From: a bacterium
GTDB taxonomy: Bacteria; Elusimicrobiota; Elusimicrobia; UBA1565; UBA9628
Reading direction: 5' to 3'
DNA length: 64,000 nt
Assembly (NCBI GenBank): GCA_021799485.1
Contig: JAJZAK010000009.1
Span: forward strand, 2,850-66,849
The translations under genes were made by a program, and so were the position numbers. This document shows, in pieces, positions 1 through 64,000 of this stretch (the first letter of the stretch is position 1; each line of letters starts with the position of its first letter). The notes under the pieces are model-generated. The model was given only the letters and a program-made list of their open reading frames with translations. It had not been told where the DNA came from and ran no database searches.

Positions 1-266
1 AGGGCGGGTTTGGCGCGGCTGTTCTGGCGATGATGGAGGGCCGTAATCAGCGCGGCGACGGCTACGGTCATGGCGAGAAAGAAGATAAGTTGAAAGCCCG
101 GCCCGTAGGATTCCTCCTGGCGTGCGGCGCCCTCGGGGCGCGCTTCCTTGAGCGCCGCATCGAACTCCTCGGCGGAGACGGCGTCTCCCAGCTCCTGGCG
201 CAGGGTCTCGGGCGCGGCTCCTTTGATGCGTCCTTGGAGATAGACCACCAGCTCCTCATGAGTCAT
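1..266 (-). CDS. Partial CDS (N-terminal part, runs off window start): small cytoplasmic domain followed by one TM helix; anti-sigma-factor-like or membrane protein
   Basis: Minus-strand frame from ATG (rc of 264-266) reads MTHEELVVYLQGRIKGAAPETLRQELGDAVSAEEFDAALKEARPEGAARQEESYGPGFQLIFFLAMTVAVAALITALHH... with high GC3 and no stop before position 1; absent from the ORF track because it has no in-window stop. Confidence 0.35.
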   Translation of the reverse strand, partial: MTHEELVVYLQGRIKGAAPETLRQELGDAVSAEEFDAALKEARPEGAARQEESYGPGFQLIFFLAMTVAVAALITALHHRQNSRAKPA

Positions 267-326
267 GGGTTATTATAAATAAGAATGATTGACCCGTCCG
301 GGCGGCGTAAGATATACTTCCTCTCG

Positions 327-1067
327 ATGAAAAACATCCTATTCGCCGCTGCCATGGCGTGCGCCGCGTCGGGGACCTCGTGGGCGGGCACGTTTAGCGG
401 CATTTTCGGCGGTTTCGTCAACAACGCGGCTCAAAACACGATCCGTCCGTTCGCGCTGGATTTGGGGGGCTTGCTCGGGGCCGACGACCAGTGGGACGGC
501 CGTACCTTGGGCTTTCCCGGTTTTGATGTGGGGGCGATCGAAAGCTTCCAGGACACGCCGAACTCGAACGACACCATCCTGCGCGCAGCCTTCGGCAACC
601 ATTCCTTCATGGGCATCCCCATGGTCCAGGCGGCGGTGGGCCTTCCTTTTAGGTTCGACGCCGTCGCGCATGGCGTGTCCTACGACGGGATGACGGTATT
701 GGGCGGCGGCCTGCGGTACGGAATCTTGCGTTCCGGGATGATCGCGAAGTTCATCCCGAACCTGGGCGTCTCGGTCTTCGGCGACCAGGCGAGCTACGGC
801 GCGTTCGACGCCACCCACTACGCCTTCAACGCCGACGCCTCCTTCGATCTTCCGATCATCGAGCCTTTCATCGGCGCTGGCCTCGACCGGACGAGCGTCA
901 CCGTGAATTCGGTGCCGGGAGTCAATGGAGATTACGGGCCCGTCGAAGGGACCCGCTATACGGCGGGGCTTGAGCTCACGCCCTTCCCGTTCACGAGAAT
1001 CGACGTGGCTTATCTCTCCCTCCACGGCATCCCCGGCGCCACCGCCAAGCTCGGGTTTAAGTTTTAG
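327..1067 (+). CDS. Outer-membrane beta-barrel protein (signal peptide MKNILFAAAMACAASGTSWA; C-terminal ...KLGFKF aromatic terminus)
   Basis: ORF 285..1067 trimmed to internal Met that begins a canonical signal peptide; Gly/aromatic-rich alternating pattern and terminal Phe typical of OM beta-barrels. Confidence 0.55.
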   Translation: MKNILFAAAMACAASGTSWAGTFSGIFGGFVNNAAQNTIRPFALDLGGLLGADDQWDGRTLGFPGFDVGAIESFQDTPNSNDTILRAAFGNHSFMGIPMVQAAVGLPFRFDAVAHGVSYDGMTVLGGGLRYGILRSGMIAKFIPNLGVSVFGDQASYGAFDATHYAFNADASFDLPIIEPFIGAGLDRTSVTVNSVPGVNGDYGPVEGTRYTAGLELTPFPFTRIDVAYLSLHGIPGATAKLGFKF

Positions 1068-2400
1068 ACCTGTCGAGCAGTCCCACGAGCTCGACGTGCG
1101 AGGTCTGGGGAAAAAGATCGACGGGCTGGACCTTTGAAAGCTTGAAGCCGAAGCGGCCGGTTTCCTTGGCGTCGCGGGCAAAGGTCGCCGGATCGCAGGA
1201 GACATAGACGAGCCGGCGGATCGCCTGGTGCCTGAGAAGGTTGCGGGCCGCCGGGGAGAGCCCCGATCGGGGAGGGTCGGCGACGGCGGCGACGCGCCCC
1301 TCCAGCCGCTTTGAGAGGCGCGAGACGGCCGCCTCGGTCTTCATCGCCAGAAAGTCGACGTTCGTGACGCCGTTGCGCCGCGCGTTTTTCCACGCATCCT
1401 CGACGGCCGCGTTGTTCTCCTCGACGCCGATGACGGTTCGCACGGCCCTGCTGATCCAAAAAGCCAGCGGGCCGACGCCGCAGTAGAGGTCGAGGGCCAG
1501 ATCGAAGCGCGCCCCGCCATCGCGAAGAAAATCGAGGGCCGTGTCGTAGAGAAGCTCCGCGGCGCCGGAATTCACTTGAAAAAACGAGGCGGGCGAGAGG
1601 AGAAAGGAGAAGGCGCCGAGCTTGGTCTCCAGGGCGTCCGCGCCCCAGAGCTTGCGCCAATGGGGGCCCAGAATAACCGAGCTCTCCTCGGGTTGGGCGT
1701 TGTGGTGGAGGCCGACGATCTCGGGGAAAGCCTTTCGAAGCTCGTCGGATAAAACCATCCCGGAGGGAGGAATCATCCGTGTTTTCGTGACGATCGCCGC
1801 GAGGGCGCGATTCCGGCCGTTGAGACGGATGAGGAGATGCCGGAGCCAGGGGTTGGCGTCTCGCCGGAGGATATCCTTGGCCTTGAGGATGATTCTCACG
1901 GAGAGTTCGGGTTGGACGGCGCACTCCGTCAGATCGACGATGCGGTGGGAGCCCGGAGCGTAGAAGCCGGCGACCGCTCCCGCGCCGAAGGGCACCTGGA
2001 CCTTATTGCGATAGCCCCATTGGCGCGGCGAGGCGATCGTCGGGAGGACGGGGACGTCGTTGAGGCCGGCGAGCCTCTTTAAGCAGTCGACGACGATGTC
2101 GCGCTTGAGACGGAGCTGGGCTTCGTAACCGAGCTGCTGCCAGTCGCAGCCGCCGCAGAAGGCCCGCGCGGATTTCCCGGGCGCGAAATGGAACGGGCAG
2201 CGCGGCTCGATCCTGTCCGGGCCGGGGGCGAGGACCTGGACGATCCGGCCTCGAGCGTAGCTCGATCGTTTTTCGTCGAGCGAAATTTCGAGCACGTCTC
2301 CAGGAACGGCATAGGGCACGAAAACAACGAGGTTCGAAGGCCCCAGCCGCGCGACCCCGGCTCCCTCGGGCGCGATGCGGTCGATCTTGACCTTCGTCAT
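1057..2400 (-). CDS. rlmD: 23S rRNA (uracil-5-)-methyltransferase RlmD/RumA (TRAM domain + Fe-S Cys cluster + SAM MTase)
   Basis: N-terminal TRAM-like segment, CPFHFAPG...CGGCDWQ cysteine cluster, class-I MTase motifs (DLYCGVGPLA, VYVSCDPATFARD). Confidence 0.85.
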   Translation of the reverse strand: MTKVKIDRIAPEGAGVARLGPSNLVVFVPYAVPGDVLEISLDEKRSSYARGRIVQVLAPGPDRIEPRCPFHFAPGKSARAFCGGCDWQQLGYEAQLRLKRDIVVDCLKRLAGLNDVPVLPTIASPRQWGYRNKVQVPFGAGAVAGFYAPGSHRIVDLTECAVQPELSVRIILKAKDILRRDANPWLRHLLIRLNGRNRALAAIVTKTRMIPPSGMVLSDELRKAFPEIVGLHHNAQPEESSVILGPHWRKLWGADALETKLGAFSFLLSPASFFQVNSGAAELLYDTALDFLRDGGARFDLALDLYCGVGPLAFWISRAVRTVIGVEENNAAVEDAWKNARRNGVTNVDFLAMKTEAAVSRLSKRLEGRVAAVADPPRSGLSPAARNLLRHQAIRRLVYVSCDPATFARDAKETGRFGFKLSKVQPVDLFPQTSHVELVGLLDRSKT

Positions 2401-2463
2401 GGCAAAAGAAGGCGACGGAAGGCTATGGAGGGCGATGGAACGAAAAAGCCTTCCGCGGCTTTG

Positions 2464-3609
2464 TCAATCCTCGTCCTTCGCCCCGCGGCGCGGCGGCGAG
2501 CCCGCGGCGACCCAGGAAAGATACTCCTCGATGAAGCCGTCGAGATCCCCGTCCATGACGGCGTCCACCTGCGAAGTCGAATGGCCCGTGCGCAGGTCCT
2601 TGATGAGCTGGTAGGGCATGAAGACGTAGGAGCGGATCTGGCTTCCCCAGCCGATCTCTCCCATGCTGTCGTAGCGGCGCTCCTGAGCGGCCCGCTTCTT
2701 GTCGAGCTCGATCTGATAGAGCTTGGCCTTGAGCATCCTCATGGCGTTGATGCGGTTCTGCATCTGCGAGCGTTCCGTCTGGCAGGCGACGACGAGTCCC
2801 GTCGGTATATGGATGAGCCGGACCGCGGTCTCGACCTTGTTGACGTTTTGTCCGCCGTGGCCGCCCGCGCGAAAGGTCTCGAGCTTGACGTCCGAGTCCG
2901 CGACCTTGATTTCGATATCGTCCTCGATGTCGGCTAGGACGTCGAGGGAGGCGAAGGAGGTGTGACGCCTTTTGTTGGAGTCGAAGGGAGAGATGCGCAC
3001 GAGCCGATGCACGCCGATTTCTCCCTTCAAAAGACCGTAGGCGTTCGGGCCGCGCACGAAGGCGGCGGCGCTTTTCACGCCCGCCTCCTCTCCCTTTAAA
3101 ATGTCGGTGAGGGCGAACTCGAAGCCGCGGCGCTGCGCCCAGCGCGAATACATGCGCAGCAACATCTCGTTCCAGTCGCAGGCCTCGGTGCCGCCGGCTC
3201 CCGCGTGGAAGCTCAGGATCGCATCCGAGCGATCCAGCTCCCCCGAGAGCTTGAGCGTCGTGTCCATGGAGCGCAGGATTCCTTGTGCTTGGGCGAGCTC
3301 CTTGTCGACGATTTTGAGCTCGGAGGCGTCGTCCGCTTCCCGCGCGAGTTCGAGATGAGTCTTTAAATCCTCAAGGCTTTTCCCAGCGCCCTCCCATTGG
3401 GAGAGCGTCTTTTTGAGCCGGTCGAGCTCGGTCGACTTCTTGCGGGCCGACTCGGGGTCGGCCCAGAAACCCGACGCGGCCGACGCAGCCTCCAAAGCCA
3501 GGATGTCGTCCTTGAGCTTTGAGATGTTAAGGAGCTTGCCCAGCCGCGAGTGAAGATCCAAGGCGGCCGCAAGCGCTTGGGCCGTATCCTGGGCTGTTTG
3601 AGGAAGCAT
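2464..3609 (-). CDS. prfB: Peptide chain release factor 2
   Basis: GGQ motif ([26 protein letters not shown]), SPF tripeptide ([20 protein letters not shown]); single uninterrupted ORF. Confidence 0.92.
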
Positions 3610-3610
3610 G

Positions 3611-5178
3611 TTAAGCGCGGCTCCTCAGAAAATTCCTGATGCCGAGCGCCGCCGCCGCGAGGAGGCAAAGCCGGGCGAGCCAATCGCCGTGGCGCGCGTA
3701 AAAGGAGCGCGCGGGAAAGGGATCGGTTTCGGGGATCGCGGCCGAGATGTCCCCGCGCCGACCGAGCCCCAATCGGGCGATGGGAAGGCCCCACGGGTCG
3801 ATCGCGGCGGAAATGCCGGTATTGGCCGAACGAAGGACATAGATCCGGTTCTCGACCGCGCGATAGACGTTCGTCCCGAAGTGCTGGTAGGGGCCCCAGG
3901 TATCCTTATACCAGCCGTCGTTGGTCAGGTTGGCGATGATCCGGGCGCCGCGGGCGGCGTCGAAGCGGGCCAGCTCGGGAAAGGCGGCCTCGTAGCAGAT
4001 GGTGACGGCGACGAGGCCGGCGGCCGTCTTGAGAAGGGGCTGGTCCCTGTCGCCCGGCGTCAGGTCGCCGAAGGTGTTGAGAATGCCGATGAAGCGCTTC
4101 AAGAACTTGAGCGGCACGAATTCCCCGAAGGGCACGAGCCTCCTCTTATGGTAGCGGCCGACGACGCTTCCCGTGGGGGAGACGAGAAGGGCGGCGTTGT
4201 AGAACTCGGCGCCGTCCTCGTCTTGCAGGTAGGAGACGGCGCCGACGAGCTGATCCGCCTTGGGGCGGTCGCCGCGCCCCGTGTGGGGGAGATCCAGGTG
4301 TCCGATGGTTTCATCCACGGCGAAGGGGATGGACGATTCCGGCCAAAGGACGAGGGAGGGCTTAAGAGCGAAGGCTTGGGAGACGAGAGAGGAGAGGATG
4401 CGGGCATTCTCCGTCCGGTAGGCGCCGTCCCATTTGTGGTACTGATCGATATCGGGCTGGAGAATGACGGCCGTCGCCGTCGGGGAGGGGGCGGGCTCCA
4501 GGAAACGGCTGCGATGCGCGAGCTGGGATTTTCCCCAGCAGGCTCCAAGCGCCAAGAAAATCGCCGCGGGGCCGAGTGCCGCGGCGATGGGCGTCCCCCA
4601 TCGCGACCCTCCCCGCCTCGGCCCCTGGTTCCACAGGATTCCAAGCCCCGCGTTGACGGCCAGGATGATCGCTCCCAGGCCGTAGGGCCCTAGGACGGAA
4701 TCCATTTGAAAGAGCGCCGGGTGGCGCCATTGACTGTAGGCGAGAAAATCCGCGGCGAGCCGCGGGGTCAGCCGGTTCCATAGGAAGCTTATCGCCGTCC
4801 AGGCGGCGGCCCAAGACCACGGCTTGATCCACAAGGGAAGTCCCCGGAGGGCCCAGGAGCCGAAGAGGCCGATCGTGGCCCAACTAAGCGCCAGGAAGGC
4901 CGCGAGGGCGAAGAGCGCGACGAGGCCGACGAAGCGGGAGAGATGGGCGAAACGGCAGGTCCAGTAAATCCAATTGAGCGCCGTCGCGTGGTAAGCGATT
5001 CCGGCTAGGAAGCCGAGAGCGGCTCCCCGTCGCGCGGAGGCTTCGTCAAGCGCCGAGAAAAGCGGCGCCAAGGCGAACCAGCCGAGAAAGTTGAGGCCCG
5101 GCTTGGGAAGGCAGAGGGCGAGCGCGGTCCCCGAAAGGAGCGCCGCGGCGGCTTGCCCGCCGGATGGGCGAACCGCGG

Positions 5179-5194
<16 letters not shown>
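3611..5194 (-). CDS. lnt: Apolipoprotein N-acyltransferase
   Basis: Multi-TM N-terminus followed by CN-hydrolase domain (LWPESSIPF..., [14 protein letters not shown]); length 527 aa typical of Lnt. Confidence 0.88.
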
Positions 5195-7911
<2,717 letters not shown>

Positions 7912-7929
7912 GAAAAGGCGGCGAGGCCG

Positions 7930-9141
7930 ATGTTCAAATTATATAAACTATGGACGTTGGCTATTCGCGAAGACGCATTCTTAGAGGGCGGCCGCGTGAC
8001 GGCCGCCGCCGTCCTGCCCCCGATCTTCATCACGACGCACGAGGAACTCAGGGAGGCCGTGGAGGATTTTCGTTCGTCCCCGCGGCTGGCGATCGACACC
8101 GAGTCGAACGGTTTCTACGCCTGGCGAGAGCGGGTCTGCCTGGTCCAAATTTCCACCACGGAGCGCGATTACATCGTGGATCCGCTCGCCGTGAAGGATC
8201 TGTCGCCTCTGCGAGGGGTCATGGCCGAGCCGTCGATCGAAAAGGTCTTCCACGCGGGCGAGTACGACGTCATGTGCCTGAAGCGCGACTACGGTTTCGA
8301 GTTCGTCAACCTTTTCGACACGATGATCGCGGGAAGGCTCCTGGGCTTCAAGGAGCTGGGCCTCGCCAAGCTCATCGAGGCGCACTTCTCGGTCAAGCTC
8401 TCGAAGAAATTCCAGAAGGCGGACTGGGGTCTCCGTCCCCTATCGGCCGAGCAGGTCCGATACGCCCAAATGGACACGCACTATCTTCTCCGGCTCTCCG
8501 AAAGCCTGGAGGCGAAGCTCGCGCGGGCGGGGCGCCTCGAGGAGGCCCGGGAGGCCTTCCGGGATCTGTCCGAGACGGGCCCCCAGTCGCGCGGCTTCGA
8601 CCCGGAGGGCTGGTGGGACATCCGCGGCCGTTCCGCGGCCCCCGACGCGGCCCTTCCCATCCTGCGGGCTCTCTATCTTTTTCGGGAGCGGGAGGCCGAG
8701 CGGCGCGACCGGGCGAGCTTCCGGATCATGCCGGATCATCTTCTGCTTAGAATCGCGGTCGCCGCGCCGCGCACGAAAGAGGATCTCGCGAAAGTTCCTG
8801 GCTTCTCGGAATACCTGCGGCAGCGTTATTCGGGAACTATCCTCGATATCGTCCATAACGCCAGGCATGCGCCGGCTCCTGCCAGGCCCCAACGAGAGCC
8901 CGCGGAGCGCATGAGCGGAAGGGAGCGCAAGCTTCTGGGAGACCTTAAGCTTTGGCGCAAAACCCGCGCCGAGGCGGAGGGCCTTGATCCGGCCGCCGTC
9001 CTTTCCGGGTCCGTCTTGCGGGAGATGGCCTCCCGCGCCGCGAGAGGGGAGTCCGACTGCCTTTCCGCCCTGAGCCCCGCCAAGCGCCGCCGCTACGGCG
9101 CCGAGCTGGAGCGCCTTCTCAAGAGCGCTTCGTCTCGTTAA
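7930..9141 (+). CDS. rnd: Ribonuclease D (DEDDy 3'-5' exonuclease + HRDC domains)
   Basis: LAIDTESNGFY, HAGEYDVMCL, YAQMDTHYLL exonuclease motifs; ORF 7813 trimmed to first Met not overlapping secA start. Confidence 0.8.
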   Translation: MFKLYKLWTLAIREDAFLEGGRVTAAAVLPPIFITTHEELREAVEDFRSSPRLAIDTESNGFYAWRERVCLVQISTTERDYIVDPLAVKDLSPLRGVMAEPSIEKVFHAGEYDVMCLKRDYGFEFVNLFDTMIAGRLLGFKELGLAKLIEAHFSVKLSKKFQKADWGLRPLSAEQVRYAQMDTHYLLRLSESLEAKLARAGRLEEAREAFRDLSETGPQSRGFDPEGWWDIRGRSAAPDAALPILRALYLFREREAERRDRASFRIMPDHLLLRIAVAAPRTKEDLAKVPGFSEYLRQRYSGTILDIVHNARHAPAPARPQREPAERMSGRERKLLGDLKLWRKTRAEAEGLDPAAVLSGSVLREMASRAARGESDCLSALSPAKRRRYGAELERLLKSASSR

Positions 9142-9284
9142 ACACGACTCTTTGGGCCTCCTCCAGGGTCGTCAGGCCCCGGGCGGCTTTTTCGAAAGCG
9201 TCCGGAAAGACCGGCACCCTGCCTGATGCTATGAAAATGCTGCGCCCATGGTAAGTCCAATTTGTTTGAAAGGCCGACCCCGGC

Positions 9285-10226
9285 CTAATCCGTCAGCTTG
9301 AAGACGAAGGGCTGGGCGATCTTGACCGGGACGGGGCCGGTTGCGTTTTCGGCGGGAGCGAAGCGCATGAGCCGCGCCACTTTTTCGGCCGCGGCGTCGA
9401 AATAGGGGCCCGCCGTCTTCGCGATGTCGATGTCGTGGATGAGCCCGTCGTCTCCGATGTGGAGGTAGAGGTTCACGGTCCCTTCCTTGCCTTCCCGGCG
9501 CTCGTTTTCCGGATAATAGCGCCGCAGGGCGGCTAGAATTTCATTGGCGTTGAGAAGGCGGGGCGGGATGATGATGGGGCCTCCGCCGCCGCCGGGAAGG
9601 CCGGAGCCTTTTCCGAAGGGCATTCCCAGTCCCGGGGCGTTGGAGCTCTTCGCCGATCCCGAGACGGGGCTCGCGACGCCCGCCGCCGGAGCGCCGGAAA
9701 TGAGGCTTTTCGCCGCGGCGGGCATGGCGGCTTGGTTGGCCGACGATTTCGGGGGCCGCGGCGTTGGCGTCGCAATGCGGGCCGGCGACGTTGGAGCCGG
9801 GAGCGTATGGACGGGAAGAGGCGCGGCAGGGACCGATGGCGCCGGAACGCGGGGGACGGATCGCGGCACGGGCGCCGCTGCTTTCGCCGGAGCCGCCTTG
9901 GGCGCGGGAACGGGCGCTTTGGCCGCCGGCGCCGCGGGAGCGGGCTTGGGCGCCTCGGGAACGCCCAGCGGGATGTTGGGTTTTTGGCCGAGTCCCTGCA
10001 TGCCGCCGATGCCGGGCCCGGGGATCGAGGGGATGGTCAGATCGACCTCCACCGGCGGAGGCGCCGCGGGCTGGGGCCACGGCATGAAAAGCAGCGCGGC
10101 ATGCAGGACGACGGAGCCCGCAAGACAGGAAAGAAAAAGCTGCTCGCGGCGGCTGACGCCGCGCCCGTCAAGAAAGCCCGATGCAGTCACCGTCCTGTCT
10201 TCTTCTTTAAGGAGACGAGACCTCAA
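9285..10226 (-). CDS. tonB: TonB family energy transducer (N-terminal TM anchor, Pro/Ala-rich spacer, C-terminal TonB domain)
   Basis: TM helix LFLSCLAGSVVLHAALLF, long PAPAAPAAKAPVPAPKAAP spacer, C-terminal TonB-like fold; downstream of exbB/exbD. Confidence 0.75.
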   Translation of the reverse strand: MRSRLLKEEDRTVTASGFLDGRGVSRREQLFLSCLAGSVVLHAALLFMPWPQPAAPPPVEVDLTIPSIPGPGIGGMQGLGQKPNIPLGVPEAPKPAPAAPAAKAPVPAPKAAPAKAAAPVPRSVPRVPAPSVPAAPLPVHTLPAPTSPARIATPTPRPPKSSANQAAMPAAAKSLISGAPAAGVASPVSGSAKSSNAPGLGMPFGKGSGLPGGGGGPIIIPPRLLNANEILAALRRYYPENERREGKEGTVNLYLHIGDDGLIHDIDIAKTAGPYFDAAAEKVARLMRFAPAENATGPVPVKIAQPFVFKLTD

Positions 10227-10608
10227 GCCCGACGCGGCTGAGCCCTGCTCCGCGGATCGCGTCGAGAACCCGGATCACGTCGCCGTAGCGCGCGCCCTTG
10301 TCCGCGGAAAGAGACACGCGCTGCCCCGGGGCGTTTTTGGCCTGAATCGAAAGAAAGCTTGAGAGCGCCGCCGGCCCGATTCTCCGGCCATGATAGAGGA
10401 CGTCTCCCGCGGCGTCCACGACGAGGTTGATCGCCTGGGGCGCCTCGCGGCTTGAGTGGGCCGCTTGGGGCAAAGCGACCTTGATCGCCCGGCGATGGAT
10501 GAGGGGAGCCGTGGTCATGAAGATGATGAGGACGACCAGCAGAATGTCGACCAATGGCGTGACGTTAATCCCCGTGATGGAGGCTTCGTTGCCGGGGACG
10601 GCGGCCAT
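10207..10608 (-). CDS. exbD: Biopolymer transport protein ExbD/TolR
   Basis: INVTPLVDILLVVLIIFM single TM + periplasmic ExbD fold; 133 aa. Confidence 0.85.
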   Translation of the reverse strand: MAAVPGNEASITGINVTPLVDILLVVLIIFMTTAPLIHRRAIKVALPQAAHSSREAPQAINLVVDAAGDVLYHGRRIGPAALSSFLSIQAKNAPGQRVSLSADKGARYGDVIRVLDAIRGAGLSRVGLEVSSP

Positions 10609-10614
10609 TGCAAT

Positions 10615-10692
10615 GGTGTCAGACTTTAACTTTTTGACTTTTCGAAATGATCATGACATCCGCAAAAAGTCAAAAAGTTAAAGTCTGACACC
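10615..10692. repeat. Perfect 28-bp inverted repeat (arms 10615-10642 and 10665-10692) with 22-nt loop; AT-rich; arm2 contains the exbB stop codon, arm1 ends 6 nt before exbD ATG
   Basis: ggtgtcagactttaactttttgactttt ... aaaagtcaaaaagttaaagtctgacacc read directly from sequence; exact reverse complement. Confidence 0.95.
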
Positions 10693-11283
10693 TCTTAGGG
10701 CCGAGCGGCAAAGGACGTCGGTTTCGGAGAGCAGGTCCCGCGTCTTTTTCTGGAAGAAGTTGAACGCGATGACGCAGGGAATGGCGACGAAGAGCCCCGT
10801 CGCGGTCGCGACCAGGGCTTGCGAGAGTCCCGACATGACCACCTCGGGCCCCGCCGAGGTGATCGCGAGGTCGTGGAAGGCCTTGATGACGCCCAGGACG
10901 GTGCCCAGGAGGCCGATGAAGGGGGCGTTGTTGCCGAGAGTCCCCAGAATCAGCAGGCGCTTTTCAAGGCCCGGCCGCTCGCGATTCGCGGCCTCGTTGA
11001 GGATCTCATCAATCTCTCCGCGGGCGCGTCCCGCCGAGAACGCGGCCCGAGCGACGCGCAGGGCCGCCCCGTCGCCGGCTTGGGCCGCCTTATCGATCGT
11101 TTTCAAGTCCGCGGAGCCCGATTCCAGCGCGGCGGCGAGCCTGTCGAGAATCTTATTTTCGCGATAGAGGACGATTCCTCGCTCGACGATGACCGCGACG
11201 GCCAGGATGGAGCACGCGAGCAATAAATAGATGACCCAATCGCCTCCGGAAAACGCCATGGCCGAGACCAGGGGGACATTCAT
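10678..11283 (-). CDS. exbB: MotA/TolQ/ExbB proton-channel protein
   Basis: Three TM segments, conserved LGTLGNNAPFIGLLGTVLGVIKAF and SQALVATATGLFVAIP motifs. Confidence 0.87.
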   Translation of the reverse strand: MNVPLVSAMAFSGGDWVIYLLLACSILAVAVIVERGIVLYRENKILDRLAAALESGSADLKTIDKAAQAGDGAALRVARAAFSAGRARGEIDEILNEAANRERPGLEKRLLILGTLGNNAPFIGLLGTVLGVIKAFHDLAITSAGPEVVMSGLSQALVATATGLFVAIPCVIAFNFFQKKTRDLLSETDVLCRSALRGVRL

Positions 11284-11295
11284 GGCGGGCTTCTT

Positions 11296-12204
11296 TTATT
11301 GGGTATTTCTTAGGCGTATCAGCGCCGAGCACAGCTCGGCGAGGACCACGGGATGGGTTTCCGTCTGAAGCTGGAGGAAAAGGAGTTGGTAGGTGTTTTG
11401 GTCCCCGATGAGCCCCAGGTAATGAGTCGCCATCGCTCGGACCAGCCAATCCGAGTTCTGATAATAGCTCAGAAGGATGGTCTTCCCGGTGGCGGCGTCT
11501 CCGAATTTCGCCAGGGCGTTCGCCGCGTAAATCTGGAGGATGGTCTCGGGATCCGATTGGGCGGCGGTGAAGACGGCTTGGTGAGCCGCGTCTCCGCCCA
11601 GCAGGGTCAGGGCTTCGATCGCCGCGAATCGCGCCGTCAAATTCGAGCTCGGGTTGAGCGCCTGCTGAAAAACCCCCAGGAATTGGGGGTCTTTCGTATA
11701 GGCCAGGGCGACGATGGCGGACGCTTGGATCTGCGGGTTCGTCGCCGATTGGGCGGTGTTTTGAAGGGCCGCCTGAAGGTCCAGGCGCTTGGCTCCGGCG
11801 AGGCCCTCCGTCAATAGGAAGCCCAGTTGGGTGTAGCGGGTCTGCAAGTTGTATCCATCGATCGTCGTCAGGGACGCAAGGTCCTGGAGAGAGGGATCGA
11901 GGGCATTGGCGCCGGTCGGGCGCTCGGAGGCGTGGTTCTGAAGCAGTTCGAGAAGGTCGGCGTCGATATTGGGGTTGAGGACGGCCTGGGGCGGTATCTT
12001 GAGGCGGGGAGCCGTGATGACGAGGGGGGCGAGCTCGTAGACGGGCTGAGGCGCGGCGGCGCCCTGCGCCGCCGCGCGCAGCGGAAGGCCGCAGAAGGCT
12101 ACGGAAAGCCATGGAAGGAGAAGGAAGGATGATGGCGACCAGCCCCTTGCGTCCTCCGTTGCCGTGCTTGGCCTTCTTTCGCCGTCCGTGACGTTCTTGA
12201 TCAT
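11296..12204 (-). CDS. Secreted HEAT-repeat (PBS-lyase-like) protein
   Basis: Signal peptide then repeated ~30-aa units (ASAIVALAYTKDP..., ARFAAIEALTLLGGD..., QIYAANALAKFGD..., VRAMATHYLGLIGD...) typical of HEAT/PBS-lyase repeats; paralog of the upstream gene. Confidence 0.6.
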   Translation of the reverse strand: MIKNVTDGERRPSTATEDARGWSPSSFLLLPWLSVAFCGLPLRAAAQGAAAPQPVYELAPLVITAPRLKIPPQAVLNPNIDADLLELLQNHASERPTGANALDPSLQDLASLTTIDGYNLQTRYTQLGFLLTEGLAGAKRLDLQAALQNTAQSATNPQIQASAIVALAYTKDPQFLGVFQQALNPSSNLTARFAAIEALTLLGGDAAHQAVFTAAQSDPETILQIYAANALAKFGDAATGKTILLSYYQNSDWLVRAMATHYLGLIGDQNTYQLLFLQLQTETHPVVLAELCSALIRLRNTQ

Positions 12205-13121
12205 AGAGGCTGCTGCGCCGTCGCGGTGGATTTCTTAGGAAAGAGCTTGAGCGCGGCCAAGCAGTATTCCGCCAGGAGAAAATCGTTCTGGCTCGCCTGG
12301 CTGATGAGGGAGACCATGGTGTCATAGTCCTGGGCCGAGCCGTAATTGCCGAGCGCCCGGGCCGCCATCGCCTGGACAACCCAGCTGCCGTTGTTTTGCA
12401 GGCTGTCGCGCAGGGCGGCGAGGCCGCGCTGGCTTCCAAGCCGCGCCATCATCGTCGCGGCGTAAATCTTGAGGATCGGGATATTCTCCTGGCGCATGTA
12501 GGAGTTGAGCATGTGGATCGCCGTCGCCGGGTGTCCCCACACGGCCAAGGCCTCCATGGCGCCAAAGCGCACGGAATGGTCGAAGAATTGAAGGGCCTGA
12601 TCGAACACGGGCTTGTCGTTGAGGTCTTGGCGCTGAGCGAGCAGGATCATCGCCGCCGAGCGCGTCTGGGAATTCTGATCATAATAGGCCGCGGTCTTGA
12701 GCTTCTTCTGGATCATCGGATCGGAGGTGTCGAAGGAGAAAGCCCTGGCCAGCGGGATCCCCAGGTGGAAGTAATAGTTTCTCAGGGCGAAGCCCTGGGG
12801 CGAGCCGACCGTGGCGAGGTCGCCTTCCGGCGTTCCGGCGGCGCCGCTCAGGCTGACCTGAAACGTGTCCTGGTTGTCGAAGAGCTGGAGAAGGGTTTGG
12901 AGGATTTGGGGGTCGACCGGCGTCTGGGCGGCGCCGGCCCCGGGGGCGCTCGCGCCGGGAGCTTGAGCGCCCGCGACCGTCGACGTCGATGCGGCCGCGG
13001 CCCCTACGGCGGAAGCCGATCCGGCGTTCGGGCCGCCCGCGGGCGGAAGCCCCACGCAAGCGCCGAGGCCTATGAGGATGGGGAACGCGAGGGCTTGGGC
13101 GGCTGCCTGGGGCTTGGGCAC
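12201..13121 (-). CDS. HEAT-repeat lipoprotein (lipobox LIGLGAC)
   Basis: Lipoprotein signal MPKPQAAAQALAFPILIGLGAC; repeats (RSAAMILLAQRQD, VRFGAMEALAVWGHP, KIYAATMMARLGS, VVQAMAARALGNYG); 4-nt ATGA overlap with downstream HEAT gene. Confidence 0.6.
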   Translation of the reverse strand: MPKPQAAAQALAFPILIGLGACVGLPPAGGPNAGSASAVGAAAASTSTVAGAQAPGASAPGAGAAQTPVDPQILQTLLQLFDNQDTFQVSLSGAAGTPEGDLATVGSPQGFALRNYYFHLGIPLARAFSFDTSDPMIQKKLKTAAYYDQNSQTRSAAMILLAQRQDLNDKPVFDQALQFFDHSVRFGAMEALAVWGHPATAIHMLNSYMRQENIPILKIYAATMMARLGSQRGLAALRDSLQNNGSWVVQAMAARALGNYGSAQDYDTMVSLISQASQNDFLLAEYCLAALKLFPKKSTATAQQPL

Positions 13122-13200
13122 CCTTCGATTGTAGTTAAACTGTTCGGATCAGACAAGTCAGGGGGCCGCGGAATTCTTTGTTGGCACTCGCCCAGGCCAG

Positions 13201-13232
13201 TTGACAGTTTTGGACGGAGTGTGATAAAATGA
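13201..13232 (+). promoter_or_regulatory. Sigma70-like promoter for groESL (TTGACA-N18-TGaTAAAAT extended -10)
   Basis: TTGACA at 13201-13206, TGATAAAAT at 13222-13230, ~88 nt upstream of groES ATG; no canonical CIRCE found. Confidence 0.35.
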
Positions 13233-13318
13233 GCGCTGTCGAGGCTGGAGTGCCAGAAATGAACGAGCGCGGCCAGCCTTCGAGAAGACGGAAATCGAAC
13301 GCTGGAGGAGGAGATAGA

Positions 13319-13630
13319 ATGGCTGAAGCGACTCTCACCAAGGTCAAGATACAGCCCCTGGGCGACCGGGTGCTGGTGAGGCCGATCGAGCAGAAGGAAG
13401 TCAAGCGCGGCGGGATCATCATTCCCGACACCGCCAAGGAGAAGCCCCAAGAGGGCGAGGTTGTGGCCGTGGGCCGAGGCAAGACCACCGACGAGGGCAA
13501 GACTCTCGCCATGGACGTCAAGCCCGGGGACAGGATCCTCTACGGGAAATATTCCGGCAACGAGATCAAGATCGACGACGTCGAGTACCTGATCATGCAT
13601 CAGGACGACATCCTTGGGATTTTGAAGTAA
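13319..13630 (+). CDS. groES: Co-chaperonin GroES
   Basis: MAEATLTKVKIQPLGDRVLVRPIEQKEVKRGGIIIPDTAKEKPQEGEVVAVG; strong SD GGAGGAGGAGA; ORF 13229 trimmed. Confidence 0.96.
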   Translation: MAEATLTKVKIQPLGDRVLVRPIEQKEVKRGGIIIPDTAKEKPQEGEVVAVGRGKTTDEGKTLAMDVKPGDRILYGKYSGNEIKIDDVEYLIMHQDDILGILK

Positions 13631-13641
13631 TCCCATTCTAA

Positions 13642-15291
<1,650 letters not shown>

Positions 15292-15332
15292 TCGCGCAGG
15301 CTTAGCGGCGGCTTGGCCGCCGACGACGGAAA

Positions 15333-15369
15333 GGGCCCCCGTCCGGAAGGGCGGGGGCCCTCGTTTTTA
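15333..15369 (+). terminator. Rho-independent terminator of groESL
   Basis: GGGCCCCCG-loop-CGGGGGCCC stem followed by TCGTTTTTAT. Confidence 0.75.
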
Positions 15370-15448
15370 TGCGGCATCCCGGCTTCCCTGGCCCATTTCC
15401 TCCACGACGAACATATCCCCCTCGTTGTATCGCTCAATCCCGGATAAT

Positions 15449-15516
15449 TGGTGACACCATACCTATTTCCAGCCCCCAAAACGGAGAAATCGGTATGGTG
15501 TCACTGGTTTTTTCCC
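15449..15516 (+). other. Second hairpin (13-14 bp stem, 28-nt C-rich loop) followed by T6 run; candidate small RNA 3' end or attenuator
   Basis: gtgacaccatacc ... ggtatggtgtcac then tggttttttccc; GATAAT -10-like hexamer at 15443-15448 just upstream. Confidence 0.3.
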
Positions 15517-15788
15517 GCAGGAAAGCCGCTTTTAATCGGGTTTTCTTGTTCGCATCGTTGTTCGCCCGGCGAACAGCTTTCCGGCCGATAAGCTTCTCTG
15601 TTCCGTCCATGGACTCCCGACGGAGCCTCGAACGCCGGCGCGGCGCTCACGCGCCGGCCTGACGACGAGAACGGCGCCTTCAACGGGTTTTGTTCCCCGT
15701 TGATACGCATGGTCCGTTGGGGGCGCAAGCCTCGAAAGGCCCTTCCAAGAATTGGCGGTTGAAGCGGAACATTTGTAATATCCATCGA

Positions 15789-17132
15789 ATGCGAGACAGA
15801 TTCCTCGCGCTCGGCGCCGCCGCGATCCTCGCGCCTCCACTCGCTTTCGCGGCGGCGGCGCCGTCCTCCCAGCTTCCCGCGGCCGCGAAGGCTCCGCCGC
15901 CCGCGTCGGCGCGGCTCTTGAGCTTGTCGGACTGCCTCCGGCTCGCGCTCCGGTTCTCGCCGCAAAGAATCATCGGCATCCTCCAGGCCGAAAAGGCCCA
16001 GAAGGCCCTGAAGGAATGGACGGCCAAGCGCTTGCCGCATCTCTGGGCGTACGCCGCGAACCAGCAGTCCAACGACGCGTCCATTCAGAACATGGCCTCC
16101 AACTACGATTTCATTCACTTGCAACAAGACATCAACCCCTTCGACGCGCTCTGGAAGACCGGAACCCAGCGCCGCCAGGAGCTCGATGCCGCCGTGGCGG
16201 GCCGGATCGCCAGCAAGCTCGACGTCGAGCTCCTGGTCAAGACGCTCTATTTCTCGGTTCTCCAGAGTTCGGATTCGATCGCGATGATGAACCGCGTGGA
16301 AAAGCAGCTCTATCGTCTCCAACTCAGCGTCCTTCCGCGATATACGGTCGGACGGGCGCCGCCGTTCGACCTTCTCAACGTCAGGACGCAACTTTCGGAT
16401 CTCAAGCTTAATCGCGACCTCACGCGAGCCGGCATGAGCGGGGGCCGGGAGCTTCTTGCCTTGATCGTCGGAAAGGCGGGAGGGGATGAGATCATCCTTG
16501 GGCCCATCAAGTCGCTTCCCGCCGTCCCTCCGGACGAGGACGTGCTTCGGAATCCGAGCCTCGAGTCCCTGCGGGCCCAGGTGCGGGCCGCGAAGTGGGC
16601 GCTGCGCGCCCAGCGCGCGGAGTGGCTTCCTCAGATGAGCGTCGGCCTCGACTACGGCTACGGCGGCATCGAGCCCTGGCGCTACAAGAATTTCATGCAG
16701 ACATTCGCTCCTTCCTGGGGGCGCGGGGGCCAGGTGGATCTCAACATCAACCAGCAGCTTTTTAACTGGGGCGAGATCAACGCGCGGATCGCCCAGAGGC
16801 AGAAGGACTTGGACATCGCCCAAATGAACTATAAGAGCCGGTATCAATCCCTGCGCCAGGCTTACGTCTCCGCCCGGATACGCGCCGCCGCGCATCGAAG
16901 CGACGACGAGCGGCGGCGCCATCTCTTCGCGGTCGCCAGGCTCGCGGCCGACACCTCGATCGACCGGTATCAAAGGGAGGCGACCACGATCCTGGAGGCG
17001 GCGGGAGCGGTCTCCTTTTGGATGCAGACCCTCATCACCGAGAGGACCGATTATTATTCCTACCTGACGGACGTGGCCACGATCGAGAGACTGATCGGAC
17101 AGGACGTGGTCGATTACGGGACCGCGCGGTGA
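15789..17132 (+). CDS. Outer membrane efflux protein (TolC family)
   Basis: Signal peptide MRDRFLALGAAAILAPPLAFAAA; two-repeat OMF architecture with coiled-coil-forming segments; first gene of TolC-MFP-RND operon. Confidence 0.78.
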   Translation: MRDRFLALGAAAILAPPLAFAAAAPSSQLPAAAKAPPPASARLLSLSDCLRLALRFSPQRIIGILQAEKAQKALKEWTAKRLPHLWAYAANQQSNDASIQNMASNYDFIHLQQDINPFDALWKTGTQRRQELDAAVAGRIASKLDVELLVKTLYFSVLQSSDSIAMMNRVEKQLYRLQLSVLPRYTVGRAPPFDLLNVRTQLSDLKLNRDLTRAGMSGGRELLALIVGKAGGDEIILGPIKSLPAVPPDEDVLRNPSLESLRAQVRAAKWALRAQRAEWLPQMSVGLDYGYGGIEPWRYKNFMQTFAPSWGRGGQVDLNINQQLFNWGEINARIAQRQKDLDIAQMNYKSRYQSLRQAYVSARIRAAAHRSDDERRRHLFAVARLAADTSIDRYQREATTILEAAGAVSFWMQTLITERTDYYSYLTDVATIERLIGQDVVDYGTAR

Positions 17133-17785
17133 TGAATAAAGCCGGATCTCCGCTCCTTCTTCTGGCGCTCGCGGCGTCCTTCGGATGCGCCGGCTCGGGC
17201 GAGGACACGGGGAAGGCTCCGGAGCTCTCGGACCCTCCCGTGTTGGCCGAGGCCAAGTACGCCAGGATGGACGAAACGGCTCCCGCCTACGGCGTGGCCG
17301 ACGTTGATGAGGCGGGAAATATCGAGATCTCGGTGAACGTCGGCAAAGTGGACGCGAGGGGTGTCCAGATCGGCCAGCGCGCCGTGGCGTGGCAGCTTCC
17401 CGGCGGCAAGCCCGTTCCCTGCGTCGTTCGACAGATTCTCCGCGACGTCAACAAGGCGACCGGGCAGTCGATCGTGCGGCTCAAGCCCGAGACCATCGAC
17501 GGCTTCGTGGCGTGGAGCTTCATCTACGCGGAGATCACGGTCAAATCCCGCCGCGTCCTGGCGGTTCCGAGCGGCGCCGTGCTTGTTCTTAACGGTTCCT
17601 CGGTGGTGGTGCGCGCCACCGGCAAGGACGGCGATCGACAATATAAGGCGGCGCCGGTCGTGGTCAGCGAATATTCTTGGGATCAGGCCGCGATTAAGAA
17701 GGGGCTCAAGCCCGGCGATCAGGTCGTCATCCGGGGAGCCTTGGGCTTTCTTTATCCCGGCTTTGCCGGCGCGGGGAGCGACTGA
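17132..17785 (+). CDS. Short periplasmic adaptor (membrane-fusion-protein-like) lipoprotein, 217 aa
   Basis: Lipobox LAASFGC; C-terminal beta-barrel/MP-proximal like segment (VVIRGALGFLYPGF); ATGA overlap with TolC stop and TGATG overlap with RND start. Confidence 0.55.
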   Translation: MNKAGSPLLLLALAASFGCAGSGEDTGKAPELSDPPVLAEAKYARMDETAPAYGVADVDEAGNIEISVNVGKVDARGVQIGQRAVAWQLPGGKPVPCVVRQILRDVNKATGQSIVRLKPETIDGFVAWSFIYAEITVKSRRVLAVPSGAVLVLNGSSVVVRATGKDGDRQYKAAPVVVSEYSWDQAAIKKGLKPGDQVVIRGALGFLYPGFAGAGSD

Positions 17786-20700
17786 TGTTTGAGAAGTATT
17801 TGAGGGCCTTGCTGCGCCAGCCGGTCGTCGTCGCCGTGACGCTCGCCTGCGTTGTCGCGGCCTGCCTCGCCGCGTCCAAAGCCTTTCAGGTCGACCTGTT
17901 TCCAACGCTTGAATTTCCGGTCTTGAGCGTCGTCGCCCAGGCCCCCGCCTTTCCTTCCCTGGAGATGGAGCGCCAAGTGGCTCTCCCCATTGAAAACGCT
18001 CTCAGCGGCGTCCTGGGGGTTTATCGGGTGCGCGCGGTCATCGCCACGGGCATCGCCAACATCTCGGCCTACTTCCAATGGGGCGCCGACATGCTGTCGG
18101 CAAGGCAGCTCCTGACGCAGGCTCTCTACCGGACGACCGGCCAGATTCCAAGGGACGTCGACGTTTCCGTCGAGAGTCTCTCGGCGACCTTGGGCCTCAT
18201 CGAAAGCTACGCGCTGCGGGGAGGAACGGATCCCGTGGCCCTGCGTGATTTGGCCGAATACGACCTCAAACCCCGTCTCCAGGGCGTGCTCGGGGTCTAT
18301 CGGGTCGTCGTATCGGGAGGGCAAGTCAGGGAATTCGCGGTCTATCCCAACCCCGTGCTCATGATCGAAAACGGCGTGTTCCTCGACGACATCAAGACCG
18401 CCTTGGCTGAAAACAACATCCTCGCCTCGCCCGGAATCGTCAACTCCGGCCCCCAGGAGTTCACCATCACCTCCAACGGGCAGTTCACGGACGCCGCGGA
18501 GCTGGAAAATCTCGTGGTCGCGGTCAAGCAGGGCTATCCCATCCGCGTCAAGGACATCGGGAAGGTCGCCGAAGCCTACCAAATTCCCAGGGACGATTCT
18601 TCGGAGAAAGGGAAGCCCGCCGTTCTCATCAACATTTATAAGCAGCCTCGCTACGACACCCTGTCGGTCGCCGCGGGCGTGAATAAGACCATCCGCGATT
18701 TCGTCAAGAGCCTGCCGCCGGGATACACCGTCCATAACTATTACGACCAGGCGCAGCTCGTCGGCGCTTCGATCGGGAGCGTCAAGGAGGCCGTTTACGT
18801 GGGCGGAATCCTGGTGGTCATCGTTCTGGCGCTTTTCCTGCGCGACTGGAAGACGACCCTGGCCGCGATCACGAGCATCCCGATTTCGATCATCGCGGCG
18901 TTGGGGCTCATGCGCCTCTTCAAGGTGGGGCTCAATATCATGTCGTTAGGGGGCCTCGCCGTCGGCACCGGCATCATCGTGGACGACGCCGTGGTCGTCC
19001 TCGAAAATATCTTCCGCTGGCTCTCGGCCCGGGAGGAGGGGTCGGGACTTTCCTCCCGGGACGCGATCGTCGGCGCCGCCCGCGAGGTGGTCCGGCCCGT
19101 CGTCGTTTCGACCTTGACCAATATCGGCATCTTTCTTCCCATGGTCTTCATCGCCGGCTTCGCGGGGCGGCTTTTCGCCCCGATCGGATTGACCGTCACT
19201 TTCGCGCTGTTGGCGTCGCTTGTGGTGGCTCTGAGCGTCATCCCTTTGCTGGCCGACCAATGGCTCACGCAAACTCATTTAAAAGAAAATGATGCGTGGG
19301 TCAACCGTGTCTATCAGAAGCCCTTGGGCTTCGCTTTGCGGCGGCCCTACGCCGTCATCGGCGGGGCCGTGGCCTGCGTCGTCCTGACGGTCTTCGCCTT
19401 CAGGCATCTGGATCTTGAATTCCTTCCCTCGCTCGACGAAGGCGCCGTTCTCCTCAACACCGCCATGCCGCCGGGCACCTCCCTGGCGGAGACGAAGCGC
19501 GTGGGCGTCCTTTTCGAGAAGTGGCTGGCGCAAATGCCGGGGGTCGTCACGGTCGCGAGGCACACCGGACACGCCGCGGGGACTCTTGATGTCGACGGAG
19601 TCAATCACAGCGATGTGACGGTCAAGCTTCTGCCCAAGAGCCAGCGGCCCATGCCGATCGAGTCCTTCCTCTCGCTCTTGCGGCGGAAGAGCCGCGATCT
19701 CACCGACGTCCAAGTCGAGTATCTGATGCCTTTGGAGGACAAGATCAATGACGCGATGGGCTCCACCCCCTTTGACATCGGGGTCGCGTTCTTCGGCGCC
19801 GATCTGGATGAGCTGCACCGCTTCTCGGCGGGCCTGCTGGCTCGGATGCACCATATCAAGGGACTCATCGACGTCCATCCGCCCGACGACAAGCCCCTCC
19901 CGGCCGTGACCGTGCATATCGACAAGGCGGCTGCCGGAAGGCTGGGGATTCCGGTCCGTTCCGTCTTCGACGCCCTCCGCGCCGCGTCGCAGGGGCTGAC
20001 GGCCACGGCGGTGCGGCTTGTTTTTAAGTCCGTCGGCGTCGTGCTTCATCTCGTTTCGCCCAACGGACAATTCAACGCCAGCGCCATGGGCGACCTGCCC
20101 TTGCGCTCGGTGGTCGGGGACGCCGTCCCGCTCGAGCAGGTCGCGGAGATCGGCTATGGCGAGGTTCCCAGCAAGATCTACCACGAGCACCTGCAGCGCG
20201 AGGTGATGGTTTCGGCCAACATTGAAAATCGGAACGTGAGGGACGTCGCCTCGGACCTCGCCAAGGCGGTGGCCGAGATGAAGCTTCCGGCCGGTTATAC
20301 GTGGACTTTTACCGGCAAATACAAGTCCGAGACGGACATGCTGGGAAACATGGGCGTCGTGCTTCTTTTGGCCGTGATCATCGTGGCCGTGATCCTGTGG
20401 TTTGAGTTCCGTTCCGTCATCCAGACCCTCTTGATCCTCTCGGCCGTCCCTCTGGCGGGAGTCGGAGCCTTCGCGAGCCTTTGGATCGGCGGGCAATCGA
20501 TCAACGTCTCCTCGATGATCGGCGCGATGATGCTGATCGGCATCGTCGTGCGCAACGGCATTCTGATGCTCGATTACATGAACGCCGGTTTGGCCGCGGG
20601 CCTGGACGTCAAGGAGGCGGCGGCCCAGGCGGCGCGTAAGCGCGTGCGCCCGATCCTGATGACGGCCAGCATGACGATCCTGGGGCTGGTGCCGATCGCC

Positions 20701-20853
20701 GCCGGGTGGGGCACGGGCTCCGAGCTTCTCCGGCCCCTCGCGATCGCCGTCATCGGCGGCATGCTCCTATCGACCTTGCTGACTTTGGTGGTCCTGCCCG
20801 CCTCCGCCGTCGCTTGCGCACGCTGGATCAGACCTGCCAAGTCGGCGGAATAG
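17785..20853 (+). CDS. RND superfamily efflux transporter (AcrB/CzcA/CusA family; possibly heavy-metal-efflux subgroup)
   Basis: 1022 aa, 12-TM architecture with two large periplasmic loops, conserved TM4 region ...GIIVDDAVVVLENI... Confidence 0.9.
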   Translation: MFEKYLRALLRQPVVVAVTLACVVAACLAASKAFQVDLFPTLEFPVLSVVAQAPAFPSLEMERQVALPIENALSGVLGVYRVRAVIATGIANISAYFQWGADMLSARQLLTQALYRTTGQIPRDVDVSVESLSATLGLIESYALRGGTDPVALRDLAEYDLKPRLQGVLGVYRVVVSGGQVREFAVYPNPVLMIENGVFLDDIKTALAENNILASPGIVNSGPQEFTITSNGQFTDAAELENLVVAVKQGYPIRVKDIGKVAEAYQIPRDDSSEKGKPAVLINIYKQPRYDTLSVAAGVNKTIRDFVKSLPPGYTVHNYYDQAQLVGASIGSVKEAVYVGGILVVIVLALFLRDWKTTLAAITSIPISIIAALGLMRLFKVGLNIMSLGGLAVGTGIIVDDAVVVLENIFRWLSAREEGSGLSSRDAIVGAAREVVRPVVVSTLTNIGIFLPMVFIAGFAGRLFAPIGLTVTFALLASLVVALSVIPLLADQWLTQTHLKENDAWVNRVYQKPLGFALRRPYAVIGGAVACVVLTVFAFRHLDLEFLPSLDEGAVLLNTAMPPGTSLAETKRVGVLFEKWLAQMPGVVTVARHTGHAAGTLDVDGVNHSDVTVKLLPKSQRPMPIESFLSLLRRKSRDLTDVQVEYLMPLEDKINDAMGSTPFDIGVAFFGADLDELHRFSAGLLARMHHIKGLIDVHPPDDKPLPAVTVHIDKAAAGRLGIPVRSVFDALRAASQGLTATAVRLVFKSVGVVLHLVSPNGQFNASAMGDLPLRSVVGDAVPLEQVAEIGYGEVPSKIYHEHLQREVMVSANIENRNVRDVASDLAKAVAEMKLPAGYTWTFTGKYKSETDMLGNMGVVLLLAVIIVAVILWFEFRSVIQTLLILSAVPLAGVGAFASLWIGGQSINVSSMIGAMMLIGIVVRNGILMLDYMNAGLAAGLDVKEAAAQAARKRVRPILMTASMTILGLVPIAAGWGTGSELLRPLAIAVIGGMLLSTLLTLVVLPASAVACARWIRPAKSAE

Positions 20854-20994
20854 GCCTTATCTTCGCGTTTAGACGCGTTTAAAACCCTTATTTTTATGAT
20901 AAAATGAATTGACGATGTTTGAATGTTCCTTCCAAGGCTCAAAAACCAGTTTTATTCGCCTTTCTAGCCTTGATTCTCAACATAGGGGGAGAGC

Positions 20995-21258
20995 ATGATC
21001 GTTAAAGTCCGTGTGATTCCGAATGCCTTTGAAAACGAGGTCATCAGCCGCATCGGGAGCGTGCTCCGGGTACGGGTGGCGGCCTCAAGCGTCAATCAAA
21101 AGGCCAACGATGTCCTGAAAGGCTATCTGGCCGAGTTTTTCCAGGTTCCGGCGCGGAAGGTGATGATCCTCCGGGGCGCCAACGGCCGGGAAAAGACGAT
21201 CGAGATCACCGGCAAGACCGAAGAGCAGCTCAAGCGCGTGATGGAGTCCATCCCTTAA
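20995..21258 (+). CDS. DUF167 (YggU family) small protein
   Basis: 87 aa; pattern ...RVRVAASSVNQKANDVLKGYLAEFFQVPARKVMILRGANGREKTIEI typical of YggU/DUF167. Confidence 0.65.
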   Translation: MIVKVRVIPNAFENEVISRIGSVLRVRVAASSVNQKANDVLKGYLAEFFQVPARKVMILRGANGREKTIEITGKTEEQLKRVMESIP

Positions 21259-21280
21259 TCAAGCGAATAAATAGGGAATC

Positions 21281-21322
21281 AAAACCCGCGGTCGAGCTTG
21301 AAACGGACTGCGGGTTTTTTGT
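21281..21322 (+). terminator. Rho-independent terminator
   Basis: AAAACCCGC - 20-nt loop - GCGGGTTTTTTGTT. Confidence 0.6.
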
Positions 21323-21339
21323 TCCCTTTTATAAGGCAC

Positions 21340-22824
21340 ATGGGTAAACTCCCCGAAGCGGCCTCCTCTTTTAAGCCGAGCTCGCAGTTCAGCCTGATCC
21401 TTCGGGTGAGGATCGTCGACCGGCCGGGCATGCTGGGCAAGCTCACCTCCGTGATCGGCAAGGCGGGGGGGTCCCTGGGAACGATCGCGCTCGTCAGCAC
21501 GAGCGACCAAACCCTGGTTCGCGATATCGTGGTCAACGCCTCAAGCGAGGCGCAGGCGGGAAAAGTGCTCAAAGCCATCCGCCGCCTTTCCTTCGTGGAA
21601 GTCGTTTCCGTCCTAGATCAGACCTTCCTCCTGCATCGCGGCGGCAAGATCGAGGTCCAGCCGACGAGGCCCATTCATACCTGCGAGGAACTCTCGATGA
21701 TCTACACCCCGGGCGTCGGCCGGGTATCCACGGCGATTCACGAGCGTCCGGAGGCCGTCTGGGACTACACCATCAAAGGCAATACGGTCGCGATCGTGAC
21801 GGACGGTTCGGCCGTTCTCGGCCTGGGCAACCTGGGGCCGGAGGCCGCTCTTCCCGTCATGGAGGGGAAAGCCGTCCTTTTCAAGGCCTTCGCGGGGATC
21901 AACGCCTTTCCGATTTGCCTCAAAACACAGGATGTGGGCGAGATCGTCGCGACGGTCGAGCGGATCGCCCCGGCCTTCGGCGGGGTCAACCTCGAGGACA
22001 TCTCGGCGCCTCGCTGCTTCGAGATCGAGCGCGAACTGGGAAAACGGCTCGACATCCCCGTGATGCACGACGACCAGCACGGGACGGCCGTCGTGGTCTT
22101 GGCGGGGCTTCTGAACGCTCTGCGGCTCGTCGGCAAGCGCTTGGCGGGCGTTCGCATCATCGTCTCCGGCGCCGGCGCCGCGGCCGTCGGGGTGAGCAGC
22201 CTGCTCATCGAGGCGGGCGCCCGGGACATGATCGTGTGCGACCGGGAAGGAGCCATCTACGAGGGACGCGCGGAGAACATGAATCCCATGAAGGCCTGGC
22301 TCGCCGGGAAAACCAACGCCAGGCGCTTCAAGGGGCCTATCGGAGGCGCCTTAAGAGGCGCGGACGTTTTTCTGGGCCTCTCGATGCCGGGCGCCGTGGC
22401 TCCGGCGGAGCTCAAGCGCATGGGCCGCGACGCCATCATTTTCGCCATGGCGAACCCGACGCCGGAGGTCATGCCCGAGGAAGTTCCTTTCGCCCGCGTG
22501 GTGGCGACCGGCCGCTCCGATTATCCCAACCAGATCAACAACGCCCTCGCCTTCCCGGGAGTCTTCAAGGGCGCCATGGAGGCGCGGGTGAGGACGATCA
22601 CGGACGCGATGCTCATCGCCGCGGCGAAGGCCATCGCGGAGGCCGTGCCGCACGCCTCCCTGGGGCCCCGTTCGATTATCCCCTCGATTTTTGACGAGGC
22701 GGTTTGCCCCGCGGTCGCTCGCGCCGTGGCCGAGGCGGCGGGGCGGCGTTTGAGCCGCGTCAACGGCCATCGCGCGCCCGCCGTTGCGGCGGGCAGGGCC
22801 TTGTCGGGGGCTCGGCTTTCTTGA
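21340..22824 (+). CDS. NAD(P)-dependent malic enzyme with N-terminal ACT domain
   Basis: ACT-like segment (LILRVRIVDRPGMLGKLTSVIGKAGGSL...) followed by malic enzyme motifs (YTPGVG, VVLAGLLNAL, VSGAGAAAVG, ANPTPE). Confidence 0.85.
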   Translation: MGKLPEAASSFKPSSQFSLILRVRIVDRPGMLGKLTSVIGKAGGSLGTIALVSTSDQTLVRDIVVNASSEAQAGKVLKAIRRLSFVEVVSVLDQTFLLHRGGKIEVQPTRPIHTCEELSMIYTPGVGRVSTAIHERPEAVWDYTIKGNTVAIVTDGSAVLGLGNLGPEAALPVMEGKAVLFKAFAGINAFPICLKTQDVGEIVATVERIAPAFGGVNLEDISAPRCFEIERELGKRLDIPVMHDDQHGTAVVVLAGLLNALRLVGKRLAGVRIIVSGAGAAAVGVSSLLIEAGARDMIVCDREGAIYEGRAENMNPMKAWLAGKTNARRFKGPIGGALRGADVFLGLSMPGAVAPAELKRMGRDAIIFAMANPTPEVMPEEVPFARVVATGRSDYPNQINNALAFPGVFKGAMEARVRTITDAMLIAAAKAIAEAVPHASLGPRSIIPSIFDEAVCPAVARAVAEAAGRRLSRVNGHRAPAVAAGRALSGARLS

Positions 22825-22898
22825 CGGACGCTCTGGCCGAGATCGCCAATCTTCCGGCGGCGGCCTCCGGCGCCGCCCCGGAACGCGCGCTTCCCAAG

Positions 22899-24323
22899 AT
22901 GGCGAAGATACTCGCCACGCTGGGGCCCTCAAGCTCGAGCCTCGATACCTTGGTGGCCCTCCTCAATGCCGGCGCGAACGCCTTCCGCCTCAACTGCTCG
23001 CATGCCTCCATGGCGGAGCTCGCCAAAACCGTCCAAACCATCCGCCGCGCCGCGGCCCAGTGCGACGCCGTCTGCGCGATCGTCATGGACCTCCAGGGGC
23101 CTCGTCTGCGCGTGGGACGGCTCTCCGGGGGCGGCGTCTCTCTCAAGAAGGGAGCCCCCGTGCGCGTGACCACCGAGGATGTCCTGGGTGGAGAGGGGCT
23201 TGTCCCAACCGACTTCAAACACCTCCCCCGCGTGGTAACCAAGGGTTCCCGTATCCTCTTGGATGACGGGACGATCGTCCTCTCGGTCATCGACGTCGCC
23301 GGCAAATACGTCGACTGCCAGGTCGCCGTTGGGGGGTTCCTTAAGGAACATAAAGGCATCAATTGTCCCGGAGCCGACATCGACCTTCCGGCCATCACGG
23401 AGAAGGACATGGCCGATTTCAAGATGGGAATCAAGCTCGGCATCGGCCATGTGGCGCTCTCCTTTGTGCGGACGCCGAACGATATCCGCTTGGCCAAGGA
23501 GGTTCTTCGCCGGGCCCGGTCCCCCATGAAGGTGATCGCGAAGATCGAGCATCCCCTCGCGATCAAGAACATCGACGCCATTCTCGATGAGGCGGACGGC
23601 ATTATGGTCGCCCGCGGCGACCTTGCGGTCGAACTCTCTCCGGCCGAGGTCCCGGCTCTGCAGAAGCTGCTCGTGCGCAAGGCCAACGAGGCGGGCAAGC
23701 TGTCGATCGTGGCGACTCAGATGCTTGAGTCGATGATTTCACATCCAACGCCGACGCGCGCCGAGGCCTCGGACGTCGCGAACGCGGTTTTCGACGGCGC
23801 GGACGTCGTGATGCTTTCGGGGGAGTCCGCCGTGGGCCAATACCCCGTCGAGGCCGTCTCCATGATGGCCGACATCATTCGCCGCGCCGAGTCCGCGCGG
23901 ATCGGCCTGTCCCACGTGCCCACGGGACTCAAGGACACGCAGAAGACGGGTTTTGCGAACGCTCTTGCCCGCGCGGCGACGGACGCTTGCGAGGTGACGG
24001 GGGCCTCCGCCGTCGCGGTTTACACGCTGACGGGCTGGTCGGCGAAGGTGATGTCCAAGTACCGCCCTCGCGCTCCCATCTACGCTTTGACGCCTCTGAA
24101 ATCCACTCTCCATCAATTGGCCCTCTATTGGGGCGTGCGCCCCATCCTCTGCCCCCTCGGGGAGTCAACCGACGACATGCTCCATATCGGGGAGCGGCTG
24201 ATGCTTAAGAAGGGCTATCTTCGCAAGGGGCAGACCGTCCTCATCTCGGCCGGAGGCACGGCCAAGCACCGCGCCTCCAACATGCTCAAGATCCACGTCT
24301 GCGGCTCGCTGACATATCGCTAA
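22899..24323 (+). CDS. pyk: Pyruvate kinase
   Basis: MAKILATLGPSS..., KIEHPLAIKNIDAIL, MVARGDLAVE, barrel + C-terminal allosteric domain; ORF 22704 trimmed to conserved start. Confidence 0.9.
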   Translation: MAKILATLGPSSSSLDTLVALLNAGANAFRLNCSHASMAELAKTVQTIRRAAAQCDAVCAIVMDLQGPRLRVGRLSGGGVSLKKGAPVRVTTEDVLGGEGLVPTDFKHLPRVVTKGSRILLDDGTIVLSVIDVAGKYVDCQVAVGGFLKEHKGINCPGADIDLPAITEKDMADFKMGIKLGIGHVALSFVRTPNDIRLAKEVLRRARSPMKVIAKIEHPLAIKNIDAILDEADGIMVARGDLAVELSPAEVPALQKLLVRKANEAGKLSIVATQMLESMISHPTPTRAEASDVANAVFDGADVVMLSGESAVGQYPVEAVSMMADIIRRAESARIGLSHVPTGLKDTQKTGFANALARAATDACEVTGASAVAVYTLTGWSAKVMSKYRPRAPIYALTPLKSTLHQLALYWGVRPILCPLGESTDDMLHIGERLMLKKGYLRKGQTVLISAGGTAKHRASNMLKIHVCGSLTYR

Positions 24324-24345
24324 GATAGGCGCTTATATCGTCCTG

Positions 24346-24639
24346 GTGACGGCTCCCGACATGCGGACGGCCGGAAAACTGGCCCGGCTTCTGGTGGCGC
24401 GGAAGCTCGCGGCTTGCGTCAATTGCGTTCCCGGCATCGTCTCCCATTATGCTTGGAAGGGGAAGGCTTGCCGCGATCGCGAGGCGCTTCTCCTGATCAA
24501 GACGCGCTCCGATCTGCTGGGACAGATGGCGGCCGCGGTCAAGAAGAATCATCCCTACGAGCTTCCGGAGATCATCGCGCTCCCCGTCGCCGGCGGCTAC
24601 GCGCCCTATCTCGCATGGATCGCCCAAAGCACCCGCTGA
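24346..24639 (+). CDS. cutA: Divalent-cation tolerance protein CutA (GTG start)
   Basis: ...KLAACVNCVPGIVSHYAWKGKA...KKNHPYELPEIIALPVAGGYAPYLAWI matches CutA1 fold; exact start uncertain (no ATG between pyk stop and conserved core). Confidence 0.7.
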   Translation: MTAPDMRTAGKLARLLVARKLAACVNCVPGIVSHYAWKGKACRDREALLLIKTRSDLLGQMAAAVKKNHPYELPEIIALPVAGGYAPYLAWIAQSTR

Positions 24640-25196
24640 TCCTCGCCTCGGCTTCTCCGCAGCGGAGAGTCCTTCTTCGAAAGCTCGGCATCCCGTTCCG
24701 GATCATCCCAAGCGGGGTGGCGGAAAACATGCGCGAGAGAAGCCCCCGGCGGCTTGTCGTCGCGCTGGCGCGCAAGAAGGCGGTCGCGATAGCCAGGAAA
24801 CGGCCGGGAGCCTTGGTGCTTGGCGCCGACACGATCGTTTGGCGGGCGGGGCGCATCATCGTCAAGCCGAAAAACGGGGCGGATTCCTTGCGGATCTTGA
24901 GATTTCTAAACGGCCGCAAGCACTGGGTCTACACCGGCGCGGCTCTCGCTTGGGATGGAGGCCGCCGCGTCTTGTCGGGCGCCGCGGCCTCGGCGGTCTA
25001 CGCGCGGCGGCTCTCGCGGGATGAATTGGCTCGCCTGGCCGGCAAGCATGGGGACAAGGCGGGCGGATACGCCGTTCAAGATCAAAAAGACCCCTTCATC
25101 TCGCGGGTCTCCGGGGACCGGGACAACGTGATCGGCCTCCCTTTGAAGCTCGTGCGGGCGTTGATGCGGCGTTACGCGACGGGCAGCAAAAAGTAG
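24615..25196 (+). CDS. maf: Maf-like nucleoside triphosphate pyrophosphatase
   Basis: LILASASPQRRVLL, GADTIV, GGYAVQD motifs; ORF 24414 trimmed. Confidence 0.85.
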   Translation: MDRPKHPLILASASPQRRVLLRKLGIPFRIIPSGVAENMRERSPRRLVVALARKKAVAIARKRPGALVLGADTIVWRAGRIIVKPKNGADSLRILRFLNGRKHWVYTGAALAWDGGRRVLSGAAASAVYARRLSRDELARLAGKHGDKAGGYAVQDQKDPFISRVSGDRDNVIGLPLKLVRALMRRYATGSKK

Positions 25197-26590
25197 AAGC
25201 AGGCGCCGCGAGGCTCGGCCTCCGTGACGCCGATCGTCCCGCCGTGCTTTTCGACCACCTTCTGGCAGAGCGCGAGGCCCAGCCCGACGTTTCCCACGTG
25301 GCGCTTGACCTCCTTCTGGTAGAATTTTCGGAAAACGTCGGCGCGAGCCTCCTCGGGGATTCCGGGGCCGGTGTCCGATATCGATGCCCGAAGGCTTCCG
25401 TTTTCGCGGCATAGCGCCAGGCGGATGGTCCCGCTTTCCGGGGTGTGCTCGACGGCGTTATGGAGGAGGTTGTCGAGGACCCGCCGCAAAAGCGTCGGAT
25501 CGCCGGAGACGCGATAGGCGCCGCCGTCGGAGATTTCCAGCTCAAGCTTCTGGCCTCGACGGCGGGTGACGAGGCCGAAGTCCTTCGCGCAGCTCCGCGC
25601 CATTTCGGCGAAGTCCACTTTCTCGCGCTGGGAGAGGTCCCCCAGCTCCGAAAGCTTCGCGAGTTGGAGGATATCCTCGACCATCCGCAAGAGCCTCGCG
25701 CTTGACTGCTCCATGAGCTCGAAGGTGCGGGGCCGGGGGCTCTGGCCGTCGCGGCGCCGCTCGATGCCCGCGGGGACGACGTGGTTGGCGTCCCATTGCT
25801 CCTTCAAAAGGTCCACTCCCGAGCGAAGGACGGTAAGCGGGGTCTTGAGGTCGTGAACCAGCATCGCCGAGAGCTCCTCTTTTTCGGCCTCGAGGCTCAT
25901 GATGCGGATTTTGTCCTCCTTGAGCTCGGACCCCATGCGGTTGACGGCGCGCTCGAGCCGGGAGAGCTCGTCGGCGCCGCCGCGCTCCAAGAAGGGCGTG
26001 AACGTCAGAGGGTCGTCGGCGATTCTCTCGATGTGCGGAATGACGAGCCGCAGCCGCAGGCCGAATTCCTCGCCTAAAAACCAGGCGAGGAGAACGATGG
26101 AGAGAACGGCCGCCGTCCCGAACTCGATGGCGTAATGGGAGCTTTCCACGAACGCGGATTCCAGACCCTGGGTGCGCAGGCTCACGAGCGCCGCGCCCTT
26201 GCCCAGGCTTCCCAGGGATATGGGGACTTGAATATCGTAGATGCCGTCGCGGACGGCCGAGAGGGGGACGCCGGGGTGCGGTTTCCGGCGCGCAAGAGCC
26301 TTCGAGTCGGCCCGGAACGCGATCGTCCGCCCCCGGCTGTTCTTGACCGCGATCGCCGCGACGCCCGCTTGACGGACGAGCCCCGCGAACTCCAAGGAAA
26401 GGTCCCGGGCGCGGCCGCGGCGCGCCTCGGCCTCGACGAAGGTCGCGACCGTTCTGGCCGTCAGGTCCGCGGAGCGCTGAGCCTGGAGGAGGGCTTGGCG
26501 CCGGAACGTTCCGAAAAGATGGCCGAGGAGGCCCGCGGCTACGATCAGGAGGATCGCGAACCAGAGGATGTAGCGCAAGGACAGCCGCAT
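25172..26590 (-). CDS. Sensor histidine kinase (2 TM, periplasmic sensor, HAMP-like linker, HisKA + HATPase_c)
   Basis: H-box MLVHDLKTPLTVL, N/G boxes (LLHNAVEHT, DTGPGIPEE, GNVGLGLALC); ORF 25172..27400 trimmed to MRLSLRYILWF TM start because upstream part is antisense to a real + strand gene. Confidence 0.8.
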   Translation of the reverse strand: MRLSLRYILWFAILLIVAAGLLGHLFGTFRRQALLQAQRSADLTARTVATFVEAEARRGRARDLSLEFAGLVRQAGVAAIAVKNSRGRTIAFRADSKALARRKPHPGVPLSAVRDGIYDIQVPISLGSLGKGAALVSLRTQGLESAFVESSHYAIEFGTAAVLSIVLLAWFLGEEFGLRLRLVIPHIERIADDPLTFTPFLERGGADELSRLERAVNRMGSELKEDKIRIMSLEAEKEELSAMLVHDLKTPLTVLRSGVDLLKEQWDANHVVPAGIERRRDGQSPRPRTFELMEQSSARLLRMVEDILQLAKLSELGDLSQREKVDFAEMARSCAKDFGLVTRRRGQKLELEISDGGAYRVSGDPTLLRRVLDNLLHNAVEHTPESGTIRLALCRENGSLRASISDTGPGIPEEARADVFRKFYQKEVKRHVGNVGLGLALCQKVVEKHGGTIGVTEAEPRGACFYFLLPVA

Positions 26591-26623
26591 GGCGTTTAGA
26601 CATAATAGTATACTCGAAAAACC

Positions 26624-27361
26624 ATGGCCGATCTCCGCGGGAAAACGGCCCTCGTCACTGGGGCGGCGAGGCGCGTCGGCCGCGCGATCGCCGAAGCCTT
26701 GGCGCGGCGGGGGATGAACCTGGCGCTCCATTTCAATCGCTCCCGCCGCGAGGCCGCGTCCTTGGCGGCGCAGCTGAGGCGATCCGGCGGAGTCCGGGTG
26801 GAGGCCTTCCAGGCGGACTTGCGAGATGTTCCCGAAACCAAGCGCATGGTCGCCCGCGCGGCGCGGGAGATGGGCGGGCTGTGGGCCCTCGTCAACAACG
26901 CCTCGCTGTATGTCAAAACCCCTTTCAAAACGGCGACCCTCAAGGATTGGGACGATCATATGGACACCAACGTGAGGGCTCCTTTTTTCCTGGCCCAGGC
27001 GGCCGCGCCTCATCTGCGCCGCGCCGGCGGCAAAATCGTCAACATCGTCGACTGGTCGGCTTTGAGGCCTTACGCGAGCTTCATGCCGTACTGCGTCTCG
27101 AAGGCGGCCCTGCTCTGCCTCAACGCGGCGCTCGCCAAGGAACTCGCGCCCCAGGTGGCGGTCAACGCCGTCTTGCCGGGTCCGGTGCTGCTTCCCGAGT
27201 CCATGACCGCCGGCCAGAGGCGGGCCGTCCAGGCGGCGACCCTGCTCAAGCGCGTGGGAGGCCCCGAGGAAGTCGCGAAGGCGGTCGTTTTTTTTCTCGA
27301 TTCGGCCGAGTTTTCGACGGGAGCCGCATTGACGGTCGACGGGGGGAGGCTCATTGCCTAA
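26624..27361 (+). CDS. Short-chain dehydrogenase/reductase, pteridine reductase (FolM/PTR1/sepiapterin-reductase-like)
   Basis: TGAARRVGRAIA Rossmann motif, YCVSKAAL catalytic Y-x3-K; 8-nt overlap with downstream PTPS/QueD gene. Confidence 0.65.
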   Translation: MADLRGKTALVTGAARRVGRAIAEALARRGMNLALHFNRSRREAASLAAQLRRSGGVRVEAFQADLRDVPETKRMVARAAREMGGLWALVNNASLYVKTPFKTATLKDWDDHMDTNVRAPFFLAQAAAPHLRRAGGKIVNIVDWSALRPYASFMPYCVSKAALLCLNAALAKELAPQVAVNAVLPGPVLLPESMTAGQRRAVQAATLLKRVGGPEEVAKAVVFFLDSAEFSTGAALTVDGGRLIA

Positions 27362-27776
27362 TCCAAAGCTTGGAGCGCCGTTTCGCGCGACGCGACGCAT
27401 CCATTTCTGCTACGGGCACAGGCTCCTCGGATACGCCGGCAAATGCCGTTTTCCGCACGGCCACAACGGCCTTGTCGAGGTCACTGTCGGCCGGGACCGC
27501 CTCGACCGGCTCGGGATGGTCATGGACTTCGAGGAGATTAAATCGAAGGTTCAGGGATGGGTGGACGAGGCCTTGGACCATAAAATGCTGCTCAACGAGA
27601 AGGACCCTCTGGTCGCGATCCTGAGGAAAATGGGAGAGCCGGTCGTCACGATGAAGGGCAACCCCACGGCGGAAAATATCGCTCGGCTCATCTTCGACCA
27701 AGCCCGTCTCCGCAAGCTTCCCGTGCTGTGCGTGCGTCTCTGGGAAACGCCTAACTCCTACGCCGAAGTCGTATAA
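27354..27776 (+). CDS. 6-pyruvoyl-tetrahydropterin synthase family protein (QueD/PTPS)
   Basis: C-x3-HGH motif (CRFPHGH), HGHNG..., 140 aa. Confidence 0.85.
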   Translation: MPNPKLGAPFRATRRIHFCYGHRLLGYAGKCRFPHGHNGLVEVTVGRDRLDRLGMVMDFEEIKSKVQGWVDEALDHKMLLNEKDPLVAILRKMGEPVVTMKGNPTAENIARLIFDQARLRKLPVLCVRLWETPNSYAEVV

Positions 27777-27786
27777 AGCCTGGCCC

Positions 27787-28803
27787 CTAACTCCGTTCTT
27801 TAAAGTAAGACTCAAAGAGCCTTAGAAGCTCGTCTTTTTGGGCGAGGGCGGCTTGAAGCTTCTCCTTTTCTTCGGCCCAGGGGGCGAAACTCGCGGCCGA
27901 CTCTTCTTTTTCCTGCTTGGCCTTGGCCGCCTCCGCCGAGGCTTTCTGGAGATCAACGGTGAGCGCGGCGATGGATCCCTCATCCTTGGCGAGCCTGGAG
28001 GCAGCCTCGTCCCGGGCTTTGCGGGCCTCCTCCAGTTCCCGCCGGGCCGCCTCCAAATCTGACCGCAGGCGTCCCAGGAGAGCTTTGTCCCGTTCCTCCC
28101 TTTCCCGGCTGATGTCCTCGCGATCGGCGAGCGCCTTTTCGGCGACGGCGGCTCGCTCCTCGAGGGTTTTGCGTCGGACGTCGAGTTCCGCGGCTGACAG
28201 GGAGGATGCGAGGCCCTTTTGCCTCTCGGCGTCGAGGCGGCGCTCGAGCTCGAAGAGGCGCTCGTTTAATGTCTTCTCGAAACCGCGGCGCTGGGACATG
28301 TAGCTTTGGAAGGCTTCCTCCTTCTCGGAAAGGGCCTTCGCGAGTTCCGCGCGCTCCGCATCGAGGGCGGCGATCGCCGCGTCCTTGGCCGAGGGGGGGC
28401 GCATGGCATCGAGCGCCTGCTCCCATTTCTCGCCCAGCTCCGCGAGCTTCGCCAGGATTCGCTCCGCGGGGGGCGACATGGCTTCGATTCTCTCCTCGAT
28501 CCGCTGGAATCGACGCGCGAGATCTTTTTCCTCGGCGAGGCGAGCCTTGGCGTACTCGGCTTGGAGCCGTCCACGTTCATCCTCAAGGGCGCGAAGCCAG
28601 GACGCGCGCTCCCTTTCCAGCGAGCGCAGGAGCGACTCGAGCTTCTCGTCCCATAAGGCCTCGCGCCGCTTGAGGTCGGCGATTCGGGCATGGGCTTCCT
28701 CGTAGAAGCGCTCAAAGCCTCCTTCGATGCGCTGGAAGGCCGCTCGCCAGCGGGCGACCTCATCGGGCGCGAGATGGGGCGACGCGTCTTCGGGCGGCAT
28801 CAT
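27787..28803 (-). CDS. Coiled-coil protein, unknown function (E/R/A/L-rich heptads)
   Basis: 338 aa, nearly entirely predicted coiled coil; ATGA start/stop overlap with upstream PorV-like gene. Confidence 0.55.
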   Translation of the reverse strand: MMPPEDASPHLAPDEVARWRAAFQRIEGGFERFYEEAHARIADLKRREALWDEKLESLLRSLERERASWLRALEDERGRLQAEYAKARLAEEKDLARRFQRIEERIEAMSPPAERILAKLAELGEKWEQALDAMRPPSAKDAAIAALDAERAELAKALSEKEEAFQSYMSQRRGFEKTLNERLFELERRLDAERQKGLASSLSAAELDVRRKTLEERAAVAEKALADREDISREREERDKALLGRLRSDLEAARRELEEARKARDEAASRLAKDEGSIAALTVDLQKASAEAAKAKQEKEESAASFAPWAEEKEKLQAALAQKDELLRLFESYFKERS

Positions 28804-29804
28804 GGCATGGAGAAGGTTTGAGACGGTTTCTTGGGAAGGTTAAAGGTCAAGCTCACGAAGCTTTCCGTACCCAGAACCCCCATCGGCACGAAGGCGTAAT
28901 CGATCGAGAAGCCCTTGAACTTGATCCCGAGGCCGGCGCTGACGGCCGACAGAACCCCCAAGCTCGATAGGGTCTCGGTGTTAAATCCCGCCCGGACCGC
29001 CCCCGAGATGTCGCGGTCGAAGTCGGCGGTGTATTCGGTCCCCACGGCGGCGAAGGCGGGGCTGTAGTTCGGCAAGGTCACGTCGCAAGAGACGAGAAGA
29101 GGCCTCCAGGGCCGCGCCGCGCCGCCCATCTTCGCTTGGAAGGGAAGGGGCTCTTGGGTTTGGACGAATTTGGGGCCGGAGCCGATGTTCTGCGCGGACA
29201 CGGCGAGGGTATAGGGGAACAGCCCGCGTTCGAAGCGCGCCATGGCCCCGATGTCGGCGCCGTAGCCGGTGGCCGTCATAAGATAATCCGAGTGGATGTA
29301 GCGGAGGGTGGCGCCTAGGTCGACGGACATGTCTCCGGAGGACATGTCGTAGATGTCCGATCCCCAGCCGAACTCGGCCACGAGGTTGTTGGGATTAAAG
29401 GTGCCGAGAGAGTTGTTGTTGACGTCCGTCTCCTGGACCGAGCCCAGGTTTTGATAGCGGAGGCCTCCGGCCAGGACGTCGAAGTCGCTGACCCGTTGGG
29501 CGTAGTTGGCCGCCTGGTAGTTGATGCCCGCGACCTGGCTTCCGTACATGAAGCTGCCGGAGGCGCGGGGAATGAGGGCCAATCCAGCGGGATTCCAAAA
29601 AATCGAATTCGAGTCGTCGGTGACCGCCGTCATGGCGCCGCCCATGGCGATGCCTCGCGCTCCGACGCCCATGAGAAGAAAATCGTCGGATGTCGTTCCG
29701 ACGCTTTGGGCATTGAAAAGGCCCGCTACGGCCGGGGGGCCCGGAGCGAGGAGGGCCAGAAGACAAAGCGAGAGAATCCGCGGGGATAAGGAGCCTAAAG
29801 TCAT
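28800..29804 (-). CDS. PorV/PorP(SprF)-like FadL-type outer-membrane beta-barrel
   Basis: Signal peptide, then ...LLMGVGARGIAMGGAMTAVTDDSNSIFWNPAGLA motif characteristic of PorV/PorP/FadL-like barrels; C-terminal ...LTFNL aromatic/hydrophobic barrel end; ATGA overlap with upstream giant CTD gene. Confidence 0.55.
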   Translation of the reverse strand: MTLGSLSPRILSLCLLALLAPGPPAVAGLFNAQSVGTTSDDFLLMGVGARGIAMGGAMTAVTDDSNSIFWNPAGLALIPRASGSFMYGSQVAGINYQAANYAQRVSDFDVLAGGLRYQNLGSVQETDVNNNSLGTFNPNNLVAEFGWGSDIYDMSSGDMSVDLGATLRYIHSDYLMTATGYGADIGAMARFERGLFPYTLAVSAQNIGSGPKFVQTQEPLPFQAKMGGAARPWRPLLVSCDVTLPNYSPAFAAVGTEYTADFDRDISGAVRAGFNTETLSSLGVLSAVSAGLGIKFKGFSIDYAFVPMGVLGTESFVSLTFNLPKKPSQTFSMP

Positions 29805-32800
29805 CGCAGGATCACGATCTTGTGGATTTGCGAGCCTCCGTTCGACTGGATGACGGCGAGGTAAAGCCCGCTCGCGACCGGTTGCCCGGAGGCGTTGCTG
29901 CCGTTCCAAAGGTAGGTGCCCGTCGCGCCTACGCTAACATCCAAGACCCGGAGGCCGCGCGTGGTGAAGATCCTCAGCCGCGACCCGGAGGGCAGGTTGG
30001 CGAAGGTCATGTCGAGGGAGCGCGAGGGATAAAAGGGGTTCGGGTAGATCTCGACCGGGCCCAGAGTCGAGGCGGGCTGGATTTGCGTCACTTCGTAGGT
30101 CGCGAGCTGGTCGATGGTGGCCGTGACGAGGTTCGTGGCGGAGTCGAAGGTGGTCGGAACGGGGTGGCATTGCTTCCCGACGGGGTCGTAGCGCATGACG
30201 GAGTATTCGCTGGTGGGTTGAGGAAGCTCCGCCGAGGTGTAGGACATGACGAGTTGGAGGGATCCCGTCGGTTGGATGTTCGCTCCGGGGTAGACGGTGC
30301 TGAGAGCGACGGCGATGCCGGTGCCCAGGCTGCCGCAGGGCAGGGGGGAGGGGGCCGCCGCGAGGACCTCGATCGAGGAATAAGAGGTGGCGAATGATCC
30401 CGCGGGTATCGTCAGTTGGACGAGTTCGCCGTCTCCAAGAGACCCCGTGACGTTGTTTATCGTCGTCGGATAGACGATGCCGCAAATCTCGCCCGGGGGC
30501 GCGGAGCAGGAGGCGGAGGCGGTCGCGGTGATCACGGCGGGGGATGCCGCCGACGGCCCGTCGCCCGAGAGATTGTACGCCGCGACGATGATGGCATTGG
30601 GGCTTCCGGGAACGGCGTTGGTCTGAACGTAGCTGGGCGCGCCGCTCACCGCGACCGTCGCGATCCAGAGGCCCGTCGAGGAGTCGTAAACGTCGTAGCC
30701 GTCGACGGGGTAGCCGGGCAGCTGCGACACGGGGTTCCATGTCCACTGGATCGCCGTCGCCGTCAAGGTCGAGCCCATGATATTGGTCGGGGCGGCCGCC
30801 GGCTTGAGAGGCCCTGCCTGCACGATGTAGCCGTTCGAGAACTGGGCGTTGGCTCCCACGCGCAATTGATACCAGCCCAAGGGCAGTGTGTCGGAGAGAG
30901 GAGGAGGATAGGCGGCGCCCATGACCGCCGTCAGGGAGCTGTTGATCAAATTCCAGGGCGTAATGGCGGCCGGTCCGTAATACAATTCGGTCGATAGGTC
31001 GACCGTGAAGCCTCCTCCTCCTTGCGGCCCCCCGCCGGATCCGGCCAGGGCCTGCAGGCTTAGTCGCGGGCCGTAAAAAAACGAGTTCGATCCGGCGCCG
31101 CCGCCGCTGGAGCCTTCGGTCATTCCTTGGAAATTCGATCCGGTCAGCGTGAATGAGTTTCCCGGGTAGAACGACGAGGCGTTCGAGCCCGTGACGGCGG
31201 GCTGGCGAATGCTTGGCGGGGCGCCGGCGGTGAGGGCGTCAGGGAAGGATGTGAAGTAACCGGACTCGATGGAATTGAGGTAGTTCGAGCCGCCGCCCGA
31301 TCCTCCGATGACGTAAAGGTAGCCGTTGGGAGCGAGGACGGTCGTATGTCCGATCCGTCCTTGTTTGATTTCGAAAGTGTAGGTGCTCCATGATTGAGTG
31401 TAGGGATCGAAGAATTCGTCGGCGTCGGGATTGGCGATAATGCCGGACCCCTGGGCTCCGCCGATGACCCAGACTTCGCCGTCGGGAAGGGCGACGGCGT
31501 TATGTCCAAAGCGCGGCGTCTGGAGCGGGCCTGTGGCGCTCCACTGCGATCCGGACGGCATATTAGGATTGAAAATGTAGGAGGAGCTCGTTTCGCCGCC
31601 GCCGTTGTCGCCTCCGGTGACGAGGACGCGTCCATCGGGCAGAAGGGTGGCCTGATGGTTGTAGAGCGCGGCCGGCATGGGGTCGACGCTCACCCATCCT
31701 GATCCGGGGGTGTAAATGGCGGCGTTTTTGACCGGGCCCCCGGCATTGATGCCTCCGCAGGCGAGAACGGCGCCGTCGCGCAGCAGCGTCATCGCGAGAT
31801 TGGACGCGCTATAGGGAAGGCTGGCGGTGGCGGACCATAGACCGGTCGTGGAAGCGTAAACCTCGGCCGAGCTGAGGTAGGAGCCGCCCAATTGGTTGCC
31901 TCCGGCGACCAAGACGGTTCCATCCGGCAAAAGAAGCATGCCGTGGTTTTGGCGCGCGTTTTGCATGCTGCCCGTCATGGCCCAGGCGCCCAGGGCCGAA
32001 AAATAGATTTCCGCCGTCGCCGTGGTCTGGGTCGATCCGCCGACGTCCGTCTGGCCGCCGGCCACCAGCACATTGCCGTTGACCAGGAGCGTCGCCGTAT
32101 GAAGGGCGCGCGGGTAGCTCATCGAGCCCGTCGCGGTGACGGAGTTGCCGTTCGGGTTGAGAATTTCAGCCGAATTCAGGAACCCGGACACATTTTCGCC
32201 GCCTGCCGTCAGAATGGTTCCGCTCGAAAGCAAGGTGCTCGTATGGTTCGCCCGGGCCGTCTGGAGGGAAGCGCTCCCCGTCGCGAAGCTGCGATAATAA
32301 AGGAGAGTCCGCAGGTTCTGATTGGCGGGACTGCAGGGAGCGATCGTGGGAACGGCGGCGGAGCAGGTCAGGCCTCCTGTCGCCAAGATCGAGTCGTTGG
32401 GGCGAAGCACGGCGGCGTGGCCGTAGGATTCGATGCTGCCGTAGTTTGGATGGTTGGCGAACGTCCAGGTGTTGGCCGCGGGGGAATATTGCTCCTCGTC
32501 TCCGAAGATCATGGAGTTGATGACGATCGTCGCGATGGCGACCGAGTAGTTCTTTCCGGTTAAATCAATATAGGCGGACACGGCCCCGCCCACATTATTC
32601 GGGTCTGTCCCGACCGGGGTCGTGGAGACATAGACGGTTCCACAACCGCTGGCGCCGCAAGCCATGGTGTCGCTCATCGCGCTGAGGGAGATGTTGTTGA
32701 GGGTGATCTGGCCGCAGTTCCCCGAGCTGCCGCACGTGACCCTCACGCCCGCGAGGCAGACGGCGGCGCCTTGAAGGTTGGAGCAGCTCGTCCCTTGCCC

Positions 32801-34078
32801 GCCGTCCGAGCCCGGAGGATTCGTTCCCTGGAAACCGAAAACGACGGTCCCGCTCGCGAAGGAGACGTTCGCGGAGGAGAAAAGAATATAGCCGTCCTTG
32901 ATCATGCCCGTCGCCTGCACGCCCAAGGACACGCTTAATTGGGAGAAGTTCAGGTTGTAGCTTTGTATTGGCGCCGAGGCGTTCGGGGCCAACGAGAAGT
33001 TGCTGCATGCGCTGGGCATGGCGCACGGGGAGTTGAAGGTCACGGTGGAGCCGGTCTGCAGGGAGCCGGAGGCCGCGACATAGGTGGTCGTGATCGTGCC
33101 GAGCCCGCCAAAAAGGTAGACGCCGCCGTCCGCCTGCAGCGTGGCCGTGTGAAGGGCCTTGTACTCCTCCATGGGTTGGCCCAGCGTGACGCTGCCGGAG
33201 GTCGGGTCATAGATTTCCGTTCCAGCGAGATAGCCGCCGGGGCCGGGGCCGGTGGTCGAGTCGCCCGGATTGGCGATGCCGCCGGCGATGAGGACCTGGT
33301 TGTCGCCCATCAAGGTCGCCGTGTGATAGGCCCGATGGACGGAGAGGGGGGTGGAGGCGCTGAAGGCGTTGGCCGACGGATCGTAAAGTTCGGTCGAGAG
33401 AAGAAATCCGTCGGTCGAGTTGTAGCCGCCCGCAATGAAGACGCGGCCGTCGGAGAGAAGCGTCGCGGTGTGGCCCGTGCGTTGGGTGGTCATTGTGATC
33501 AGAGAAGTATTGAACGCCCCGGGCGCTCCACTAAAGGAGCAATTGGGATCGTTGGCCGGAAGGGGAAGCGAGGCCGAGGGGGTAAACATCTCGCAGCTTT
33601 GATGAAAGGTCGGCGTGTTGTCCTGCCCGCCGCAGACGAGGACGGAGCCATTAGACAGAAGGGTCGCCGTGTGGTCGTAGCGGGCTTTCGTCAGGGGGAT
33701 CGTCGTTCCATACATGCAGTGATAGACGGGATTGTAGACCTCGGCGGTATTGCTGACTCCCGTAGGCGAACAACTGTTGCCGCTGCAATAGACGCCGCCC
33801 ACCAGCAAGACGTCGCCGTTCGGCAGCAACGTGGCCGTATGCGAAGCCCGCGCGACGGACATGGTCGCCGAAAGTGTCGTGGCGCTTCCGTTGTTGGCGT
33901 TGATCAACACGATTTGATTGGAGAGTCCGCTCGTCGTTGAATAACCGCCCGTCAGGAGGATGTTGTCGTCCGGAAGAAGCGTCGCGGTTTGGTCGGCGAG
34001 GGTTTGGGCCGCCGCCGAAATCGCAAAAAATGCGGAGGAGAAGGCGGCGCAGGCAAGGACGGCCTTTGTCACGCGCAT
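29801..34078 (-). CDS. Giant secreted protein: ~13 Kelch-like blades (two beta-propellers) + Ig/FN3-like region + C-terminal T9SS/FlgD-Ig-like sorting domain
   Basis: Signal peptide; recurring HTATLLxxGxVLVxGG blades; C-terminus IYPNPFYPSRSLDMTF...LWNGSNASGQPVASGLYLAVIQSNGGSQIHKIVILR matches Por-secretion/FlgD-Ig CTD consensus. Confidence 0.8.
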   Translation of the reverse strand: MRVTKAVLACAAFSSAFFAISAAAQTLADQTATLLPDDNILLTGGYSTTSGLSNQIVLINANNGSATTLSATMSVARASHTATLLPNGDVLLVGGVYCSGNSCSPTGVSNTAEVYNPVYHCMYGTTIPLTKARYDHTATLLSNGSVLVCGGQDNTPTFHQSCEMFTPSASLPLPANDPNCSFSGAPGAFNTSLITMTTQRTGHTATLLSDGRVFIAGGYNSTDGFLLSTELYDPSANAFSASTPLSVHRAYHTATLMGDNQVLIAGGIANPGDSTTGPGPGGYLAGTEIYDPTSGSVTLGQPMEEYKALHTATLQADGGVYLFGGLGTITTTYVAASGSLQTGSTVTFNSPCAMPSACSNFSLAPNASAPIQSYNLNFSQLSVSLGVQATGMIKDGYILFSSANVSFASGTVVFGFQGTNPPGSDGGQGTSCSNLQGAAVCLAGVRVTCGSSGNCGQITLNNISLSAMSDTMACGASGCGTVYVSTTPVGTDPNNVGGAVSAYIDLTGKNYSVAIATIVINSMIFGDEEQYSPAANTWTFANHPNYGSIESYGHAAVLRPNDSILATGGLTCSAAVPTIAPCSPANQNLRTLLYYRSFATGSASLQTARANHTSTLLSSGTILTAGGENVSGFLNSAEILNPNGNSVTATGSMSYPRALHTATLLVNGNVLVAGGQTDVGGSTQTTATAEIYFSALGAWAMTGSMQNARQNHGMLLLPDGTVLVAGGNQLGGSYLSSAEVYASTTGLWSATASLPYSASNLAMTLLRDGAVLACGGINAGGPVKNAAIYTPGSGWVSVDPMPAALYNHQATLLPDGRVLVTGGDNGGGETSSSYIFNPNMPSGSQWSATGPLQTPRFGHNAVALPDGEVWVIGGAQGSGIIANPDADEFFDPYTQSWSTYTFEIKQGRIGHTTVLAPNGYLYVIGGSGGGSNYLNSIESGYFTSFPDALTAGAPPSIRQPAVTGSNASSFYPGNSFTLTGSNFQGMTEGSSGGGAGSNSFFYGPRLSLQALAGSGGGPQGGGGFTVDLSTELYYGPAAITPWNLINSSLTAVMGAAYPPPLSDTLPLGWYQLRVGANAQFSNGYIVQAGPLKPAAAPTNIMGSTLTATAIQWTWNPVSQLPGYPVDGYDVYDSSTGLWIATVAVSGAPSYVQTNAVPGSPNAIIVAAYNLSGDGPSAASPAVITATASASCSAPPGEICGIVYPTTINNVTGSLGDGELVQLTIPAGSFATSYSSIEVLAAAPSPLPCGSLGTGIAVALSTVYPGANIQPTGSLQLVMSYTSAELPQPTSEYSVMRYDPVGKQCHPVPTTFDSATNLVTATIDQLATYEVTQIQPASTLGPVEIYPNPFYPSRSLDMTFANLPSGSRLRIFTTRGLRVLDVSVGATGTYLWNGSNASGQPVASGLYLAVIQSNGGSQIHKIVILR

Positions 34079-34189
34079 AGTAGTAGGATGGCGGCTAACG
34101 GCGCAGCAGCCGAAGCTTACCAGCCGGATTGTTACAAAAAGATAGCGATTTTAATAAGAAGCGTTAAGGGTGTTGAAAGACTGCCGGGG

Positions 34190-34555
34190 CTATTCGGCGC
34201 TTTCTTGGAGGTTCTTCGGAAGATCCTCGATCTTGGCGGCGAGGATGAAATCGTTTTCCGACAGGCCCCCGATGGCATGGGTCCAAAGCTCGACGGCAAG
34301 CCGGCGGTATTCCGTCAGGTGGATGTCCGGATGATGGCCCTCCGCCTCGGCGACGTCCTTGATCCGGACGATGAGGTCGACGGCGCTCGTAAAATCCTTC
34401 ATGAGCAGATTGCGGCGAATGCGCCTGCCGTCACCCGAGATCCGCCATGCCGGCAGGGCCGCGAGGTATTCCCGGGCGCGCGCGACGTTGAGAGGCGGCG
34501 CGCCTCCGGAGCAGGGCTTGCACCGGCCGAAGCGAAGAGCTTCAACGAGAGTCAT
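34190..34555 (-). CDS. Pterin-4a-carbinolamine dehydratase (PCD/PhhB)
   Basis: ...EGHHPDIHLTEYRRLAVELWTHAIGGLSENDFILAAKIE conserved PCD core; ORF 34190..34798 trimmed (N-terminal extension is low-complexity). Confidence 0.8.
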   Translation of the reverse strand: MTLVEALRFGRCKPCSGGAPPLNVARAREYLAALPAWRISGDGRRIRRNLLMKDFTSAVDLIVRIKDVAEAEGHHPDIHLTEYRRLAVELWTHAIGGLSENDFILAAKIEDLPKNLQESAE

Positions 34556-35705
34556 CGCGATGGGCTTTTCGCAACGTCTCGACCAGGGCCGCGACGGCCT
34601 TCGGAGCGTCCGCCCGGGCCACGGGGCGAAGATCCTTGCAGGCAAAGAGCGTCGGCCTGTCGCAGGGGAGCAGCTTGTGGGCCTGCAGGTAGTCCTGGTC
34701 GTCGGGATGGACGAAGGAGATGATTTTTCTGGGGAGATAGTGGCGGTTGAGGGCCGCGAGCAGCGGCGCCCGGTCCTCGGGCTTGGCCACAAGCTCAAAA
34801 TCCATGCGGCCGCGGCTCAAGAGCTCCCAGACGCGGGCAAGACGCGCCTCCCGCGGCGAGGCGAGCTTCGACCAGAGGCCCTTGATGCCCCAGGCGGCCC
34901 AATCCGAGTAATGCTTGTTTCCTTTGAGTTCGGAGAGCCGCCAGGCGCCCTCGAGGGCGACGGCGTTCTCGTGGAGGACGAGCCGGTCGCTCCCTGCCGC
35001 GGCGGATGGGTCCATGAAGCCGCCGCGTTCCCGGTCCCAAAGCTCTTGAAAAAGCTCCCGCAGAAGCTCCTCGGCGGCCTCGCGATGGGGCCTGTGGCCG
35101 GAGGTCAGGAAGGACTCCGTCAGAGCAAGGATGCTCCATGCGTGTTCCGCGAGGGCCGGGGAGCGGGCGGGGCCGCCGTTGAGGGGGGCGTCCGGCGCGC
35201 TCCCGTCCGTCAGGCGGGAAAGCATGCGGTCCGCCGCCGCCAAGTAGTCGGGCCGCGGGCAGCAGGCGTTGGCGCGCAGGAAGGCCAGGGCGAGGACGGC
35301 CTCCGTCCGCGGAGCGGCATCTCCCAGCCAGGCGTTCTCGTTGCGCAGAAGGTGCTCCATGAGTCCGATTCCGATTTCCTTTAACAACGGCTCCTGGGTC
35401 AGGGCGTGAACGTCCCAGACATGCTTGGCGGTCACGGCGGATTCGGCGAGGTTTTTCCATCCGGGCCCTTCCGACTGGCGGGCGCTGGCCGCCAGGTCGA
35501 GGACAAGACGGCCTCGGGCGGCCTCGGCATGCGGAGAGGCCCATTCCGCCGCGGCGAACAGCGCTAAGTCCACCGCCCCGGCGATTCTCGATATCGGGCC
35601 GGGCTTGCGCAGGATGTTCGAAAGCGCCTTTCGGCTCCATCCCGCCGACGGGCTATCGACGGGCAGATCGTTCCCGACGGCTCCGGTCCAGACTGAATTT
35701 TTCAT
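34542..35705 (-). CDS. Six-hairpin-glycosidase-like / DUF255 C-terminal-domain protein (thioredoxin-domain-protein family, lacking the Trx domain)
   Basis: Alpha-helical repeat composition; resembles C-terminal (alpha/alpha)6 half of DUF255 proteins; start chosen to abut GDPD stop rather than overlap 130 nt. Confidence 0.4.
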   Translation of the reverse strand: MKNSVWTGAVGNDLPVDSPSAGWSRKALSNILRKPGPISRIAGAVDLALFAAAEWASPHAEAARGRLVLDLAASARQSEGPGWKNLAESAVTAKHVWDVHALTQEPLLKEIGIGLMEHLLRNENAWLGDAAPRTEAVLALAFLRANACCPRPDYLAAADRMLSRLTDGSAPDAPLNGGPARSPALAEHAWSILALTESFLTSGHRPHREAAEELLRELFQELWDRERGGFMDPSAAAGSDRLVLHENAVALEGAWRLSELKGNKHYSDWAAWGIKGLWSKLASPREARLARVWELLSRGRMDFELVAKPEDRAPLLAALNRHYLPRKIISFVHPDDQDYLQAHKLLPCDRPTLFACKDLRPVARADAPKAVAALVETLRKAHRDDSR

Positions 35706-35706
35706 C

Positions 35707-36498
35707 TTAGAGGTGGGGATGGCGGCAGTCTCGGAGAAGGCTCGGATCATTCGCGAAGACGCCGTCGACGCCCAGGAAACGCAGGCGCCGGCCTTGCGCC
35801 GCCGAGAGGACGGTGTAAGCCAGGACGCGAAGGCCATGCTTGTGGGCGGAGCGCACGCTCGCGGCGGTCGTCTGCCGTAGGCTAAGATGGAGGCTTTCCG
35901 CTTTCAGCTCTTTCGTGTCTTTCAAGGCTCTGATCGTCGGCGTACGACCTAATAAATAGCCGATCCGCGCCGAAAAATCAACTCTTCGCACCTCGAAGAG
36001 GGCTTGATGGTCGAAGCTCGATATGACGCTGTCTCTCAGCCCGCCCATCTCCTTGAGGAGACGCACCGCGCGAGCCTCGATTCCGGGATAATAGCGCGAT
36101 CCCTGCTTGAGTTCGAGATGGACGGCCGCGCGGCCGAGGAGAAGTTCGAGCGTCTCGCGCAGCGTGGGAACCCGTTCTCCCGCGAACTGGGGGCCAAACC
36201 ATGATCCGGCATCCAGGCTCCTAATGCGCGAGGCGTCGAGGTCCTTGACGAGGGCGTCGAGGCCGCAGGTGCGCTTTAAGTTCTCGTCGTGAATGACGAG
36301 CAGTTCGCCATCGCGGCTTTGGTGCACGTCGAACTCAACCGCTTTGGCGCCCATCTCGATGGCCCGCCGGAAGCTGGAGAGGGTGTTTTCCGGGGCCAAG
36401 GCGCTCGCGCCCCGATGGGCGACGATCAAAAAACTAGCCACAGCGAGCCAGGCGATCGGAGAAACGATCGAAGACCGACTCCGGAATTTCGACGCCAA
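35707..36498 (-). CDS. Glycerophosphodiester phosphodiesterase family protein
   Basis: HRG motif (LIVAHRGAS), EFDVHQSRDGELLVIHD; alternative GTG/TTG starts at 36441/36429 would remove overlap with PHP gene. Confidence 0.8.
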   Translation of the reverse strand: MASKFRSRSSIVSPIAWLAVASFLIVAHRGASALAPENTLSSFRRAIEMGAKAVEFDVHQSRDGELLVIHDENLKRTCGLDALVKDLDASRIRSLDAGSWFGPQFAGERVPTLRETLELLLGRAAVHLELKQGSRYYPGIEARAVRLLKEMGGLRDSVISSFDHQALFEVRRVDFSARIGYLLGRTPTIRALKDTKELKAESLHLSLRQTTAASVRSAHKHGLRVLAYTVLSAAQGRRLRFLGVDGVFANDPSLLRDCRHPHL

Positions 36499-37312
36499 GC
36501 GGCCGGTCCCGGCCCGTCCCGGGGCCGTGGAAGTCGGAGCCGCCGGTCGAGAGGAGGTTGAACCCAGCCGCGACGCCAGCCCAGTGCTTCCGCTCCTCTT
36601 CCGAAAAGGCCGCGTAGTAGGATTCGATGCCTTCCAGACCTGCCCGGACCCATTCGGGAAGATGCTTGAGAGCCGTTTTGGCCGTCTTGGGATGAGCCAG
36701 GCTCGCGAATCCCCCGGCGTCGCGGATAAGAGCGATCGCTTCCTCGGGGGTCGGGCCCAAGGGCTCCGCGAATCCGGGACGGCCCCGAGACAGGTATTTC
36801 TCGAAGGCCTCCGAACGCGTGCGCACGATCCCCTTGCGCCGCATCAGGTCGGCCACGTGCGGCCTTCCGAGGGGGGAGTCGGGAGAGGAAGGAAGTTCCT
36901 CGGGAGAAAGCGGGAGGCCCAGCTCGCGCAGTCGGCGCATGATGGCGTCGACGCGGTCCCGGCGCCGGCTGCGGAAACGCGACAGGGCCGCGAGAAAGGA
37001 GGGATCCTGGGCGCGAATTCCGTAGCCAAGGAAGTGGACCTGGCCTTCGGGATAGTTGGAGTTGATCTCGATGCCGAGGGAAAAATGAATTTTCGCCGCC
37101 GTCGCCGCGGCCGCGGCCTCCTCAAGGCCCGCGACCGTATCGTGATCCGTGAGAATCAGGAGGTCGAGCTTCGAGGCTTCGGCGCGCTTGACGACTTTCT
37201 GGGGGGGGAGGGTCCCGTCCGAGTGACGGGAATGAGTGTGGCAGTCGAAGCGCTTCAATCGAGCTTTTCCTAGACCGTGACGACCTCCTTGATTTCCGGG
37301 ACGGCCTCGCAC
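36434..37312 (-). CDS. PHP-domain phosphoesterase (TrpH/YciV-like)
   Basis: FDCHTHSRHSDG, ILTDHDT motifs; alternative TTG start at 37258 (GGAAAAG upstream) would end 43-nt overlap with nfu. Confidence 0.75.
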   Translation of the reverse strand: MRGRPGNQGGRHGLGKARLKRFDCHTHSRHSDGTLPPQKVVKRAEASKLDLLILTDHDTVAGLEEAAAAATAAKIHFSLGIEINSNYPEGQVHFLGYGIRAQDPSFLAALSRFRSRRRDRVDAIMRRLRELGLPLSPEELPSSPDSPLGRPHVADLMRRKGIVRTRSEAFEKYLSRGRPGFAEPLGPTPEEAIALIRDAGGFASLAHPKTAKTALKHLPEWVRAGLEGIESYYAAFSEEERKHWAGVAAGFNLLSTGGSDFHGPGTGRDRPLGVEIPESVFDRFSDRLARCG

Positions 37313-37545
37313 ATGGCGCGCTCGACGCCGCCTTTGAGGGTCGCCATGGAGCTCGGGCAGGAGCCGCAGGCGCCGTGGAGCGCGACCTCGGCAGTCCCGG
37401 TTTCCTCGCGAATCGCGACAAGGGTGATGTCGCCGCCATCGGATTGGATATAGGGCCGGATCCGGGCGAGGACCGATTCCACGCGGTCCTTGAGAGAGGC
37501 GGGGGCGGACTGGCTGGGCTGGACGGGGTTCGTCGGGTCTTCCAT
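37270..37545 (-). CDS. NifU-like (Nfu) Fe-S cluster carrier domain protein
   Basis: ...VALHGACGSCPSS... CxxC of Nfu C-terminal domain; AAGGAG SD 7 nt upstream of chosen ATG. Confidence 0.8.
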   Translation of the reverse strand: MEDPTNPVQPSQSAPASLKDRVESVLARIRPYIQSDGGDITLVAIREETGTAEVALHGACGSCPSSMATLKGGVERAMCEAVPEIKEVVTV

Positions 37546-37555
37546 GGCGGGCTCC

Positions 37556-38026
37556 TTATCGCATCGGCAAGGGCCGGCCGGGCGGCATAAATTCAACGCG
37601 CGCGGTCGCGGGCTCCCCGCGGATCAAGTCTTCGAGCGTGGTGCTCGAGAAAAATTCGGTGAGGAGGGCGCCCAGGCGCCGCCAAAGGGGGGACAGCGAG
37701 CACCCGGACTGGTGGTGGCATTCGCGCGGGGCGTCGGCGTATTTCGAGCAGACGTCCTCGAAAATCGAGCCATCGAGGGCGATCACGATGCGGTTCAAAG
37801 TGATCTCATGGGGCGGCCTTGCGAGGACGTATCCCCCGCTGGAGCCGCGGCGGCTCGAGATCACGCCCGCGCTTTTAAGCTTCCAAAGGATCTGATTCGT
37901 GTAGTCGAGGGGGATGTTCTCCTCGCGCGCGAGCTTCTCGGCCGAGAGGGGGGCGTCCCCGTCCGCCTTCGCGATCGCGGCCATGAGCCGCATGCCATAT
38001 TCCAGCGAGCTCGTGATCCTCATCAA
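37556..38026 (-). CDS. Rrf2 family transcriptional regulator (IscR/SufR-like)
   Basis: N-terminal wHTH (YGMRLMAAIAK...PLSAEKLAREENIP), C-terminal Cys cluster (C...CHHQSGC) for Fe-S sensing. Confidence 0.8.
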   Translation of the reverse strand: MMRITSSLEYGMRLMAAIAKADGDAPLSAEKLAREENIPLDYTNQILWKLKSAGVISSRRGSSGGYVLARPPHEITLNRIVIALDGSIFEDVCSKYADAPRECHHQSGCSLSPLWRRLGALLTEFFSSTTLEDLIRGEPATARVEFMPPGRPLPMR

Positions 38027-38343
38027 TAGATTCCCAGCTGGTCCTTGGCCTCCTCCGAGGCCATTGTTTTTGGATCCCAGAGAGGGTCGAAGGTGAGGTC
38101 CACGTCCACGTCCTTGACGCCGGGGAGTTTCGCCACGGCTTGATGGATCGAGGCGAGCAGCATCGGGCCGTAGGGGCAGGCGGGCGAGGTAAGGCTCATC
38201 ACCACCTTGACGGCGTCGCCGCCTTCCGCCGCTCCCGATTTAACCTCCGCTCCGTAGACGAGCCCCAGGTCCACGACGCTGATGTGGATCTCCGGGTCCG
38301 CGACCGGCTTTAACGCTTCTCCGATTTCCTTAAAAGTCGGCAT
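38023..38343 (-). CDS. sufT: DUF59 / SufT-like Fe-S assembly protein
   Basis: ...ISVVDLGLVYG...VVMSLTSPACPYGPML... typical MIP18/DUF59; AAGGA SD. Confidence 0.75.
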   Translation of the reverse strand: MPTFKEIGEALKPVADPEIHISVVDLGLVYGAEVKSGAAEGGDAVKVVMSLTSPACPYGPMLLASIHQAVAKLPGVKDVDVDLTFDPLWDPKTMASEEAKDQLGIY

Positions 38344-38345
38344 GT

Positions 38346-38843
38346 CTATTTTTCCTTGAATTCCGTCGAGGCCGCGCCGTCGGAGGGCGCTTTGAGGCCC
38401 TCGAGGAGCGTATTCCAGGCGAGGGTCGCGCATTTGACCCGCATCGGGTACTTGCGCACCCCTTCGAAGGCCCGCGCCTCGCCCAGGCGCTCGGGAAGGG
38501 CTTCCGGCGGGGTTTCCCGCAGCATCATGGACTTGAAGGCTCTGGCAAGCTCGCGGGCCTCGGCGACGCTCAGGCCTTCCATGGCTTCGGCCATCATGGC
38601 CGAGGAGGCCTGGCTGATCACGCAGCCGTGGCCCGAGTAGCGGAGCCGGGCCAGGCGTCGGCCCTCCTGGACGCCGTCCTTCGTCAAGGACGCCGAGATC
38701 TCGATTTCGTCTCCGCACACGGGATTGACGCCGTGGGAGTGGATGTCCGCTTCCGCGATCGCTCCCTTGTGGGCCGCGCTCTTGAAATAGTCCAGGAGCA
38801 CGTCCCGGTAGAGGTCCTGGAGCTCCGAGTCGCCTTCGGCCAT
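38346..38843 (-). CDS. sufU: SufU-type Fe-S scaffold / sulfur acceptor (NifU N-terminal family)
   Basis: VCGDEIEIS, GHGCVISQASSAMMAE, KCATLAWNTL motifs. Confidence 0.8.
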   Translation of the reverse strand: MAEGDSELQDLYRDVLLDYFKSAAHKGAIAEADIHSHGVNPVCGDEIEISASLTKDGVQEGRRLARLRYSGHGCVISQASSAMMAEAMEGLSVAEARELARAFKSMMLRETPPEALPERLGEARAFEGVRKYPMRVKCATLAWNTLLEGLKAPSDGAASTEFKEK

Positions 38844-38851
38844 GGGAAGTC

Positions 38852-40093
38852 TTAGGCGATCGCCTCCTCCTTTTTGAAGAATCGCGCGGCCTTGGAGACG
38901 GCCGCGGCCAGGAGGTCGATCTCCTCCAGGGTGTTGTAGAGATAAAAGCTCGCGCGCACGGTGCCTGGGATCTTGAGCTTGGCCATCAGGGGCTGGCAGC
39001 AATGATGTCCGGCGCGCACGGCGATGCCCTCCAGGTCGATGGCCGTGCTCGCGTCGTGAGGGTGGAGCCCCGCGATGTTAAAGGAGACGAGGCAGGCCTG
39101 GCGGTCGAGGTCCTTCGGGCCGTACATCTCGACCTCGGGCATCGAACCCAGGACGGAAAGCGCCCGGCCGAGCAAGGCCCGCTCGTGACGCTCGATCTCA
39201 TCGAAGCCAACGCCCCGGAGGTAGTCGATCGCGGCGTCGAAGGCGGCGGCGTCGGCGATGTTCGGAGTGCCGGCTTCGAATTTATAGGGCAGGACGTTAT
39301 AGGTCGAATGATCGAGAAAGACCTGCCTGATCATGTCGCCGCCGCCGAGAAAAGGATCCATCGCCTCGAGGATATCCTCCTTGCCGTAGAGGACGCCGAT
39401 CCCCGTCGGCCCCAGCATCTTGTGGGCCGAGAAGGCGAGGAAGTCGCAGCTCCAGGCCCGGACGTCGATGGGGCGGTGCGGAGCCCACTGGGCGGCGTCG
39501 ATCAGGGTTTTCGCGCCGATCGAGCGCGCCATCGCGAGGATCTTATCGATGGGGCTGACCGATCCCAGGGCGTTCGAGAGGGCGGAAAAGGCGATGAGCT
39601 TGATCCTCGGGGAGAGCATCTGCCGCGCCGAGTCGACGTCCAGCGTGCCGTCGTGGGCGAGCGGGATGAAGCGCAGCTTCACGCCTTTCTCCCGGGCGAT
39701 CATCTGCCAGGGGACCAGATTGGAGTGGTGCTCGATCTCCGTCAGGAGGATCTCGTCGCCTTCCTTAAGGAATTTGCGGCCCCAAGCGTGGGCGACGAGG
39801 TTGATCGACTCGGTCGTGTTCCGCGTGAAGATGACGCAGTGGGCATGGCGCGCGCCGATGAGGGAGGCGACTTTGGCGCGAGTCGTCTCCACAAGGTTCG
39901 TCGCCTCCTCGGAGAGCTCGTGGACGCCGCGGTGAACGTTGGCGTTGTGGCGCTCATAGAAGGAGACCAGCGACTCGATCACGGCGCGGGGCTTCTGCGT
40001 CGTGGCGGCGTTGTCCAGGTAGACGAGGGGCTTGCCCCTCACGCGGCGCGAGAGGATGGGGAAATCCTTGCGAATTTTAGCGGGATCAATCAT
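38852..40093 (-). CDS. sufS: Cysteine desulfurase SufS (group II)
   Basis: PLP-lysine SAHKMLGPTGIG, RAGHHCCQPL active-site loop; ORF trimmed to MIDPAKIRKDFPIL. Confidence 0.9.
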   Translation of the reverse strand: MIDPAKIRKDFPILSRRVRGKPLVYLDNAATTQKPRAVIESLVSFYERHNANVHRGVHELSEEATNLVETTRAKVASLIGARHAHCVIFTRNTTESINLVAHAWGRKFLKEGDEILLTEIEHHSNLVPWQMIAREKGVKLRFIPLAHDGTLDVDSARQMLSPRIKLIAFSALSNALGSVSPIDKILAMARSIGAKTLIDAAQWAPHRPIDVRAWSCDFLAFSAHKMLGPTGIGVLYGKEDILEAMDPFLGGGDMIRQVFLDHSTYNVLPYKFEAGTPNIADAAAFDAAIDYLRGVGFDEIERHERALLGRALSVLGSMPEVEMYGPKDLDRQACLVSFNIAGLHPHDASTAIDLEGIAVRAGHHCCQPLMAKLKIPGTVRASFYLYNTLEEIDLLAAAVSKAARFFKKEEAIA

Positions 40094-40400
40094 GGCTTGT
40101 CTCGATGAGCACGTCGTCTCCCTCCACCTTGACGGGGAAGGTCCTGATGGGCGCGATGGCGGGCATGCGCGTGGCCTCGCCCGTGCGGATGTCGAAGCGG
40201 GCCCCGTGGCGGGGGCATTCAACCTCGAAATCCTCGAGGGGGCCGTTGTCGAGGGAGCCTTCGTCGTGGGAGCAGACGTCCTCGACGGCGTAGAGCTTGC
40301 CCGCGGCGTTGAAAAGGATCACCCGCGTCTCCCCAACTAGGACGATCGCGCGCCCGCCGGGCGGGATGCCGGAGAGCTTGGCGGCCTTGACGAGCGTCAT
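40086..40400 (-). CDS. Rieske [2Fe-2S] domain protein embedded in suf operon
   Basis: CSHDEGSL ... CPRHGARF Rieske boxes; 104 aa. Confidence 0.8.
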   Translation of the reverse strand: MTLVKAAKLSGIPPGGRAIVLVGETRVILFNAAGKLYAVEDVCSHDEGSLDNGPLEDFEVECPRHGARFDIRTGEATRMPAIAPIRTFPVKVEGDDVLIETSHD

Positions 40401-41653
40401 GAGAGGGCTTGCTCCCGCAACTTTTGCGCGATGCGATCCTCGAGCCGGCTCGCGAGTTCCGGAGAATGGATCTGGCCGAGGAGAGGCGAGAAAAAACCCA
40501 TGACCAGGGTTTCCTGCGCTTCCTCGGGCGAGAGGCCGCGGCTTTCGACATAGAAGAGGTCCTCGGGATCCGGAGCCCCCGCCGTCGCCCCATGCTTGCA
40601 GCGGACGGAGTCGGTGAGGATCTCGAGAAGAGGCGTCGTGTCCGCGCGCGCCGAGTCGGAAAGAAGGAGATTATGGTTTTCCTGGTAGGCGTCCGAATCG
40701 GAAGCCGTCTTCTCGATGCGGACGAGCCCCGTGTAGACGGCGCGGGCGCGGTCCTTGAGCGCGGCGTTAAAAAGGAGGCGGCTCTGCGTCTTGGGAGCGT
40801 CGTGGACCTGGCGCGAATGGAAGTCGAATTTCTGAGTCCCTGATCCCATGAGCGCTCCCCACAGAGAGGCTCCGGCGCCGGTTCCGCGCAGGCGGACCTC
40901 CAGGTCGCTTTTGTGGAGGGCGCCGCCAAGGATCAGCGAAGCGTGCGCCAGAGTGGCGGAAGACTCAATTTCGGCTGTCTGCCGCCAGAACGTCCGCGAG
41001 GCCATGGGCAGATCCTGGAGATAGAAATGCTTGACGCTCGCTCCGGCGCCCAGGAAAAGCCTTGAGAAGGAAAGGACGGCGGGCGCCTGGGACGCCGACG
41101 GCCCGTTGGAGGAAGCTCCGACATGCTCCTCAATGACAATCGCGCGGCTTTCCGGGGCCGCGAAGATCGAGAATCGCGGAAAGGCGAAGCCGTCTGAGGC
41201 CCGCGCCGTGACCCGCACCACCGTCTCGGAATCGGCGGCCGGAGGGATGAAGACCATTAGGTCCTTGGCCGCTAGCGCCCGGCTGAGGAATTCGATCTTC
41301 GCGTAGGAGCCGACCGGATCGGCTTCGAGGACGCGCCGCGCCTGCGCCGCGAATCGAGAATCGCGCAGGGCATCCTCCAGGGAAAGGACGACGGCCTCCG
41401 GCGGCGCGACGATGGAGAGTTCGCCTCCGTCCAGTTCCGGGCGGCCTCCTCGGTCCTTGAGCCGGTCGAGCCCGAGGGAGGCGTAGTCCGTTCGGCGCCA
41501 CTCCGGGGCGCTCGGGAGCGGCGGCTCCGCCGAAAGATAGGCGTTCCAGGCATCCTCTCTCGATGGAATCGCGGCGGACGGATGGCGCTTGGGGGACGGT
41601 TGGCCGTTGACCGTCGCGGGATCGCTCACGCCGCGGCTGGAGAGAAGGCTCAT
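40397..41653 (-). CDS. sufD: Fe-S cluster assembly protein SufD
   Basis: SufBD-fold C-terminal region; ATGA overlap with sufB stop; long ORF 40397..42358 trimmed because its upstream part is antisense to sufB. Confidence 0.85.
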   Translation of the reverse strand: MSLLSSRGVSDPATVNGQPSPKRHPSAAIPSREDAWNAYLSAEPPLPSAPEWRRTDYASLGLDRLKDRGGRPELDGGELSIVAPPEAVVLSLEDALRDSRFAAQARRVLEADPVGSYAKIEFLSRALAAKDLMVFIPPAADSETVVRVTARASDGFAFPRFSIFAAPESRAIVIEEHVGASSNGPSASQAPAVLSFSRLFLGAGASVKHFYLQDLPMASRTFWRQTAEIESSATLAHASLILGGALHKSDLEVRLRGTGAGASLWGALMGSGTQKFDFHSRQVHDAPKTQSRLLFNAALKDRARAVYTGLVRIEKTASDSDAYQENHNLLLSDSARADTTPLLEILTDSVRCKHGATAGAPDPEDLFYVESRGLSPEEAQETLVMGFFSPLLGQIHSPELASRLEDRIAQKLREQALS

Positions 41654-43065
41654 CCGACGGAGCCCTCCATCTCGAGCTGGATGAGCCGATTGAGCTCGAC
41701 TGAGTACTCGAGAGGGAGTTCCCGGGCGAACTGATCGAAGAAGCCGTTGACGATCATGGTCACGGCTTCCTGCTCCTTCAGGCCCCGGCTCATCAGGTAG
41801 AAAAGCTGTTCCTCGCCGATCTTGGAAACGGAGGCCTCGTGCTCGACGCGAACGCGCTTCGAATCGATCTCCATAGTGGGGTAGGTGTCCGATCGCGACT
41901 TCTCGTCGAGCAGCAGAGCGTCGCAGCGGACGTTGACCTTGACGTCGTGGGCCTGGGAATGGACCTTGACGAGGCCCCGGTAACTCGCCCGCCCGCCGTC
42001 CTTCGAGATGGACTTGGATATGATCGTTCCTGAGGTGTGGGGCGCGGCGAAGATGAGCTTGGCGCCGGCATCTTGATGCTGTCCTTCTCCCGCGAGAGCG
42101 CAGGAGAGGATGTCGCCGCGGGCGCCCTTGCCCACGAGGTAGACCGCGGGGTATTTCATGGTGAGCTTGGAGCCCAGATTGCCGTCGACCCATTCGACGA
42201 TCGCGTCCTCGCGGGCGATGGCGCGCTTCGTCACGAGGTTGTAGACGTTGTTCGACCAATTCTGGATCGTGGTGTAGCGGATGTGCGAGCCCGGCATGGC
42301 GATGAGCTCGACGACGGCTGAGTGGAGGGAGTCCGCCGCGTAGGTCGGGGCGGTGCACCCCTCGATGTAGTGCACCTTGGAGCCTTCCTCGGCGATGATG
42401 AGCGTGCGCTCGAACTGCCCAGCCTTTTGGGCGTTGATGCGGAAGTAGGCCTGGAGCGGCATCGCCACCTGGGCGCCCTTGGGGATGTAGACGAAGGAGC
42501 CGCCGGACCAGACGGCGGTGTTGAGGGCCGCGAACTTGTTGTCCGTCGAGGGGATGACGGTCCCGAAATAGCGCTTGACGACGTCCGGGTATTCCTTGAG
42601 CCCCGTGTCCATGTCGGTGAAGATGACGCCCTGCTTCTTGAGGTCCTCGTTGATGCGGTGGTACACCGCCTCGGAGTCGTACTGGGCCGTGACGCCCGCG
42701 AGGAATTTGCGCTCGGCCTCGGGGATGCCGATCTTCTCGAAAGTGTTCTTGATGGACTCCGGCACATCCTCCCAGCGGCCCTCGGTCTTTTCGGTGGGTT
42801 TCAGGTAATAGTAGATGTCGTCGAAGTCGATGGCGTTTAAGAACGCGGTGTCGCCCCAGGCGGGCATGGGCTTCGACTTGAAAATCCGGTAGGCTTCCAA
42901 GCGCTTATCCCGCATCCAGGAAGGCTCTCCCTTCATATGCGAGATTTGCTCGACGACCCGCTCGTCAAGGCCCTTTCGGCTCTTGAAGACGAGCATTTCC
43001 TCGTCGTGGAAGCCATATTGGTAGCCGGTCTTGATGCCGGCGGCGGCCTGGGTCGAGGGGTTCAT
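41650..43065 (-). CDS. sufB: Fe-S cluster assembly protein SufB
   Basis: 471 aa, highly conserved SufB sequence. Confidence 0.95.
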
Positions 43066-43826
43066 GAGGCCAGCTCCGAGGCCAGGGCTTTCCCCTCGAG
43101 CCAGGCGTAGCCTTTCTTCTCCAGTTCAAGCGCCATCTCGGGCCCACCGGATTCCACGATGCGGCCGTCCTTGAACACGTGGACGAAGTGGGGCTTCACA
43201 TAATCGAGGATGCGCTGGTAATGGGTGACGAGAAGGATGCCGTTTTCCGGTCCTGCGGTCTTCATGATGCCGGAGGCAACCACGCGCAGGGCGTCGATGT
43301 CCAGGCCCGAGTCCGTCTCGTCGAGGATCGCGAGCCTGGGGTTCAGGCAGGCCATTTGCAGGATCTCAAGCCGCTTTTTCTCGCCGCCCGAAAATCCGTC
43401 GTTGACGTAGCGGGTGGCGAACTTTTCGTCCATATCGAGGAGCGACATCTTCTCGCGCAGGGTCTTGCGGAAGTCTCGGATGCCGGCCTCGGCTCCCTTG
43501 ACGGACTTCATCGCCGTGCGGATGAAATTGGCGACGCTGACCCCGGGAAGCGCCATCGGATATTGGAACCCAAGGAAAATTCCGAGCCGAGCCCGCTCGA
43601 AGGGGGGAAGCCCCGTGACATCCTTGCCTTCGATAAGAATTTTACCGTCCATCAATTCGTAGCGTGGATGTCCCATGACGGCGTACGAGAGAGTGCTTTT
43701 TCCGGAACCATTGGGACCCATGAGGGCGTGGATTTCGCCCTTTTGAATCTTGAGGGAGACGCCCTTTAAGATAGGGCGCCCCTTGACGGCGACTTGTAAG
43801 TTATCGATCTCCAGTAGAGCTGGCAT
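43062..43826 (-). CDS. sufC: Fe-S cluster assembly ATPase SufC
   Basis: Walker [13 protein letters not shown] signature FSGGEKKR, Walker [13 protein letters not shown]; AGAGGAGA SD. Confidence 0.95.
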
Positions 43827-44288
43827 GGAGTCTCCTCTTTGAAGAGTATTAAAAGTATCGCTAATTAAAAATACGGGATAATCAGCCGACAACATGTAGT
43901 TTATGATACCTGAGTATTTTAGTCAAGTTTTCGCATCGACTTGCGCAAGATGCCGCCTAATGCAGCCGCCTTAGGGTCCAAAACGCCGTCACGCCTGCCG
44001 CCGCCTTCATTAAACGGGCGCGGCTATCCCGGCCGATGGGGCGAGCGCTTCTTTAGCGACGCCGTCCTCGGGCACGCCTCTTTTCGGCATCAATCGGGGA
44101 GAGGCGGTCGAGACGGTCTTTTTTCTCGAAGCCCCCTGGCGGGCGATCATGTCCACTTAGGGAGGCGTTCCCGTGCGACGGCCTCGTGGACTCGGGGTCC
44201 TTGCGCGGCGCTGAGGGCCGCGACAGTCTTCAGGTTCAAGGCAGACCAGCCTTCCGAGAAGCTCGCGGACGGTGGTTGTGCGAGCGCG

Positions 44289-45176
44289 TTAAAAGAAGTT
44301 GGCGAACGACGATTCGGCGGACGAGAAGAAATTTTCGATGAAACTAGCTTTTTTGCTGATGTCGCCGAAGAAACCGGTGAACGCGCTTTGCAGGGGATTC
44401 TGTTCGGGTCCCTCGAGAGGGGACGAAGCGCCCGCAACTTGGTTATTAACCGGGGGAAATTGAAAATAATGCGCGGACTCCCCCGTCGAGCAAACGCCCA
44501 TCAGCGTCTCGGGGACCGGCACGGCAAAACCGCCGATGATCCCGCCGACAAAGGCCCGGCACCATCGGAACGGTTGAGGGAAGGCTCCCGGGGTGTTGGG
44601 AGGCCCATTGAACGACGACGCTCCGCCGGCCCCCGCAACCGTCATGCCCGGCGTCATGATGGGTCCCGAGGCTAAAAACCCACGCGGCACCGGACAACGC
44701 CCCATCACAATGTTCGGCTGGATGGAACCGGATGGATTCACGAACCAAGGAGATGGCTGCGCCATGGGGTAGATTGGTCCGACAATATGCGGACACCAGT
44801 CTCCGATTCCGATCTGCGGACAAACCCAATGTCCAAGGGTTTCACCAGAATTCTCCAGGTCGGCCGACATGGCCGGGTCGGGCGTCGGCTGGCCGCCGCC
44901 CGGGCAAGCGCCCGGCGGTTGGGGAAACGGGATGCAGTGGAATTTTGCGTTAATCGAAGCGCCGCCAAAGAAATTCAGGAAGCTAGCCGGAGCCGGGCCG
45001 GGGACTGCGATTTGGCCGGAGGGGCATTGGAAGCCTGCGACGGCGCCCCCAGAAGGCGGAAACGCCCCCATGTCTCCATCTGCGGCCGCGAAGCCTGCCG
45101 AGCCGACGGCAAGCATCCAGGCGGCGATCCACGTCAATACCTCTTTCCCAAACTTTGAACTGGCCTTATTATTCAT
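44289..45176 (-). CDS. Secreted Cys-rich protein, novel family (paralog A)
   Basis: Signal peptide; conserved core HCIPFPQPPGACPGGGQ...HWVCPQIGIGDWCPHIVGPIYP shared with downstream paralog; strong SD GGGAGGGGAGGA 8 nt upstream. Confidence 0.6.
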   Translation of the reverse strand: MNNKASSKFGKEVLTWIAAWMLAVGSAGFAAADGDMGAFPPSGGAVAGFQCPSGQIAVPGPAPASFLNFFGGASINAKFHCIPFPQPPGACPGGGQPTPDPAMSADLENSGETLGHWVCPQIGIGDWCPHIVGPIYPMAQPSPWFVNPSGSIQPNIVMGRCPVPRGFLASGPIMTPGMTVAGAGGASSFNGPPNTPGAFPQPFRWCRAFVGGIIGGFAVPVPETLMGVCSTGESAHYFQFPPVNNQVAGASSPLEGPEQNPLQSAFTGFFGDISKKASFIENFFSSAESSFANFF

Positions 45177-45224
45177 CAATCTATCCTCCCCTCCCGGTTT
45201 GCCAGAGAAGCCATGTTCTGTTGA

Positions 45225-46835
45225 TTAGAGTCCGCCAAAAAACCCCGCGAGATTGTTCCACGTAGCGTTTGTCGCGCCAAGACTCCCGCCAATAAACGGG
45301 GAGGCGGGAAATGTCCACGTTCCGTAAGTGCATTGTGAGCCCTGAGCACCATTGTGAGCGACCAGCATGCCTGGGAACTCTTTGGGAGCGGTCCACAGGT
45401 CGACGGATTCACCATTGAGACAAGACATGGCGGGATTGTCCGTCTCGAAGTCGAGGATTTGGCCGACATGGCGCGCATCCGAAAGACCTTCGATGGTGAT
45501 GTTTTTGACCCGAGTCATAAAGACCGACTGCCAAGTCCCCTGGTTGTCCCAGAGGCCGACGGCTCCGTCAGACTCCGCCATGCGACCGGAAACCTGCGAA
45601 GGAAGCGCAAAAAAATGCGTTTGTTCCCCGGCTATCCCGGACTGGCAGACTTCTATCTGCCTCAATATGTAGGTCCCTAGGACCCCCCCTGGGTGGTCAG
45701 TGCAATACTTGTACGGTTGAGGGAAAAGAGACTGCATTATGCCGATGGCGCCTCCAGCGGCTGCGGGTGCAGCCGCTCCCCCGAGCGCCGTTCCTCCCCC
45801 CGTGCAAGCGAATCCCGGAGGCAAGTTGCGGCAGTTTTGGCCACCAGGGCCTATCCCCTGAGATTGTTGTGGGAGACAATCTCCCATCACGAGTTGAGGT
45901 GCTTTCGTCGCTTCGCTTATGGCTCCAGAAATGCTGTTGATTATGCCGTTAGTTGGAACCGCGGCGCCGGCCGCAGGAATCGGGTACACGGGACCCACGA
46001 TGTGCGGGCACCACCCGCCGACTCCAACGGAAGGACAAACCCAATGCTCAACGACAAAGCCGCTCTGGCTGAGCGCGGCATTCATGTTCGGGTCAGGGGA
46101 AGCCTGGCCGCCGCCAGGGCAAGCCATCGGCGGCTGGGGAAGCGGGATGCAGTGGCGGGCGATGGAGACGTTCGCGCCGGCCTGATTGGCCGATTGGCTG
46201 ACCGCTCCGGCGGCGGGACCGTGGCCGTTCGGCGCCGCCGCGAATAAGGTTGGCATAGTAACCGGAATGGAAATCTCACCGGCAGGGCATGCAGAGCTAT
46301 TGCTCGTGGAACTGCCGGCCCCCGACTCCGCTATGGTCCCCGTGGGAGCGCTGGTCCCCGAACCCAACACGGAGCCTGAACCACTCCCGCCGTCGCTCGC
46401 TGGGCCGCCCGGATTGCGGATGCAGCGATTTCCCGCCGAGATCGTATCCGGAGGGCAATGAGGGCCACCACTTGTATAGCCGCCACTGTCGCCTCCAACC
46501 GGGGGGGAGCCCGTTGCGGGTGTGGAAGAATTCCCGCCGCCTCTAACAGGAGGAGATTCCTTCCCCGGGAAGCCGCCGTTTGTGGAGCCACTAGAGGAGC
46601 CGTCACCGCCTTGGACTTGGCCAACCGGCGTCTTGAGCAACGAGCGAAGCTGTTGGAACGTGGCCTCCGCCTGGGATGGTGTCATATAATAAACTTCGCT
46701 CGAAATATTGACCGGAGAATCCCGGCCTTGCCCCTCAGCGGCGGAAGCGACCACCACCATGTTGGCCGCAAATAAAAAAGCGGCTCCGGGCGCCGCGAAA
46801 TCTTTGAACAGCCTACACAAAATGGCGTCTTTCAT
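45225..46835 (-). CDS. Secreted Cys-rich protein, novel family (paralog B, with Gly/Ser-rich N-terminal extension)
   Basis: Signal peptide; core HCIPLPQPPMACPGGGQ...HWVCPSVGVGGWCPHIVGPVYP and second block FPQPYKYC...VCQSG...HFF aligned to paralog A; SD GAGGAGG. Confidence 0.6.
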   Translation of the reverse strand: MKDAILCRLFKDFAAPGAAFLFAANMVVVASAAEGQGRDSPVNISSEVYYMTPSQAEATFQQLRSLLKTPVGQVQGGDGSSSGSTNGGFPGKESPPVRGGGNSSTPATGSPPVGGDSGGYTSGGPHCPPDTISAGNRCIRNPGGPASDGGSGSGSVLGSGTSAPTGTIAESGAGSSTSNSSACPAGEISIPVTMPTLFAAAPNGHGPAAGAVSQSANQAGANVSIARHCIPLPQPPMACPGGGQASPDPNMNAALSQSGFVVEHWVCPSVGVGGWCPHIVGPVYPIPAAGAAVPTNGIINSISGAISEATKAPQLVMGDCLPQQSQGIGPGGQNCRNLPPGFACTGGGTALGGAAAPAAAGGAIGIMQSLFPQPYKYCTDHPGGVLGTYILRQIEVCQSGIAGEQTHFFALPSQVSGRMAESDGAVGLWDNQGTWQSVFMTRVKNITIEGLSDARHVGQILDFETDNPAMSCLNGESVDLWTAPKEFPGMLVAHNGAQGSQCTYGTWTFPASPFIGGSLGATNATWNNLAGFFGGL

Positions 46836-46874
46836 CGATATTCCTCCTCGACCCGCTTGCGAAGCAACGGGGAG

Positions 46875-46904
46875 ACTTTAGCCCCTGATCGCACGCCAAG
46901 TCAA
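46875..46904 (-). promoter_or_regulatory. Sigma70-like promoter for Cys-rich paralog B (TTGACT-N17-CTAAAGT)
   Basis: Read on minus strand upstream of 46835 start. Confidence 0.3.
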
Positions 46905-47056
46905 GTTAAATATCTGTAATGTCAGGAAAAAAGTTCCGACAGATTTTGGTGCGCAGATGGACTTGCATCAACGGCCCGGGTCCTTGCGCGGCGTTGCGGG
47001 GGACTCCCGGAGGCGGCCGGTTGTGGGAGGACGCGGCGCCATGCTACGATGACGCC

Positions 47057-47740
47057 ATGGCCATCAACGATATATCGGCAAACGTCGTGATCGCCGCGGC
47101 CGCCTTGCTATGGGGCGGGCTCTCGCCGGCGCAAGCCGCCTCCTCCGGCAAGGCCGGAAAGGCGGCTCTCTTGCTTGACCCATCGAAGTCCGTCCTGCAG
47201 GCGCCCAAGGAGTTCAAGGTGGCCTTTAAGACGACGAACGGCACGTTCACGGTGGATTTCCGCCGCGACTGGGCGCCGCTGGGAGTCGACCGCGTCTACA
47301 ACCTGGTGAAAGACGGCTTCTTTGCCGGTGACGCGTTCTTCCGCGTGGTCCCCGGCTTCGTTGTCCAGTTTGGACTCAACGGGTCGCCCCAGGTCAACGC
47401 CGCCTGGCGGCAGGCGCGCATCCAGGACGACCCACCGACCGGCCATTCCAACAAGCGCGGCACGATCGTCTTCGCGACCGCGGGGCCCGGCACCCGCACG
47501 ACCCAGCTTTTCATTAATTTGGCCGATAACCCGATGCTCGACAGCATGGGTTTCGTCCCGCTGGGAGAAGTCGTCGGCAACGGCATGGACACGGTGCGAA
47601 GCCTCTTTAGCGGCTACGGCGACGGCCCTCCCCAGGGCGTGGGTCCCAACCAGGGACAGATCGTGGCGCAGGGCAACGCCTACTTGAAGAAGGATTTCCC
47701 CAAACTCGACTACATCAAGACCGCGCGAATCGTCAAGTAA
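47057..47740 (+). CDS. Peptidyl-prolyl cis-trans isomerase, cyclophilin type (periplasmic)
   Basis: Signal peptide then GFFAGDAFFRVVPGFVVQFG, FATAGPGTRTTQLFINL cyclophilin motifs. Confidence 0.85.
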   Translation: MAINDISANVVIAAAALLWGGLSPAQAASSGKAGKAALLLDPSKSVLQAPKEFKVAFKTTNGTFTVDFRRDWAPLGVDRVYNLVKDGFFAGDAFFRVVPGFVVQFGLNGSPQVNAAWRQARIQDDPPTGHSNKRGTIVFATAGPGTRTTQLFINLADNPMLDSMGFVPLGEVVGNGMDTVRSLFSGYGDGPPQGVGPNQGQIVAQGNAYLKKDFPKLDYIKTARIVK

Positions 47741-47741
47741 C

Positions 47742-48548
47742 GTGTCAAGCCGTTCGGCGCTGGTATGCGCAGCGGCGATTTCGCCGATGATATGGGGATT
47801 ATGTCCCTCTTCTGGGGCCGTGGATGCTCACCCCGAGGCGCGCGGGTTGCCTCCCGACGCGACGGCGGTCGCGTGGGATCGCGATTCCCTGGAATACGCG
47901 GCCGTTTGCTCCGAGATCTACGGGTCGGGGCTTCGCTATGTTCAAGAGTTCGCGAAAAACCATCCCGGGCTCAAGAACTGGTGCGTGGTGCTTGATATCG
48001 ATGATACCGTCCTCACGACGGCGCCTTTCCGCGTCGAGGAGAGGGGGCGCGCCTTCAACGGGTGCCGTTGGCTCAAGTGGAACCAAAGCCACTTCCTCGA
48101 CGCTGTCCCCGGAGCCAAGCGATTCCTGGACGGCGTCCGGAGGCTGCCGGGCGCCCATGTCGTCTTCATCACCGACCGAAGGCCCGTGATGCTGGAGCGG
48201 ACAAAGGTGAATCTGCGGCGAGCCGGCCTTTGGGGAAAGGGGGACCTTCTGATTGGCCAGGACAACCCGGATGACACGAAGCAGAAAAGACGGCGTGATT
48301 GCGTCGAGCGCGCGATAGACCCGCGTTGCAAGGCGGACGGTCCGATGATGATCGCGGCGCTCTTCGGCGACCAGGTGCTTGATTTTAAATCCCTATACGG
48401 CGACGCGGTGCGCTCGGCCAGGGCCCGCATCGTCCGCGACGGCGCCTGGGATCCCCGTTATTTCGTTCTTCCCAATCCCATGTACGGCGCCTGGAAGGTC
48501 GGCTACTCTCCCGAAAAATGGCACGCCAAGGACTGGAACTGCCGCTAG
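47742..48548 (+). CDS. HAD-superfamily class B acid phosphatase-like protein
   Basis: DxDxT motif VVLDIDDTVL, later GD...D; N-terminal signal-like segment. Confidence 0.65.
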   Translation: MSSRSALVCAAAISPMIWGLCPSSGAVDAHPEARGLPPDATAVAWDRDSLEYAAVCSEIYGSGLRYVQEFAKNHPGLKNWCVVLDIDDTVLTTAPFRVEERGRAFNGCRWLKWNQSHFLDAVPGAKRFLDGVRRLPGAHVVFITDRRPVMLERTKVNLRRAGLWGKGDLLIGQDNPDDTKQKRRRDCVERAIDPRCKADGPMMIAALFGDQVLDFKSLYGDAVRSARARIVRDGAWDPRYFVLPNPMYGAWKVGYSPEKWHAKDWNCR

Positions 48549-48569
48549 TATGCGAGGCCGCCATCCTTC

Positions 48570-49334
48570 ATGAAACGAGTCGCCATCCTCAACCATAAGG
48601 GAGGAAGCGGCAAGACCACGACAACGGTCAACCTCGGCGCCGCCTTGGCGGAAGCCGGGAAACGCGTTCTCGTCCTCGACTTCGACCCGGCCGCGGGAGC
48701 CTCCATGTGGCTGGGGGCCGTTTCGGATGACGGCCGACCGGGACTCGCGCAGGCCGTCGGAGGATCGGCGGATCTCTCGGAGCTCATCCGAGAAACCGCC
48801 GTCCCGGGCCTTGAGATCATACCATCCACGCTCGCCTTGTCGAAGGCGGAAAAATCGCTCGCGTCGGAGATCGGCGGGGAAACCGTCCTCAAAAGAAAAT
48901 CGTCGGGGCTGCCCTCGGGACGCTGGGATTATCTTCTGGTCGACTGTCCGCCGACCTTGGGGCTCCTGACCTTGAACGCCTTGAGCGCGGCCTCCCATGT
49001 CCTTATTCCCGTCGAGGCCCATGTCATGGCGCTTTCAGGGGTGGTGTCCTTGATGGAGACCATCTCGATTGTCCGAGAGAGGCTTAACCCGGGTCTTTCC
49101 GTTTGCGGGGTTCTCGCCTGCCGTGTTGACGGCCGGACGCTTCATGCGAGGGAGGTGCTCCGGCTGCTCCAGGATAAGTTCGGCTCGCTTTTCTACTCCA
49201 CCCGCATCCGCGAAAACGTCAAGCTCGCCGAGAGCCCCTCCTTCGCCAAGCCGGTCACTCTTTACGCGCCGTCAAGCCCCGGCGCCGAGGACTACCGGGC
49301 CCTGGCGCGGGAGTTCGCGGAAAAAATTTCGTGA
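48570..49334 (+). CDS. ParA/MinD-family P-loop ATPase (orphan)
   Basis: Deviant Walker A NHKGGSGKTTTTVNLG, LVLDFDP, DYLLVDCPP. Confidence 0.85.
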   Translation: MKRVAILNHKGGSGKTTTTVNLGAALAEAGKRVLVLDFDPAAGASMWLGAVSDDGRPGLAQAVGGSADLSELIRETAVPGLEIIPSTLALSKAEKSLASEIGGETVLKRKSSGLPSGRWDYLLVDCPPTLGLLTLNALSAASHVLIPVEAHVMALSGVVSLMETISIVRERLNPGLSVCGVLACRVDGRTLHAREVLRLLQDKFGSLFYSTRIRENVKLAESPSFAKPVTLYAPSSPGAEDYRALAREFAEKIS

Positions 49335-49549
49335 GCAAGCAGGGGCGCGGGAGAAAGTCGCGATTCAAGCCCAAGACGATCGGATTGAATCCGCTGGAGA
49401 GACTTCCGGACGCGGGCGCCGGAGCGAAGCCCAAGCCTCGTGGTCCCGAGACCGAGCTCCGCATTCAGGCCCGCGAGTTGCTGGCGCCGCCGCCTTCGGG
49501 GCTCGCGGCGGCCTTTCGGCGCTGGCTCGCGCGCATCTTCTCGGCTTAA
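49331..49549 (+). CDS. Small basic protein (72 aa) overlapping parA stop; possible ParA partner
   Basis: GTGA overlap with parA stop; K/R-rich N-terminus; no recognisable domain. Confidence 0.3.
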   Translation: MSKQGRGRKSRFKPKTIGLNPLERLPDAGAGAKPKPRGPETELRIQARELLAPPPSGLAAAFRRWLARIFSA

Positions 49550-49579
49550 AACACGCACCGAGCATGGCGGTGGGGGCGC

Positions 49580-50344
49580 CTAAACCGAGGCCATCGCCAC
49601 GGCGATTTCCGAGCGGAGCTCCGGGTACGCGGCCGGATTTTTAAGGAAGGCCCGCGCTTGGAGGGTGGACGCGCAGCCAAGAAGCTCTTTGGCGTCCGGG
49701 CCGTCGGCGGTCACGATCATGGGAACGCCGCGGGTTTTGCCTCCATCCCGAAGAAGCTGGGCAAGAATGAAGCCGTTGAAATCGGGAAGCCGCAGATTGA
49801 GGATGATCAGGGAGGGCCTGAATTCCGTGGCCATCCGCATTCCCTCGTCGCCGCCGCGTGCCACGCGGAGATCGCAGCATAGCTCCGTGGCGGCCCCGCG
49901 CGCCGCCTCCCGGAAAGCGGCGTCATCGTCGATGAGGAGAATGGTTCTTGGGAATCGCGACGTCGGTCCCGCCAGAAGGCATTTGAGATGCCTTAGGAGC
50001 GCATGGGGGTCGTTCGTGATCTCGGATTTAGTCAGGAAGATCTCCGCGCCGGAGCGCCGCGCCGCCTCGGCATCATCGGGACTCTCCTTGATTCCCGATA
50101 TCATGACGACCGGAATGCCGTGGGTGGTGTCGTCGAGCTTGAGCGTCTTTAAGACATCGCGGGAGGAAAAGCCGCTTTTGAGGATGCAATCGAGGAGGAT
50201 GATATGAGGATGGAAGGTCTTGGTGAGCTTGACGCCGGTCGGACCATTTCCCGCCCTCGCGGTCTGGAAACCAAAGATGACCAGGCATCGGCACAGGTAG
50301 TCGGAGAAGTCCTCGTCGTCGTCGATGATCAATATCCGTCGCAT
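49580..50344 (-). CDS. Tandem receiver-domain protein (REC-REC; second receiver has Asn at phospho-acceptor position)
   Basis: REC1: IIDDDEDF...IILLDCIL...VVMISG; REC2: LLIDDDAAF...LIILNLRLPDFNG...MIVTAD. Confidence 0.8.
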   Translation of the reverse strand: MRRILIIDDDEDFSDYLCRCLVIFGFQTARAGNGPTGVKLTKTFHPHIILLDCILKSGFSSRDVLKTLKLDDTTHGIPVVMISGIKESPDDAEAARRSGAEIFLTKSEITNDPHALLRHLKCLLAGPTSRFPRTILLIDDDAAFREAARGAATELCCDLRVARGGDEGMRMATEFRPSLIILNLRLPDFNGFILAQLLRDGGKTRGVPMIVTADGPDAKELLGCASTLQARAFLKNPAAYPELRSEIAVAMASV

Positions 50345-50362
50345 GATGTTTTCATGGCGCGA

Positions 50363-50395
50363 TATTTGACAACAAAGACTAGAACATGGTAAATT
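50363..50395 (+). promoter_or_regulatory. Sigma70-like promoter (TTGACA-N17-TGgTAAATT) for HTH-REC gene
   Basis: ttgacaacaaagactagaacatggtaaatt in the AT-rich divergent intergenic region. Confidence 0.3.
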
Positions 50396-50461
50396 ACCAA
50401 AACAAAGTAATAGAAGTATACGGGCAAATCAATCAGAAGACGGTAAAAATTCGGTAACTCA

Positions 50462-51058
50462 GTGGCTTTCAAAACCTATACGACCCACGAGATCGCGAAG
50501 TTTTGCGACGTCTATCCTTCAAGCGTCCTTCATTGGATCAAAGAGGGAAAGCTTAAGGCGCACGTGACGCCCGGCGGGCATCGTCGCGTCGCCCGAGAGG
50601 ATCTGATCCGCTTTTTAAAGCAGTTCCAAATGCCCATTCCGGCGGAATTACAAGCCGGGAGGCGCCGTATCCTCGTCGTCGATGACGAACCCGAGATGGC
50701 GCGGATGCTGGAAAAGATCTTCCGCATGCATGCCGACCTTTTCGACATCGAGGTCTGCGGCTCCGGGATCGACGCCCTCATCAAGATCGGCCAGTCCCCT
50801 CCCGATCTCGTCGTCCTCGACGTCGTGATGCCCAAGATGGACGGCTTCCAGGTCTGCCGGATTTTGAAGACGCGTCCGGAAACGAGCTCGGTGCGGATCA
50901 TCGCTTTGACGGGCAAGAAGGTTCCGATCAACGAGCACAAGCTCGACGAGCATCACATCGACGCGTTTTTCCGCAAGCCTTTCGATGTCGAGCAGTTGCT
51001 GGTCAAGGCCGCGCAGTTGCTGGGAGTGACGTTGGCGGCGGCTCCGGATACGCCGTAA
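50462..51058 (+). CDS. Response regulator with N-terminal excisionase/MerR-type HTH and C-terminal receiver domain (GTG start)
   Basis: YTTHEIAKFCDVYPSSVLHWIKEGKLKAHVTPGGHRRVAREDLIRFL HTH_17-like; REC ILVVDDEPEM...LVVLDVVMPKMDG...IIALTGK. Confidence 0.75.
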   Translation: MAFKTYTTHEIAKFCDVYPSSVLHWIKEGKLKAHVTPGGHRRVAREDLIRFLKQFQMPIPAELQAGRRRILVVDDEPEMARMLEKIFRMHADLFDIEVCGSGIDALIKIGQSPPDLVVLDVVMPKMDGFQVCRILKTRPETSSVRIIALTGKKVPINEHKLDEHHIDAFFRKPFDVEQLLVKAAQLLGVTLAAAPDTP

Positions 51059-51066
51059 AGCCTCCG

Positions 51067-52815
51067 ATGGAGAACGCGGCAGAGCGTAATCGCGGCGCCG
51101 TTCCCGCCGTCCATGGGCTTCTCGAGCATTTGGAACGGGAAGGTGTCCGGCATATCTTCGGAATTCCCGGAGGCCCCGTCATCGGCCTTTACGACGCCCT
51201 CTATGACCGCGGCGTCATCGCGCCGGTTCTCGCCAAGCACGAGGAAGGCGCGGCGTTCATGGCGGACGGCTACGCGAGAATCTCCGGCGGCATCGGCGTC
51301 TGCTGCACGACGGCCGGCCCGGGCGCGACGAACGCCCTGACGGGCGTCGCGGTGGCTTACGCCGACCACAGCCCCGTGCTTATCCTGACGGCGCAGGTGC
51401 CGATCCGGCATTTCGGCAAGGGCGCTTTCCAAGAATCAAGTCCCGAAGCCGTTGATGTCGTCGAGCTCTATCGCCCCGTCACGAAGTGGAGCACGATGAT
51501 CCATCATCCCGAGGCGACGGGCCCGGTGATCCGCAAAGCCCTGCGCCTGATGACGAGCGGACGGCCCGGGCCCGTTCATATCAACCTTCCTTGCGACGTC
51601 ATGACGCAGATGGTCGCGCGGGACTTGTTCCCCCCGGAAACGCGCGGCTCTCGCGCCCGAACCTTCGACCGTCTCTCGGTCAAGGAAGCCGCATCGTGGC
51701 TTTTGTCCGCGAACCGTCCGGCGCTGCTCGCGGGCCATGGCGTCAACCTCGCCCAGGCTTGGGGGCCCTTAAGAGGGCTCGCCGAGAGCTTCGGCATCCC
51801 CGTCGCGACGACCTTCAAGGCCAAGGGAGCTCTCGCCGAGGACCACCCTCTTTCCCTCGGCGTCTTCGGCTATTCGGGTTCGGCCTTGGCCCGGGACTAT
51901 CTCCTGGACGAGGCGGACGCCATTCTCGTCGCGGGAACGAGCCTCGGCGAGGCGTCCAGCTGCGGTTGGGACGTCCGGCTTGGCAAGAAAAAGGCGCTCC
52001 TTCAAATCGACGTTGATCCAGGCGCGATCGGAAGGAACTTTCCCGTCACGGTCGGGCTCGTCGGCGACGCGGGGGCCGTCTTGACGGAGATCCGATTCGA
52101 GATGGAACGGGTCTTGCGGAAAAACCCGCTGGAATTTAAGCCGCGGCACCATGAATTCATCCGCCCGGCGAAGCTCCCGACGGACGATTCAGAGGACAAG
52201 GCTGGGTTGGGGCCCTTGGGATCCCGGCGTATCCTCGGGGAGCTTCGCCGGGCTCTCCCGCGGGACGCGGCCCTCTTTGTCGACAATGGGACGATCCGGA
52301 CCTGGTCCGGGGCCCATTTCCCCGTTCTGCGGGAGAATTCCTTCTTCGTCAATATGGGATTGGCCGGGATGGGCTTCGCGGTCGCCGCGAGCATCGGCGG
52401 GAAGCTCTCGGCGCCGGGCCGCGTCGTCGCCGCGTTGGTGGGCGACGCCGCCTTCGCCATGAACGGCATGGAAATACACACGGCGGTCGAGCACCGCGTG
52501 CCTGTCGTCTGGATCGTCATCAACAACGGCGGCCACGGCATGATTTACCATGGAGAGCGAATGCTCTATGGAAAAAAGTTCAAAAGCTCCGTGTTTGCTG
52601 GAAGGCTTAAAATCGCCGATATCGCCCGCGCGATGGGAGCCTCCGCGTTTCGAGTCGATCATCCCGGCGAAATGGCGGGCGCCCTGCGGCGGGCCTTCCG
52701 CGTGGGAGGGCCCTGCGTCGTCGACGTCGCCGCCGATCTTCACGAGGTCCCGCCGATGGGAGCGCGGGTCGCGAACGTCGGGCGAGCCCTCGCGGGCGTC
52801 CCGGCCTCCGCATGA
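51067..52815 (+). CDS. Thiamine-pyrophosphate-dependent enzyme (acetolactate synthase large subunit / benzoylformate decarboxylase family)
   Basis: N-terminal Pyr domain (GIPGGPVIGLYDAL), central domain, C-terminal PP domain with GDAAFAMNGMEIHTA...NNGGHGMI TPP-binding motif. Confidence 0.85.
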   Translation: MENAAERNRGAVPAVHGLLEHLEREGVRHIFGIPGGPVIGLYDALYDRGVIAPVLAKHEEGAAFMADGYARISGGIGVCCTTAGPGATNALTGVAVAYADHSPVLILTAQVPIRHFGKGAFQESSPEAVDVVELYRPVTKWSTMIHHPEATGPVIRKALRLMTSGRPGPVHINLPCDVMTQMVARDLFPPETRGSRARTFDRLSVKEAASWLLSANRPALLAGHGVNLAQAWGPLRGLAESFGIPVATTFKAKGALAEDHPLSLGVFGYSGSALARDYLLDEADAILVAGTSLGEASSCGWDVRLGKKKALLQIDVDPGAIGRNFPVTVGLVGDAGAVLTEIRFEMERVLRKNPLEFKPRHHEFIRPAKLPTDDSEDKAGLGPLGSRRILGELRRALPRDAALFVDNGTIRTWSGAHFPVLRENSFFVNMGLAGMGFAVAASIGGKLSAPGRVVAALVGDAAFAMNGMEIHTAVEHRVPVVWIVINNGGHGMIYHGERMLYGKKFKSSVFAGRLKIADIARAMGASAFRVDHPGEMAGALRRAFRVGGPCVVDVAADLHEVPPMGARVANVGRALAGVPASA

Positions 52816-53828
52816 GCCGCGTCGCGCTTGTCGAGGAGCACAACAAGCTTCTCAACGCCGCTCTGGCCTACCGCGACTCCAAGCCGCTCCTTGTCGCCCT
52901 GGACTGCGACCTTTTCAGCTGGATCGATCGAGGGCGGACAAGCGCCCACGCCCTGGGCCGCGCCCTAAAGCTGGATCCGCGGGCCGTCGGGATCGTCCTG
53001 GACGCGGTGGCGGCGCTCGGCTTCCTCGACAAACGGGACGGCCAGTACGCCAACACCCCGCTTTCGAGGAGGCTGCTCGTTTCCACAAGCCCTCATTACC
53101 GGGGCGCCAACATGAGATACCAGAACAGGATGTGGGAGGCTTGGTCGGACTTGAAGGGCGTCCTTCGCCGGGGGCGGCCGCGGCGCGCCCTCGTCGATTG
53201 GATCGCGAAGAATGCCTTCACGCCGGACTACGTCAGGGCGATGGGCGACGTCGCCTGGACTCCAGCGCGGGACCTGGCCTCCCGGCTCGATCTGGAAGGC
53301 GTCGAGAGGATTCTTGACGTGGGTTGCGGTCCCGGCGTCTACAGCCGGGCCCTGGTGGAGCGCGAGCCGGCGATCGAAGCGACGCTGCTCGATTATCCCA
53401 AGACGCTCCGCGTGGCTCGGGGGCTCCTCAAGGCTCATCCGCATGCGCGCCGGTTTCGGTTCAAGCCCGCCGATTTCCTGCGAGACGATCTGGGCCGGGG
53501 GGCCTATGACTTGGCGCTTTTGTCGAACGTCACGCATATGGAGAGCCCGGCCAACAACGAACGGCTCGTTGAGAAGGCGGTGCGGGCGCTCAAGCCCGGC
53601 GGGCGACTCGTGATCCACGACTATATCCGCGACCCTGGCGGACGGGGCTCGAAATTCGTCGCTATGTTGGCGGTCCATCTCCTTGTTTTCACGGGACGCG
53701 GAAACGTCTATACTCTCCAGGACTATGTCCGCTGGATGCGGCGATCCGGGCTCCGGGAGATCGGCCACAAGCGCGTCGCGCTCGACACGATCTACCCCTC
53801 GACGGCCGTCATCGGCCGCAAGCCTTAG
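52812..53828 (+). CDS. Class I SAM-dependent O-methyltransferase (family 2, with N-terminal dimerisation/wHTH domain)
   Basis: ILDVGCGPGVYS SAM motif I, DLALLSNVTHM, LKPGGRLVIHDY; ATGA coupling to TPP enzyme. Confidence 0.8.
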   Translation: MSRVALVEEHNKLLNAALAYRDSKPLLVALDCDLFSWIDRGRTSAHALGRALKLDPRAVGIVLDAVAALGFLDKRDGQYANTPLSRRLLVSTSPHYRGANMRYQNRMWEAWSDLKGVLRRGRPRRALVDWIAKNAFTPDYVRAMGDVAWTPARDLASRLDLEGVERILDVGCGPGVYSRALVEREPAIEATLLDYPKTLRVARGLLKAHPHARRFRFKPADFLRDDLGRGAYDLALLSNVTHMESPANNERLVEKAVRALKPGGRLVIHDYIRDPGGRGSKFVAMLAVHLLVFTGRGNVYTLQDYVRWMRRSGLREIGHKRVALDTIYPSTAVIGRKP

Positions 53829-55296
53829 CCTCCTCGTCCTGTTTTCGGCCTCCGCGTCCGCGTCTTCCCCCGCGGCTCCACAACGCATTCTCAAGATCTC
53901 CGACGACGTCGTCGAACCGATCAGCCTCGACCCTCTCAGGGAATTCTCCGAGAAGTACTACACGATCATCCAGCAGATTTTCGACAGCCTCGTTCGATTT
54001 GATCCCGACGGCCGCCTGGAGCCAGATCTCGCGACGAGTTGGCGGTGGGTCGATGATAAGACGCTGGAATTCAAGCTGCGCCGCGGGGTGCGATTCCATG
54101 ACGGGGAGCCCTTTGACGCGGAGGCCGTCCGCGTCACGATCAAGAAGTTCATCGACCCCCAATCGGCCTTCCCCGGCGCGGGGATGCTTGACTCGATCGC
54201 GGGCGCCGAAGTCGTCGACCCACTGACGATCCGCATTAAGACGAAATACCCGGACGGCATCCTTCTCCACCGTTTGGCGGGACTCGTCCCGATCCTGCCT
54301 CCGCGTTATTTGGCCGGAAAGGGGAGGCGCTATTTCGGCCGGCATCCCGTCGGGACCGGCGCTTTCCGATTTGTCTCCTGGGAGCCGGGCAAAGCCATTC
54401 ATCTTGGGGCCAACAGGGACTATTGGCGTCAGGGCTTCCCCAAAGCTGACGGGCTCGCTTTTTTGTTCCTTCCGACAGCCGAGCAAATCGCCGGCCTTTT
54501 GGATGGGCGGGTGGATATCGTCACGGAGCTTCCCGGGACGGCAACCATGGCGGTGGTGAAAAGCGGCCGCGCGAAGATCGTGAAGAAGGGGGTTTTCTAC
54601 ACCGTCGCGGGAAGCGTCAACGTGAGTTCGAGCGTTCTTTCCGACGTTCGAGTGCGGCGCGCCATCAACTACGCGATCAATCGAGCCGATCTGATCCGCT
54701 ATGACCTTCTCGGCAACGGCGTGGCGTTGCCTTCCTTGACGATGAAGGGGGAGATCGGCCACGATCCGGCTTTGACGCCCTACCCCTATGATCCGGCCGA
54801 GGCGCGACGGCTTCTTCGAGAAGCCGGCTACCCTCGGGGGCTGACGCTCAAGGGAGTCGTCAAGGTTCAAGGCGAGAGGACCATGCGGATCATCGCGCGC
54901 CAATTGGAGCGGGTTGGCATTCGTCTTGTGACGACGAAAACGACGGATGCCACCGTCATCCGCGACATCCAGCGGGGCGGCTGGGATTTCACCTTCGGGG
55001 GTTGCCCGGATCCATTGGCGCACTCCTTCTTCATTCAGTTTATTTTTTTATCGTCTTACTCTCCCTACAGCATCCATAAAAGCGCCGTCTTTGACCGCCT
55101 GATGGCGGAGATGACGTCGACGCTCGATCCGTCGGGGCAGGATCGTGCCGGCCGGAAATTGGACCGCTACGTCCATGACCAAGCCTTGAGCCTGTTTACC
55201 TACCAGCGCATCAAGACATATGGCGTGGCAAAGGACATTCATTTCGTCGCCTACAAAACCGGCATGCCGTACTTTTATTTAAGTTCCATCGAATGA
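53725..55296 (+). CDS. ABC transporter substrate-binding protein, family 5 (peptide/nickel/opine type)
   Basis: SBP_bac_5 features (ATSWRWVDDKTLEFKLRRGVRFHDGEPFDA, PVGTGAFRFVSWEPG); only available ATG starts overlap the OMT gene by >100 nt; RR + hydrophobic + ASA suggests Tat/Sec signal. Confidence 0.7.
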   Translation: MSAGCGDPGSGRSATSASRSTRSTPRRPSSAASLSLLVLFSASASASSPAAPQRILKISDDVVEPISLDPLREFSEKYYTIIQQIFDSLVRFDPDGRLEPDLATSWRWVDDKTLEFKLRRGVRFHDGEPFDAEAVRVTIKKFIDPQSAFPGAGMLDSIAGAEVVDPLTIRIKTKYPDGILLHRLAGLVPILPPRYLAGKGRRYFGRHPVGTGAFRFVSWEPGKAIHLGANRDYWRQGFPKADGLAFLFLPTAEQIAGLLDGRVDIVTELPGTATMAVVKSGRAKIVKKGVFYTVAGSVNVSSSVLSDVRVRRAINYAINRADLIRYDLLGNGVALPSLTMKGEIGHDPALTPYPYDPAEARRLLREAGYPRGLTLKGVVKVQGERTMRIIARQLERVGIRLVTTKTTDATVIRDIQRGGWDFTFGGCPDPLAHSFFIQFIFLSSYSPYSIHKSAVFDRLMAEMTSTLDPSGQDRAGRKLDRYVHDQALSLFTYQRIKTYGVAKDIHFVAYKTGMPYFYLSSIE

Positions 55297-55664
55297 AGCC
55301 GAAACCGGCATCCGCGCGCTTCGGCCGATGGGGCGCGGGGGTCTCTCGGCCCATCGGAACGCTGCTGGTCGACAGCGTCGCCGCGGAGACCGGCCGCAGG
55401 AGCTTTTCAATTTTTAGGATCACGATGAAGCCGCGAGCGAGCCATCCGGCCATATGGCATGCCCGCACCTCGGAATTCTTTCTCGTGACGAGGGGGGCCT
55501 TGCTTGCCGTCATCAATGGGCGGCCCCGGCGGATGCGGAAGGGAGACGGCGCGCATCTTGCGCCTGGAGCCGTGCATGAATTCCGGGCGGGTCCGTCTGG
55601 TTGCGAGGTGATGTCCGTCTTCGTTCCCGCCCTCAATTTACGCAAGCCGGATATCAGGCGATAG
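55293..55664 (+). CDS. Cupin-domain protein
   Basis: HPAIWHARTSEFFLVTRGAL...GDGAHLAPGAVHEF two-His cupin motifs; ATGA coupling to SBP stop. Confidence 0.6.
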   Translation: MKPKPASARFGRWGAGVSRPIGTLLVDSVAAETGRRSFSIFRITMKPRASHPAIWHARTSEFFLVTRGALLAVINGRPRRMRKGDGAHLAPGAVHEFRAGPSGCEVMSVFVPALNLRKPDIRR

Positions 55665-55668
55665 TTTC

Positions 55669-57834
55669 GTGCCCAAGACCCTGCGCTGGCGGCTGATTCT
55701 CGCCATCGTCCCCGTGGTGATCGCGGGCATCGTCGTGGTCGTCGGAGCGCAGTACTATTTAAGCCGCAGCCAAATTTTGGCGGGCATCAACCAGGAAATC
55801 CAGAACCGCGCGGCGCGCACGGCGGCCGCCGTCGACAGCCTGCTCCGCCAGCGCCGCAATGATCTTCTGACCCTGTCGGACTCTCCGCTTATCTCCGATT
55901 ACCATCACAGCGAGGATTACGGCCTGAAGGCCGAGGCCGAGTCCTATCGCCGGGAGCTGGAGATGTATCTGCTGCAATTTGCAAGGCGTTCCGCCGTCTA
56001 CGACGCCATTTTGTTCGCGAATGCTCGCGGCCGCGCCGTCTGCCGCATCGAGCAGGAAAAAGCCTTGCCGCCCGGGGAGGCGCTGGGCTCGGCTGGTTTC
56101 TTCGTCGCGGCTCGCCGTCTGCCGTCCGGCGCCGCATGGGTTTCCGGGCCGGAGCGCCTGCCGGACGGGCACCCCGTCCTCTATTTCGCCGCGCCGCTTC
56201 GCGACGAGGCGAAAAATTTCGAGGGGGTGCTCGCGCTCGCCTACGACTTAGGCCCCGTCTCGGCGCTCTTGAAAGCGAGCTATCTGGGAAACGGGGGGCA
56301 GGCTTGGCTCCAGATGGGGCGCCAGGCGTTCCCAGGCCCGCCAAGCGGGCCTGGGCGGCCGGCGCTTGTGGCGTCCGTCCCGTTAAAAGCGATGCCATGG
56401 ACGGTCATGGCCATGGCGCCCCGAGCCGAGTTCCTGCGCCCGCTCAAGCGCGTTCGCGATTTCGGAATCGCCATCGGCGTCGCGGCCGCCGCAATCGTGG
56501 TCCTGGTGATTCTGCTGTTTTGTTGTTCCAATACCCGGCCCCTTGCCGCTCTCGCCGAGGCCGCGCGGGAGATCGGGAGGGGGCGGCTCGACCGCCGCGT
56601 CGTCTTGGCCGATGGAGGAGAGATGGGAGCTCTTGCCGGGGCCTTCAACGAGATGGCGCGGAACCTCGAGGATAACCGGAAGTCCGGCGCCCTCCTGCGG
56701 GCCCAGCTCATCCAATCGGAGAAACTCTCCGCGGTCGGGCAGTTGATATCGAGCGTCGCCCATGAACTCAACAACCCCCTCGCGGCCGTCTGCGGGTACG
56801 TCCAAATCATCTTTACACAGAATCCCCCGGAATCGTTGCGCGAGGACCTGCGCCGCGTCCATCACAGCGCCCTGCGCTGCCGCAAGGCCGTGGAAAACCT
56901 TCTCTTTTTCGTGCGCCGCAGCGGCGGCGAAAAGTCGCGCGTGGATGTGAACGCCGCCGTCCGAGCGGCCCTCGATCTCCTCGAATACCGTCTCAAAAAG
57001 ACCGAGGACGTCGCCGTGGACCTCGACCTGGCATCCTCCATGGGGGAGATTGGAGCGGATTTTCAGCAGATCGTGCAGGTTCTGGTCAATTTAATCAACA
57101 ATGCCTGCGACGCCATGGAAGGCGCGCCGCCCCGCCAGGAGGGCAAGCGCATCGCCGTTCGCACCCGTCAGGACGCGGAGAAGACGGAAATCTTGGTTGA
57201 GGACAATGGTCCCGGGGTCCCGGAGGCGGTTCGGGCGAGCGTGTTCGAGCCATTTTTCACGACGAAAGAGCCGGGGCGGGGGACGGGTCTCGGACTCTCG
57301 ATCTGCCGGCAGATCGCCGAGGAGCATGGAGGAACGATCAGCTTTTCGAATCTCGAGAAAGGAGGGGCCTCGTTCCGCCTTCTCCTGCCGCGGTCGTCGC
57401 CGGAAGACTTGGCCGCCTTGAAGCCCGTGGCTGACGCGCAGGAGAGCTTGCCGCCGGTCCCCGGCCGCCGGGTCCTCGTGGTTGAAGACGAGAAGGACAT
57501 CGCCCAGATCATCGCGAGATTCCTGCACGACGAGGGGGATATCGCGGACATCGTCGAGCCGCCCGAGGCCCTGCGGATCGCGACCTCGAGGCCTTACGAC
57601 CTGATCATCAGCGACTTCGAGATGGAAAAGACCAAGGGGCCGGACCTGTACGAAGCCTTGATCGAGCGCGATCCTGGATGGTCCTCGAAGTTCCTCTTTG
57701 TCACCGGGGATATTCTCAACCCGCGTGTTTTAGAGTTCCTGCGGAAAACAGAGGCGGCCTGCCTCGCCAAGCCTTTCGATTTGGAGGACCTTAGGCGAAC
57801 GGTGCGCCGGTTGCTTTCTCGCCGCCGGACGTAG
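55669..57834 (+). CDS. Hybrid sensor histidine kinase (2 TM, periplasmic sensor, HAMP, HisKA, HATPase_c, C-terminal REC); GTG start
   Basis: H-box VAHELNNPLAAV, N/G boxes (NLINNACDAM, DNGPGVP, GTGLGLSIC), REC VLVVEDEKD...LIISDFEM...FVTGD. Confidence 0.85.
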   Translation: MPKTLRWRLILAIVPVVIAGIVVVVGAQYYLSRSQILAGINQEIQNRAARTAAAVDSLLRQRRNDLLTLSDSPLISDYHHSEDYGLKAEAESYRRELEMYLLQFARRSAVYDAILFANARGRAVCRIEQEKALPPGEALGSAGFFVAARRLPSGAAWVSGPERLPDGHPVLYFAAPLRDEAKNFEGVLALAYDLGPVSALLKASYLGNGGQAWLQMGRQAFPGPPSGPGRPALVASVPLKAMPWTVMAMAPRAEFLRPLKRVRDFGIAIGVAAAAIVVLVILLFCCSNTRPLAALAEAAREIGRGRLDRRVVLADGGEMGALAGAFNEMARNLEDNRKSGALLRAQLIQSEKLSAVGQLISSVAHELNNPLAAVCGYVQIIFTQNPPESLREDLRRVHHSALRCRKAVENLLFFVRRSGGEKSRVDVNAAVRAALDLLEYRLKKTEDVAVDLDLASSMGEIGADFQQIVQVLVNLINNACDAMEGAPPRQEGKRIAVRTRQDAEKTEILVEDNGPGVPEAVRASVFEPFFTTKEPGRGTGLGLSICRQIAEEHGGTISFSNLEKGGASFRLLLPRSSPEDLAALKPVADAQESLPPVPGRRVLVVEDEKDIAQIIARFLHDEGDIADIVEPPEALRIATSRPYDLIISDFEMEKTKGPDLYEALIERDPGWSSKFLFVTGDILNPRVLEFLRKTEAACLAKPFDLEDLRRTVRRLLSRRRT

Positions 57835-58684
57835 GCGCTTTCACGCCCCTGCTCATCACGAATTCATAGGGGATATCGAATCCCGTCGGCGTCATATACG
57901 CGGCCGCCTTGGCCAGGACGTCCTCCTTGAGCGCCTGCCGCTTCGCCGGTTCGAGGCTTTGGATCAAGACGCCCGTGCGGCCCGCTCCGGAGGCCATCGT
58001 CTCCCAATAGGCTTCCGGGGACTCGAAGCGGAATTTTCCCGAGAGCCGCCGGGACTCGACGCGCGCGAGACCCGCCTGAGAAAGGGCGTTCTCCAGGATT
58101 CCCGGCGGGCCGAAGTCGTAGATCGTGGGGGCGCCTGGGATCTTGAGCTCGGGGACATGCTTGATCATGGTCTTGTTGAGAAGACTCGTGAACAGCATCT
58201 TGTCCGCTTCCCCTTGGACGAGGCAGGAGACTCGTCCTCCAGCCTTGGCGACCCGCGCCATTTCGCCTAGAGCGAGCTTCGGCAGGGCGAAAAGCATGAG
58301 GCCCAGCTGGCAGATGACGGCGTCAAAGGAACCGTCGGGGAATTCCAGCCTCTGGGCATCCATGCGCCGCCAAACGATCGGCGCCGAACCGGCCTGCCGC
58401 GTCCGGGCCGAGGCGATGGAGAGCATTTTCTCCGCGAAATCGACGGCGTCGACCGTCCCCTGGGGCCCAACGGCCGCGGCGGCGCGGAGGCTCGCGGCGC
58501 CGGGGCCGCAGGCGACGTCAAGGACCTTTTCTCCCGGCCGGATGCCGGAGAACTCGATGAATCCATCGGTGACGGCTCTAAAGAGGAGCCGGCTGAGGTG
58601 GTCGTAATGTTGCGCGGCTTCGTTCCAAATGTCTGCTGACATCTGGTCGAAAACCTTGGGATCGAAAAAGGACATTTTCTCCAT
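57791..58684 (-). CDS. Class I SAM-dependent methyltransferase (UbiE/COQ5-like)
   Basis: VLDVACGPG motif I, FDAVICQLGLM, AKAGGRVSCLV. Confidence 0.8.
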   Translation of the reverse strand: MEKMSFFDPKVFDQMSADIWNEAAQHYDHLSRLLFRAVTDGFIEFSGIRPGEKVLDVACGPGAASLRAAAAVGPQGTVDAVDFAEKMLSIASARTRQAGSAPIVWRRMDAQRLEFPDGSFDAVICQLGLMLFALPKLALGEMARVAKAGGRVSCLVQGEADKMLFTSLLNKTMIKHVPELKIPGAPTIYDFGPPGILENALSQAGLARVESRRLSGKFRFESPEAYWETMASGAGRTGVLIQSLEPAKRQALKEDVLAKAAAYMTPTGFDIPYEFVMSRGVKAPTSGGEKATGAPFA

Positions 58685-58762
58685 AGCACACTATACCACT
58701 ATCGTCGGCGAGGCGGGGAAGGCAGATGTTCGACTTGGGGCTCTGACTTCGGTATACTTGAG

Positions 58763-59290
58763 ATGAAGGTTTCCCCTCGACTTATGCCCGACGAAAAGCC
58801 AGAGAAGGCCGGTCACCCGGCATTTAAGCCGGTCAAGGAATTCGGCAGGATTCAAATCTCTCCCACCACGGAACTCGTCTTCTACGCGGACGTCTATCGT
58901 GGGCATTCCTACGTCTCGATACGGACTTTTCTTAAAAGCGGCGAATATACCGGGCCGACGAAGGCGGGCGTGACGCTGACCGCCGAGATCGTCGTCGGCA
59001 TGATCAAAGCCATCGAAGCCCTGCCGCCGGACGGAAACGCCGCCCCGGAGAAAGAGCTTGCGCGCTACACCCGCAGGGTCGGAGTCGATCTCGTGCTGCG
59101 CGTGGCGCGGTTCAGGGATTCCATCGGCATCGACCTGAGGGAGTGGATCGAAGACGCCAGCTACAAGGGTTGGTCCAAAAAGGGAGTCCGCATCCCCTAC
59201 GGCGAGGCGCCGAGGGCCGTCGAGTGCCTCAAGGCGATGAGGACGTTCCTGGCCGAATCGCCGAAATCCGAAGCGAAGCCCGAATCGTGA
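58763..59290 (+). CDS. Hypothetical protein with internal tandem duplication (possible tandem PC4/YdbC-like ssDNA-binding folds)
   Basis: Two ~55-aa segments with shared pattern (hydrophobic-R-x-IxIR ... Y.G.TK.GV.L); 175 aa. Confidence 0.4.
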   Translation: MKVSPRLMPDEKPEKAGHPAFKPVKEFGRIQISPTTELVFYADVYRGHSYVSIRTFLKSGEYTGPTKAGVTLTAEIVVGMIKAIEALPPDGNAAPEKELARYTRRVGVDLVLRVARFRDSIGIDLREWIEDASYKGWSKKGVRIPYGEAPRAVECLKAMRTFLAESPKSEAKPES

Positions 59291-59334
59291 AGCCCCCGTC
59301 CCAAGGGAGGCGCGGCCCTTCAAACGCGCCTATC

Positions 59335-61488
59335 ATGGCCTCACGAGGCCTTTCCCTCGCCGCCATCGCCTTTGTTCTCCTCATTCCGTGCGCCCCGCTC
59401 CTGGGAGCGGCGAGCGCCGCTCCCGCCTCGGCGATCTCGGCGCCGCTGGAGCCGCCCCGCTTCGGTCCCGTCATCGCCCAGGTGACGGCGAGGCTGCTCG
59501 AAACCAAGCATTACGACCGCCATCCGATCGATGCCGTCACGTCGGAGCGCATGCTGAAGAACTACCTCGATTCGCTGGATTACAACCATATGATCTTCAT
59601 CGAGCCCGACGTCCGGAGCTTCAAGGCGCGCTTCGGACGAACGCTCGGCGAGCGCCTCAAGGACGGCGATCTCTCCCCGGCCTACGAAATTTTCAAGGTT
59701 TTTCTCGGGCGGCTGCGGGATCTCGACGCATGGGTCCGCCGCTACGCGCATACTCAGACCGACTTCACGGTCCCCGAGTCGATCGTCCTTGACCGCCACG
59801 ACAGCCCCCGGCCCGCGAGCGTGGCCAAGGCGGAGGACTTGTGGCGCCGCCGGGTTAAATACGACCTTATTGCCGAGCGGCTTAATAAGACCAAGCCCGA
59901 AGCCGCCGCCTCCGACATCGAGAAACGATACGATCGGCTTCTGAAGGGCTATGAGGAGTTTGAGAGTTCGGACATTCTTGAGGAGTACCTCCTGGCTCTC
60001 ACCCACTCCTACGACCCTCATTCCGACTATATGGGGCCGCCCCGGCGCGACACCTTCAACATTGAGATGGGCCTATCCCTCTTCGGCATCGGCGCGGTTC
60101 TCTCCTCCGAAGACGGCTACGCGAAGATCGTGCGCTTGGTGCCCGGCGGGCCGGCCGAGAAATGTCATCGCCTCAAGCCCAACGACAAGATTGAAGCCGT
60201 GGCGCAGGGAGACGCGCCTTTCGTCAGCGTCGTCGGGATGCGCCTCGACCACGTCGTCGAGCTCATTCGAGGGCCCAAGGGCACCACGGTGCGGCTCAAA
60301 GTGATCCCGGCGCTCGCCGCCGATCCGACCCACAGACAGATCGTGACGCTGGTGCGCGATAAGATCAACTTGGTGGACCGCGAGGCCAAGGCGCGGATCG
60401 TGAGGGTCCATCTTGCGTCAGGGGAAAAAGCCTCGGTGGGCATCATCTCGCTGCCCTCCTTCTATCTCGATATGCAGGCCGCGTTCAGGCCCAAGAGCTC
60501 CGCGCGGGACGTCATGAAGCTCCTGCGATACCTCGAAGACAAGGGCGTGGACGGCGTGGTGCTCGACGTGCGCAGCAACGGCGGCGGCTCTCTTTCGGAA
60601 TCGATCTCCATGGCTGGGCTCTTCGTTCCCAAGGGTCCAGCCGTACAAGTCCGCGACGAGGAAGGGGATGTCCGCGTCCTGGGCACGCCCGAGACGACTC
60701 CTCTTTATCAAGGACCGCTGGTCGTCCTGACCAACCGCGCCTCGGCATCGGCGTCGGAAATCCTGGCGGCGGCCCTTCAGGATTACGACCGGGCGGTCAT
60801 CGTCGGGGACAAGGACACTTTCGGCAAGGGAACGGTCCAGGCCGTTCTTGAATTGAGCCGCTATTTGACGGGGGAGGCCGGTCGGAAGGCGGGGGCGCTC
60901 AAGCTGACGATCCAGAAGTTTTACCGCATCACGGGGCACTCGACCCAACTCAAAGGCGTGATTCCGGACATCCAGCTGCCCTCGGTCGAGGATTTGATGG
61001 ATTTCACGGAGGCCTCGCTTCCCTACGCCCTGCCCTTCGATCAGATCGCGCCGTTGCCCTTCCACCACGACGGCGACGTCGCCGCGGAGTTGACCGATCT
61101 GAGGCAGAAAAGCGCGAAGAGAGTCGCGACCTCGGACGGATTCGCCCTCGTACGCCAGGAGATGGCGCGCTACCGCAAGACGAAGGAAGAAAAACGGGTG
61201 TCTCTGGTCTGGGAGAAGCGTCTCCAGGAGAAAGAAGAGGAAGAGGCCTGGCAGAAGCACCGCGACGCGGTGCTGGCCCGCCATAAATCGCCGTTTTTGG
61301 AATCGAAAGAGGTGACGCTCGAGGAAATCTCGGACGCCGCGGCGCCAACGGCCGTGTCCTCAGCCGCGGCGTCGGTCGCGGTCAGCACCGGGGCCGCCGA
61401 AACGCCGGACCTTGATCTCGAGGAGGGCGTCGAAATCGTGGGAGACATGATCGTCTCGGGACGAGCCGTCGCCGGCGCCAAGCCCTAA
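59335..61488 (+). CDS. Carboxy-terminal processing protease (S41 family, tail-specific protease Prc-like) with PDZ domain
   Basis: Signal peptide; PDZ (GIGAVLSSEDGYAKIVRLVPGGPAEK), S41 catalytic region (VVLDVRSNGGGSLSE..., VVLTNRASASASEILAAAL, GKGTVQ); ORF 59143 trimmed to signal-peptide Met. Confidence 0.85.
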   Translation: MASRGLSLAAIAFVLLIPCAPLLGAASAAPASAISAPLEPPRFGPVIAQVTARLLETKHYDRHPIDAVTSERMLKNYLDSLDYNHMIFIEPDVRSFKARFGRTLGERLKDGDLSPAYEIFKVFLGRLRDLDAWVRRYAHTQTDFTVPESIVLDRHDSPRPASVAKAEDLWRRRVKYDLIAERLNKTKPEAAASDIEKRYDRLLKGYEEFESSDILEEYLLALTHSYDPHSDYMGPPRRDTFNIEMGLSLFGIGAVLSSEDGYAKIVRLVPGGPAEKCHRLKPNDKIEAVAQGDAPFVSVVGMRLDHVVELIRGPKGTTVRLKVIPALAADPTHRQIVTLVRDKINLVDREAKARIVRVHLASGEKASVGIISLPSFYLDMQAAFRPKSSARDVMKLLRYLEDKGVDGVVLDVRSNGGGSLSESISMAGLFVPKGPAVQVRDEEGDVRVLGTPETTPLYQGPLVVLTNRASASASEILAAALQDYDRAVIVGDKDTFGKGTVQAVLELSRYLTGEAGRKAGALKLTIQKFYRITGHSTQLKGVIPDIQLPSVEDLMDFTEASLPYALPFDQIAPLPFHHDGDVAAELTDLRQKSAKRVATSDGFALVRQEMARYRKTKEEKRVSLVWEKRLQEKEEEEAWQKHRDAVLARHKSPFLESKEVTLEEISDAAAPTAVSSAAASVAVSTGAAETPDLDLEEGVEIVGDMIVSGRAVAGAKP

Positions 61489-62594
61489 AGCCGGTTTTTG
61501 AGCCAGCGGATCGCTTCCACGCGGGAACGGACGCGGCCCCGCCATTGAGCCCTGGCGGCCTCGTCGAGGGCTTTCCCGAGGGCCTTGCCGGGGGGTATCC
61601 CAAGCGCGCGAAGATCCTCGCCGCCGACGAAAAGGGGGCGCAGGGCCGTCCGCGGCAGACGGGGGAAAGCCGCCCGCAGGATCGCGAGGCTGGGCGGGGG
61701 GAGATCTCTTCTGGGACTGCGCCTATGGGATGCGACGTCCAAGGTCTCGCGGAGATCAAGCGCCAATGCCTTGTCGATGGGAAGCGATGCCAGGAAATCC
61801 TTGCCGCGGGGACCCAATCTCAATGCCATGGCGCCCAGGCGCTCCCGGGGAGAGCGCAACACCGCGGGCGGGGGCTTCAGCCCTTGGTAGATCACGTCGA
61901 GGTATCCCAGCCGCGCCAGGATTTTTAAGGGCCGTCCCGGGTCATTTCCCTCGAGGATGCGCCAGAGCTCATGAAGAAGCCGGGCCCGGGAGAGGAGACG
62001 GGGCCATCCATGGCGCAGGCTTTCCCGGGCCATGGTCCACAGCCCCGGGGCGGGTTTGAGATGGAGCCTTGAAACGAAGCGCGCCGCCCGATAGACTCTC
62101 GTCGGATCGTCGCGGAAGCTCCCCTCGTGCAGGGCCCTCAGAACGCGTCCGCGCAAATCCGCCAAGCCCGCGGCCGGATCGAGAAGCGCGCCCTCGTTTT
62201 GGGGGCCCAGCGGGAGGGCCAGGGCGTTGATCGTAAAGTCCCGGCGCAAAAGGTCCTCCGAGATCGGCGCGGGGGCGACGAGCGGCAACGCGGCTGGACG
62301 GGGATAAACCTCGCGCCTCGCCCGGGCGAAATCAAGCCGCCAGCCCGCCTTGAGGAGCCGCCAAGTCCCGAACTGCCCGAAGGATTCGGCCCGCGCCCCG
62401 AAAGCTCCGGACGCCCATTCGGCCAGGGGCTGGGGGTCGCCTTCGACGACGAGGTCGACGTCGAGCGTCGGGCGCCCCAGAAGCCAGTCGCGCACGCAGC
62501 CGCCGACCGCGAAGAGGGGGAGTCCGAGCTCCCCGGCTTTCCCCGCGACGCGGCGGAGCAGGGGGCGGGCTTGAGAAGGGACGCGGAGGATCAT
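61485..62594 (-). CDS. tRNA nucleotidyltransferase / poly(A) polymerase family protein (head domain + probe-like region)
   Basis: LFAVGGCVRDWLLGRPTLDVDLVV, RRDFTINALA motifs; ORF 61485..63476 trimmed at ATGA overlap with upstream gene. Confidence 0.8.
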   Translation of the reverse strand: MILRVPSQARPLLRRVAGKAGELGLPLFAVGGCVRDWLLGRPTLDVDLVVEGDPQPLAEWASGAFGARAESFGQFGTWRLLKAGWRLDFARARREVYPRPAALPLVAPAPISEDLLRRDFTINALALPLGPQNEGALLDPAAGLADLRGRVLRALHEGSFRDDPTRVYRAARFVSRLHLKPAPGLWTMARESLRHGWPRLLSRARLLHELWRILEGNDPGRPLKILARLGYLDVIYQGLKPPPAVLRSPRERLGAMALRLGPRGKDFLASLPIDKALALDLRETLDVASHRRSPRRDLPPPSLAILRAAFPRLPRTALRPLFVGGEDLRALGIPPGKALGKALDEAARAQWRGRVRSRVEAIRWLKNRL

Positions 62595-63760
62595 TCGGAG
62601 ATGCGGCGGAAGTAGGATTTGATGAGGCTGTCGTAAAGGGCGGGGCGTTTTTCCTTCATGGAGTCCTCGAGCTCCTGACGCAGCTCCTTGGGAGGCTGGT
62701 ATTCGTTGACGGAAGGAAGACGCACGGGCCCTTCGTAGACGCCCGAGGCTCCTCCGAGCATGAAAACCCCGCCGGAGGCCCCCGGCATCGGCCCCGGCGC
62801 GACTCGCTTGAGAAATGAGAGCTCGCGTTCGGCCGCCTTGTCGAAGCCGCTTTTGGCGCGTTGAAGCTCGGCTAGGGAAGACTCCGCGTGATCGAGCGCC
62901 GAGCGGGAATCGGGCCTTGAGAGGGCCTTTAAGGATCTCTTCTCCTCGTCCCGTGCGCGCCGCGCTCCGTCGAGCGCCTGCCCGAAGGCGCCGCCGGAAG
63001 AGGCGTCGAGGACTTGAAGGCCGCTTAACAGTTCGCCCGTCTTGGCCCCCGCTTGGCCTCCTTGACGCTTGGCCTCCTCGATGCCCGTATTGGGCTTCTC
63101 GGGAGGGAGGGAAGGACCCCGGTCGAGGTCCTTGGCGATCGTCTGCTCTTCGTCCGCGTACCATCCGAAGTCCTTGCTCGAACCAATCCTCACGCTCCCA
63201 AGGTAGCGTAATTCCTGGATCGCTCCGGAGAGGAAGGCGGGGGCTCGGTCGATGCGCCCGCTTTGAAGTTCCGCGAGCGCCCCGCGCATCCTGAGCAGGG
63301 GCGGAGGAGGCATCCAGGGGACACGAGTTGCCGCCGAAGAGACGATCAAGCCTTGCTTGGCGGCGAGGTTCTCGATGAGTTCTCTCTCCGCTTTGACGAG
63401 TTGGGAAAGCCTGGACTGGGCCGGTCCCTGCGCCGCGGCGACCGCCTTCTCCTGGGCTCGTTCGGCCGCCGACCACGAGGCCTCAATGGCGTCCAGCCGG
63501 GCTTTTTCCTGCTCGGCCCAGCCGCTGGAGCCCGCGCTGGGCGAAGACTGAGCCAGCGTTTTGTCGATATCCGCAAGGGTTTGGGACAGCCGCCTTGCGA
63601 TTTCCTCGGCGCGCGAGAGATCGCCGGCGGCCAGAGCCTTTTCAAGCTCCGAGAAACCCCGCAGGGCCTCGCCGAGAGGAAGAGGCTGGGCGCTGCTTCC
63701 CGCCGACGAAGACTCGGAAGCTTGGGGCAGTCTTGAGATGGTTTTAGCGAGAGCCGCCAT
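62591..63760 (-). CDS. Coiled-coil hypothetical protein; reading frame stays open to window end, so true start may lie beyond 64000
   Basis: 389 aa from first in-window Met; minus-strand frame has no stop between 63761 and 64000. Confidence 0.45.
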   Translation of the reverse strand: MAALAKTISRLPQASESSSAGSSAQPLPLGEALRGFSELEKALAAGDLSRAEEIARRLSQTLADIDKTLAQSSPSAGSSGWAEQEKARLDAIEASWSAAERAQEKAVAAAQGPAQSRLSQLVKAERELIENLAAKQGLIVSSAATRVPWMPPPPLLRMRGALAELQSGRIDRAPAFLSGAIQELRYLGSVRIGSSKDFGWYADEEQTIAKDLDRGPSLPPEKPNTGIEEAKRQGGQAGAKTGELLSGLQVLDASSGGAFGQALDGARRARDEEKRSLKALSRPDSRSALDHAESSLAELQRAKSGFDKAAERELSFLKRVAPGPMPGASGGVFMLGGASGVYEGPVRLPSVNEYQPPKELRQELEDSMKEKRPALYDSLIKSYFRRISE

Positions 63761-64000
63761 TTCTCGGCGCAGCTGCCCGAGAATCTCGTCAAGCCGGGCT
63801 CGGAATGAGGACGTCCCGTGAGACGTTTTTCCGGCGGCGCGCAGGCGAGCGATCTCGTCCGCGAGCGCGCGGGATTTGTCTTCGATATTTTTTAGGCTTT
63901 GCCGCCATCGGTCGAAGCTTTCGGCGCTCTGCGCGGCCCGGAGCGTCGCCAGGGACTTGTTCGCGAGCCCTTGGACGGGATCCAGGGCGCTCCGCGCCGC

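Follow-up and report, generated by a model that had tools for sequence, protein, structure and literature searches.

A HEAT-repeat protein pair carrying a TonB-box-like motif is encoded with an ExbBD-TonB motor in Elusimicrobia and is a candidate client of that motor

Exploring a 64,000-nucleotide stretch of Elusimicrobia DNA (the window), we found five tightly packed genes, all on the minus strand, encoding two HEAT-repeat proteins (HEAT-A and HEAT-B), an ExbB/TolQ-like protein, an ExbD/TolR-like protein and a TonB-type protein. The original prediction that the HEAT genes lie upstream of exbB, exbD and tonB in the same orientation was borne out, all five open reading frames being present where predicted on the minus strand. 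Just upstream of HEAT-A is a sigma-70-like promoter match (TTGTCT-17-TACAAT; 13128..13156, minus strand), a match to consensus only, which is divergent from a groES promoter match at 13201-13230 on the plus strand. The gap between the end of its second hexamer (13128) and the HEAT-A GTG (13121) is only 6 nt, so that one of the two starts of HEAT-A, that of transcription or that of translation, is uncertain. The spacer between exbB and exbD is filled by a perfect 28-bp inverted repeat (10615..10692; arms 10615-10642 and 10665-10692), which as RNA would fold into a hairpin of -49 kcal/mol (z = -9.4). This spacer is 69 nt long here versus a median of 3 nt in relatives, and no other species has the repeat at its locus; it looks like a strain-specific insertion and not a feature of the family.

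The motor genes encode a proton-channel subunit of the ExbB/TolQ family (201 aa; 10678..11283, minus strand; Pfam MotA_ExbB, 109 bits) and an ExbD/TolR-family subunit (133 aa; 10207..10608, minus strand; Pfam ExbD, 104 bits), whose membrane helix carries an Asp read from the sequence (TPLVDILLVVLIIF). Among solved relatives the former matches TolQ (66 bits) better than ExbB (44 bits), and its best NCBIfam model is tolQ, under the model cutoff, whereas the latter matches solved ExbD and TolR about equally. The force transducer (9285..10226, minus strand; Pfam TonB_C, 57 bits) is 313 aa long if started at TTG 10226 or 301 aa if started at GTG 10190, the JGI gene call being 301 aa. It consists of an S-x3-H membrane helix (SVVLHAALLF), a Pro/Ala-rich and then Gly-rich spacer, and a C-terminal TonB domain carrying a YP motif (residues 236-311; 9294..9521, minus strand; identified by Pfam and profile), presumed to be the motif-binding module. 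A profile of the C-terminal domain built from orthologs matched 16 solved TonB domains with a best E of 1.6e-8 and TolA only at E = 0.3, indicating that the transducer is TonB-type, not TolA-type.

HEAT-A (306 aa, GTG start; 12201..13121, minus strand; Pfam HEAT_2, 47 bits) carries a signal peptide with a lipobox, an Ala/Gly/Pro-rich tether of ~45 residues, an N-terminal adaptor module (DPQIxxxLxxL ... GFxLRNxY) and HEAT repeats. The lipobox, read from the sequence, is L19-G20-A21-C22 (13056..13067, minus strand). Among 75 HEAT-A orthologs with complete N-termini a strict lipobox is found in 68, and in another six a Cys follows the hydrophobic core, so that a Cys-containing lipoprotein-type signal is present in 74 of the 75. 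In the 68 orthologs scored, Asp was never found at position +2. By the E. coli sorting rule, we infer from this that HEAT-A serves as the outer-membrane anchor of the pair, although these rules may not hold in this phylum. Pfam detected no OmpA-like peptidoglycan-binding domain in HEAT-A. HEAT-B (302 aa; 11296..12204, minus strand; Pfam HEAT_2, 67 bits) is a secreted paralog with a Sec-type signal peptide, a short linker that holds a TonB-box-like motif, an adaptor module (TGYxLxTRYTxLGFLLTEGLAG) and HEAT repeats; the alignment of its family (A1) revealed neither conserved Cys/His residues nor any other evident signature of ligand binding. The two proteins share 29% identity over 229 aa (E = 3e-18) and the HEAT-B ATG overlaps the HEAT-A TGA as ATGA, in agreement with the description of this locus as encoding two secreted HEAT paralogs, one of them a lipoprotein, with overlapping genes.

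HEAT-A and HEAT-B are fused into one protein in 26 species, about a third, and about 85 fused HEAT proteins were recovered. In the 26 fusion loci the order is HEAT-A, linker, motif and HEAT-B, the signal peptide of HEAT-B being lost and the motif retained. AlphaFold2 (AF2) modeled one such fusion as a compact single unit (pLDDT 89, pTM 0.87), in which disorder is confined to the N-terminal tether and to linker residues 270-290. In the model of HEAT-B alone, residues 1-61 are disordered and the HEAT part exceeds a pLDDT of 90, while the N-terminal module (residues 98-124) scores < 50 alone versus > 90 within the fusion. Together, the translational coupling, the natural fusions and the compact model of the fusion show that HEAT-A and HEAT-B act as a unit.

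In 76 of 80 species-level Elusimicrobia genomes, HEAT-A, HEAT-B, exbB, exbD and tonB follow one another in this order and on the same strand; in three of the other four, a contig end accounts for the exception. The median intergenic gaps across relatives are -1, 3 and -4 nt. Given this recurrence and the tight gaps, the arrangement is not a chance adjacency, and the original prediction, which was to stand or fall with conservation of the HEAT genes next to exbBD in relatives, holds on this point. The HEAT genes remain linked to the motor in relatives whose identity has fallen to about 41-45%, even as the genes on either side vary; groESL is not a constant neighbor, and the genes that are conserved upstream have housekeeping functions. 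The flanking genes are outside the five-gene unit. As had been predicted, no TonB-dependent receptor is adjacent: a scan of previously unidentified window ORFs of at least 500 aa detected no TonB-dependent transporter, the other large ORFs of the window encoding SecA, GroEL, an Lnt-like protein and an RND pump. In the window, and beside tonB in the single locus examined there, neither a TonB-dependent transporter nor tolB or pal turned up. The neighborhood of the cluster has no conserved transporter, binding protein or ABC importer, and no conserved T9SS, gliding or pilus genes, leaving the suggested connection to T9SS or gliding machinery without supporting evidence.

The TonB-box-like motif of HEAT-B, LAPLVITAPR (residues 58-67; 12004..12033, minus strand), corresponds to a nearly invariant family consensus of 10 residues, LEPLVITAPR, located in the disordered linker directly N-terminal to the HEAT-B fold and, in A-B fusions, in the inter-domain linker. 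All 81 members of the family that were examined have it, and the residues on either side vary. Counted over 75 sequences, its columns hold L in 71, E or D in 71, P in 65, L in 72, T in 63, A in 74, P in 71 and R in 73. Scanning the window with a matrix of the motif gave 23.2 bits at the HEAT-B site and 13.0 bits at the next best position, i.e. no second strong copy. When the matrix was applied to six E. coli regions, the TonB box of BtuB ranked second among 246,703 six-frame positions. Over the full protein length, the top-scoring 10-mer was the TonB box in four of five proteins, BtuB, FhuA, FepA and CirA (positions 25, 39, 33 and 30, respectively), for which we estimate a chance probability of ~1e-11 (about 1/700 per protein). 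The TonB box of FecA was not recognized and those of FhuA and CirA scored only about 6 bits, indicating that the motif resembles one flavor of TonB box. The N-terminus of TolB, which we take to be its TolA-binding end, was not among the top three positions of TolB. At the level of sequence statistics, then, the HEAT-B motif is shown to be like the TonB boxes of BtuB, FepA, FhuA and CirA. Being a short hydrophobic beta-strand, it could alternatively bind a partner other than TonB, such as the periplasmic domain of ExbD, HEAT-A or an outer-membrane protein.

The locus shares with classical Ton systems the three motor and transducer parts, including the ExbD membrane Asp, the S-x3-H helix, the Pro-rich spacer and the TonB-type domain, as well as the placement of the motif near the mature N-terminus in a disordered segment, as in BtuB, FepA, FhuA and CirA. 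It differs in that the candidate client is an all-helical, lipid-anchored pair of HEAT solenoids instead of a 22-strand barrel with a plug, is encoded inside the motor operon, and is served by a motor whose A subunit is nearer to TolQ than to ExbB. Accessory genes are also known from the Vibrio TonB2 system, in which TtpB, TtpC and TtpD, the last a TPR protein, are co-transcribed with exbB-exbD-tonB and needed for function. To our knowledge no TonB box has been reported in these accessories, which serve classical transporters; this sets them apart from the HEAT pair. As in Tol-Pal, the periplasmic clients are encoded together with the motor and form a pair, in which a lipoprotein is combined with a soluble protein that has a docking strand at its N-terminus; a helical-repeat partner exists in both (in Tol-Pal, the TPR protein CpoB). 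Unlike in Tol-Pal, the client genes lead the operon, can be covalently fused and include neither a beta-propeller TolB nor an OmpA-like Pal, and the HEAT-B motif is unlike the TolB N-terminus. The parallel drawn earlier with CpoB/YbgF is therefore a loose one, since the transducer is TonB-type and a canonical tol-pal operon with CpoB, separate from the HEAT operon, has been reported in Elusimicrobia. Non-canonical systems have been described by Williams-Jones et al. 2025 (PMC12204202): transducers with a vWA domain that go with TolQR-like motors and have a TPR gene next to them, and PorE, a fused CpoB-TolB-Pal lipoprotein. They show that 5:2 motors have diversified to envelope roles other than transport, with helical-repeat partners and fused lipoprotein clients, but the HEAT operon keeps a normal TonB domain and its novelty lies in the client.

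Several readings of these data have to be weighed. The HEAT pair had been proposed to be an accessory that anchors the motor. The linkage to the motor is indeed conserved, but the evidence favors a client on which TonB pulls. As an accessory or scaffold, the pair would position or anchor ExbBD-TonB at some envelope structure (for instance peptidoglycan, a pilus, or a secretion or gliding apparatus) while receiving no TonB force, the real clients being encoded elsewhere in the genome. Tight linkage and translational coupling with the motor agree with such a role, solenoids of the HEAT and TPR types are typical scaffold proteins, Tol/Ton-like motors have known TPR partners, both in CpoB and beside vWA transducers, and the transporter search reached no further than the window and the tonB neighborhood of one locus. 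The scaffold role does not account, however, for a TonB-box-like strand in a disordered linker being conserved more strongly than anything else outside the fold, and the lack of appendage genes conserved near the cluster and of transporter, tolB and pal genes in the places searched also argues against it; we regard it as unlikely, though with a real chance of being correct. That the HEAT genes do something else in the periplasm and share no more than a transcript with a generic Ton motor would fit the divergent lineage L082, where the fused HEAT gene is found apart from any exbBD-tonB motor. This is very improbable given overlapping or abutting genes that stay linked in 76 of 80 species while their flanks change, and given the motif in HEAT-B.

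A tether of the Tol-Pal kind, with HEAT-A as Pal and HEAT-B as TolB bearing an N-terminal transducer-binding strand, would have the motor mobilize or concentrate the lipoprotein and so stabilize or constrict the outer membrane. The adjacent lipoprotein and soluble partner follow the same logic, the A subunit is TolQ-like, and compact or fused solutions such as PorE have been proposed elsewhere. Yet HEAT-A has no OmpA-like domain, the transducer is TonB-type with a motif that matches TonB boxes and not, among top scores, the TolB N-terminus, the phylum is already reported to have a canonical tol-pal operon, and covalent A-B fusions speak against a mobilize-and-release cycle, rendering this tether rather doubtful. 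We also considered a clamp for uptake, in which the A and B solenoids would hold a small ligand or a partner loaded with substrate, either in the periplasm or at the outer membrane, until TonB force frees the ligand for import. Here the pair is likened to the E/F bilin lyases (CpcE/CpcF, MpeQ) and NblB, which have the same repeat type (Pfam HEAT_2) and, in the lyases, adjacent paralogs that are sometimes fused and act as a heterodimer. Weak NCBIfam matches to NblB, CpcE and CpcF, the presence of the single-chain E/F lyase MpeQ among fold matches, and the fact that uptake is the canonical job of Ton speak for it. But the likeness is generic to alpha-solenoids (TM-scores 0.2-0.4), and the NCBIfam scores of 19-34 bits are far below the family cutoffs of 220-330. 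The lyases are cytoplasmic cyanobacterial enzymes, whereas the HEAT proteins, from a non-phototrophic phylum, are exported and equipped with a lipobox and a TonB-box-like motif. With no import genes conserved nearby and no ligand-binding signature, an uptake clamp is quite unlikely.

The TonB-box-like motif, the TonB-type domain and the lack of a transporter, TolB or Pal nearby lead us to favor the HEAT pair as the client of the motor, and it appears somewhat probable that the five genes together make a single periplasmic machine for force transduction, with a HEAT-repeat clamp and not a beta-barrel transporter as its client. The C-terminal domain of TonB would bind the HEAT-B motif by beta-strand augmentation, as it does the TonB boxes of transporters, and would thus probably grip the motif and pull on a lipoprotein-anchored alpha-solenoid clamp. 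A pull driven by the proton-motive force at this hinge could peel the N-terminal module of HEAT-B off HEAT-A or stretch the solenoid, and the opened clamp would release, capture or reposition some envelope partner. Because natural A-B fusions work, the force probably opens the pair and does not let HEAT-B diffuse away, unlike in the case of TolB and Pal. The output is most likely an envelope tether or a mechanical switch, a ligand hand-over being possible. Classical transporters in these genomes may share this TonB, in which case the HEAT pair would be a regulator or competitor and not the main client. In line with the expectation that the arrangement had not been described, we found no description of HEAT-ExbBD-TonB in the literature, and HEAT-repeat clients go unmentioned in a 2025 survey of Ton/Tol force-transduction operons (PMC12204202). 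The novelty lies in the candidate client, a HEAT pair of which one member is lipid-anchored and the other carries a TonB-box-like motif.

On its minus strand, from 13121 down to 9285, the window carries an operon opened by two HEAT-repeat genes. The first, HEAT-A (12201-13121; 306 aa; Pfam HEAT_2, 47 bits, above the curated cutoff), has a signal peptide that terminates in LGAC, a lipobox. The second, HEAT-B (11296-12204; 302 aa; HEAT_2, 67 bits, above the curated cutoff), has a hydrophobic signal that terminates in RAAA/QG and lacks a lipobox. The two proteins are paralogs, 29% identical over 229 residues (E = 3e-18), and their genes overlap in an ATGA, the ATG of HEAT-B sharing bases with the TGA of HEAT-A. 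They are followed on the same strand by genes for an ExbB/TolQ-like channel (10678-11283; 201 aa; MotA_ExbB, PF01618, 109 bits, cutoff 22.9), an ExbD/TolR-like subunit (10207-10608; 133 aa; ExbD, PF02472, 104 bits, above the curated cutoff) and a TonB-like protein (9285-10226; 313 aa; TonB_C, PF03544, 57 bits, above the curated cutoff), the last of which has an alternative GTG start at 10190 that yields 301 aa, as in the JGI gene call. The original prediction had placed a HEAT pair in front of exbB-exbD-tonB, and it was accurate in every particular. The operon is divergent from groES-groEL and meets a convergent RNase D-like gene and secA at its far end. Promoter-like sites for the HEAT operon (minus strand) and groES (plus strand) stand back-to-back at 13122-13230; the predicted -10 hexamer ends at 13128, only 6 nt ahead of the GTG start of HEAT-A, and GAAGG abuts the start, so that the HEAT transcript may be nearly leaderless, or else the promoter call may be wrong. 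Right behind groEL, an RND efflux operon (15690-20853, plus strand) encodes an outer-membrane factor (OEP), a 217-aa protein that occupies the membrane-fusion protein position and has no Pfam match, and a 1022-aa ACR_tran pump. Elsewhere the window encodes a 1425-aa protein with many Kelch repeats (29801-34078, minus strand; Kelch_4, 181 bits), an unusually large bacterial beta-propeller array, and a 536-aa open reading frame (45225-46835, minus strand) without a Pfam match at E <= 0.001.

Scanning one genome per GTDB species, we recovered 80 loci, which where named were all labelled Elusimicrobia or Elusimicrobiota, and checked their gene order by tblastn with the window proteins. Of these, 76 keep the order and strand of HEAT-A, HEAT-B, ExbB, ExbD and TonB. 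Among the four that do not, L027, L028 and L084 run into a contig edge just past HEAT-B, leaving L082, the most divergent member of the family, as the sole true break in linkage: at 7200-10850 it carries a fused HEAT gene with a degenerate form (LEPLVIVPPQLR) of the TonB-box-like motif described below, and then, in place of exbB-exbD-tonB, a Gly-rich and a LemA-like open reading frame, both recognized by eye. The genes are closely packed, with median gaps of -1 nt between HEAT-B and exbB, 3 nt between exbB and exbD and -4 nt between exbD and tonB, while the flanks are variable. The groESL neighbours are found only in the closest relatives. A co-directional upstream block of hemE (URO-D), protoporphyrinogen oxidase, MgtC, RlmN and an apparently cytoplasmic protein of ~172 aa (e.g. 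L017, 2225-6932) occurs in about 27-34 of the 56 loci having enough upstream sequence, and is missing from the window, where the divergent groES-groEL stands instead. Given the linkage in 76 of 80 loci, the close gaps and the changing flanks, the concern that HEAT genes might not be conserved beside exbBD in relatives does not hold; the five genes behave as one unit.

An identical HEAT-B was found on a JGI metagenome contig and in several Logan assemblies, with gene order unchanged. Searching a collection of 5.8 billion proteins revealed 87 relatives of HEAT-B, all but one with source names from Elusimicrobia; the lone other, on a 3.9-kb contig labelled Methylomirabilota, we took to be mislabelled. 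The 86-residue N-terminal module of HEAT-B, ahead of the HEAT repeats, matched only 36 clusters when all 1.84 billion cluster representatives were searched with HMMER, and the lengths of these all fit split (~270-300 aa) or fused (~500-590 aa) family members, indicating that the module is a narrow, lineage-specific invention. Peculiar to the window is a perfect 28-bp AT-rich inverted repeat (10615-10692) between the exbB stop and the exbD start, present there in a single copy and found neither in the loci of any other species nor in an exact scan of metagenome contigs. Its transcript would form a hairpin (-49 kcal/mol, z = -9.4) whose end lies 6 nt ahead of the exbD ATG. No exbB-exbD spacer among 75 loci is longer than this one of 69 nt (median in relatives, 3 nt). 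The repeat looks like a recent insertion, and the hairpin might dampen exbD-tonB expression in this strain.

The ExbD-like subunit carries a protonatable Asp in its membrane helix, TPLVDILLVVLIIF, as read from the sequence. The TonB-like orthologs share a layout of an N-terminal membrane helix with S-x3-H, kept in most of the orthologs displayed, a conserved P-x-E-x-D-L-T, Pro-rich and Gly-rich spacers and a C-terminal domain with a YP motif. A single-sequence PDB search with the C-terminus of the window protein gave no match, while a profile of 20 ortholog C-terminal domains matched 16 distinct solved TonB domains (best E = 1.6e-8); TolA domains reached E = 0.3 at best with the same profile. 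Among solved structures, TolQ (66 bits) matches the channel subunit better than ExbB does (44 bits), and the ExbD-like subunit lies equally far from ExbD and TolR; tolQ and tolR are the highest-scoring NCBIfam models, both below cutoff. The TonB-type C-terminal domain, the TolQ-leaning channel and the equidistant ExbD/TolR subunit together argue for describing the predicted machine as an ExbB/TolQ-family motor fitted with a TonB-type transducer.

HEAT-A orthologs were taken from the 80 loci. A strict lipobox was present in 68 of the 75 with complete N-termini, and six more had a Cys right behind the hydrophobic core; Asp was never seen at +2. A low-complexity tether, 17-43 residues long with a median of 30, follows the Cys. 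We infer that HEAT-A is anchored in the outer membrane, with the reservation that lipoprotein sorting rules may not hold for Elusimicrobiota. HEAT-A and HEAT-B form a single open reading frame in 26 loci (including L009, L018, L019, L037, L040, L041 and L045), around 7000-8750, in which a Pro/Ala-rich linker replaces the HEAT-B signal peptide and the motif is retained. Fused and split forms are interspersed among species, and a search seeded with one natural fusion protein, P0091, returned about 85 further fusions. An AlphaFold2 model of the fusion, built on an 83-sequence alignment (mean pLDDT 89.1, pTM 0.87), shows two all-helical repeat domains in a confident mutual arrangement, with disorder only in the N-terminal tether (1-33) and the inter-domain linker (270-290). 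Modelled alone, HEAT-B of the window reached a pLDDT of 75, and residues 98-124 of its N-terminal module fell below 50, compared with above 90 for the module in the fusion; this better definition in the fusion suggests packing of the module on HEAT-A, though the two models were also built on alignments of different depth. Fold comparison with the PDB returned generic alpha-solenoids only (TM-scores 0.2-0.4), namely alphaRep, importins, the PP2A A subunit and MpeQ, an E/F bilin lyase made as a single chain.

Alignment of the family revealed a nearly invariant segment directly behind the HEAT-B signal peptide, with the consensus L-E-P-L-V-I-T-A-P-R. It was found in all 81 members, including the fusion linkers, between flanks that vary freely; the window version is LAPLVITAPR (12004-12033, minus strand; HEAT-B residues 58-67). 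Searching all PDB sequences with a 24-column HMMER profile of the motif gave an SLX4 match only, which is irrelevant, and HMMER filters are ill-suited to motifs so short. We used instead an explicit scan with a log-odds matrix built from the ten core motif columns, applied to all six-frame open reading frames of six 49-kb E. coli K-12 regions (btuB, fhuA, fepA, cirA, fecA and the tol-pal operon). The BtuB TonB box, PDTLVVTANR, ranked second among 246,703 positions, and the best 10-mer of the whole protein was the exact TonB box in BtuB (25), FhuA (39), FepA (33) and CirA (30). The FecA box was not picked out; the likeness extends to some E. coli TonB boxes only. We estimate the chance of four matches in five at a pre-specified site at ~1e-11, with ~700 positions per protein. 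In TolB the top three positions (376, 400 and 199) scored 1.0-3.1 bits, none of them at the N-terminus, which is the TolA-binding end. The window motif itself scored 23.2 bits, versus 13.0 for the runner-up position in any frame, and is disordered in both AlphaFold2 models. A docking strand of a TonB client is defined by being a short linear element, by disorder, by closeness to the mature N-terminus and by likeness to a TonB box. The HEAT-B motif has these properties, its resemblance to TonB boxes being one of sequence only.

TonB-type transducers act on barrel transporters, and their TolA cousins on TolB; recent surveys argue that further clients await discovery. The window matches the Ton system in its ExbB/TolQ-family channel, its ExbD/TolR subunit with the Asp and its TonB-type transducer with S-x3-H, and the HEAT-B motif resembles the TonB box found near the N-terminus of Ton clients. 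It differs in the client: a beta-barrel transporter (Plug plus barrel) in the Ton system, an all-alpha HEAT solenoid as the candidate here, and among its open reading frames of 500 aa or more the 64-kb window holds no TonB-dependent transporter. Nor are tolB or pal encoded with the motor downstream of tonB, where the window has RNase D next on the opposite strand and L075, which we inspected, has a small unassigned open reading frame, two membrane-protein-like ones on the opposite strand and, beyond these, RNase D. That the HEAT pair replaces TolB and Pal is weakened by the TonB-type domain, with the TolA-type domain unmatched (E = 0.3 versus 1.6e-8), by the failure of the TolB N-terminus to score with the motif matrix and by the canonical tol-pal operon reported in the phylum (PMC12204202); Pal, moreover, has an OmpA-like domain and HEAT-A none by Pfam. 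That survey of Ton/Tol operons, from 2025, describes in Elusimicrobia a tol-pal operon whose TolA is Pro-rich and whose CpoB is lipidated, reports new vWA-domain transducers encoded next to TPR genes, and proposes that PorE is a fused CpoB-TolB-Pal lipoprotein; it stresses that more force-transduction systems are still to be discovered, and does not mention HEAT-repeat partners (PMC12204202). A full-text search for HEAT repeats with ExbB, TonB, lipoprotein or TonB box in a limited library returned only an unrelated Bacteroides iron-stimulon table. Within that library, then, the arrangement is undescribed, as had been claimed. The iron-regulated BT1933-39 cluster of Bacteroides thetaiotaomicron, listed as encoding a DUF4876 protein and a TonB-dependent receptor along with a HEAT repeat domain protein, is a different and unexplored case of HEAT proteins being associated with Ton-dependent uptake (PMC10434189).

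Other readings of the HEAT pair fared poorly. E/F-type bilin lyases and NblB likewise have HEAT_2 repeats and adjacent, sometimes fused, paralogs, a likeness of architecture that is not evidence of the same function; bilin lyases are cytoplasmic and act on phycobiliproteins, whereas HEAT-A and HEAT-B carry export signals, and membership of the CpcE, CpcF or NblB families was rejected at 14-34 bits against NCBIfam cutoffs of 220-330. An anti-phage, Zorya-like role found nothing in PADLOC beyond ZorA2 (E = 0.0013, 15.7 bits), a match to a generic channel segment, and generic HEAT-ARM repeats. A link to heme, prompted by hemE and protoporphyrinogen oxidase upstream in about half of the relatives, was dropped because MgtC, RlmN and the ~172-aa protein, which has neither signal peptide nor family match, intervene; we regard the block, which is missing from the window, as conserved housekeeping synteny.

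The best-supported reading is that HEAT-A and HEAT-B are a dedicated client of the co-encoded motor, given that the coupling is conserved, that HEAT-A has a lipoprotein signal, that the two occur as fusions with a compact model, that HEAT-B carries a conserved, disordered, TonB-box-like motif, that the transducer domain is TonB-type and that no transporter, TolB or Pal lies nearby. The HEAT proteins are thus real, conserved partners of the motor, as originally predicted, but more likely what it pulls on than the anchor then proposed, and of the suggested link to T9SS or gliding we saw no evidence. In such a cycle TonB would bind the HEAT-B motif by beta-strand augmentation, and force would open or stretch the HEAT clamp. 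The motif in the fusions sits exactly at the hinge of the two domains, where a pull would peel the N-terminal module of HEAT-B off HEAT-A. The viability of covalent fusions makes it likely that the cycle opens the pair without liberating HEAT-B, a difference from TolB-Pal. We consider it likelier that the clamp is an envelope tether or mechanical switch than that it hands over a ligand.

We class the operon among the Ton/Tol-type systems that transmit force in the periplasm, as one whose probable client is of a new class. We propose only tentatively, as somewhat less probable than not, that it amounts to a third class of TonB/TolA-type force transduction, limited to an Elusimicrobiota clade, in which a bona fide TonB box lets a dedicated motor, driven by protons, pull on a HEAT alpha-solenoid clamp with a lipoprotein anchor. 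If so, the HEAT pair would be the first endogenous client of a TonB-type transducer to be neither a barrel nor TolB, and an elastic helical-repeat protein would serve as a mechanical switch or trans-envelope tether. The compact five-gene set may be reconstitutable for the study of force transduction on a non-membrane client, and HEAT solenoids lend themselves well to single-molecule mechanics. For annotation, a short TonB-box-like strand at the N-terminus of a non-barrel protein encoded beside exbBD-tonB could flag a candidate client. A TonB motor hard-wired to a soluble or lipid-anchored helical-repeat client with a TonB box would widen the uses of proton-motive-force pulling in the periplasm, and bears on the diversification of Ton/Tol systems in a deep-branching diderm phylum.

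Follow-up and report, generated by a model that had tools for sequence, protein, structure and literature searches.

The genes exbB and exbD, which encode parts of a fixed-stoichiometry membrane motor, meet in an Elusimicrobiota-type MAG at a long perfect inverted repeat that takes in the end of the first gene and nearly reaches the start of the second. The question raised by this locus is whether the hairpin arose there as a dedicated control device for the two genes, or is a mobile repeat that settled between them. We analysed the 64,000-nt stretch of DNA that contains it (hereafter the window), its exbB-exbD junction alongside those of relatives, and further copies of the repeat in other genomes. 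We consider it quite probable that this inverted repeat represents a non-autonomous family of REPIN/MITE-like palindromes, a copy of which was inserted at exbB-exbD, and that its effects on the operon are by-products.

The hairpin and its operon

The operon runs on the minus strand in the order HEAT-HEAT-exbB-exbD-tonB. A promoter-like site (13156-13128) lies ahead of the two HEAT-repeat genes that open it (11296..13121; individually 12201-13121 and 11296-12204), which are followed by exbB (10678..11283; MotA_ExbB, 201 aa), exbD (10207..10608; ExbD, 133 aa) and finally tonB (9285..10226; TonB_C), all on the minus strand.

A first-pass annotation had described a perfect inverted repeat at the exbB-exbD boundary. 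Direct reading and a repeat finder agree: arms at 10615-10642 and 10665-10692 are complementary at 28 of 28 positions and enclose a 22-nt spacer. Its placement of the neighbouring gene ends was also accurate. In the exbB-exbD mRNA the 5′ arm (10665..10692, minus strand; GGUGUCAGACUUUAACUUUUUGACUUUU) takes in the four codons that close exbB (G V R L) with its UAA stop (10678-10680), the minus-strand end of the gene reading GGT GTC AGA CTT TAA. The spacer or loop (10643..10664, minus strand; UGCGGAUGUCAUGAUCAUUUCG) is not conserved in the other family copies described below, and the 3′ arm (10615..10642, minus strand) ends 6 nt before the exbD AUG. The near-invariant part of the arm that is common to several phyla, here called the head (GGTGTCAGACTT), occupies 10681..10692 read on the minus strand, and its mirror (AAGTCTGACACC) lies at 10615-10626 on the minus strand.

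Within the 64-kb window this structure stands alone. Allowing up to three mismatches, the 28-mer occurs at two sites only, the arms themselves (0 of 100 shuffles contained a match), and the next-best inverted repeats are 16 nt if perfect or 19 nt at 95%. The contrast in composition that had been pointed out is likewise present, the 78-nt element having 36% GC against 63.7% for the window. Alone, the RNA hairpin is predicted to fold with −47.5 kcal/mol (z = −12 against shuffles), and the sense-strand fold adds a U-G pair and five further pairs within the spacer to the 28 Watson-Crick pairs. A single arm has only the 3-bp self-complementarity GTC-A-GAC and no convincing hairpin of its own. The promoter/terminator scan found neither signal within the element.

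Several smaller likenesses in and around the hairpin were considered and set aside. An SD-like UAAGAGGUG at the 5′ foot of the stem was rejected as a split ribosome-binding site: it is half buried in the stem, its distance to the AUG with the stem unfolded is 84 nt, and downstream genes at other copies have an SD of their own. The 11-codon mini-ORF AUGAUCAUUUCGAAAAGUCAAAAAGUUAAAGUCUGA opens within the loop, and 10 nt separate its stop from the exbD AUG; with the loop unconserved in other copies, we take it for a coincidence. A Fur box in the spacer, matching GATAATGATAATCATTATC by eye at 10 of 19 positions, was rejected as chance. Likenesses to the Tn3 inverted repeat (GGGGTCTGAC, 8 of 10 positions), to IS1 ends, to the Neisseria DUS (GTCTGA) and to boxA (CUUUAAC) were dropped because each spans few bases or misses the conserved part.

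Assemblers commonly break at inverted repeats, and the several short contigs that terminate at the palindrome itself, or become chimeras there (L002, L006, L007 and L009), would also be accounted for by an artefact of sequencing or assembly, for instance a fold-back chimera. However, the same strain is represented by contigs in four Logan runs, in two ENA assemblies made with MEGAHIT and in a JGI metagenome, 100% identical over up to 10.6 kb. Five or more contigs, which derive from several sequencing runs and three assembly pipelines, cross the hairpin without a break, in identical sequence and with flanks that differ between its two sides. Because independent assemblies carry the identical sequence, the hairpin is taken as real. 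Homologous hairpins in unrelated assemblies also speak against an artefact, the probability of which we regard as negligible.

Rebuilding of the exbB-exbD junction

The relatives compared are the two closest lineages found in a protein collection, at about 91% and about 80% nucleotide identity, in both of which synteny is otherwise kept and the hairpin is missing. In the nearer one (L010-L014; ExbB identity 95%, nucleotide identity about 91%) exbB ends ...LRRPA-TAG and exbD starts with GTG after a gap of 6 nt; in the other (L015-L018; ExbB identity 85%, nucleotide identity about 77-85%) the exbB end is ...LRRAA-TAG, the gap 5 nt and the exbD start again GTG. The short junction is ancestral and the hairpin derived, because the more distant relative shares the short junction.

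BLAST alignments of the window against the relatives stop at 10697 and resume at 10607, so that an 89-nt lineage-specific segment (10608..10696, minus strand) stands for 23 nt (GCGCCGGCCCGCATAGCCGTCCG) of the relatives with about 91% identity. The exchange removed the native exbB stop together with the spacer and two bases from the GTG start; GVRL-TAA at the end of exbB and the first two bases of the exbD ATG are now contributed by the incoming DNA. ExbB accordingly ends ...LRGVRL in the window, in a C-terminal tail that is variable among homologues anyway, and the distance from the exbB stop to the exbD start has grown from 6 nt ancestrally to 69 nt. Comparison with the relatives shows that this lineage acquired a member of a repeat family, and that the acquisition rebuilt the exbB-exbD junction. 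No target-site duplication is present at the window site, where DNA was replaced rather than cleanly inserted into, and for this reason the event could have been recombination or repair with foreign DNA instead of transposition. One of the relatives, JAJYFI (GCA_021790955.1), has an empty exbB-exbD junction (L015) yet carries copies at two other loci (L027 and L033).

Codon comparison indicates that both genes are intact and under purifying selection. Against the nearest relative exbB has 33 synonymous and 9 non-synonymous codon differences, and exbD, whose product is 94.7% identical in amino acids, has 24 and 7. A gene end and a gene start have been rebuilt by insertion without breaking an operon for a motor of fixed stoichiometry.

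The first-pass annotation had also offered the hairpin as an ideal RNase III substrate or as a device enforcing strict translational coupling and stoichiometry control between ExbB and ExbD. A regulator evolved at this junction, acting by strict ExbB-to-ExbD coupling or as a programmed RNase III site, would suit a perfect and very stable stem that contains the stop codon, lies 6 nt short of the AUG and separates two genes kept intact. As an account of the hairpin's origin it is contradicted by the 5-6 nt junctions of the two nearest relative lineages, and by the presence of the same hairpin family beside unrelated genes in 16 genomes of several phyla. The AT-rich, foreign composition of the element and a spacer unconserved among copies add to this, and we judge a dedicated regulator very improbable. 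The statement that the exbD AUG has no free SD is correct, but it is not diagnostic: the ancestral exbD start lacks one too, as seen in the relatives' exbD, and so do exbB, tonB, secA and the HEAT genes, an SD being present only at groES and groEL.

On the preferred reading, that of an inserted repeat, a copy entered a tight junction (ancestrally TAG, 5-6 nt, GTG) after the split from the nearest sequenced relatives. The effects on the operon would be by-products tolerated by selection, as both genes are intact and under purifying selection, and not the element's reason to exist. What those effects might be can be sketched from folding predictions and general knowledge. Transcription would be likely to read through the hairpin, because it has no U-run and no promoter-like site. 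Given the size of the ribosome footprint, a ribosome at the UAA, which occupies positions 13-15 of the 5′ arm, would have to melt almost the whole stem, freeing the 3′ arm and the AUG. The exbD AUG may be reachable mainly right after exbB translation, a structure-mediated coupling, and would otherwise lie 6 nt from a −47 kcal/mol stem; an ancestral coupling over 6 nt would have become a hairpin-gated one over 69 nt. Now that stop and start lie 69 nt apart instead of 6, less ExbD is probably made per ExbB than before. Lower ExbD would be tolerable if the complex needs fewer ExbD than ExbB, as in an ExbB5-ExbD2 stoichiometry. RNase III cuts uninterrupted double-stranded RNA of roughly 20 bp or more; the predicted duplex of 28-30 bp is long enough, and cleavage, like translational coupling, is a plausible side effect. 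The window lineage and its relatives with the 6-nt junction form a natural before-and-after pair for a 28-bp stem placed over a stop codon.

A dispersed family of palindromes

Exact-word searches made the element look like an orphan, and a pattern of termini plus gap alone exposed its family. The arm 21-mer GTCAGACTTTAACTTTTTGAC has 0 matches in genome, viral and metagenome contig collections; the 20-mer GTGTCAGACTTTAACTTTTT has 0 matches in metagenome contigs, a weak negative since that collection is evidently without the JGI sample carrying this contig. The termini pattern GTGTCAGACTT-N{42,72}-AAGTCTGACAC found 29 sites at 27 loci in 16 assemblies, against a chance expectation of about one site (596e9 positions × 31 spacings / 4^22), and at all 29 the palindrome extends past the bases that the pattern fixes, giving stems of 13-43 bp; the family as described here is the sample drawn with this one strict pattern. 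The same pattern has 0 matches in viral contigs, and BLASTN gave chance-level or no matches for the window element among phages and plasmids and for two family copies among plasmids.

By record titles the copies fall into at least seven phylum-level groups. Four assemblies are labelled Elusimicrobia or Elusimicrobiota, and JAJYFI, titled only ‘bacterium’, is counted with them since it is the same genome as the empty junction L015. The other labels are Myxococcaceae, Syntrophobacteraceae, Acidobacteria, Planctomycetaceae and Isosphaeraceae, Binatia (two assemblies), Gammaproteobacteria (two assemblies) and one unclassified bacterium. These are the taxon labels of the MAG records, and labels or bins may err: two loci assigned to different phyla (L036 and L037) share DNA that is 93-95% identical. 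Carriers are mostly subsurface and soil MAGs. Genomes with several copies are JBGFSC and JADYZO (at least five each), JAIBBR (three) and JAJYFI (two), and the 64 kb available from the window genome hold one.

The window copy belongs to this family by two measures. Alignments of 78-87 nt with copies from two Elusimicrobiota MAGs, JAJYFI and JBGFSC, show 79-81% identity, and a covariance model built from 22 copies with the window copy left out matches 10611..10696 with 74.1 bits (E 4e-17), both strands scoring alike. The first covariance model also picked up four more copies whose heads are variant, the two arms having changed in concert (GTCATAC/GTATGAC and GGTGCCAGGC/GCCTGGCACC). Short-word BLAST and the covariance model found no diverged copies in the window or in the relatives' exbBD loci. 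The MITE-like insertion that the annotation had suggested from the AT-richness of the repeat is thus supported, both by the empty junction in relatives and by dispersed copies in 16 other genomes.

The family appears uncatalogued, with no Rfam family and no description found in the searched literature, which is not proof of novelty. Rfam gave only sub-threshold generic miRNA-hairpin matches at the element and none in the whole window; on 18 family loci it gave only a TPP riboswitch, located elsewhere in L039. A literature string search for the head motif returned primer coincidences only.

Across the family the 12-nt head GGTGTCAGACTT and its mirror AAGTCTGACACC are near-invariant, and the interior is genome- or lineage-specific but paired. 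Paired cells make up 92.6% of the family alignment, versus 69.7% in shuffles and 27-42% in slid controls, with compensatory changes on both sides in 16 of 27 pairs. G-U cells number about 10 of 594, roughly a fifth of the cells that are not Watson-Crick, a level close to that of neutral single changes, and the alignment gives no sign that selection acts on the RNA stem rather than on the palindrome in the DNA. Copies within one genome have like arms, and every spacer differs in length and sequence; one locus (L025) holds three copies in 6.1 kb. In some copies tandem head modules of 22-29 nt occur two or three times per arm.

The copies keep company with gene ends. A stop codon lies inside the element or within 30 nt of it for 15 of 33 copies, versus 10% of random intergenic placements (with crude gene calls), an ORF ends inside the element also at L027 and L040, and many copies sit between co-directional genes as in the window. 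At the hairpin foot, a short tandem duplication that begins at the terminal (G)ACACC is present in 15 of 58 flanks (26%) versus 2.6% of random positions.

The flanks and neighbourhoods were searched for the marks of a transposase. Scattered copies with target-site duplications were what the annotation expected of a mobile repeat; scattered copies there are, but among the 29 copies examined no flanking direct repeats were found beyond trivial matches of 2-3 nt. Most of what the annotation had named as counting against a dedicated regulator is thus observed, the target-site duplications excepted. All-against-all BLASTP of ORFs from 27 loci, of up to 8 kb, showed no recurrent transposase or recombinase near the copies. 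When those neighbour ORFs that recur, and 149 others at the 27 loci, were compared with Pfam, unrelated housekeeping families were all that matched; Y1_Tnp was neither among the families recurring in the 149 nor in the ten ORFs scanned from the window. The 27 loci also showed no inverted heads paired at a distance.

These results bear on whether the family is a classical MITE, that is, an internally deleted DDE-type IS whose terminal inverted repeats begin GGTGTCAGACTT and which is mobilised in trans with target-site duplication. The copies are short, non-coding, AT-rich intergenic sequences in which the terminal inverted repeats are conserved and the interior varies, all features listed for such elements (PMC10969869), and the gammaproteobacterial copies have inverted repeats of about 20 nt around a non-palindromic core. 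But the 29 copies lack direct repeats, the window site is a 23-nt replacement, the 27 loci of up to 8 kb contain no parent IS or transposase, and conserved arms with spacers that all differ within a genome are the REPIN pattern (PMC3337134). A classical MITE is therefore quite unlikely. In the reading we prefer, that of a REPIN/MITE-like palindrome, the family would have spread in trans, an enzyme encoded elsewhere probably recognising the head or the hairpin; a mobilising mechanism that leaves no target-site duplication would fit the HUH/RAYT type better than a DDE transposase.

A near-invariant head across at least seven phylum-level groups, set beside a variable interior, could also mark a function of the hosts. 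The head would then be bound by a cellular protein or an RNA-processing factor of wide occurrence, and the hairpins would be not selfish repeats but domesticated 3′-end elements: mRNA stabilisers, attenuators or terminators, or uptake-type signals, with the window copy stabilising the upstream exbB message in the way of REPs in E. coli. Copies are enriched just downstream of stop codons, those of Gammaproteobacteria are flanked by A/T runs between convergent genes like bidirectional terminators, and the tandem head modules and short flank units resemble multiple binding sites. However, the lack of G-U enrichment speaks against an RNA stem under selection, Elusimicrobiota copies including that of the window have no U-run, and there is no Rfam match. 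Presence is also patchy, close relatives differing in the loci that carry copies, and a factor common to distant phyla yet used only in scattered MAGs is hard to credit. A host function is unlikely.

A bolder version of mobility is that the family is an undescribed, horizontally spreading REPIN-like replicator whose head is read by an enzyme common to at least seven phyla, accommodated in this genome as a hairpin-gated exbB/exbD junction. The foot duplications and tandem head modules would then hint at nick-and-copy or multi-site binding, unlike classical MITE or RAYT models. We put this forward tentatively, as a possibility with the balance against it. The feature in the window is itself ordinary, a repeat insertion straddling a stop codon; less ordinary is the family, with its REPIN-like design, cross-phylum head, tandem head modules and foot duplications.

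Comparison with known systems

Some familiar classes of hairpin were ruled out. Intrinsic (Rho-independent) terminators have a G+C-rich stem and then a U-run, and the A+U-rich stem here is followed by AUUGCAAUGG in sense and UCUUAGGG in antisense; the terminator scan was empty. Integron attC sites have RYYYAAC / GTTRRRY cores and extrahelical bases and are gathered in arrays by intI. The copies here have termini GGTGTCAGAC / GTCTGACACC and perfect stems, and occur singly between housekeeping genes with no integrase nearby. Membership in an Rfam RNA family was discarded as well, there being no match at gathering score.

In structure-mediated translational coupling, as in secM-secA and the MS2 coat and replicase genes, a stem masks the downstream start and the ribosome on the upstream gene opens it. 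The exbB-exbD junction is like these in having the upstream stop in the stem and the downstream AUG beside the other arm with no SD. Those systems are conserved and selected, whereas the stem here is a recent insertion and the ancestral coupling used 6-nt spacing.

REP/BIME elements in operons of E. coli reportedly stabilise mRNA in the manner of malE-malF, and REPs near stops are said to stall terminating ribosomes (work attributed to Newbury et al. 1987 and Liang, Rudd & Deutscher 2015). The window element likewise forms an intercistronic hairpin directly after a stop, here overlapping it, in a polycistronic mRNA, and by analogy similar consequences may be expected, namely differential cistron expression and interference with termination. 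The palindromes of E. coli REPs are imperfect, rich in G+C and about 35 nt long, whereas here an A+T-rich stem pairs perfectly over 28-30 bp in a genome of 64% GC.

With MITEs the element shares a length of 78-86 nt (under 500 bp), a non-coding and AT-rich sequence, perfect 28-nt arms and 12-nt termini in all copies. Bacterial MITEs such as Correia/CREE of Neisseria, ERIC, RUP and QMITE2 (PMC10969869; CREE, PMC2649163) are similarly small, AT-rich and non-coding, with terminal inverted repeats and stable mRNA hairpins, and lie between genes or in 3′-UTRs, including within operons. RNase III cleaves Correia transcripts where their terminal repeats pair (PMC2649163, PMC10969869), and ERIC alters the stability of flanking mRNA segments (PMC10969869); by analogy these are the kind of side effect to be expected of the exbB-exbD hairpin. 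Unlike bacterial MITEs it has no target-site duplication and no parent IS was found, and it is essentially one stem, the internal core of Correia and ERIC being absent.

REPINs are doublets of REP sequences that form hairpins and are mobilised by RAYT tyrosine transposases (Bertels & Rainey; PMC3116915, PMC3337134). They are described as two inverted units at variable spacing, no two spacers being identical though all form hairpins, with complex clusters and, in some lineages, flanks of A/T runs (PMC3337134). The present family corresponds closely: a hairpin of about 65-115 nt, two inverted conserved units, a spacer that differs in every copy yet forms a hairpin, extragenic positions at gene 3′ ends, high density in some genomes, tandem and inverted clusters, A/T-run flanks in some lineages and no target-site duplication. 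Its arms, unlike those of REPINs, are not clear small palindromes and have no GTAG-type head, and the 12-nt head is common to at least seven phylum-level groups; REPIN-RAYT systems are described as lineage-specific and mostly vertically inherited (bioRxiv 10.1101/2022.05.22.493013). If confirmed, the family would challenge the view of such repeats as lineage-bound and vertically inherited, and would point to a mobilising enzyme. As judged from sequence, the architecture fits the published REPIN description better than the MITE model of terminal inverted repeats plus target-site duplication (PMC10969869), and we call the family REPIN-like rather than a family of REPINs.

The exbB-exbD hairpin, its operon and its assembly

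The palindromic repeat at the exbB-exbD junction holds a mini-ORF of 11 codons on the minus strand (MIISKSQKVKV), whose AUG lies in the hairpin loop (10643-10664), whose frame passes through the 3′ arm (10615-10642) and whose UGA stop falls 10 nt upstream of the exbD AUG. Because the loop carrying this start is not conserved among other copies of the repeat family, the mini-ORF is probably a coincidence. Two genes for HEAT-repeat proteins (11296-13121) lie immediately 5′ of exbB-exbD-tonB in one operon, and the order HEAT-HEAT-exbB-exbD-tonB is kept in the relatives of ~91% (L010) and ~80% (L015) nucleotide identity.

Several publicly deposited contigs from this strain are interrupted within the palindrome (L002 at 1-48; L006, L007 and L009 at their ends). 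L002, a MEGAHIT contig, is chimeric here: its nt 1-48 derive from the exbD interior (window ~10406-10452), and the joint is a common GACGT.

Other features of the window

Downstream of groEL, 3′ of its terminator, a segment of ~370 nt (15384-15751) is without counterpart in the ~91% relative (L010), which has 49 nt at this place, so that another insertion specific to the lineage may have occurred here. Within the segment, a hairpin of 19 bp (15451-15469 / 15486-15504; arms GGTGACACC and GGTGTCAC) precedes a T-run, and this hairpin is the sole further match of the family covariance model in the window, a weak one (14-16 bits, E 0.05-0.3).

Between 43900 and 46900 the GC content is lowered to 0.59-0.60, and this stretch, which adjoins sufB and the gene of a suf-type ABC ATPase, holds three sizeable ORFs without a Pfam match (43941-44675, plus strand; 44289-45179 and 45225-46835, minus strand). 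Across the entire 64 kb (1-64000) no tRNA, rRNA or Rfam family was found at gathering score.

Family copies at other loci

Among the loci carrying family copies in other assemblies, L036 (369-4068) and L037 (1-2819) share DNA that is 93-95% identical; the family copy in it is the same in both, and a LigD gene is also part of it. The two MAGs bear the labels Syntrophobacteraceae (CAYOJC) and Binatia (JBGQBP). The cause is either a conflict in binning or labelling or a recent transfer, and the phylum count of the family therefore needs caution.

The family copies (L019-L045) have short tandem duplications with units of 6-16 nt in 15 of their 58 flanks, compared with 2.6% at random positions; these start at the (G)ACACC that terminates the hairpin (e.g. 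L025 5410-5440, L037 2700-2850, L033 5400-5500 and L040 938-960). L033 and L037 have such a duplication in both flanks. None of them is a target-site duplication.

Within one or both arms of some copies, a head module of 22-29 nt (e.g. AAAAGGTGTCAGACTTATTTTC) is itself repeated two to three times in tandem (L025 2492-2616, L032 1747-1838, L045 1532-1615, L030 1272-1400 and L041 1503-1625), giving nested clusters that are BIME-like.

Follow-up and report, generated by a model that had tools for sequence, protein, structure and literature searches.

In an Elusimicrobiota bacterium, a host outside the FCB group, a locus of three overlapping genes encodes a giant Kelch-propeller protein (the cargo) with a C-terminal sorting domain (CTD) of the type known from type IX secretion systems (T9SS), a predicted barrel of the PorV/PorQ family, and a coiled-coil protein. 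The best explanation is that the locus is a three-gene transcription unit on the Elusimicrobiota chromosome and that it acts, by analogy with PorZ-PorQ, as a stoichiometric surface-anchoring cassette, one member of a phylum-wide class with one barrel for each cargo. This reading as a whole is regarded as moderately probable. Such cargo-barrel pairs are widespread in a phylum without any reported T9SS.

Gene order and domain layout of the locus

The stretch of DNA that was analysed (the window) is 64 kb long, and the following features were assigned, with positions counted from its first letter.

34148..34176, minus strand: promoter-like site TCAACA-17-TAAAAT (consensus scan), in the 111-nt gap 5' of the cargo gene
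29801..34078, minus strand: cargo gene, 1425 aa (ORF call, translation, domain searches)
34007..34078, minus strand: signal peptide of the cargo, residues 1-24, putative cut site ...AISAAA/QT (translation)
32999..34006, minus strand: Kelch propeller region 1, about residues 25-360 (Pfam Kelch_4, 181 bits; Beta-prop_ATRN-LZTR1, 25-222)
31199..32491, minus strand: Kelch propeller region 2, about residues 530-960 (Pfam matches and repeat of region 1)
30551..30793, minus strand: candidate fibronectin type III (fn3) domain, residues 1096-1176 (Pfam fn3, E = 0.002, under the gathering score)
29804..30049, minus strand: predicted type A-like CTD, residues 1344-1425 (TIGR04183, PorZ C-terminus model, fold matches)
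29801..29804, minus strand: ATGA overlap, barrel ATG on the cargo stop (TGA) (sequence)
28800..29804, minus strand: gene of the predicted PorV/PorQ-family barrel, 334 aa from the ATG at 29804, with signal peptide
28800..28803, minus strand: ATGA overlap, start of the coiled-coil gene on the barrel stop (sequence)
27787..28803, minus strand: coiled-coil gene, 338 aa (ORF call)

The earlier note on this DNA had described three minus-strand genes joined by two ATGA overlaps. The sequence confirms both, and public gene calls made independently on contigs identical to this one (L085/L086) agree on the genes and on the -4 overlaps. NCBI, JGI, ENA and Logan contain the exact 1425-aa cargo, and a 334-aa version of the barrel has been recorded as well. 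Translation from the ATG at 29804 gives the barrel an ordinary signal peptide, MTLGSLSPRILSLCLLALLAPGPPAVA/G. The start at TTG 29909 given by the ORF tool was rejected, as it adds only a non-signal extension overlapping the cargo CTD. The triad has its own boundaries, with the 111-nt upstream gap, which begins after the stop of a Pterin_4a gene, on one side and, 10 nt downstream, a PTPS gene in convergent orientation on the other. The promoter-like site in the gap counts for little, because it is a pattern match only, with 1 found against 1.0 expected by chance. Of 43 orthologous loci, 37 showed the 4-nt overlap of cargo and barrel genes (ATGA or GTGA), and 33 had the third gene at -4 to +7 nt from the barrel gene; because both recur, the arrangement is not due to chance.

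The cargo comprises a Sec signal peptide, two Kelch propeller regions, fn3, an Ig-like stalk and the CTD. Several Kelch motifs exceeded their gathering scores (Kelch_4 181 bits, Kelch_6 111, Kelch_1 88, and others), and region 2, an internal repeat with region 1, was matched by Kelch_KLHDC2 (800-935), Kelch_1 (912-938) and Glyoxal_oxid_N (809-877) of Pfam. With the signal peptide and a TIGR04183 score above cutoff, these matches bear out the description of a giant secreted Kelch protein with a T9SS-type CTD. Compared to its orthologues of about 1900 aa, the cargo is collinear and shorter.

Family assignment of the sorting domain and the barrel

The type A CTD model TIGR04183 (cutoff 23 bits) matched the extreme C-terminus, residues 1344-1423 of 1425, with 25.7 bits for the whole cargo and 30.7 bits for the CTD alone. 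The PorZ C-terminus model gave 43.8 bits with the whole protein and 49.4 bits with the CTD; the 43.8 bits stand against 260 required by the PorZ equivalog NF052228, and the match was restricted to profile positions 651-754, the CTD. Pfam Por_Secre_tail (PF18962) remained below cutoff, with 14.9 against a gathering score of 27. Among 40 related CTDs, TIGR04183 was detected by HMM in 38, the PorZ C-terminus in 40 and the PorU C-terminus in 21. The type B model TIGR04131 matched neither the cargo nor any of the 40, and the earlier note's parallel to type B CTDs such as that of SprB was not supported. Overall, AF2 modelled the C-terminal region with moderate confidence (pLDDT 66), and the CTD part, a compact Ig-like beta-sandwich, with pLDDT 71-91. 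Foldseek ranked PorZ 5m11 (2e-6) first for the CTD and PorU 6za2 (2e-4) next, then the CTD of RgpB (5ag8) and that of NucA (8glk_D; TMt 0.74, rmsd 3.6). Judged by sequence and predicted fold, the CTD is type A-like and nearest to the uncleaved CTDs of PorZ and PorU. In both proteins the CTD is retained, and a barrel anchors each of them in a 1:1 ratio, PorQ for PorZ and PorV for PorU (PMC5562754); the resemblance suggests that the cargo CTD likewise stays in place uncleaved. The Pfam CHU_C model was matched by 2 of 32 paralogous cargos.

The barrel was matched by NF033709, the NCBIfam model of the PorV/PorQ family, with 144 bits (E = 8e-42; curated cutoff 90 bits) over profile positions 2-326 of 326, and all 25 barrels tested from relatives matched the PorV_fam, PorQ and PorV models. 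Scores for the equivalogs were lower than their cutoffs, 100.4 bits against 220 for PorQ (NF033711), still the best of the specific models, and 72.7 against 250 for PorV (NF033710). PorV 6h3i_F was the sole significant sequence match in the PDB. The AF2 model (pLDDT 83.3, pTM 0.79) predicted a FadL-superfamily fold of about 14 strands, with a plug-like N-terminal segment containing short helices at residues 39-77. Its best Foldseek match was PorV 8gl6_F (E = 8.6e-14, TM 0.68/0.62), about 5 orders of magnitude better than the next, FadL (E = 6e-9). The 8gl6_F structure is that of PorV within a CTD-bound T9SS complex. Toluene_X/FadL (PF03349) reached 17 bits against a cutoff of 29.7, and PorP/SprF (TIGR03519/PF11751) gave no match at E <= 0.1 in Pfam/NCBIfam for the window barrel and none in the 25 relatives. 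On these sequence and model comparisons the barrel is a member of the PorV/PorQ family, neither PorP/SprF nor a generic FadL. Of the PorV/PorP(SprF)-like barrel in the earlier note, the PorV part stood, with the family model above cutoff and the PorV fold ahead of FadL, and the PorP/SprF part was not supported.

Pairing across Elusimicrobiota and likeness to known systems

The sample consisted of 84 sequences, 83 fetched loci and the window. CTD-bearing ORFs directly adjoined a PorV-like barrel gene on the same strand in 77 of 78 cases, a count in which unpaired CTD proteins elsewhere in the genomes would be missed because the sample is centred on barrel genes. The -4 overlap was present at 47 of the 66 upstream-ORF/barrel junctions measured, and several metagenome-assembled genomes (MAGs) carried two or more different cargo-barrel pairs. 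CTD and barrel distances were correlated (r = 0.89, Mantel p = 0.001), a co-divergence that could stem from shared duplication history alone. The passengers of paralogous cargos varied (fn3, Ig, PQQ, NHL or Kelch propellers, with fn3 the most frequent domain), as expected for display cassettes. Judged from these sequences, one CTD cargo with one cognate PorV/PorQ-type barrel appears to be the rule across the Elusimicrobia phylum. The Kelch triad itself was kept in 43 loci, which confirmed that the three genes are syntenic and still coupled in relatives. NCBI labels the relatives 'T9SS type A sorting domain-containing protein' and 'PorV/PorQ family protein'.

PorZ-PorQ and PorU-PorV are better analogues of this locus than SprB-SprF, because the barrels are of the PorV/PorQ family, the CTDs are type A/PorZ-like and none is type B. 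The attachment complex of Porphyromonas gingivalis offers what is proposed here: a secreted surface protein that does not lose its type A-like CTD, with a PorV/PorQ-family barrel holding it in a 1:1 ratio (PMC5562754). The CTDs scored best against the C-termini of PorZ and PorU by HMM and fold, the barrels against PorQ, and the cargo, like PorZ, has two beta-propellers followed by the CTD. Unlike in PorZ, however, the propellers are Kelch and not Reg_prop, and homology is confined to the CTD. Further differences from the two pairs are that the genes here are adjacent and overlapping, that many paralogous pairs occur per genome, that the phylum lies outside the FCB group, and that scores stay under the equivalog cutoffs; in addition, no PorU sortase was seen among the sampled cargos. 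In SprB-SprF and PG1035-PorP-PorE, as in the locus, a dedicated barrel gene comes after the cargo gene, and adjacent PorP-like barrels anchor the type B cargos non-covalently (PMC9143113), whereas both protein families differ here, with neither TIGR04131 nor a PorP/SprF signal, and a coiled-coil protein takes the position of a PorE-like partner. The SprA-PorV-CTD translocon complexes (6h3i, 8gl6) contain the best sequence and structure match of the barrel, and their PorV-bound CTD provides a structural precedent for the proposed CTD-barrel interaction. Canonical PorV works with the 36-strand SprA translocon. SprA is not known from the Elusimicrobia phylum, and one barrel per cargo contrasts with the single PorV that serves many unlinked type A cargos in Bacteroidota (PMC5562754).

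On the favoured reading, Sec would export both cargo and barrel, and the outer membrane would receive the barrel. The beta-sandwich of the CTD would dock on its own barrel and remain attached and uncleaved, much as PorQ holds PorZ and PorV holds PorU in the Porphyromonas attachment complex, so that the fn3/Ig stalk would present the two Kelch propellers as a module for binding or adhesion. Through the stop/start overlaps, cargo, barrel and third protein may be kept at fixed ratios. The equivalog scores below cutoff, the sub-threshold Por_Secre_tail match and the pLDDT of 66 count against this reading. So does size: a folded 150-kDa double propeller cannot pass a 14-strand barrel, which leaves the outer-membrane route of the cargo unexplained.

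Routes to the surface and the coiled-coil partner

A full T9SS in the genome (SprA/Sov, PorKLMN, PorU sortase) would supply such a route, with the cargo an ordinary substrate and the barrel a cargo-specific PorV paralogue shuttling from the translocon, as in Bacteroidota. In its favour, the CTD genuinely belongs to the T9SS type A CTD family and the barrel to the PorV/PorQ family, as the NCBI names of the relatives already imply, and a large folded cargo requires a large translocon. However, Bacteroidota and other FCB phyla are the only ones from which T9SS genes have been reported (PMC11285876), and the TXSScan survey detected no T9SS in the two complete Elusimicrobia genomes that it covered (PMC4793230 Table S3). 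No core gene (SprA/Sov, PorK/L/M/N, PorU, PorT and others) was found within the 64-kb window, none lay beside three unpaired barrels, and none of 32 paralogous cargos was a full-length PorU or PorZ. With the strict 1:1 linkage set against the one-for-many use of PorV, this explanation is distinctly unlikely. If the core genes are absent from the host genome, the finding stands and becomes more unusual. The locus might instead be a self-contained export-and-anchor device, independent of the T9SS translocon and motor, in which the barrel, perhaps with BAM, translocates the unfolded cargo and retains its CTD. The pairs are strictly 1:1, translationally coupled and co-diverging, the cassettes act as evolutionary units with interchangeable passengers, and the single survey covering Elusimicrobia found every known secretion system absent there (PMC4793230). 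Type V secretion, where passenger and dedicated barrel are likewise encoded together, is a functional analogy relevant to this speculative reading only, and there is no homology. Its barrels are 12- or 16-strand Omp85/AT types. FadL structures reveal a lateral opening in FadL/PorV-type barrels, but no barrel of the PorV or FadL family is known to translocate proteins, and a plug-like segment is predicted at barrel residues 39-77. Kelch propellers and fn3 arrays are moreover typical of T9SS-type cargo folded in the periplasm, and no energy source is evident; self-export is therefore fairly unlikely.

Another reading takes the barrel for a FadL-like channel for small molecules and the Kelch protein for an enzyme, either secreted or periplasmic, such as a radical copper oxidase, that acts on the transported substrate; the CTD would then be no more than an Ig-like domain. 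It is very improbable. The barrel does share the 14-strand superfamily of the FadL/TodX hydrophobic-compound channels, FadL is its second-tier fold match, and weak matches to Toluene_X in the barrel and GlxA/Glyoxal_oxid_N in the cargo point the same way. The PorV-family models and the PorV structure nevertheless fit far better, and neither conserved galactose-oxidase-type copper ligands nor loss of pairing without the CTD was seen. The conserved partner is a protein domain and not a metabolic gene: barrels of this one family go with passengers that are unrelated except for a common CTD, which argues for CTD recognition rather than substrate chemistry. A separate possibility concerns the coiled-coil gene, which may be an operon passenger without functional tie to cargo or barrel. 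Its family is predicted to have neither signal peptide nor TM segment, so it is not obvious why the gene is coupled to that of an outer-membrane protein. The gene was found in at least 35 of the 43 Kelch-triad loci, replaced by a different gene in six and missing from two (L026 and L040), and the N-terminal ~190 residues were lost in the window lineage. The description 'obligatorily co-translated' was accordingly too strong, and dispensability or replacement in 8 of 43 loci also counts against the favoured reading. The passenger explanation is still unlikely, since the gene was seen only beside Kelch-type cassettes, kept a distance of -4 to +7 nt to the stop of the barrel gene in those 33 of 43 loci across barrels just 40-50% identical, and in the window lineage changed its chromosomal surroundings together with the cassette.

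Within the anchoring cassette that we favour, we infer that the third protein forms a soluble rod of coiled coil and belongs to the Kelch cassette alone. It would most likely serve in the cytoplasm as an accessory factor, for example by handling or positioning the giant Sec substrate, and not as an outer-membrane partner. Residues A/E/K/R/L/Q/D make up 75% of it, and its hydrophobic periodicity is 3.5 residues (z = 11.4 versus shuffles). No relative was found in Pfam, NCBIfam or the PDB, in line with the claim of a partner without described counterpart. The window protein is a truncated member of an Elusimicrobia-specific family of about 525 aa, and this family is narrow, with 108 matches among 1.84 billion representatives.

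The three-gene unit and its surroundings

Three overlapping ORFs, described in the earlier note, were recovered on the minus strand of the window, encoding a giant secreted Kelch protein (cargo), a PorV/PorQ-family outer-membrane protein (barrel) and a coiled-coil protein (third gene). Stop and start codons overlapped by 4 nt at the cargo/barrel and barrel/third-gene junctions, and the window sequence read ATGA at both. Public gene calls made independently on identical contigs contained the same three genes with the same overlaps, and the 334-aa barrel protein starting at ATG 29804 was already in public records.

The triad and its flanking genes (window coordinates; flanking genes from public gene calls)
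26624-27776, plus strand: PTPS and short-chain dehydrogenase (SDR), downstream of the triad and convergent
27787-28803, minus strand: third gene, coiled-coil protein, 338 aa
28800-29804, minus strand: barrel gene, 334 aa counted from the ATG at 29804
29801-34078, minus strand: cargo gene, 1425 aa
34190-34555, minus strand: pterin-4a-carbinolamine dehydratase (Pterin_4a), upstream of the triad on the same strand

At the upstream edge, the cargo gene was separated from the preceding Pterin_4a gene by a 111-nt gap holding one putative promoter-like match, and at the downstream edge the convergent PTPS gene ended 10 nt from the third-gene stop, so the triad was regarded as a self-contained three-gene unit. 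Pterin-metabolism genes flanked it on both sides. A 742-aa minus-strand ORF (25172-27400) was discarded, as it over-extended a 472-aa histidine kinase gene across the plus-strand PTPS and SDR genes of the public gene calls. The remaining window was ordinary chromosome, with SecA, Lnt, RF2, GroEL, an RND pump, pyruvate kinase, Suf genes, ALS and Prc. An Fe-S cluster assembly group, including an Rrf2 regulator, a NifU-like protein, a class V aminotransferase/cysteine desulfurase and SufB, was located at 37270-43895 (minus strand).

Cargo, barrel and coiled-coil protein

Behind its Sec signal peptide, the cargo carried two Kelch propeller regions and an fn3 domain, and it ended in a C-terminal sorting domain (CTD, residues 1344-1425). 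The CTD scored 25.7 bits against TIGR04183, the NCBIfam type A model (cutoff 23), or 30.7 bits when searched alone, and the C-terminal 100 residues of PorZ were matched better (43.8 and 49.4 bits), while no type B CTD signal was detected in the cargo with the NCBIfam HMMs. An AF2 model of the cargo C-terminus, built on a shallow alignment because the homologue search with this region yielded only 7 matches, reached a pLDDT of 71-91 in its CTD part, and its top matches in the PDB were PorZ (5m11) and then PorU (6za2), followed by the CTDs of RgpB and NucA. The signal peptidase was predicted to cut between AAA and QT (window 34001-34009, residues 24-26), exposing in this single case an N-terminal glutamine; an N-terminal glutamine after the cut is the 'Q-rule' described for Bacteroidetes SPI substrates (PMC5837995).

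The barrel scored 144 bits against the PorV/PorQ family model (cutoff 90), with a higher score for the PorQ than for the PorV model, each below its equivalog cutoff. PorV was its sole relative among PDB sequences. The best match of its AF2 model (pLDDT 83) was PorV of the CTD-bound type IX secretion system (T9SS) complex (8gl6_F, E = 8.6e-14), and the FadL match was five orders of magnitude weaker. A generic FadL transporter was excluded because of this poorer fold match and of Toluene_X/FadL scores under cutoff. The SprB-like arrangement put forward in the earlier note, a type B CTD with a PorP/SprF-like barrel, was abandoned, since neither family gave any HMM signal.

The third protein was predicted to be an amphipathic rod, helical or coiled-coil, whose periodicity was of the heptad type (z = 11.4), and neither a signal peptide nor a TM segment was found in it. 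It had been said to lack a described counterpart, and indeed no relative was found in Pfam, NCBIfam or the PDB; the PDB profile search returned an engineered coiled coil only. A word-based homologue search yielded 6 proteins and an exhaustive profile search of 1.84 billion representative proteins no more than 108 relatives, none of them with an annotation. Matches to SMC, OmpH and eIF3-type models in Pfam and NCBIfam were spurious and reflected the coiled coil only, as was the name 'chromosome segregation ATPase' given by one public source to 27787-28803, an SMC-type match (TIGR02168, 16 bits against a cutoff of 567). Members of this family are typically 476-547 aa long, with a proline-rich N-terminus (PPRPVPPAPPRPE) followed by conserved coiled-coil modules, and share the motifs TPKAKD...LEAEK and, at the C-terminus, W..ER..L..L..KDEM..ML..F.

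Cassettes in relatives and across the phylum

The Kelch clade was defined as the 43 loci whose barrels were at least 40% identical to that of the window. The synteny of cargo and barrel was retained throughout, each of the 43 barrels following a Kelch cargo of 1450-2050 aa that was homologous to the window cargo, with a -4 overlap in 37 of them. At least 35 of these loci contained a member of the third-gene family, which lay -4 to +7 nt from the barrel gene in 33; it was missing in L026 and L040 (L numbers denote fetched relative loci). In six loci (L009, L010, L013, L016, L020 and L038) it was swapped for a gene located some 73-109 nt beyond the barrel gene, whose 220-aa product had an N-terminal TM segment, a polyPro stretch and HEAT-like repeats. 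In L001-L003, a gene for a TM, Pro-rich and E-set-like protein lay directly upstream of the cargo (L001 3581-4252). TonB-like architectures thus recurred next to the cassette, as TM/polyPro/HEAT-like in the six loci and TM/Pro-rich/E-set-like in L001-L003.

L004 is the closest relative of the window, and in both the cargo and the coiled-coil protein were shortened, the latter by about 190 N-terminal residues. The triad of these two loci lay in a different chromosomal context, and therefore the three genes had moved together. Identity between window and L004 was 63% for the cargo (29801-34078 vs L004 5517-9902), 88% for the barrel and 80% for the coiled-coil protein; the passenger diverged much faster than the anchor, the pattern to be anticipated if an exposed passenger evolves rapidly on an anchor that is conserved. 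In L041 (CP096137.1, a complete Elusimicrobiota genome), the cassette at 7317-10920 had its barrel broken across two reading frames and a cargo ORF of only 875 aa, reflecting either decay of the cassette or indels introduced in error by a long-read assembly.

The organisms carrying homologues of the window barrel were named Elusimicrobia or Elusimicrobiota, a phylum outside the FCB group. A locus scan with one genome per species gave 80 loci, mostly Elusimicrobia/Elusimicrobiota, with 1 Candidatus Lindowbacteria and 2 FCB MAGs. Pairing was surveyed with our own CTD and barrel HMMs against all six-frame ORFs of 84 sequences (83 fetched loci and the window, about 1.3 Mb). A same-strand barrel gene adjoined 77 of the 78 CTD-ending ORFs, and 9 of 86 barrels were unpaired, 5 of these at contig ends. 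The usual layout was a 4-nt overlap with the cargo upstream (47 of 66 measured upstream-ORF/barrel junctions); six loci had the reversed order, barrel then cargo. Several MAGs contained at least two different CTD/barrel pairs, and within-genome paralogues were only 31-58% identical. CTDs and barrels co-diverged (r = 0.89 between their distances, Mantel p = 0.001). The passengers of paralogous cargos varied and included fn3 arrays, Ig-like domains and PQQ, NHL or Kelch propellers. The C-terminus of PorZ was matched by all 40 sampled CTDs and TIGR04183 by 38 of them, and PorV_fam by 25/25 barrels. From the survey and these matches, the window triad is one representative of a class of 1:1 cargo/barrel cassettes that extends across the phylum.

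The sole CTD ORF without a detectable adjacent barrel (L083 1676-5083, minus strand) lay 60 nt from a paired cargo gene of the same locus, in divergent orientation. In L061 (Candidatus Lindowbacteria, MFPR01000044.1, 3-7960), a CTD cargo, a PorV-like barrel and a third gene followed one another with -4 overlaps, the same layout as the triad though from a different candidate phylum; its third product had a signal peptide and WD40-like and TPR-like regions.

A proposed anchoring cassette and the route across the outer membrane

The best-supported reading of the triad is a stoichiometric surface-anchoring cassette, in which the CTD would bind its cognate PorV/PorQ-type barrel and stay retained there, with the Kelch passenger presumably exposed at the surface. 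The analysis itself established family membership, folds, adjacency, overlaps, co-divergence and conservation, from which binding, CTD retention and surface exposure are inferred. In P. gingivalis, PorQ holds PorZ and PorV holds PorU, both 1:1 (PMC5562754), and the proposed holding of the CTD by a single PorV/PorQ-family barrel would be analogous. Type B cargos with adjacent PorP/SprF barrels (PMC9143113) resemble the triad in genetic layout. The type A cargos of Bacteroidota differ, since the Elusimicrobiota CTD genes each adjoin their own barrel gene, usually with the 4-nt overlap. The role of the coiled-coil protein, probably a cytoplasmic accessory given that its sequence carries no export signal, is the least secure part of the anchoring model.

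Two explanations may be offered for the passage of the cargo across the outer membrane. The first is an unrecognised T9SS, with the cognate PorV paralogues serving as shuttles. Core T9SS genes were found neither within the 64-kb window nor beside the unpaired barrels of L057, L071 and L081; no full-length PorU or PorZ was present among 32 paralogous cargos; TXSScan, which covered two complete Elusimicrobia genomes, reported neither a T9SS nor any other known secretion system in them (PMC4793230 Table S3); and a literature search returned nothing relevant on Elusimicrobia with T9SS or PorV. The second, which we consider less likely than not, is a free-standing module for display or export that works independently of a T9SS, holding its own cargo in place and perhaps assisting in its export. 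With such CTD/PorV-Q cassettes, surface display in Elusimicrobiota, and in at least one MAG of Lindowbacteria, may then require neither the SprA translocon nor the PorKLMN motor nor the PorU sortase, each barrel capturing, and perhaps helping to export, only its own cargo. Such a cassette would be either the ancestral module behind the T9SS attachment complex (PorQ-PorZ, PorV-PorU) or a minimal derivative of it, and the coiled-coil family, for which no relatives are known, would add a new accessory part to the Kelch cassette.

The CTD and the barrel of the anchoring cassette are members of known families, already so named by the NCBI pipeline. In the searchable literature, we found no account of this organisation: CTD/PorV-Q cassettes of a phylum outside FCB that are strictly paired, coupled in translation and present in several copies, with CTDs closest to the retained type of PorZ and PorU, and a coiled-coil third gene specific to the lineage. 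According to reviews, T9SS genes are absent outside the FCB group, species without T9SS also lack CTD proteins, and the two co-occur only within that group (PMC11285876); in contrast to this view, T9SS-type CTDs and PorV/PorQ barrels were abundant in a non-FCB phylum. If the translocon is absent from these genomes, CTD-barrel recognition can serve by itself as a principle of anchoring or export, and the cassettes would offer a minimal two-gene system for dissecting CTD recognition by PorV-family barrels and material for tracing the origin of the T9SS attachment complex. If it is present, T9SS reaches beyond FCB with a cognate-shuttle architecture. In both cases, the several mutually divergent pairs within one genome form a natural specificity matrix. 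The Kelch cassette further contributes an uncharacterised coiled-coil family.

Among the matches to the cargo C-terminus, the 366-aa JGI protein P0128 carried a Reg_prop (PF07494) domain and a CTD. PorZ itself has a propeller of the Reg_prop type, and P0128 could be a closer PorZ-like protein.

Follow-up and report, generated by a model that had tools for sequence, protein, structure and literature searches.

Two carrier routes are established for T9SS cargo: type A C-terminal domains (CTDs) use a general PorV shuttle, and type B CTDs use cognate PorP/SprF barrels. The PorZ–PorQ and PorU–PorV pairs are special cases, in which an uncleaved CTD stays on a barrel of the PorV family. [quoted passage not shown] Canonical type A CTDs (TIGR04183/PF18962), such as those of RgpB, NucA and RemA, are cleaved by PorU, share one PorV and are without a long L-beta5-beta6 hairpin, this loop having 3 residues in RgpB. 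Type B pairs (SprB–SprF, Fjoh_3952–Fjoh_3951, PG1035–PorP) link a cargo gene to its own barrel gene, with the outer-membrane barrel carrying and anchoring the cargo, and several cognate pairs can be found per genome (PMC12618676, PMC9143113).

Here we describe a Kelch-repeat giant whose gene is linked to a barrel gene, in an Elusimicrobia bacterium, within a window comprising the whole stretch of DNA that was analysed (64,000 nt). The linkage of a cargo gene to its own barrel gene resembles that of type B pairs, but the CTD is type A/PorZ-like and the barrel belongs to the PorV/PorQ family rather than to PorP/SprF. Fold, PNP start, conserved Gly and Lys residues and a TIGR04183 score above the cut-off are all shared with canonical type A CTDs. 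The giant and barrel genes are adjacent and overlapping. Unlike in PorZ–PorQ, the host is not a member of Bacteroidota, many pairs with varied passengers exist, several of them in one genome, and there is no sign of a role in A-LPS delivery; the propellers are of the Kelch type, and the barrel lies under the PorQ cut-off. In contrast to PorU–PorV, the cargo is without a sortase or peptidase domain, and the barrel lies under the PorV equivalog score.

The C-terminal domain of the Kelch giant

The gene for the giant occupies 29801..34078 on the minus strand (stop codon at 29803..29801) and, according to its ORF and translation, encodes 1425 aa. Pfam matches (Kelch_4, 3.5e-54; Kelch_6; Beta-prop_ATRN-LZTR1; fn3) accompany an architecture with two Kelch beta-propeller regions at about aa 25–340 and aa 560–960, an FN3 domain at aa 1096–1176, another beta-rich module and finally the CTD. 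The N-terminus, read by eye, combines a positive n-region with a hydrophobic core and an A-A-A motif, and is predicted to be a Sec signal peptide (MRVTKAVLACAAFSSAFFAISAAA before Q; 34007..34078, minus strand), through which the giant would probably be exported. A lipoprotein reading based on V-L-A-C at residues 7–10 was rejected, as a lipoprotein signal would need a longer segment before the Cys.

A protein identical to the giant is present on 16 metagenome contigs, and about 20 Elusimicrobia MAG loci contain orthologues of 1750–2150 aa. The FN3 and Ig-like module in front of the CTD (aa about 1090–1343; 30050..30811, minus strand), delineated by phmmer and the fn3 match, recurs on otherwise unrelated cargoes of other CTD–barrel pairs. 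Alignments from phmmer span residues 1084–1425 of the giant in four loci (L046, L031, L039, L035) and are shorter and C-terminal only, starting from about residue 1198, in two more (L034, L033), with differing N-terminal parts in each of these proteins. Upstream of the gene, the sole sigma-70-like match in the region (34148..34176, minus strand; about 70 nt from the giant ATG, 9/12 matches) is a weak promoter candidate only, because shuffled sequence gives at least as many such matches. An upstream 431-aa ORF, common only to the closest relative (L007), was rejected as a part of the unit.

Profiles and fold place the CTD, a T9SS-type beta-sandwich, at aa 1344–1425 (29804..30049, minus strand), so that the original prediction of a C-terminal sorting domain with type A-like YPNPF start holds, its coordinates enclosing the domain and its length of ~85 aa corrected to 82 aa. 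IYPNPF begins at residue 1344 (nt 30049), LWNGSNASGQPVASGLY at residue 1390, and the domain reaches the last residue of the protein, ending HKIVILR at residue 1425. Key residues are P1346-N-P1348, G1375, W1391, S1403-G1404, Y1406, K1420 and the terminal R1425. The AlphaFold2 model of the CTD (pLDDT 92.8) is a seven-stranded Ig-like 3+4 beta-sandwich, as expected of a type A CTD, with an excursion of ~12 residues between strands 59–61 and 74–82. Following the motif definitions of PMC11285876 and PMC10994853, G1375 is the Gly of the L-beta3-beta4 motif, which is required for RgpB secretion (PMC11285876), and K1420 is the Lys in the middle of beta7 (motif C-t.), which hydrogen-bonds PorV loops (PMC10994853). 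Among 46 related CTDs, the Gly is invariant and the Lys is at least 90% conserved. The giant has both an extreme C-terminal CTD and an N-terminal Sec-type signal (read from sequence), and nearly all related CTDs (63/65) likewise end at most 5 residues from the stop.

Comparison with curated models shows that TIGR04183, the type A family, matches the giant CTD at 30.9–31.1 bits (E 2e-7), above its curated cut-off of 23, while PF18962 (Por_Secre_tail) matches at 21.5–21.7 bits, under its gathering score of 27. The best local match (48 bits, E 6.6e-13) is to the PorZ model NF052228, at its C-terminal end. BLASTP aligns the giant and PorZ CTDs end to end (33% identity over 92 aa, E 4e-13), both to the terminal Arg, PorZ ending in ...FAVIR. 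With a profile built from the 46 CTDs, the E-value is 8.9e-17 for PorZ (5m11), 4e-7 for the NucA type A CTD and 1e-6 for PorU (6za2); individually, 45/46 match the PorZ C-terminus, and 44/46 are matched by TIGR04183 at E <= 0.01.

The resemblance to PorZ extends to the central block of the domain, W-x-G-x-N-x-x-G-x-x-V-A-S-G-x-Y, which aligns with PorZ 'WNARGADGNRVASGVY'. Within it, N-G-S-N-A-S-G-Q-P-V-A of the window matches the PorZ insert N-A-R-G-A-D-G-N-R-V-A column for column, and this PorZ insertion is the extra L-beta5-beta6 hairpin tested in PMC11285876. In both sequence and fold, the giant CTD is closest to the CTD of P. gingivalis PorZ and next closest to that of PorU, and the domain is a T9SS-class sorting/anchoring domain of a PorZ/PorU-like subclass. 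The giant itself is not a PorZ orthologue, since the NF052228 match is confined to the CTD (profile positions 659–755 of 757; 48 bits against a full-length cut-off of 260) and its propellers are of the Kelch type.

An adjacent barrel and its pairing with CTDs across genomes

The neighbouring barrel, also foreseen in the original prediction, is encoded by a gene for 334 aa at 28800..29804 on the minus strand, whose start overlaps the stop of the giant in an ATGA (29801..29804, minus strand; reverse complement of 29798–29807, GCGATGACTT). This overlap suggests translational coupling of the two genes, and their boundaries are called alike on independent metagenome contigs. The barrel has its own predicted signal peptide (...PPAVA before G) and a FadL-like 14-strand fold, and passes the NF033709 subfamily cut-off. 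In the equivalog tests (NF033710/NF033711), it scores 72.1 against a cut-off of 250 for PorV and 99.8 against 220 for PorQ, and is a separate branch of the PorV/PorQ family.

A third gene (27787..28803, minus strand) overlaps the barrel stop, again in an ATGA, so that such overlaps link all three genes. It encodes a charged coiled-coil protein of 338 aa that has no signal peptide and gives just weak OmpH/SMC-like coiled-coil matches. In 16 related loci a positional homologue immediately follows the barrel, although low-complexity bias may inflate the scores of these homologues; the loci with a coiled-coil homologue in this place are L007–L010, L014–L016, L018–L021, L023–L026, L028 and L050. 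Clustering of ORFs over 80 loci in search of further cassette genes returned the coiled-coil gene as the sole conserved extra. Synteny between close relatives accounts for the other recurrent neighbours, which are transaldolase/PGI, a CBM48 protein, a zinc alcohol dehydrogenase and a PMT_2 glycosyltransferase.

In loci chosen by their barrel, mostly from Elusimicrobia (n=86 barrels), a CTD protein ends 3–228 nt upstream of the barrel in 53/86, and the reverse order is seen in 5 more. CTD proteins found independently of the barrel (L207–L209) are followed by a barrel in all three cases. The passengers on paired CTDs vary widely, including Kelch, FN3/PAP_N, pro-kumamolisin, PD40+DUF11 and Big_13, and several pairs are present per MAG. 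Paralogous pairs within one MAG are 31–34% identical, compared with about 80% for orthologous pairs across MAGs. Distances between CTDs and between barrels are strongly correlated (Mantel r = 0.84; 0/2000 permutations as high), a correlation that can also reflect shared descent of linked genes without physical interaction. These data show that the CTD–barrel gene pair is conserved and co-diverging in Elusimicrobia and some neighbouring candidate phyla.

Metagenomes were additionally scanned for the hairpin block by means of a degenerate DNA pattern. Among CTDs containing this block and having enough downstream sequence, 93/99 had no adjacent barrel, so that pairing cannot be predicted from the hairpin block by itself; being generic, the block was dropped as a marker of barrel-paired CTDs. 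The two groups differ at their C-terminal ends, unpaired metagenomic hairpin-block CTDs ending mostly in K-M-x-L-L-K and paired CTDs in K-[LVI]-[AV]-[VI]-x-R.

Proposed docking on a dedicated barrel and alternative readings

The reading that we favour, with a probability of roughly 60%, is that the giant is held on its own barrel by a retained PorZ/PorU-like CTD, in the way that PorZ docks on PorQ. The giant would be exported by Sec via its N-terminal signal peptide and would cross the outer membrane through a translocon encoded outside the window. Its CTD would then bind the extracellular loops of the 14-strand PorV/PorQ-family barrel, co-translated from the next gene. This barrel, proposed here as the dedicated docking partner of the giant, would act as its carrier and non-covalent anchor, with the two Kelch propellers shown on the cell surface. 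The model parallels PorQ holding PorZ and PorV holding PorU in P. gingivalis, and it is in this sense that we infer CTD–barrel binding, CTD retention and surface display of the giant. The source organisms are uncultured MAGs, and the 338-aa coiled-coil protein has no place in the docking model.

Under classical type A export, which we consider unlikely, the barrel would be an ordinary PorV shuttle, and the CTD would serve just as a temporary secretion signal, removed by a PorU-like sortase once the giant has passed via SprA/Sov encoded elsewhere; the giant would then be released or linked to lipopolysaccharide. The TIGR04183 score above cut-off, the conserved PorV-contacting Lys, the place of the barrel within the PorV family and the NCBI naming of relatives ('T9SS type A sorting domain-containing protein') are all consistent with this route. 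The CTD is nevertheless nearest, in sequence and fold, to the uncleaved CTDs of PorZ and PorU, with their extra hairpin, and the barrel lies under both equivalog cut-offs. Furthermore, there is one barrel gene per cargo gene, with several such pairs per genome, which a single general shuttle would not need. The T9SS itself is described, in passages of PMC5445135 and PMC12398890, as limited to Bacteroidota or the FCB group.

A search for T9SS core genes (SprA/Sov, PorK/L/M/N, PorU) found none in the 64-kb window or beside the cassettes examined, leaving these neighbourhoods with neither the sortase nor the translocon of the classical route; this also counts against the docking model, whose translocation step it leaves without a candidate there. 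At one of these loci (L049), in the complete Elusimicrobia genome OY969767.1, no T9SS core gene was present either, with a PorW/SprE match of 65 bits lying far under the cut-off of 250. TolQ, TolA/TonB-like and CpoB-like TPR proteins are encoded near the barrel–CTD pair of that locus.

The same lack of core genes in every neighbourhood examined would be compatible with a self-contained, T9SS-independent display, in which the CTD and its own barrel, perhaps together with the coiled-coil protein, suffice without an SprA-type translocon. The three-gene cassette is indeed the only conserved unit, amid housekeeping flanks that differ between clades, and literature searches joining Elusimicrobia with T9SS or PorV found nothing relevant, with no report of a T9SS in Elusimicrobia. 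We nevertheless regard such a display as rather improbable. No 14-strand barrel of the FadL/PorV type is known to translocate a protein of more than 1400 aa, and an outer-membrane role of the coiled-coil protein is unlikely, as it has no signal peptide. Just as doubtful is the more general proposal that modular display, in which every large cargo has a retained CTD of the PorZ-like kind and a PorV/PorQ-like barrel of its own, operates without the Bacteroidota T9SS translocon and motor in Elusimicrobia and some neighbouring candidate phyla.

That the CTD is a purely structural or adhesive FlgD-type Ig-like fold, its adjacency to the barrel being without functional meaning, was already disfavoured and is very improbable. 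FlgD Ig-like domains (PF13860) are similar small beta-sandwiches and cross-match the giant CTD weakly (Pfam FlgD_ig, 18.7 bits, under the gathering score of 27; NCBIfam FlgD models, E about 2e-3), and JGI auto-annotation names some relatives 'flagellar hook assembly protein FlgD'. However, every FlgD model matches at most 9/46 related CTDs, the 46-CTD profile reaches FlgD chains at just E 0.015–0.09, FlgD is not among the top structural matches, and the locus has no flagellar context. Literature searches joining FlgD-Ig with T9SS found nothing relevant, and a word-indexed protein search gave no match when the query was just the 99-aa CTD. Database relatives of the CTD carry mixtures of the same three labels, Por_Secre_tail, FlgD_ig and CHU_C; the profile search with the 46 CTDs returned just short proteins or fragments and was used for names and Pfam labels, not for counts. 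These triple matches, along with the JGI 'FlgD' names, arise from the overlap of related models, the domains themselves not being hybrids.

A type B CTD with a PorP/SprF-type partner can be practically dismissed: the weak CHU_C match (16.4 bits, gathering score 27; 30/46 relatives at E <= 0.01) and a cargo gene beside its own barrel gene mimic pairs of the SprB–SprF type (PMC12618676), but TIGR04131 does not match the giant CTD at E <= 1 and is not among the ten families matched by any of the 46 related CTDs, and the adjacent barrel belongs to PorV/PorQ by HMM and fold, not to PorP/SprF, which refutes membership of the type B family.

The original prediction had seen mixed type A, type B and FlgD-Ig features in the domain, leaving its carrier ambiguous between PorV and PorP/SprF. 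The three weak Pfam matches that suggest such a mixture do exist, and the WdG...G..v.sGvY block and the KxVILR end that had been ascribed to type B and FlgD domains are present, but as PorZ/PorU-type features. Of the curated models, TIGR04183 passes, TIGR04131 is absent and FlgD (PF13860) is marginal and under threshold, so that the ambiguity resolves to a type A/PorZ-like CTD with a PorV/PorQ-family barrel.

Implications for the T9SS carrier step

What is a special case in PorZ and PorU appears here as a general, repeated architecture outside the group where the T9SS has been described, in which PorZ-like CTDs on many passengers and PorV/PorQ-like barrels form one-to-one pairs, with several of these in a genome. 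If docking of the giant on its own barrel is true, this architecture would make it possible to predict giant proteins displayed on the surface of uncultured diderm bacteria, and would provide dozens of natural cognate CTD–barrel pairs in which to study the specificity of CTDs for their carriers, and it would bear on the evolution of the T9SS carrier step. If instead the system were T9SS-independent, the CTD–carrier interaction would be older and more widespread than the T9SS, and the PorZ–PorQ and PorU–PorV pairs of Bacteroidota would be survivors of an ancestral cargo–barrel docking.

The C-terminal domain of the Kelch giant

The 1425-aa Kelch giant (29801..34078, minus strand; ORF and translation) starts with a Sec-type N-terminus (MRVTKAVLACAAFSSAFFAISAAA followed by Q, read by eye from the sequence), carries two Kelch beta-propeller regions (Pfam; Kelch_4 E 3.5e-54, and others) and an FN3 domain (aa 1096-1176, Pfam), and ends in an 82-aa C-terminal domain (CTD; 30049..29804, minus strand). 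The tail strings quoted in the original prediction are present exactly in the translation: IYPNPF at residue 1344, where the CTD begins, LWNGSNASGQPVASGLY at residue 1390, and HKIVILR as the last residues.

The domain had been described as a mixture of type A, type B and FlgD-Ig features. A weak three-way resemblance does exist in Pfam (Por_Secre_tail 21.5, FlgD_ig 18.7 and CHU_C 16.4 bits, all under the gathering score of 27), but the proposed profile comparison with NCBIfam favoured type A and PorZ: TIGR04183 (type A) cleared its cut-off of 23 with 30.9 bits, and the strongest local hit fell at the C-terminus of the PorZ model (48 bits over profile positions 659-755 of 757), whereas FlgD models were marginal (E ~2e-3 at best) and TIGR04131 (type B) gave no match at E <= 1. 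Among 46 related CTDs, NCBIfam matched the PorZ C-terminus in 45, TIGR04183 in 44, the PorU C-terminus in 18 and the best FlgD model in nine, with TIGR04131 not among the families matched by any. Pfam remains divided on the same set (31/46, 30/46 and 26/46), and database relatives bear mixed sets of the three Pfam labels, some being named 'FlgD' by JGI, so the three-way ambiguity is a property of overlapping Pfam models and not of the giant. In a sequence search of the whole PDB, a profile built from the 46 CTDs matched PorZ (5m11, residues 668-758; E 8.9e-17), the NucA type A CTD (4e-7), PorU (1e-6), the RgpB CTD (0.016) and FlgD chains (0.015-0.09). The mixed reading is thus supported in part: by these matches, the domain is a PorZ-like member of the type IX secretion (T9SS) CTD class.

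PorU and PorZ, whose CTDs are uncleaved, have in common an extra beta-hairpin after strand 5, which reads N-A-R-G-A-D-G-N-R-V-A in PorZ where RgpB has three residues (PMC11285876). The window sequence N-G-S-N-A-S-G-Q-P-V-A aligns with the PorZ hairpin column for column, so the 'WdG...G..v.sGvY block', previously taken as a type-B/FlgD-Ig feature, corresponds to the PorZ/PorU hairpin plus strand 6. The ends are also alike, FAVIR in PorZ and HKIVILR in the giant, and PorZ is a precedent for the hybrid look of the CTD. CTD residues that have been tested functionally are conserved: across the 46 CTDs, the L-beta3-beta4 motif Gly (G1375) never varies and the mid-beta7 Lys (K1420) is at least 90% conserved. 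In the substrate-bound translocon, this Lys is the sole conserved contact that type A CTDs make with the loops of PorV (PMC10994853).

CTD-barrel pairing across genomes

The adjacent barrel was confirmed as a PorV/PorQ-family gene (28800..29804, minus strand; 334 aa, own signal peptide) overlapping the giant's stop, with the barrel ATG and the giant TGA sharing ATGA in the sequence. The same kind of overlap joins the barrel to a third gene (27787..28803, minus strand; 338 aa), and the identical giant and unchanged gene order were found on 16 independent metagenome contigs.

Barrel homologues occur mainly in Elusimicrobia MAGs. A genome scan with the barrel alignment yielded 80 loci, chiefly Elusimicrobia, with some from Lindowbacteria, Desantisbacteria, Armatimonadota and Coatesbacteria and from the FCB group (for example Zixibacteria and Ignavibacteriales); the locus closest to the window, from an Elusimicrobia bacterium (L007), is 88% identical. 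In these loci and the window, a CTD-bearing ORF ends 3-228 nt upstream of 53 of 86 barrels, including 24 of the 25 best-matching loci, and five more loci have the reverse order, barrel then CTD protein; our own estimate of chance adjacency, from CTD ORF density in the same DNA, is ~1-2%. When CTD proteins were picked by profile, blind to the barrel, a barrel lay directly downstream in 3/3 (two from Elusimicrobia). The partner of the CTD is a PorV/PorQ-family barrel.

Metagenomic CTDs bearing the hairpin block set a limit to the pairing claim. Scanning metagenomes for W-x-[GA]-x-N-x-x-G-x-x-V-A-S-G-[LIVMF]-Y gave 113 C-terminal CTDs. For 99 of them the contig continued for 600 nt or more downstream, and a barrel followed only six of these 99; many environmental CTDs thus carry the block, which is no marker of pairing. 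The C-terminal ending tends to differ, being K-[LVI]-[AV]-[VI]-x-R, like that of PorZ, in paired CTDs from genome loci and K-M-x-L-L-K in unpaired ones.

An orthologous Kelch giant (1750-2150 aa) is the cargo in ~20 Elusimicrobia loci; in other loci, cargoes have no more than their last 100-330 residues in common, and the passengers are FN3/purple-acid-phosphatase-N arrays, a pro-kumamolisin peptidase and PD40+DUF11 or Big_13 arrays. Several pairs can occur in one MAG (L024 and L207 in JACPOW01, L012 and L039 in JAQUNT01, three in JASEIO01), and one locus (L071) has two in tandem. CTD and barrel alike show 31-34% identity between paralogous pairs of the same MAG and ~80% between orthologous pairs of different MAGs. 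For the 53 pairs, the distance matrix of the CTDs correlates with that of the barrels (r = 0.84; 0/2000 permutations as high). The two genes are thus passed on and duplicated together, the correlation by itself being no proof of physical co-evolution.

Barrels of FCB phyla have no CTD neighbour and follow a small LptE gene instead. In ten loci without a CTD neighbour (L062-L064, L073, L078, L080, L081, L083, L084 and L086; Zixibacteria and Ignavibacteriales, phylum not given for L064), the gene before the PorV/PorQ-family barrel encodes a conserved protein of ~170-190 aa ending in TKSW, an LptE (LPS-assembly) homologue in L062, and a conserved ~160-aa ORF follows the barrel.

Neighbouring genes and variant loci

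The third gene, predicted to be translationally coupled to the barrel gene, encodes a highly charged coiled coil without a signal peptide, with weak OmpH/SMC-like matches and no others found; in 16 related loci from Elusimicrobia, the gene directly after the barrel is a positional homologue (500-590 aa, Pro-rich N-terminus). A histidine kinase ORF (25172..27400, minus strand) spans 742 aa from its first ATG versus 472 aa as called on metagenome contigs; where it begins is uncertain, and its N-terminal sensor region may have been called wrongly. Cargoes of different pairs are also homologous over ~250 residues N-terminal of the CTD (an FN3 + Ig-like module; window 30050..30811, minus strand), so what is conserved at the C-terminus may extend beyond the CTD itself, by analogy with the IgSF domain before the RgpB CTD.

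A second clade (L049 1..20915, from complete Elusimicrobia genome OY969767.1; L032 2405..5197) has the barrel first, followed by the CTD protein and a TPR protein (~930-1030 aa). In L049, this TPR protein is CpoB/YbgF- and BamD-like with a weak PorW/SprE match (65 bits), and TolQ and a TolA/TonB-like gene are located a few genes upstream of the trio. ORFs of > 3300 aa open directly after the barrel and run past the locus end in L030 (10933..20934; zero Pfam matches) and L044 (930..10871); these may be very large barrel-first cargoes with C-termini outside the captured locus. In the clade with 1800-2100-aa Kelch giants, an ORF cluster recurs ~3.4 kb downstream of the barrel, beyond the three-gene cassette (L008 12497..14197, L015 10968..14147, about ten other loci). 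It is a PMT_2 (ArnT/dolichyl-phosphate-mannose-type) glycosyltransferase in L008 and L015, and could reflect plain synteny or a link to surface-protein glycosylation. L208 (5038..7329) has two small CTD ORFs in tandem, then a barrel split over three reading frames, probably through frameshift errors in a long-read assembly; a Peptidase_S74 gene fragment lies nearby on the contig.

Proposed export and anchoring

Two papers describe T9SS as occurring only in Bacteroidota or the FCB superphylum (PMC5445135, PMC12398890), and our literature search found no report tying Elusimicrobia to T9SS or PorV. SprA/Sov, PorK/L/M/N and PorU were found neither within the 64-kb window, nor adjoining the examined CTD-barrel cassettes, nor in the L049 locus of the complete Elusimicrobia genome. 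CTD and barrel are each already named by annotation pipelines; the literature searched appears to contain no description of a conserved, cargo-specific CTD-barrel cassette present in multiple copies in Elusimicrobia. The gene logic of this cassette resembles that of type B CTD-PorP/SprF cognate pairs (PMC12618676), but it uses the other CTD class and the other barrel family.

We propose that the giant would be exported by Sec, as its signal peptide suggests, and would cross the outer membrane through a putative translocon. Extracellular loops of the co-translated barrel would then capture the CTD. Family membership, gene linkage and the conserved Lys suggest this step, for which PorQ-PorZ and PorV-PorU are precedents (PMC5562754). 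Because the CTD is of a PorZ/PorU-like subtype, it would be retained, and the barrel would anchor the Kelch propellers at the cell surface.
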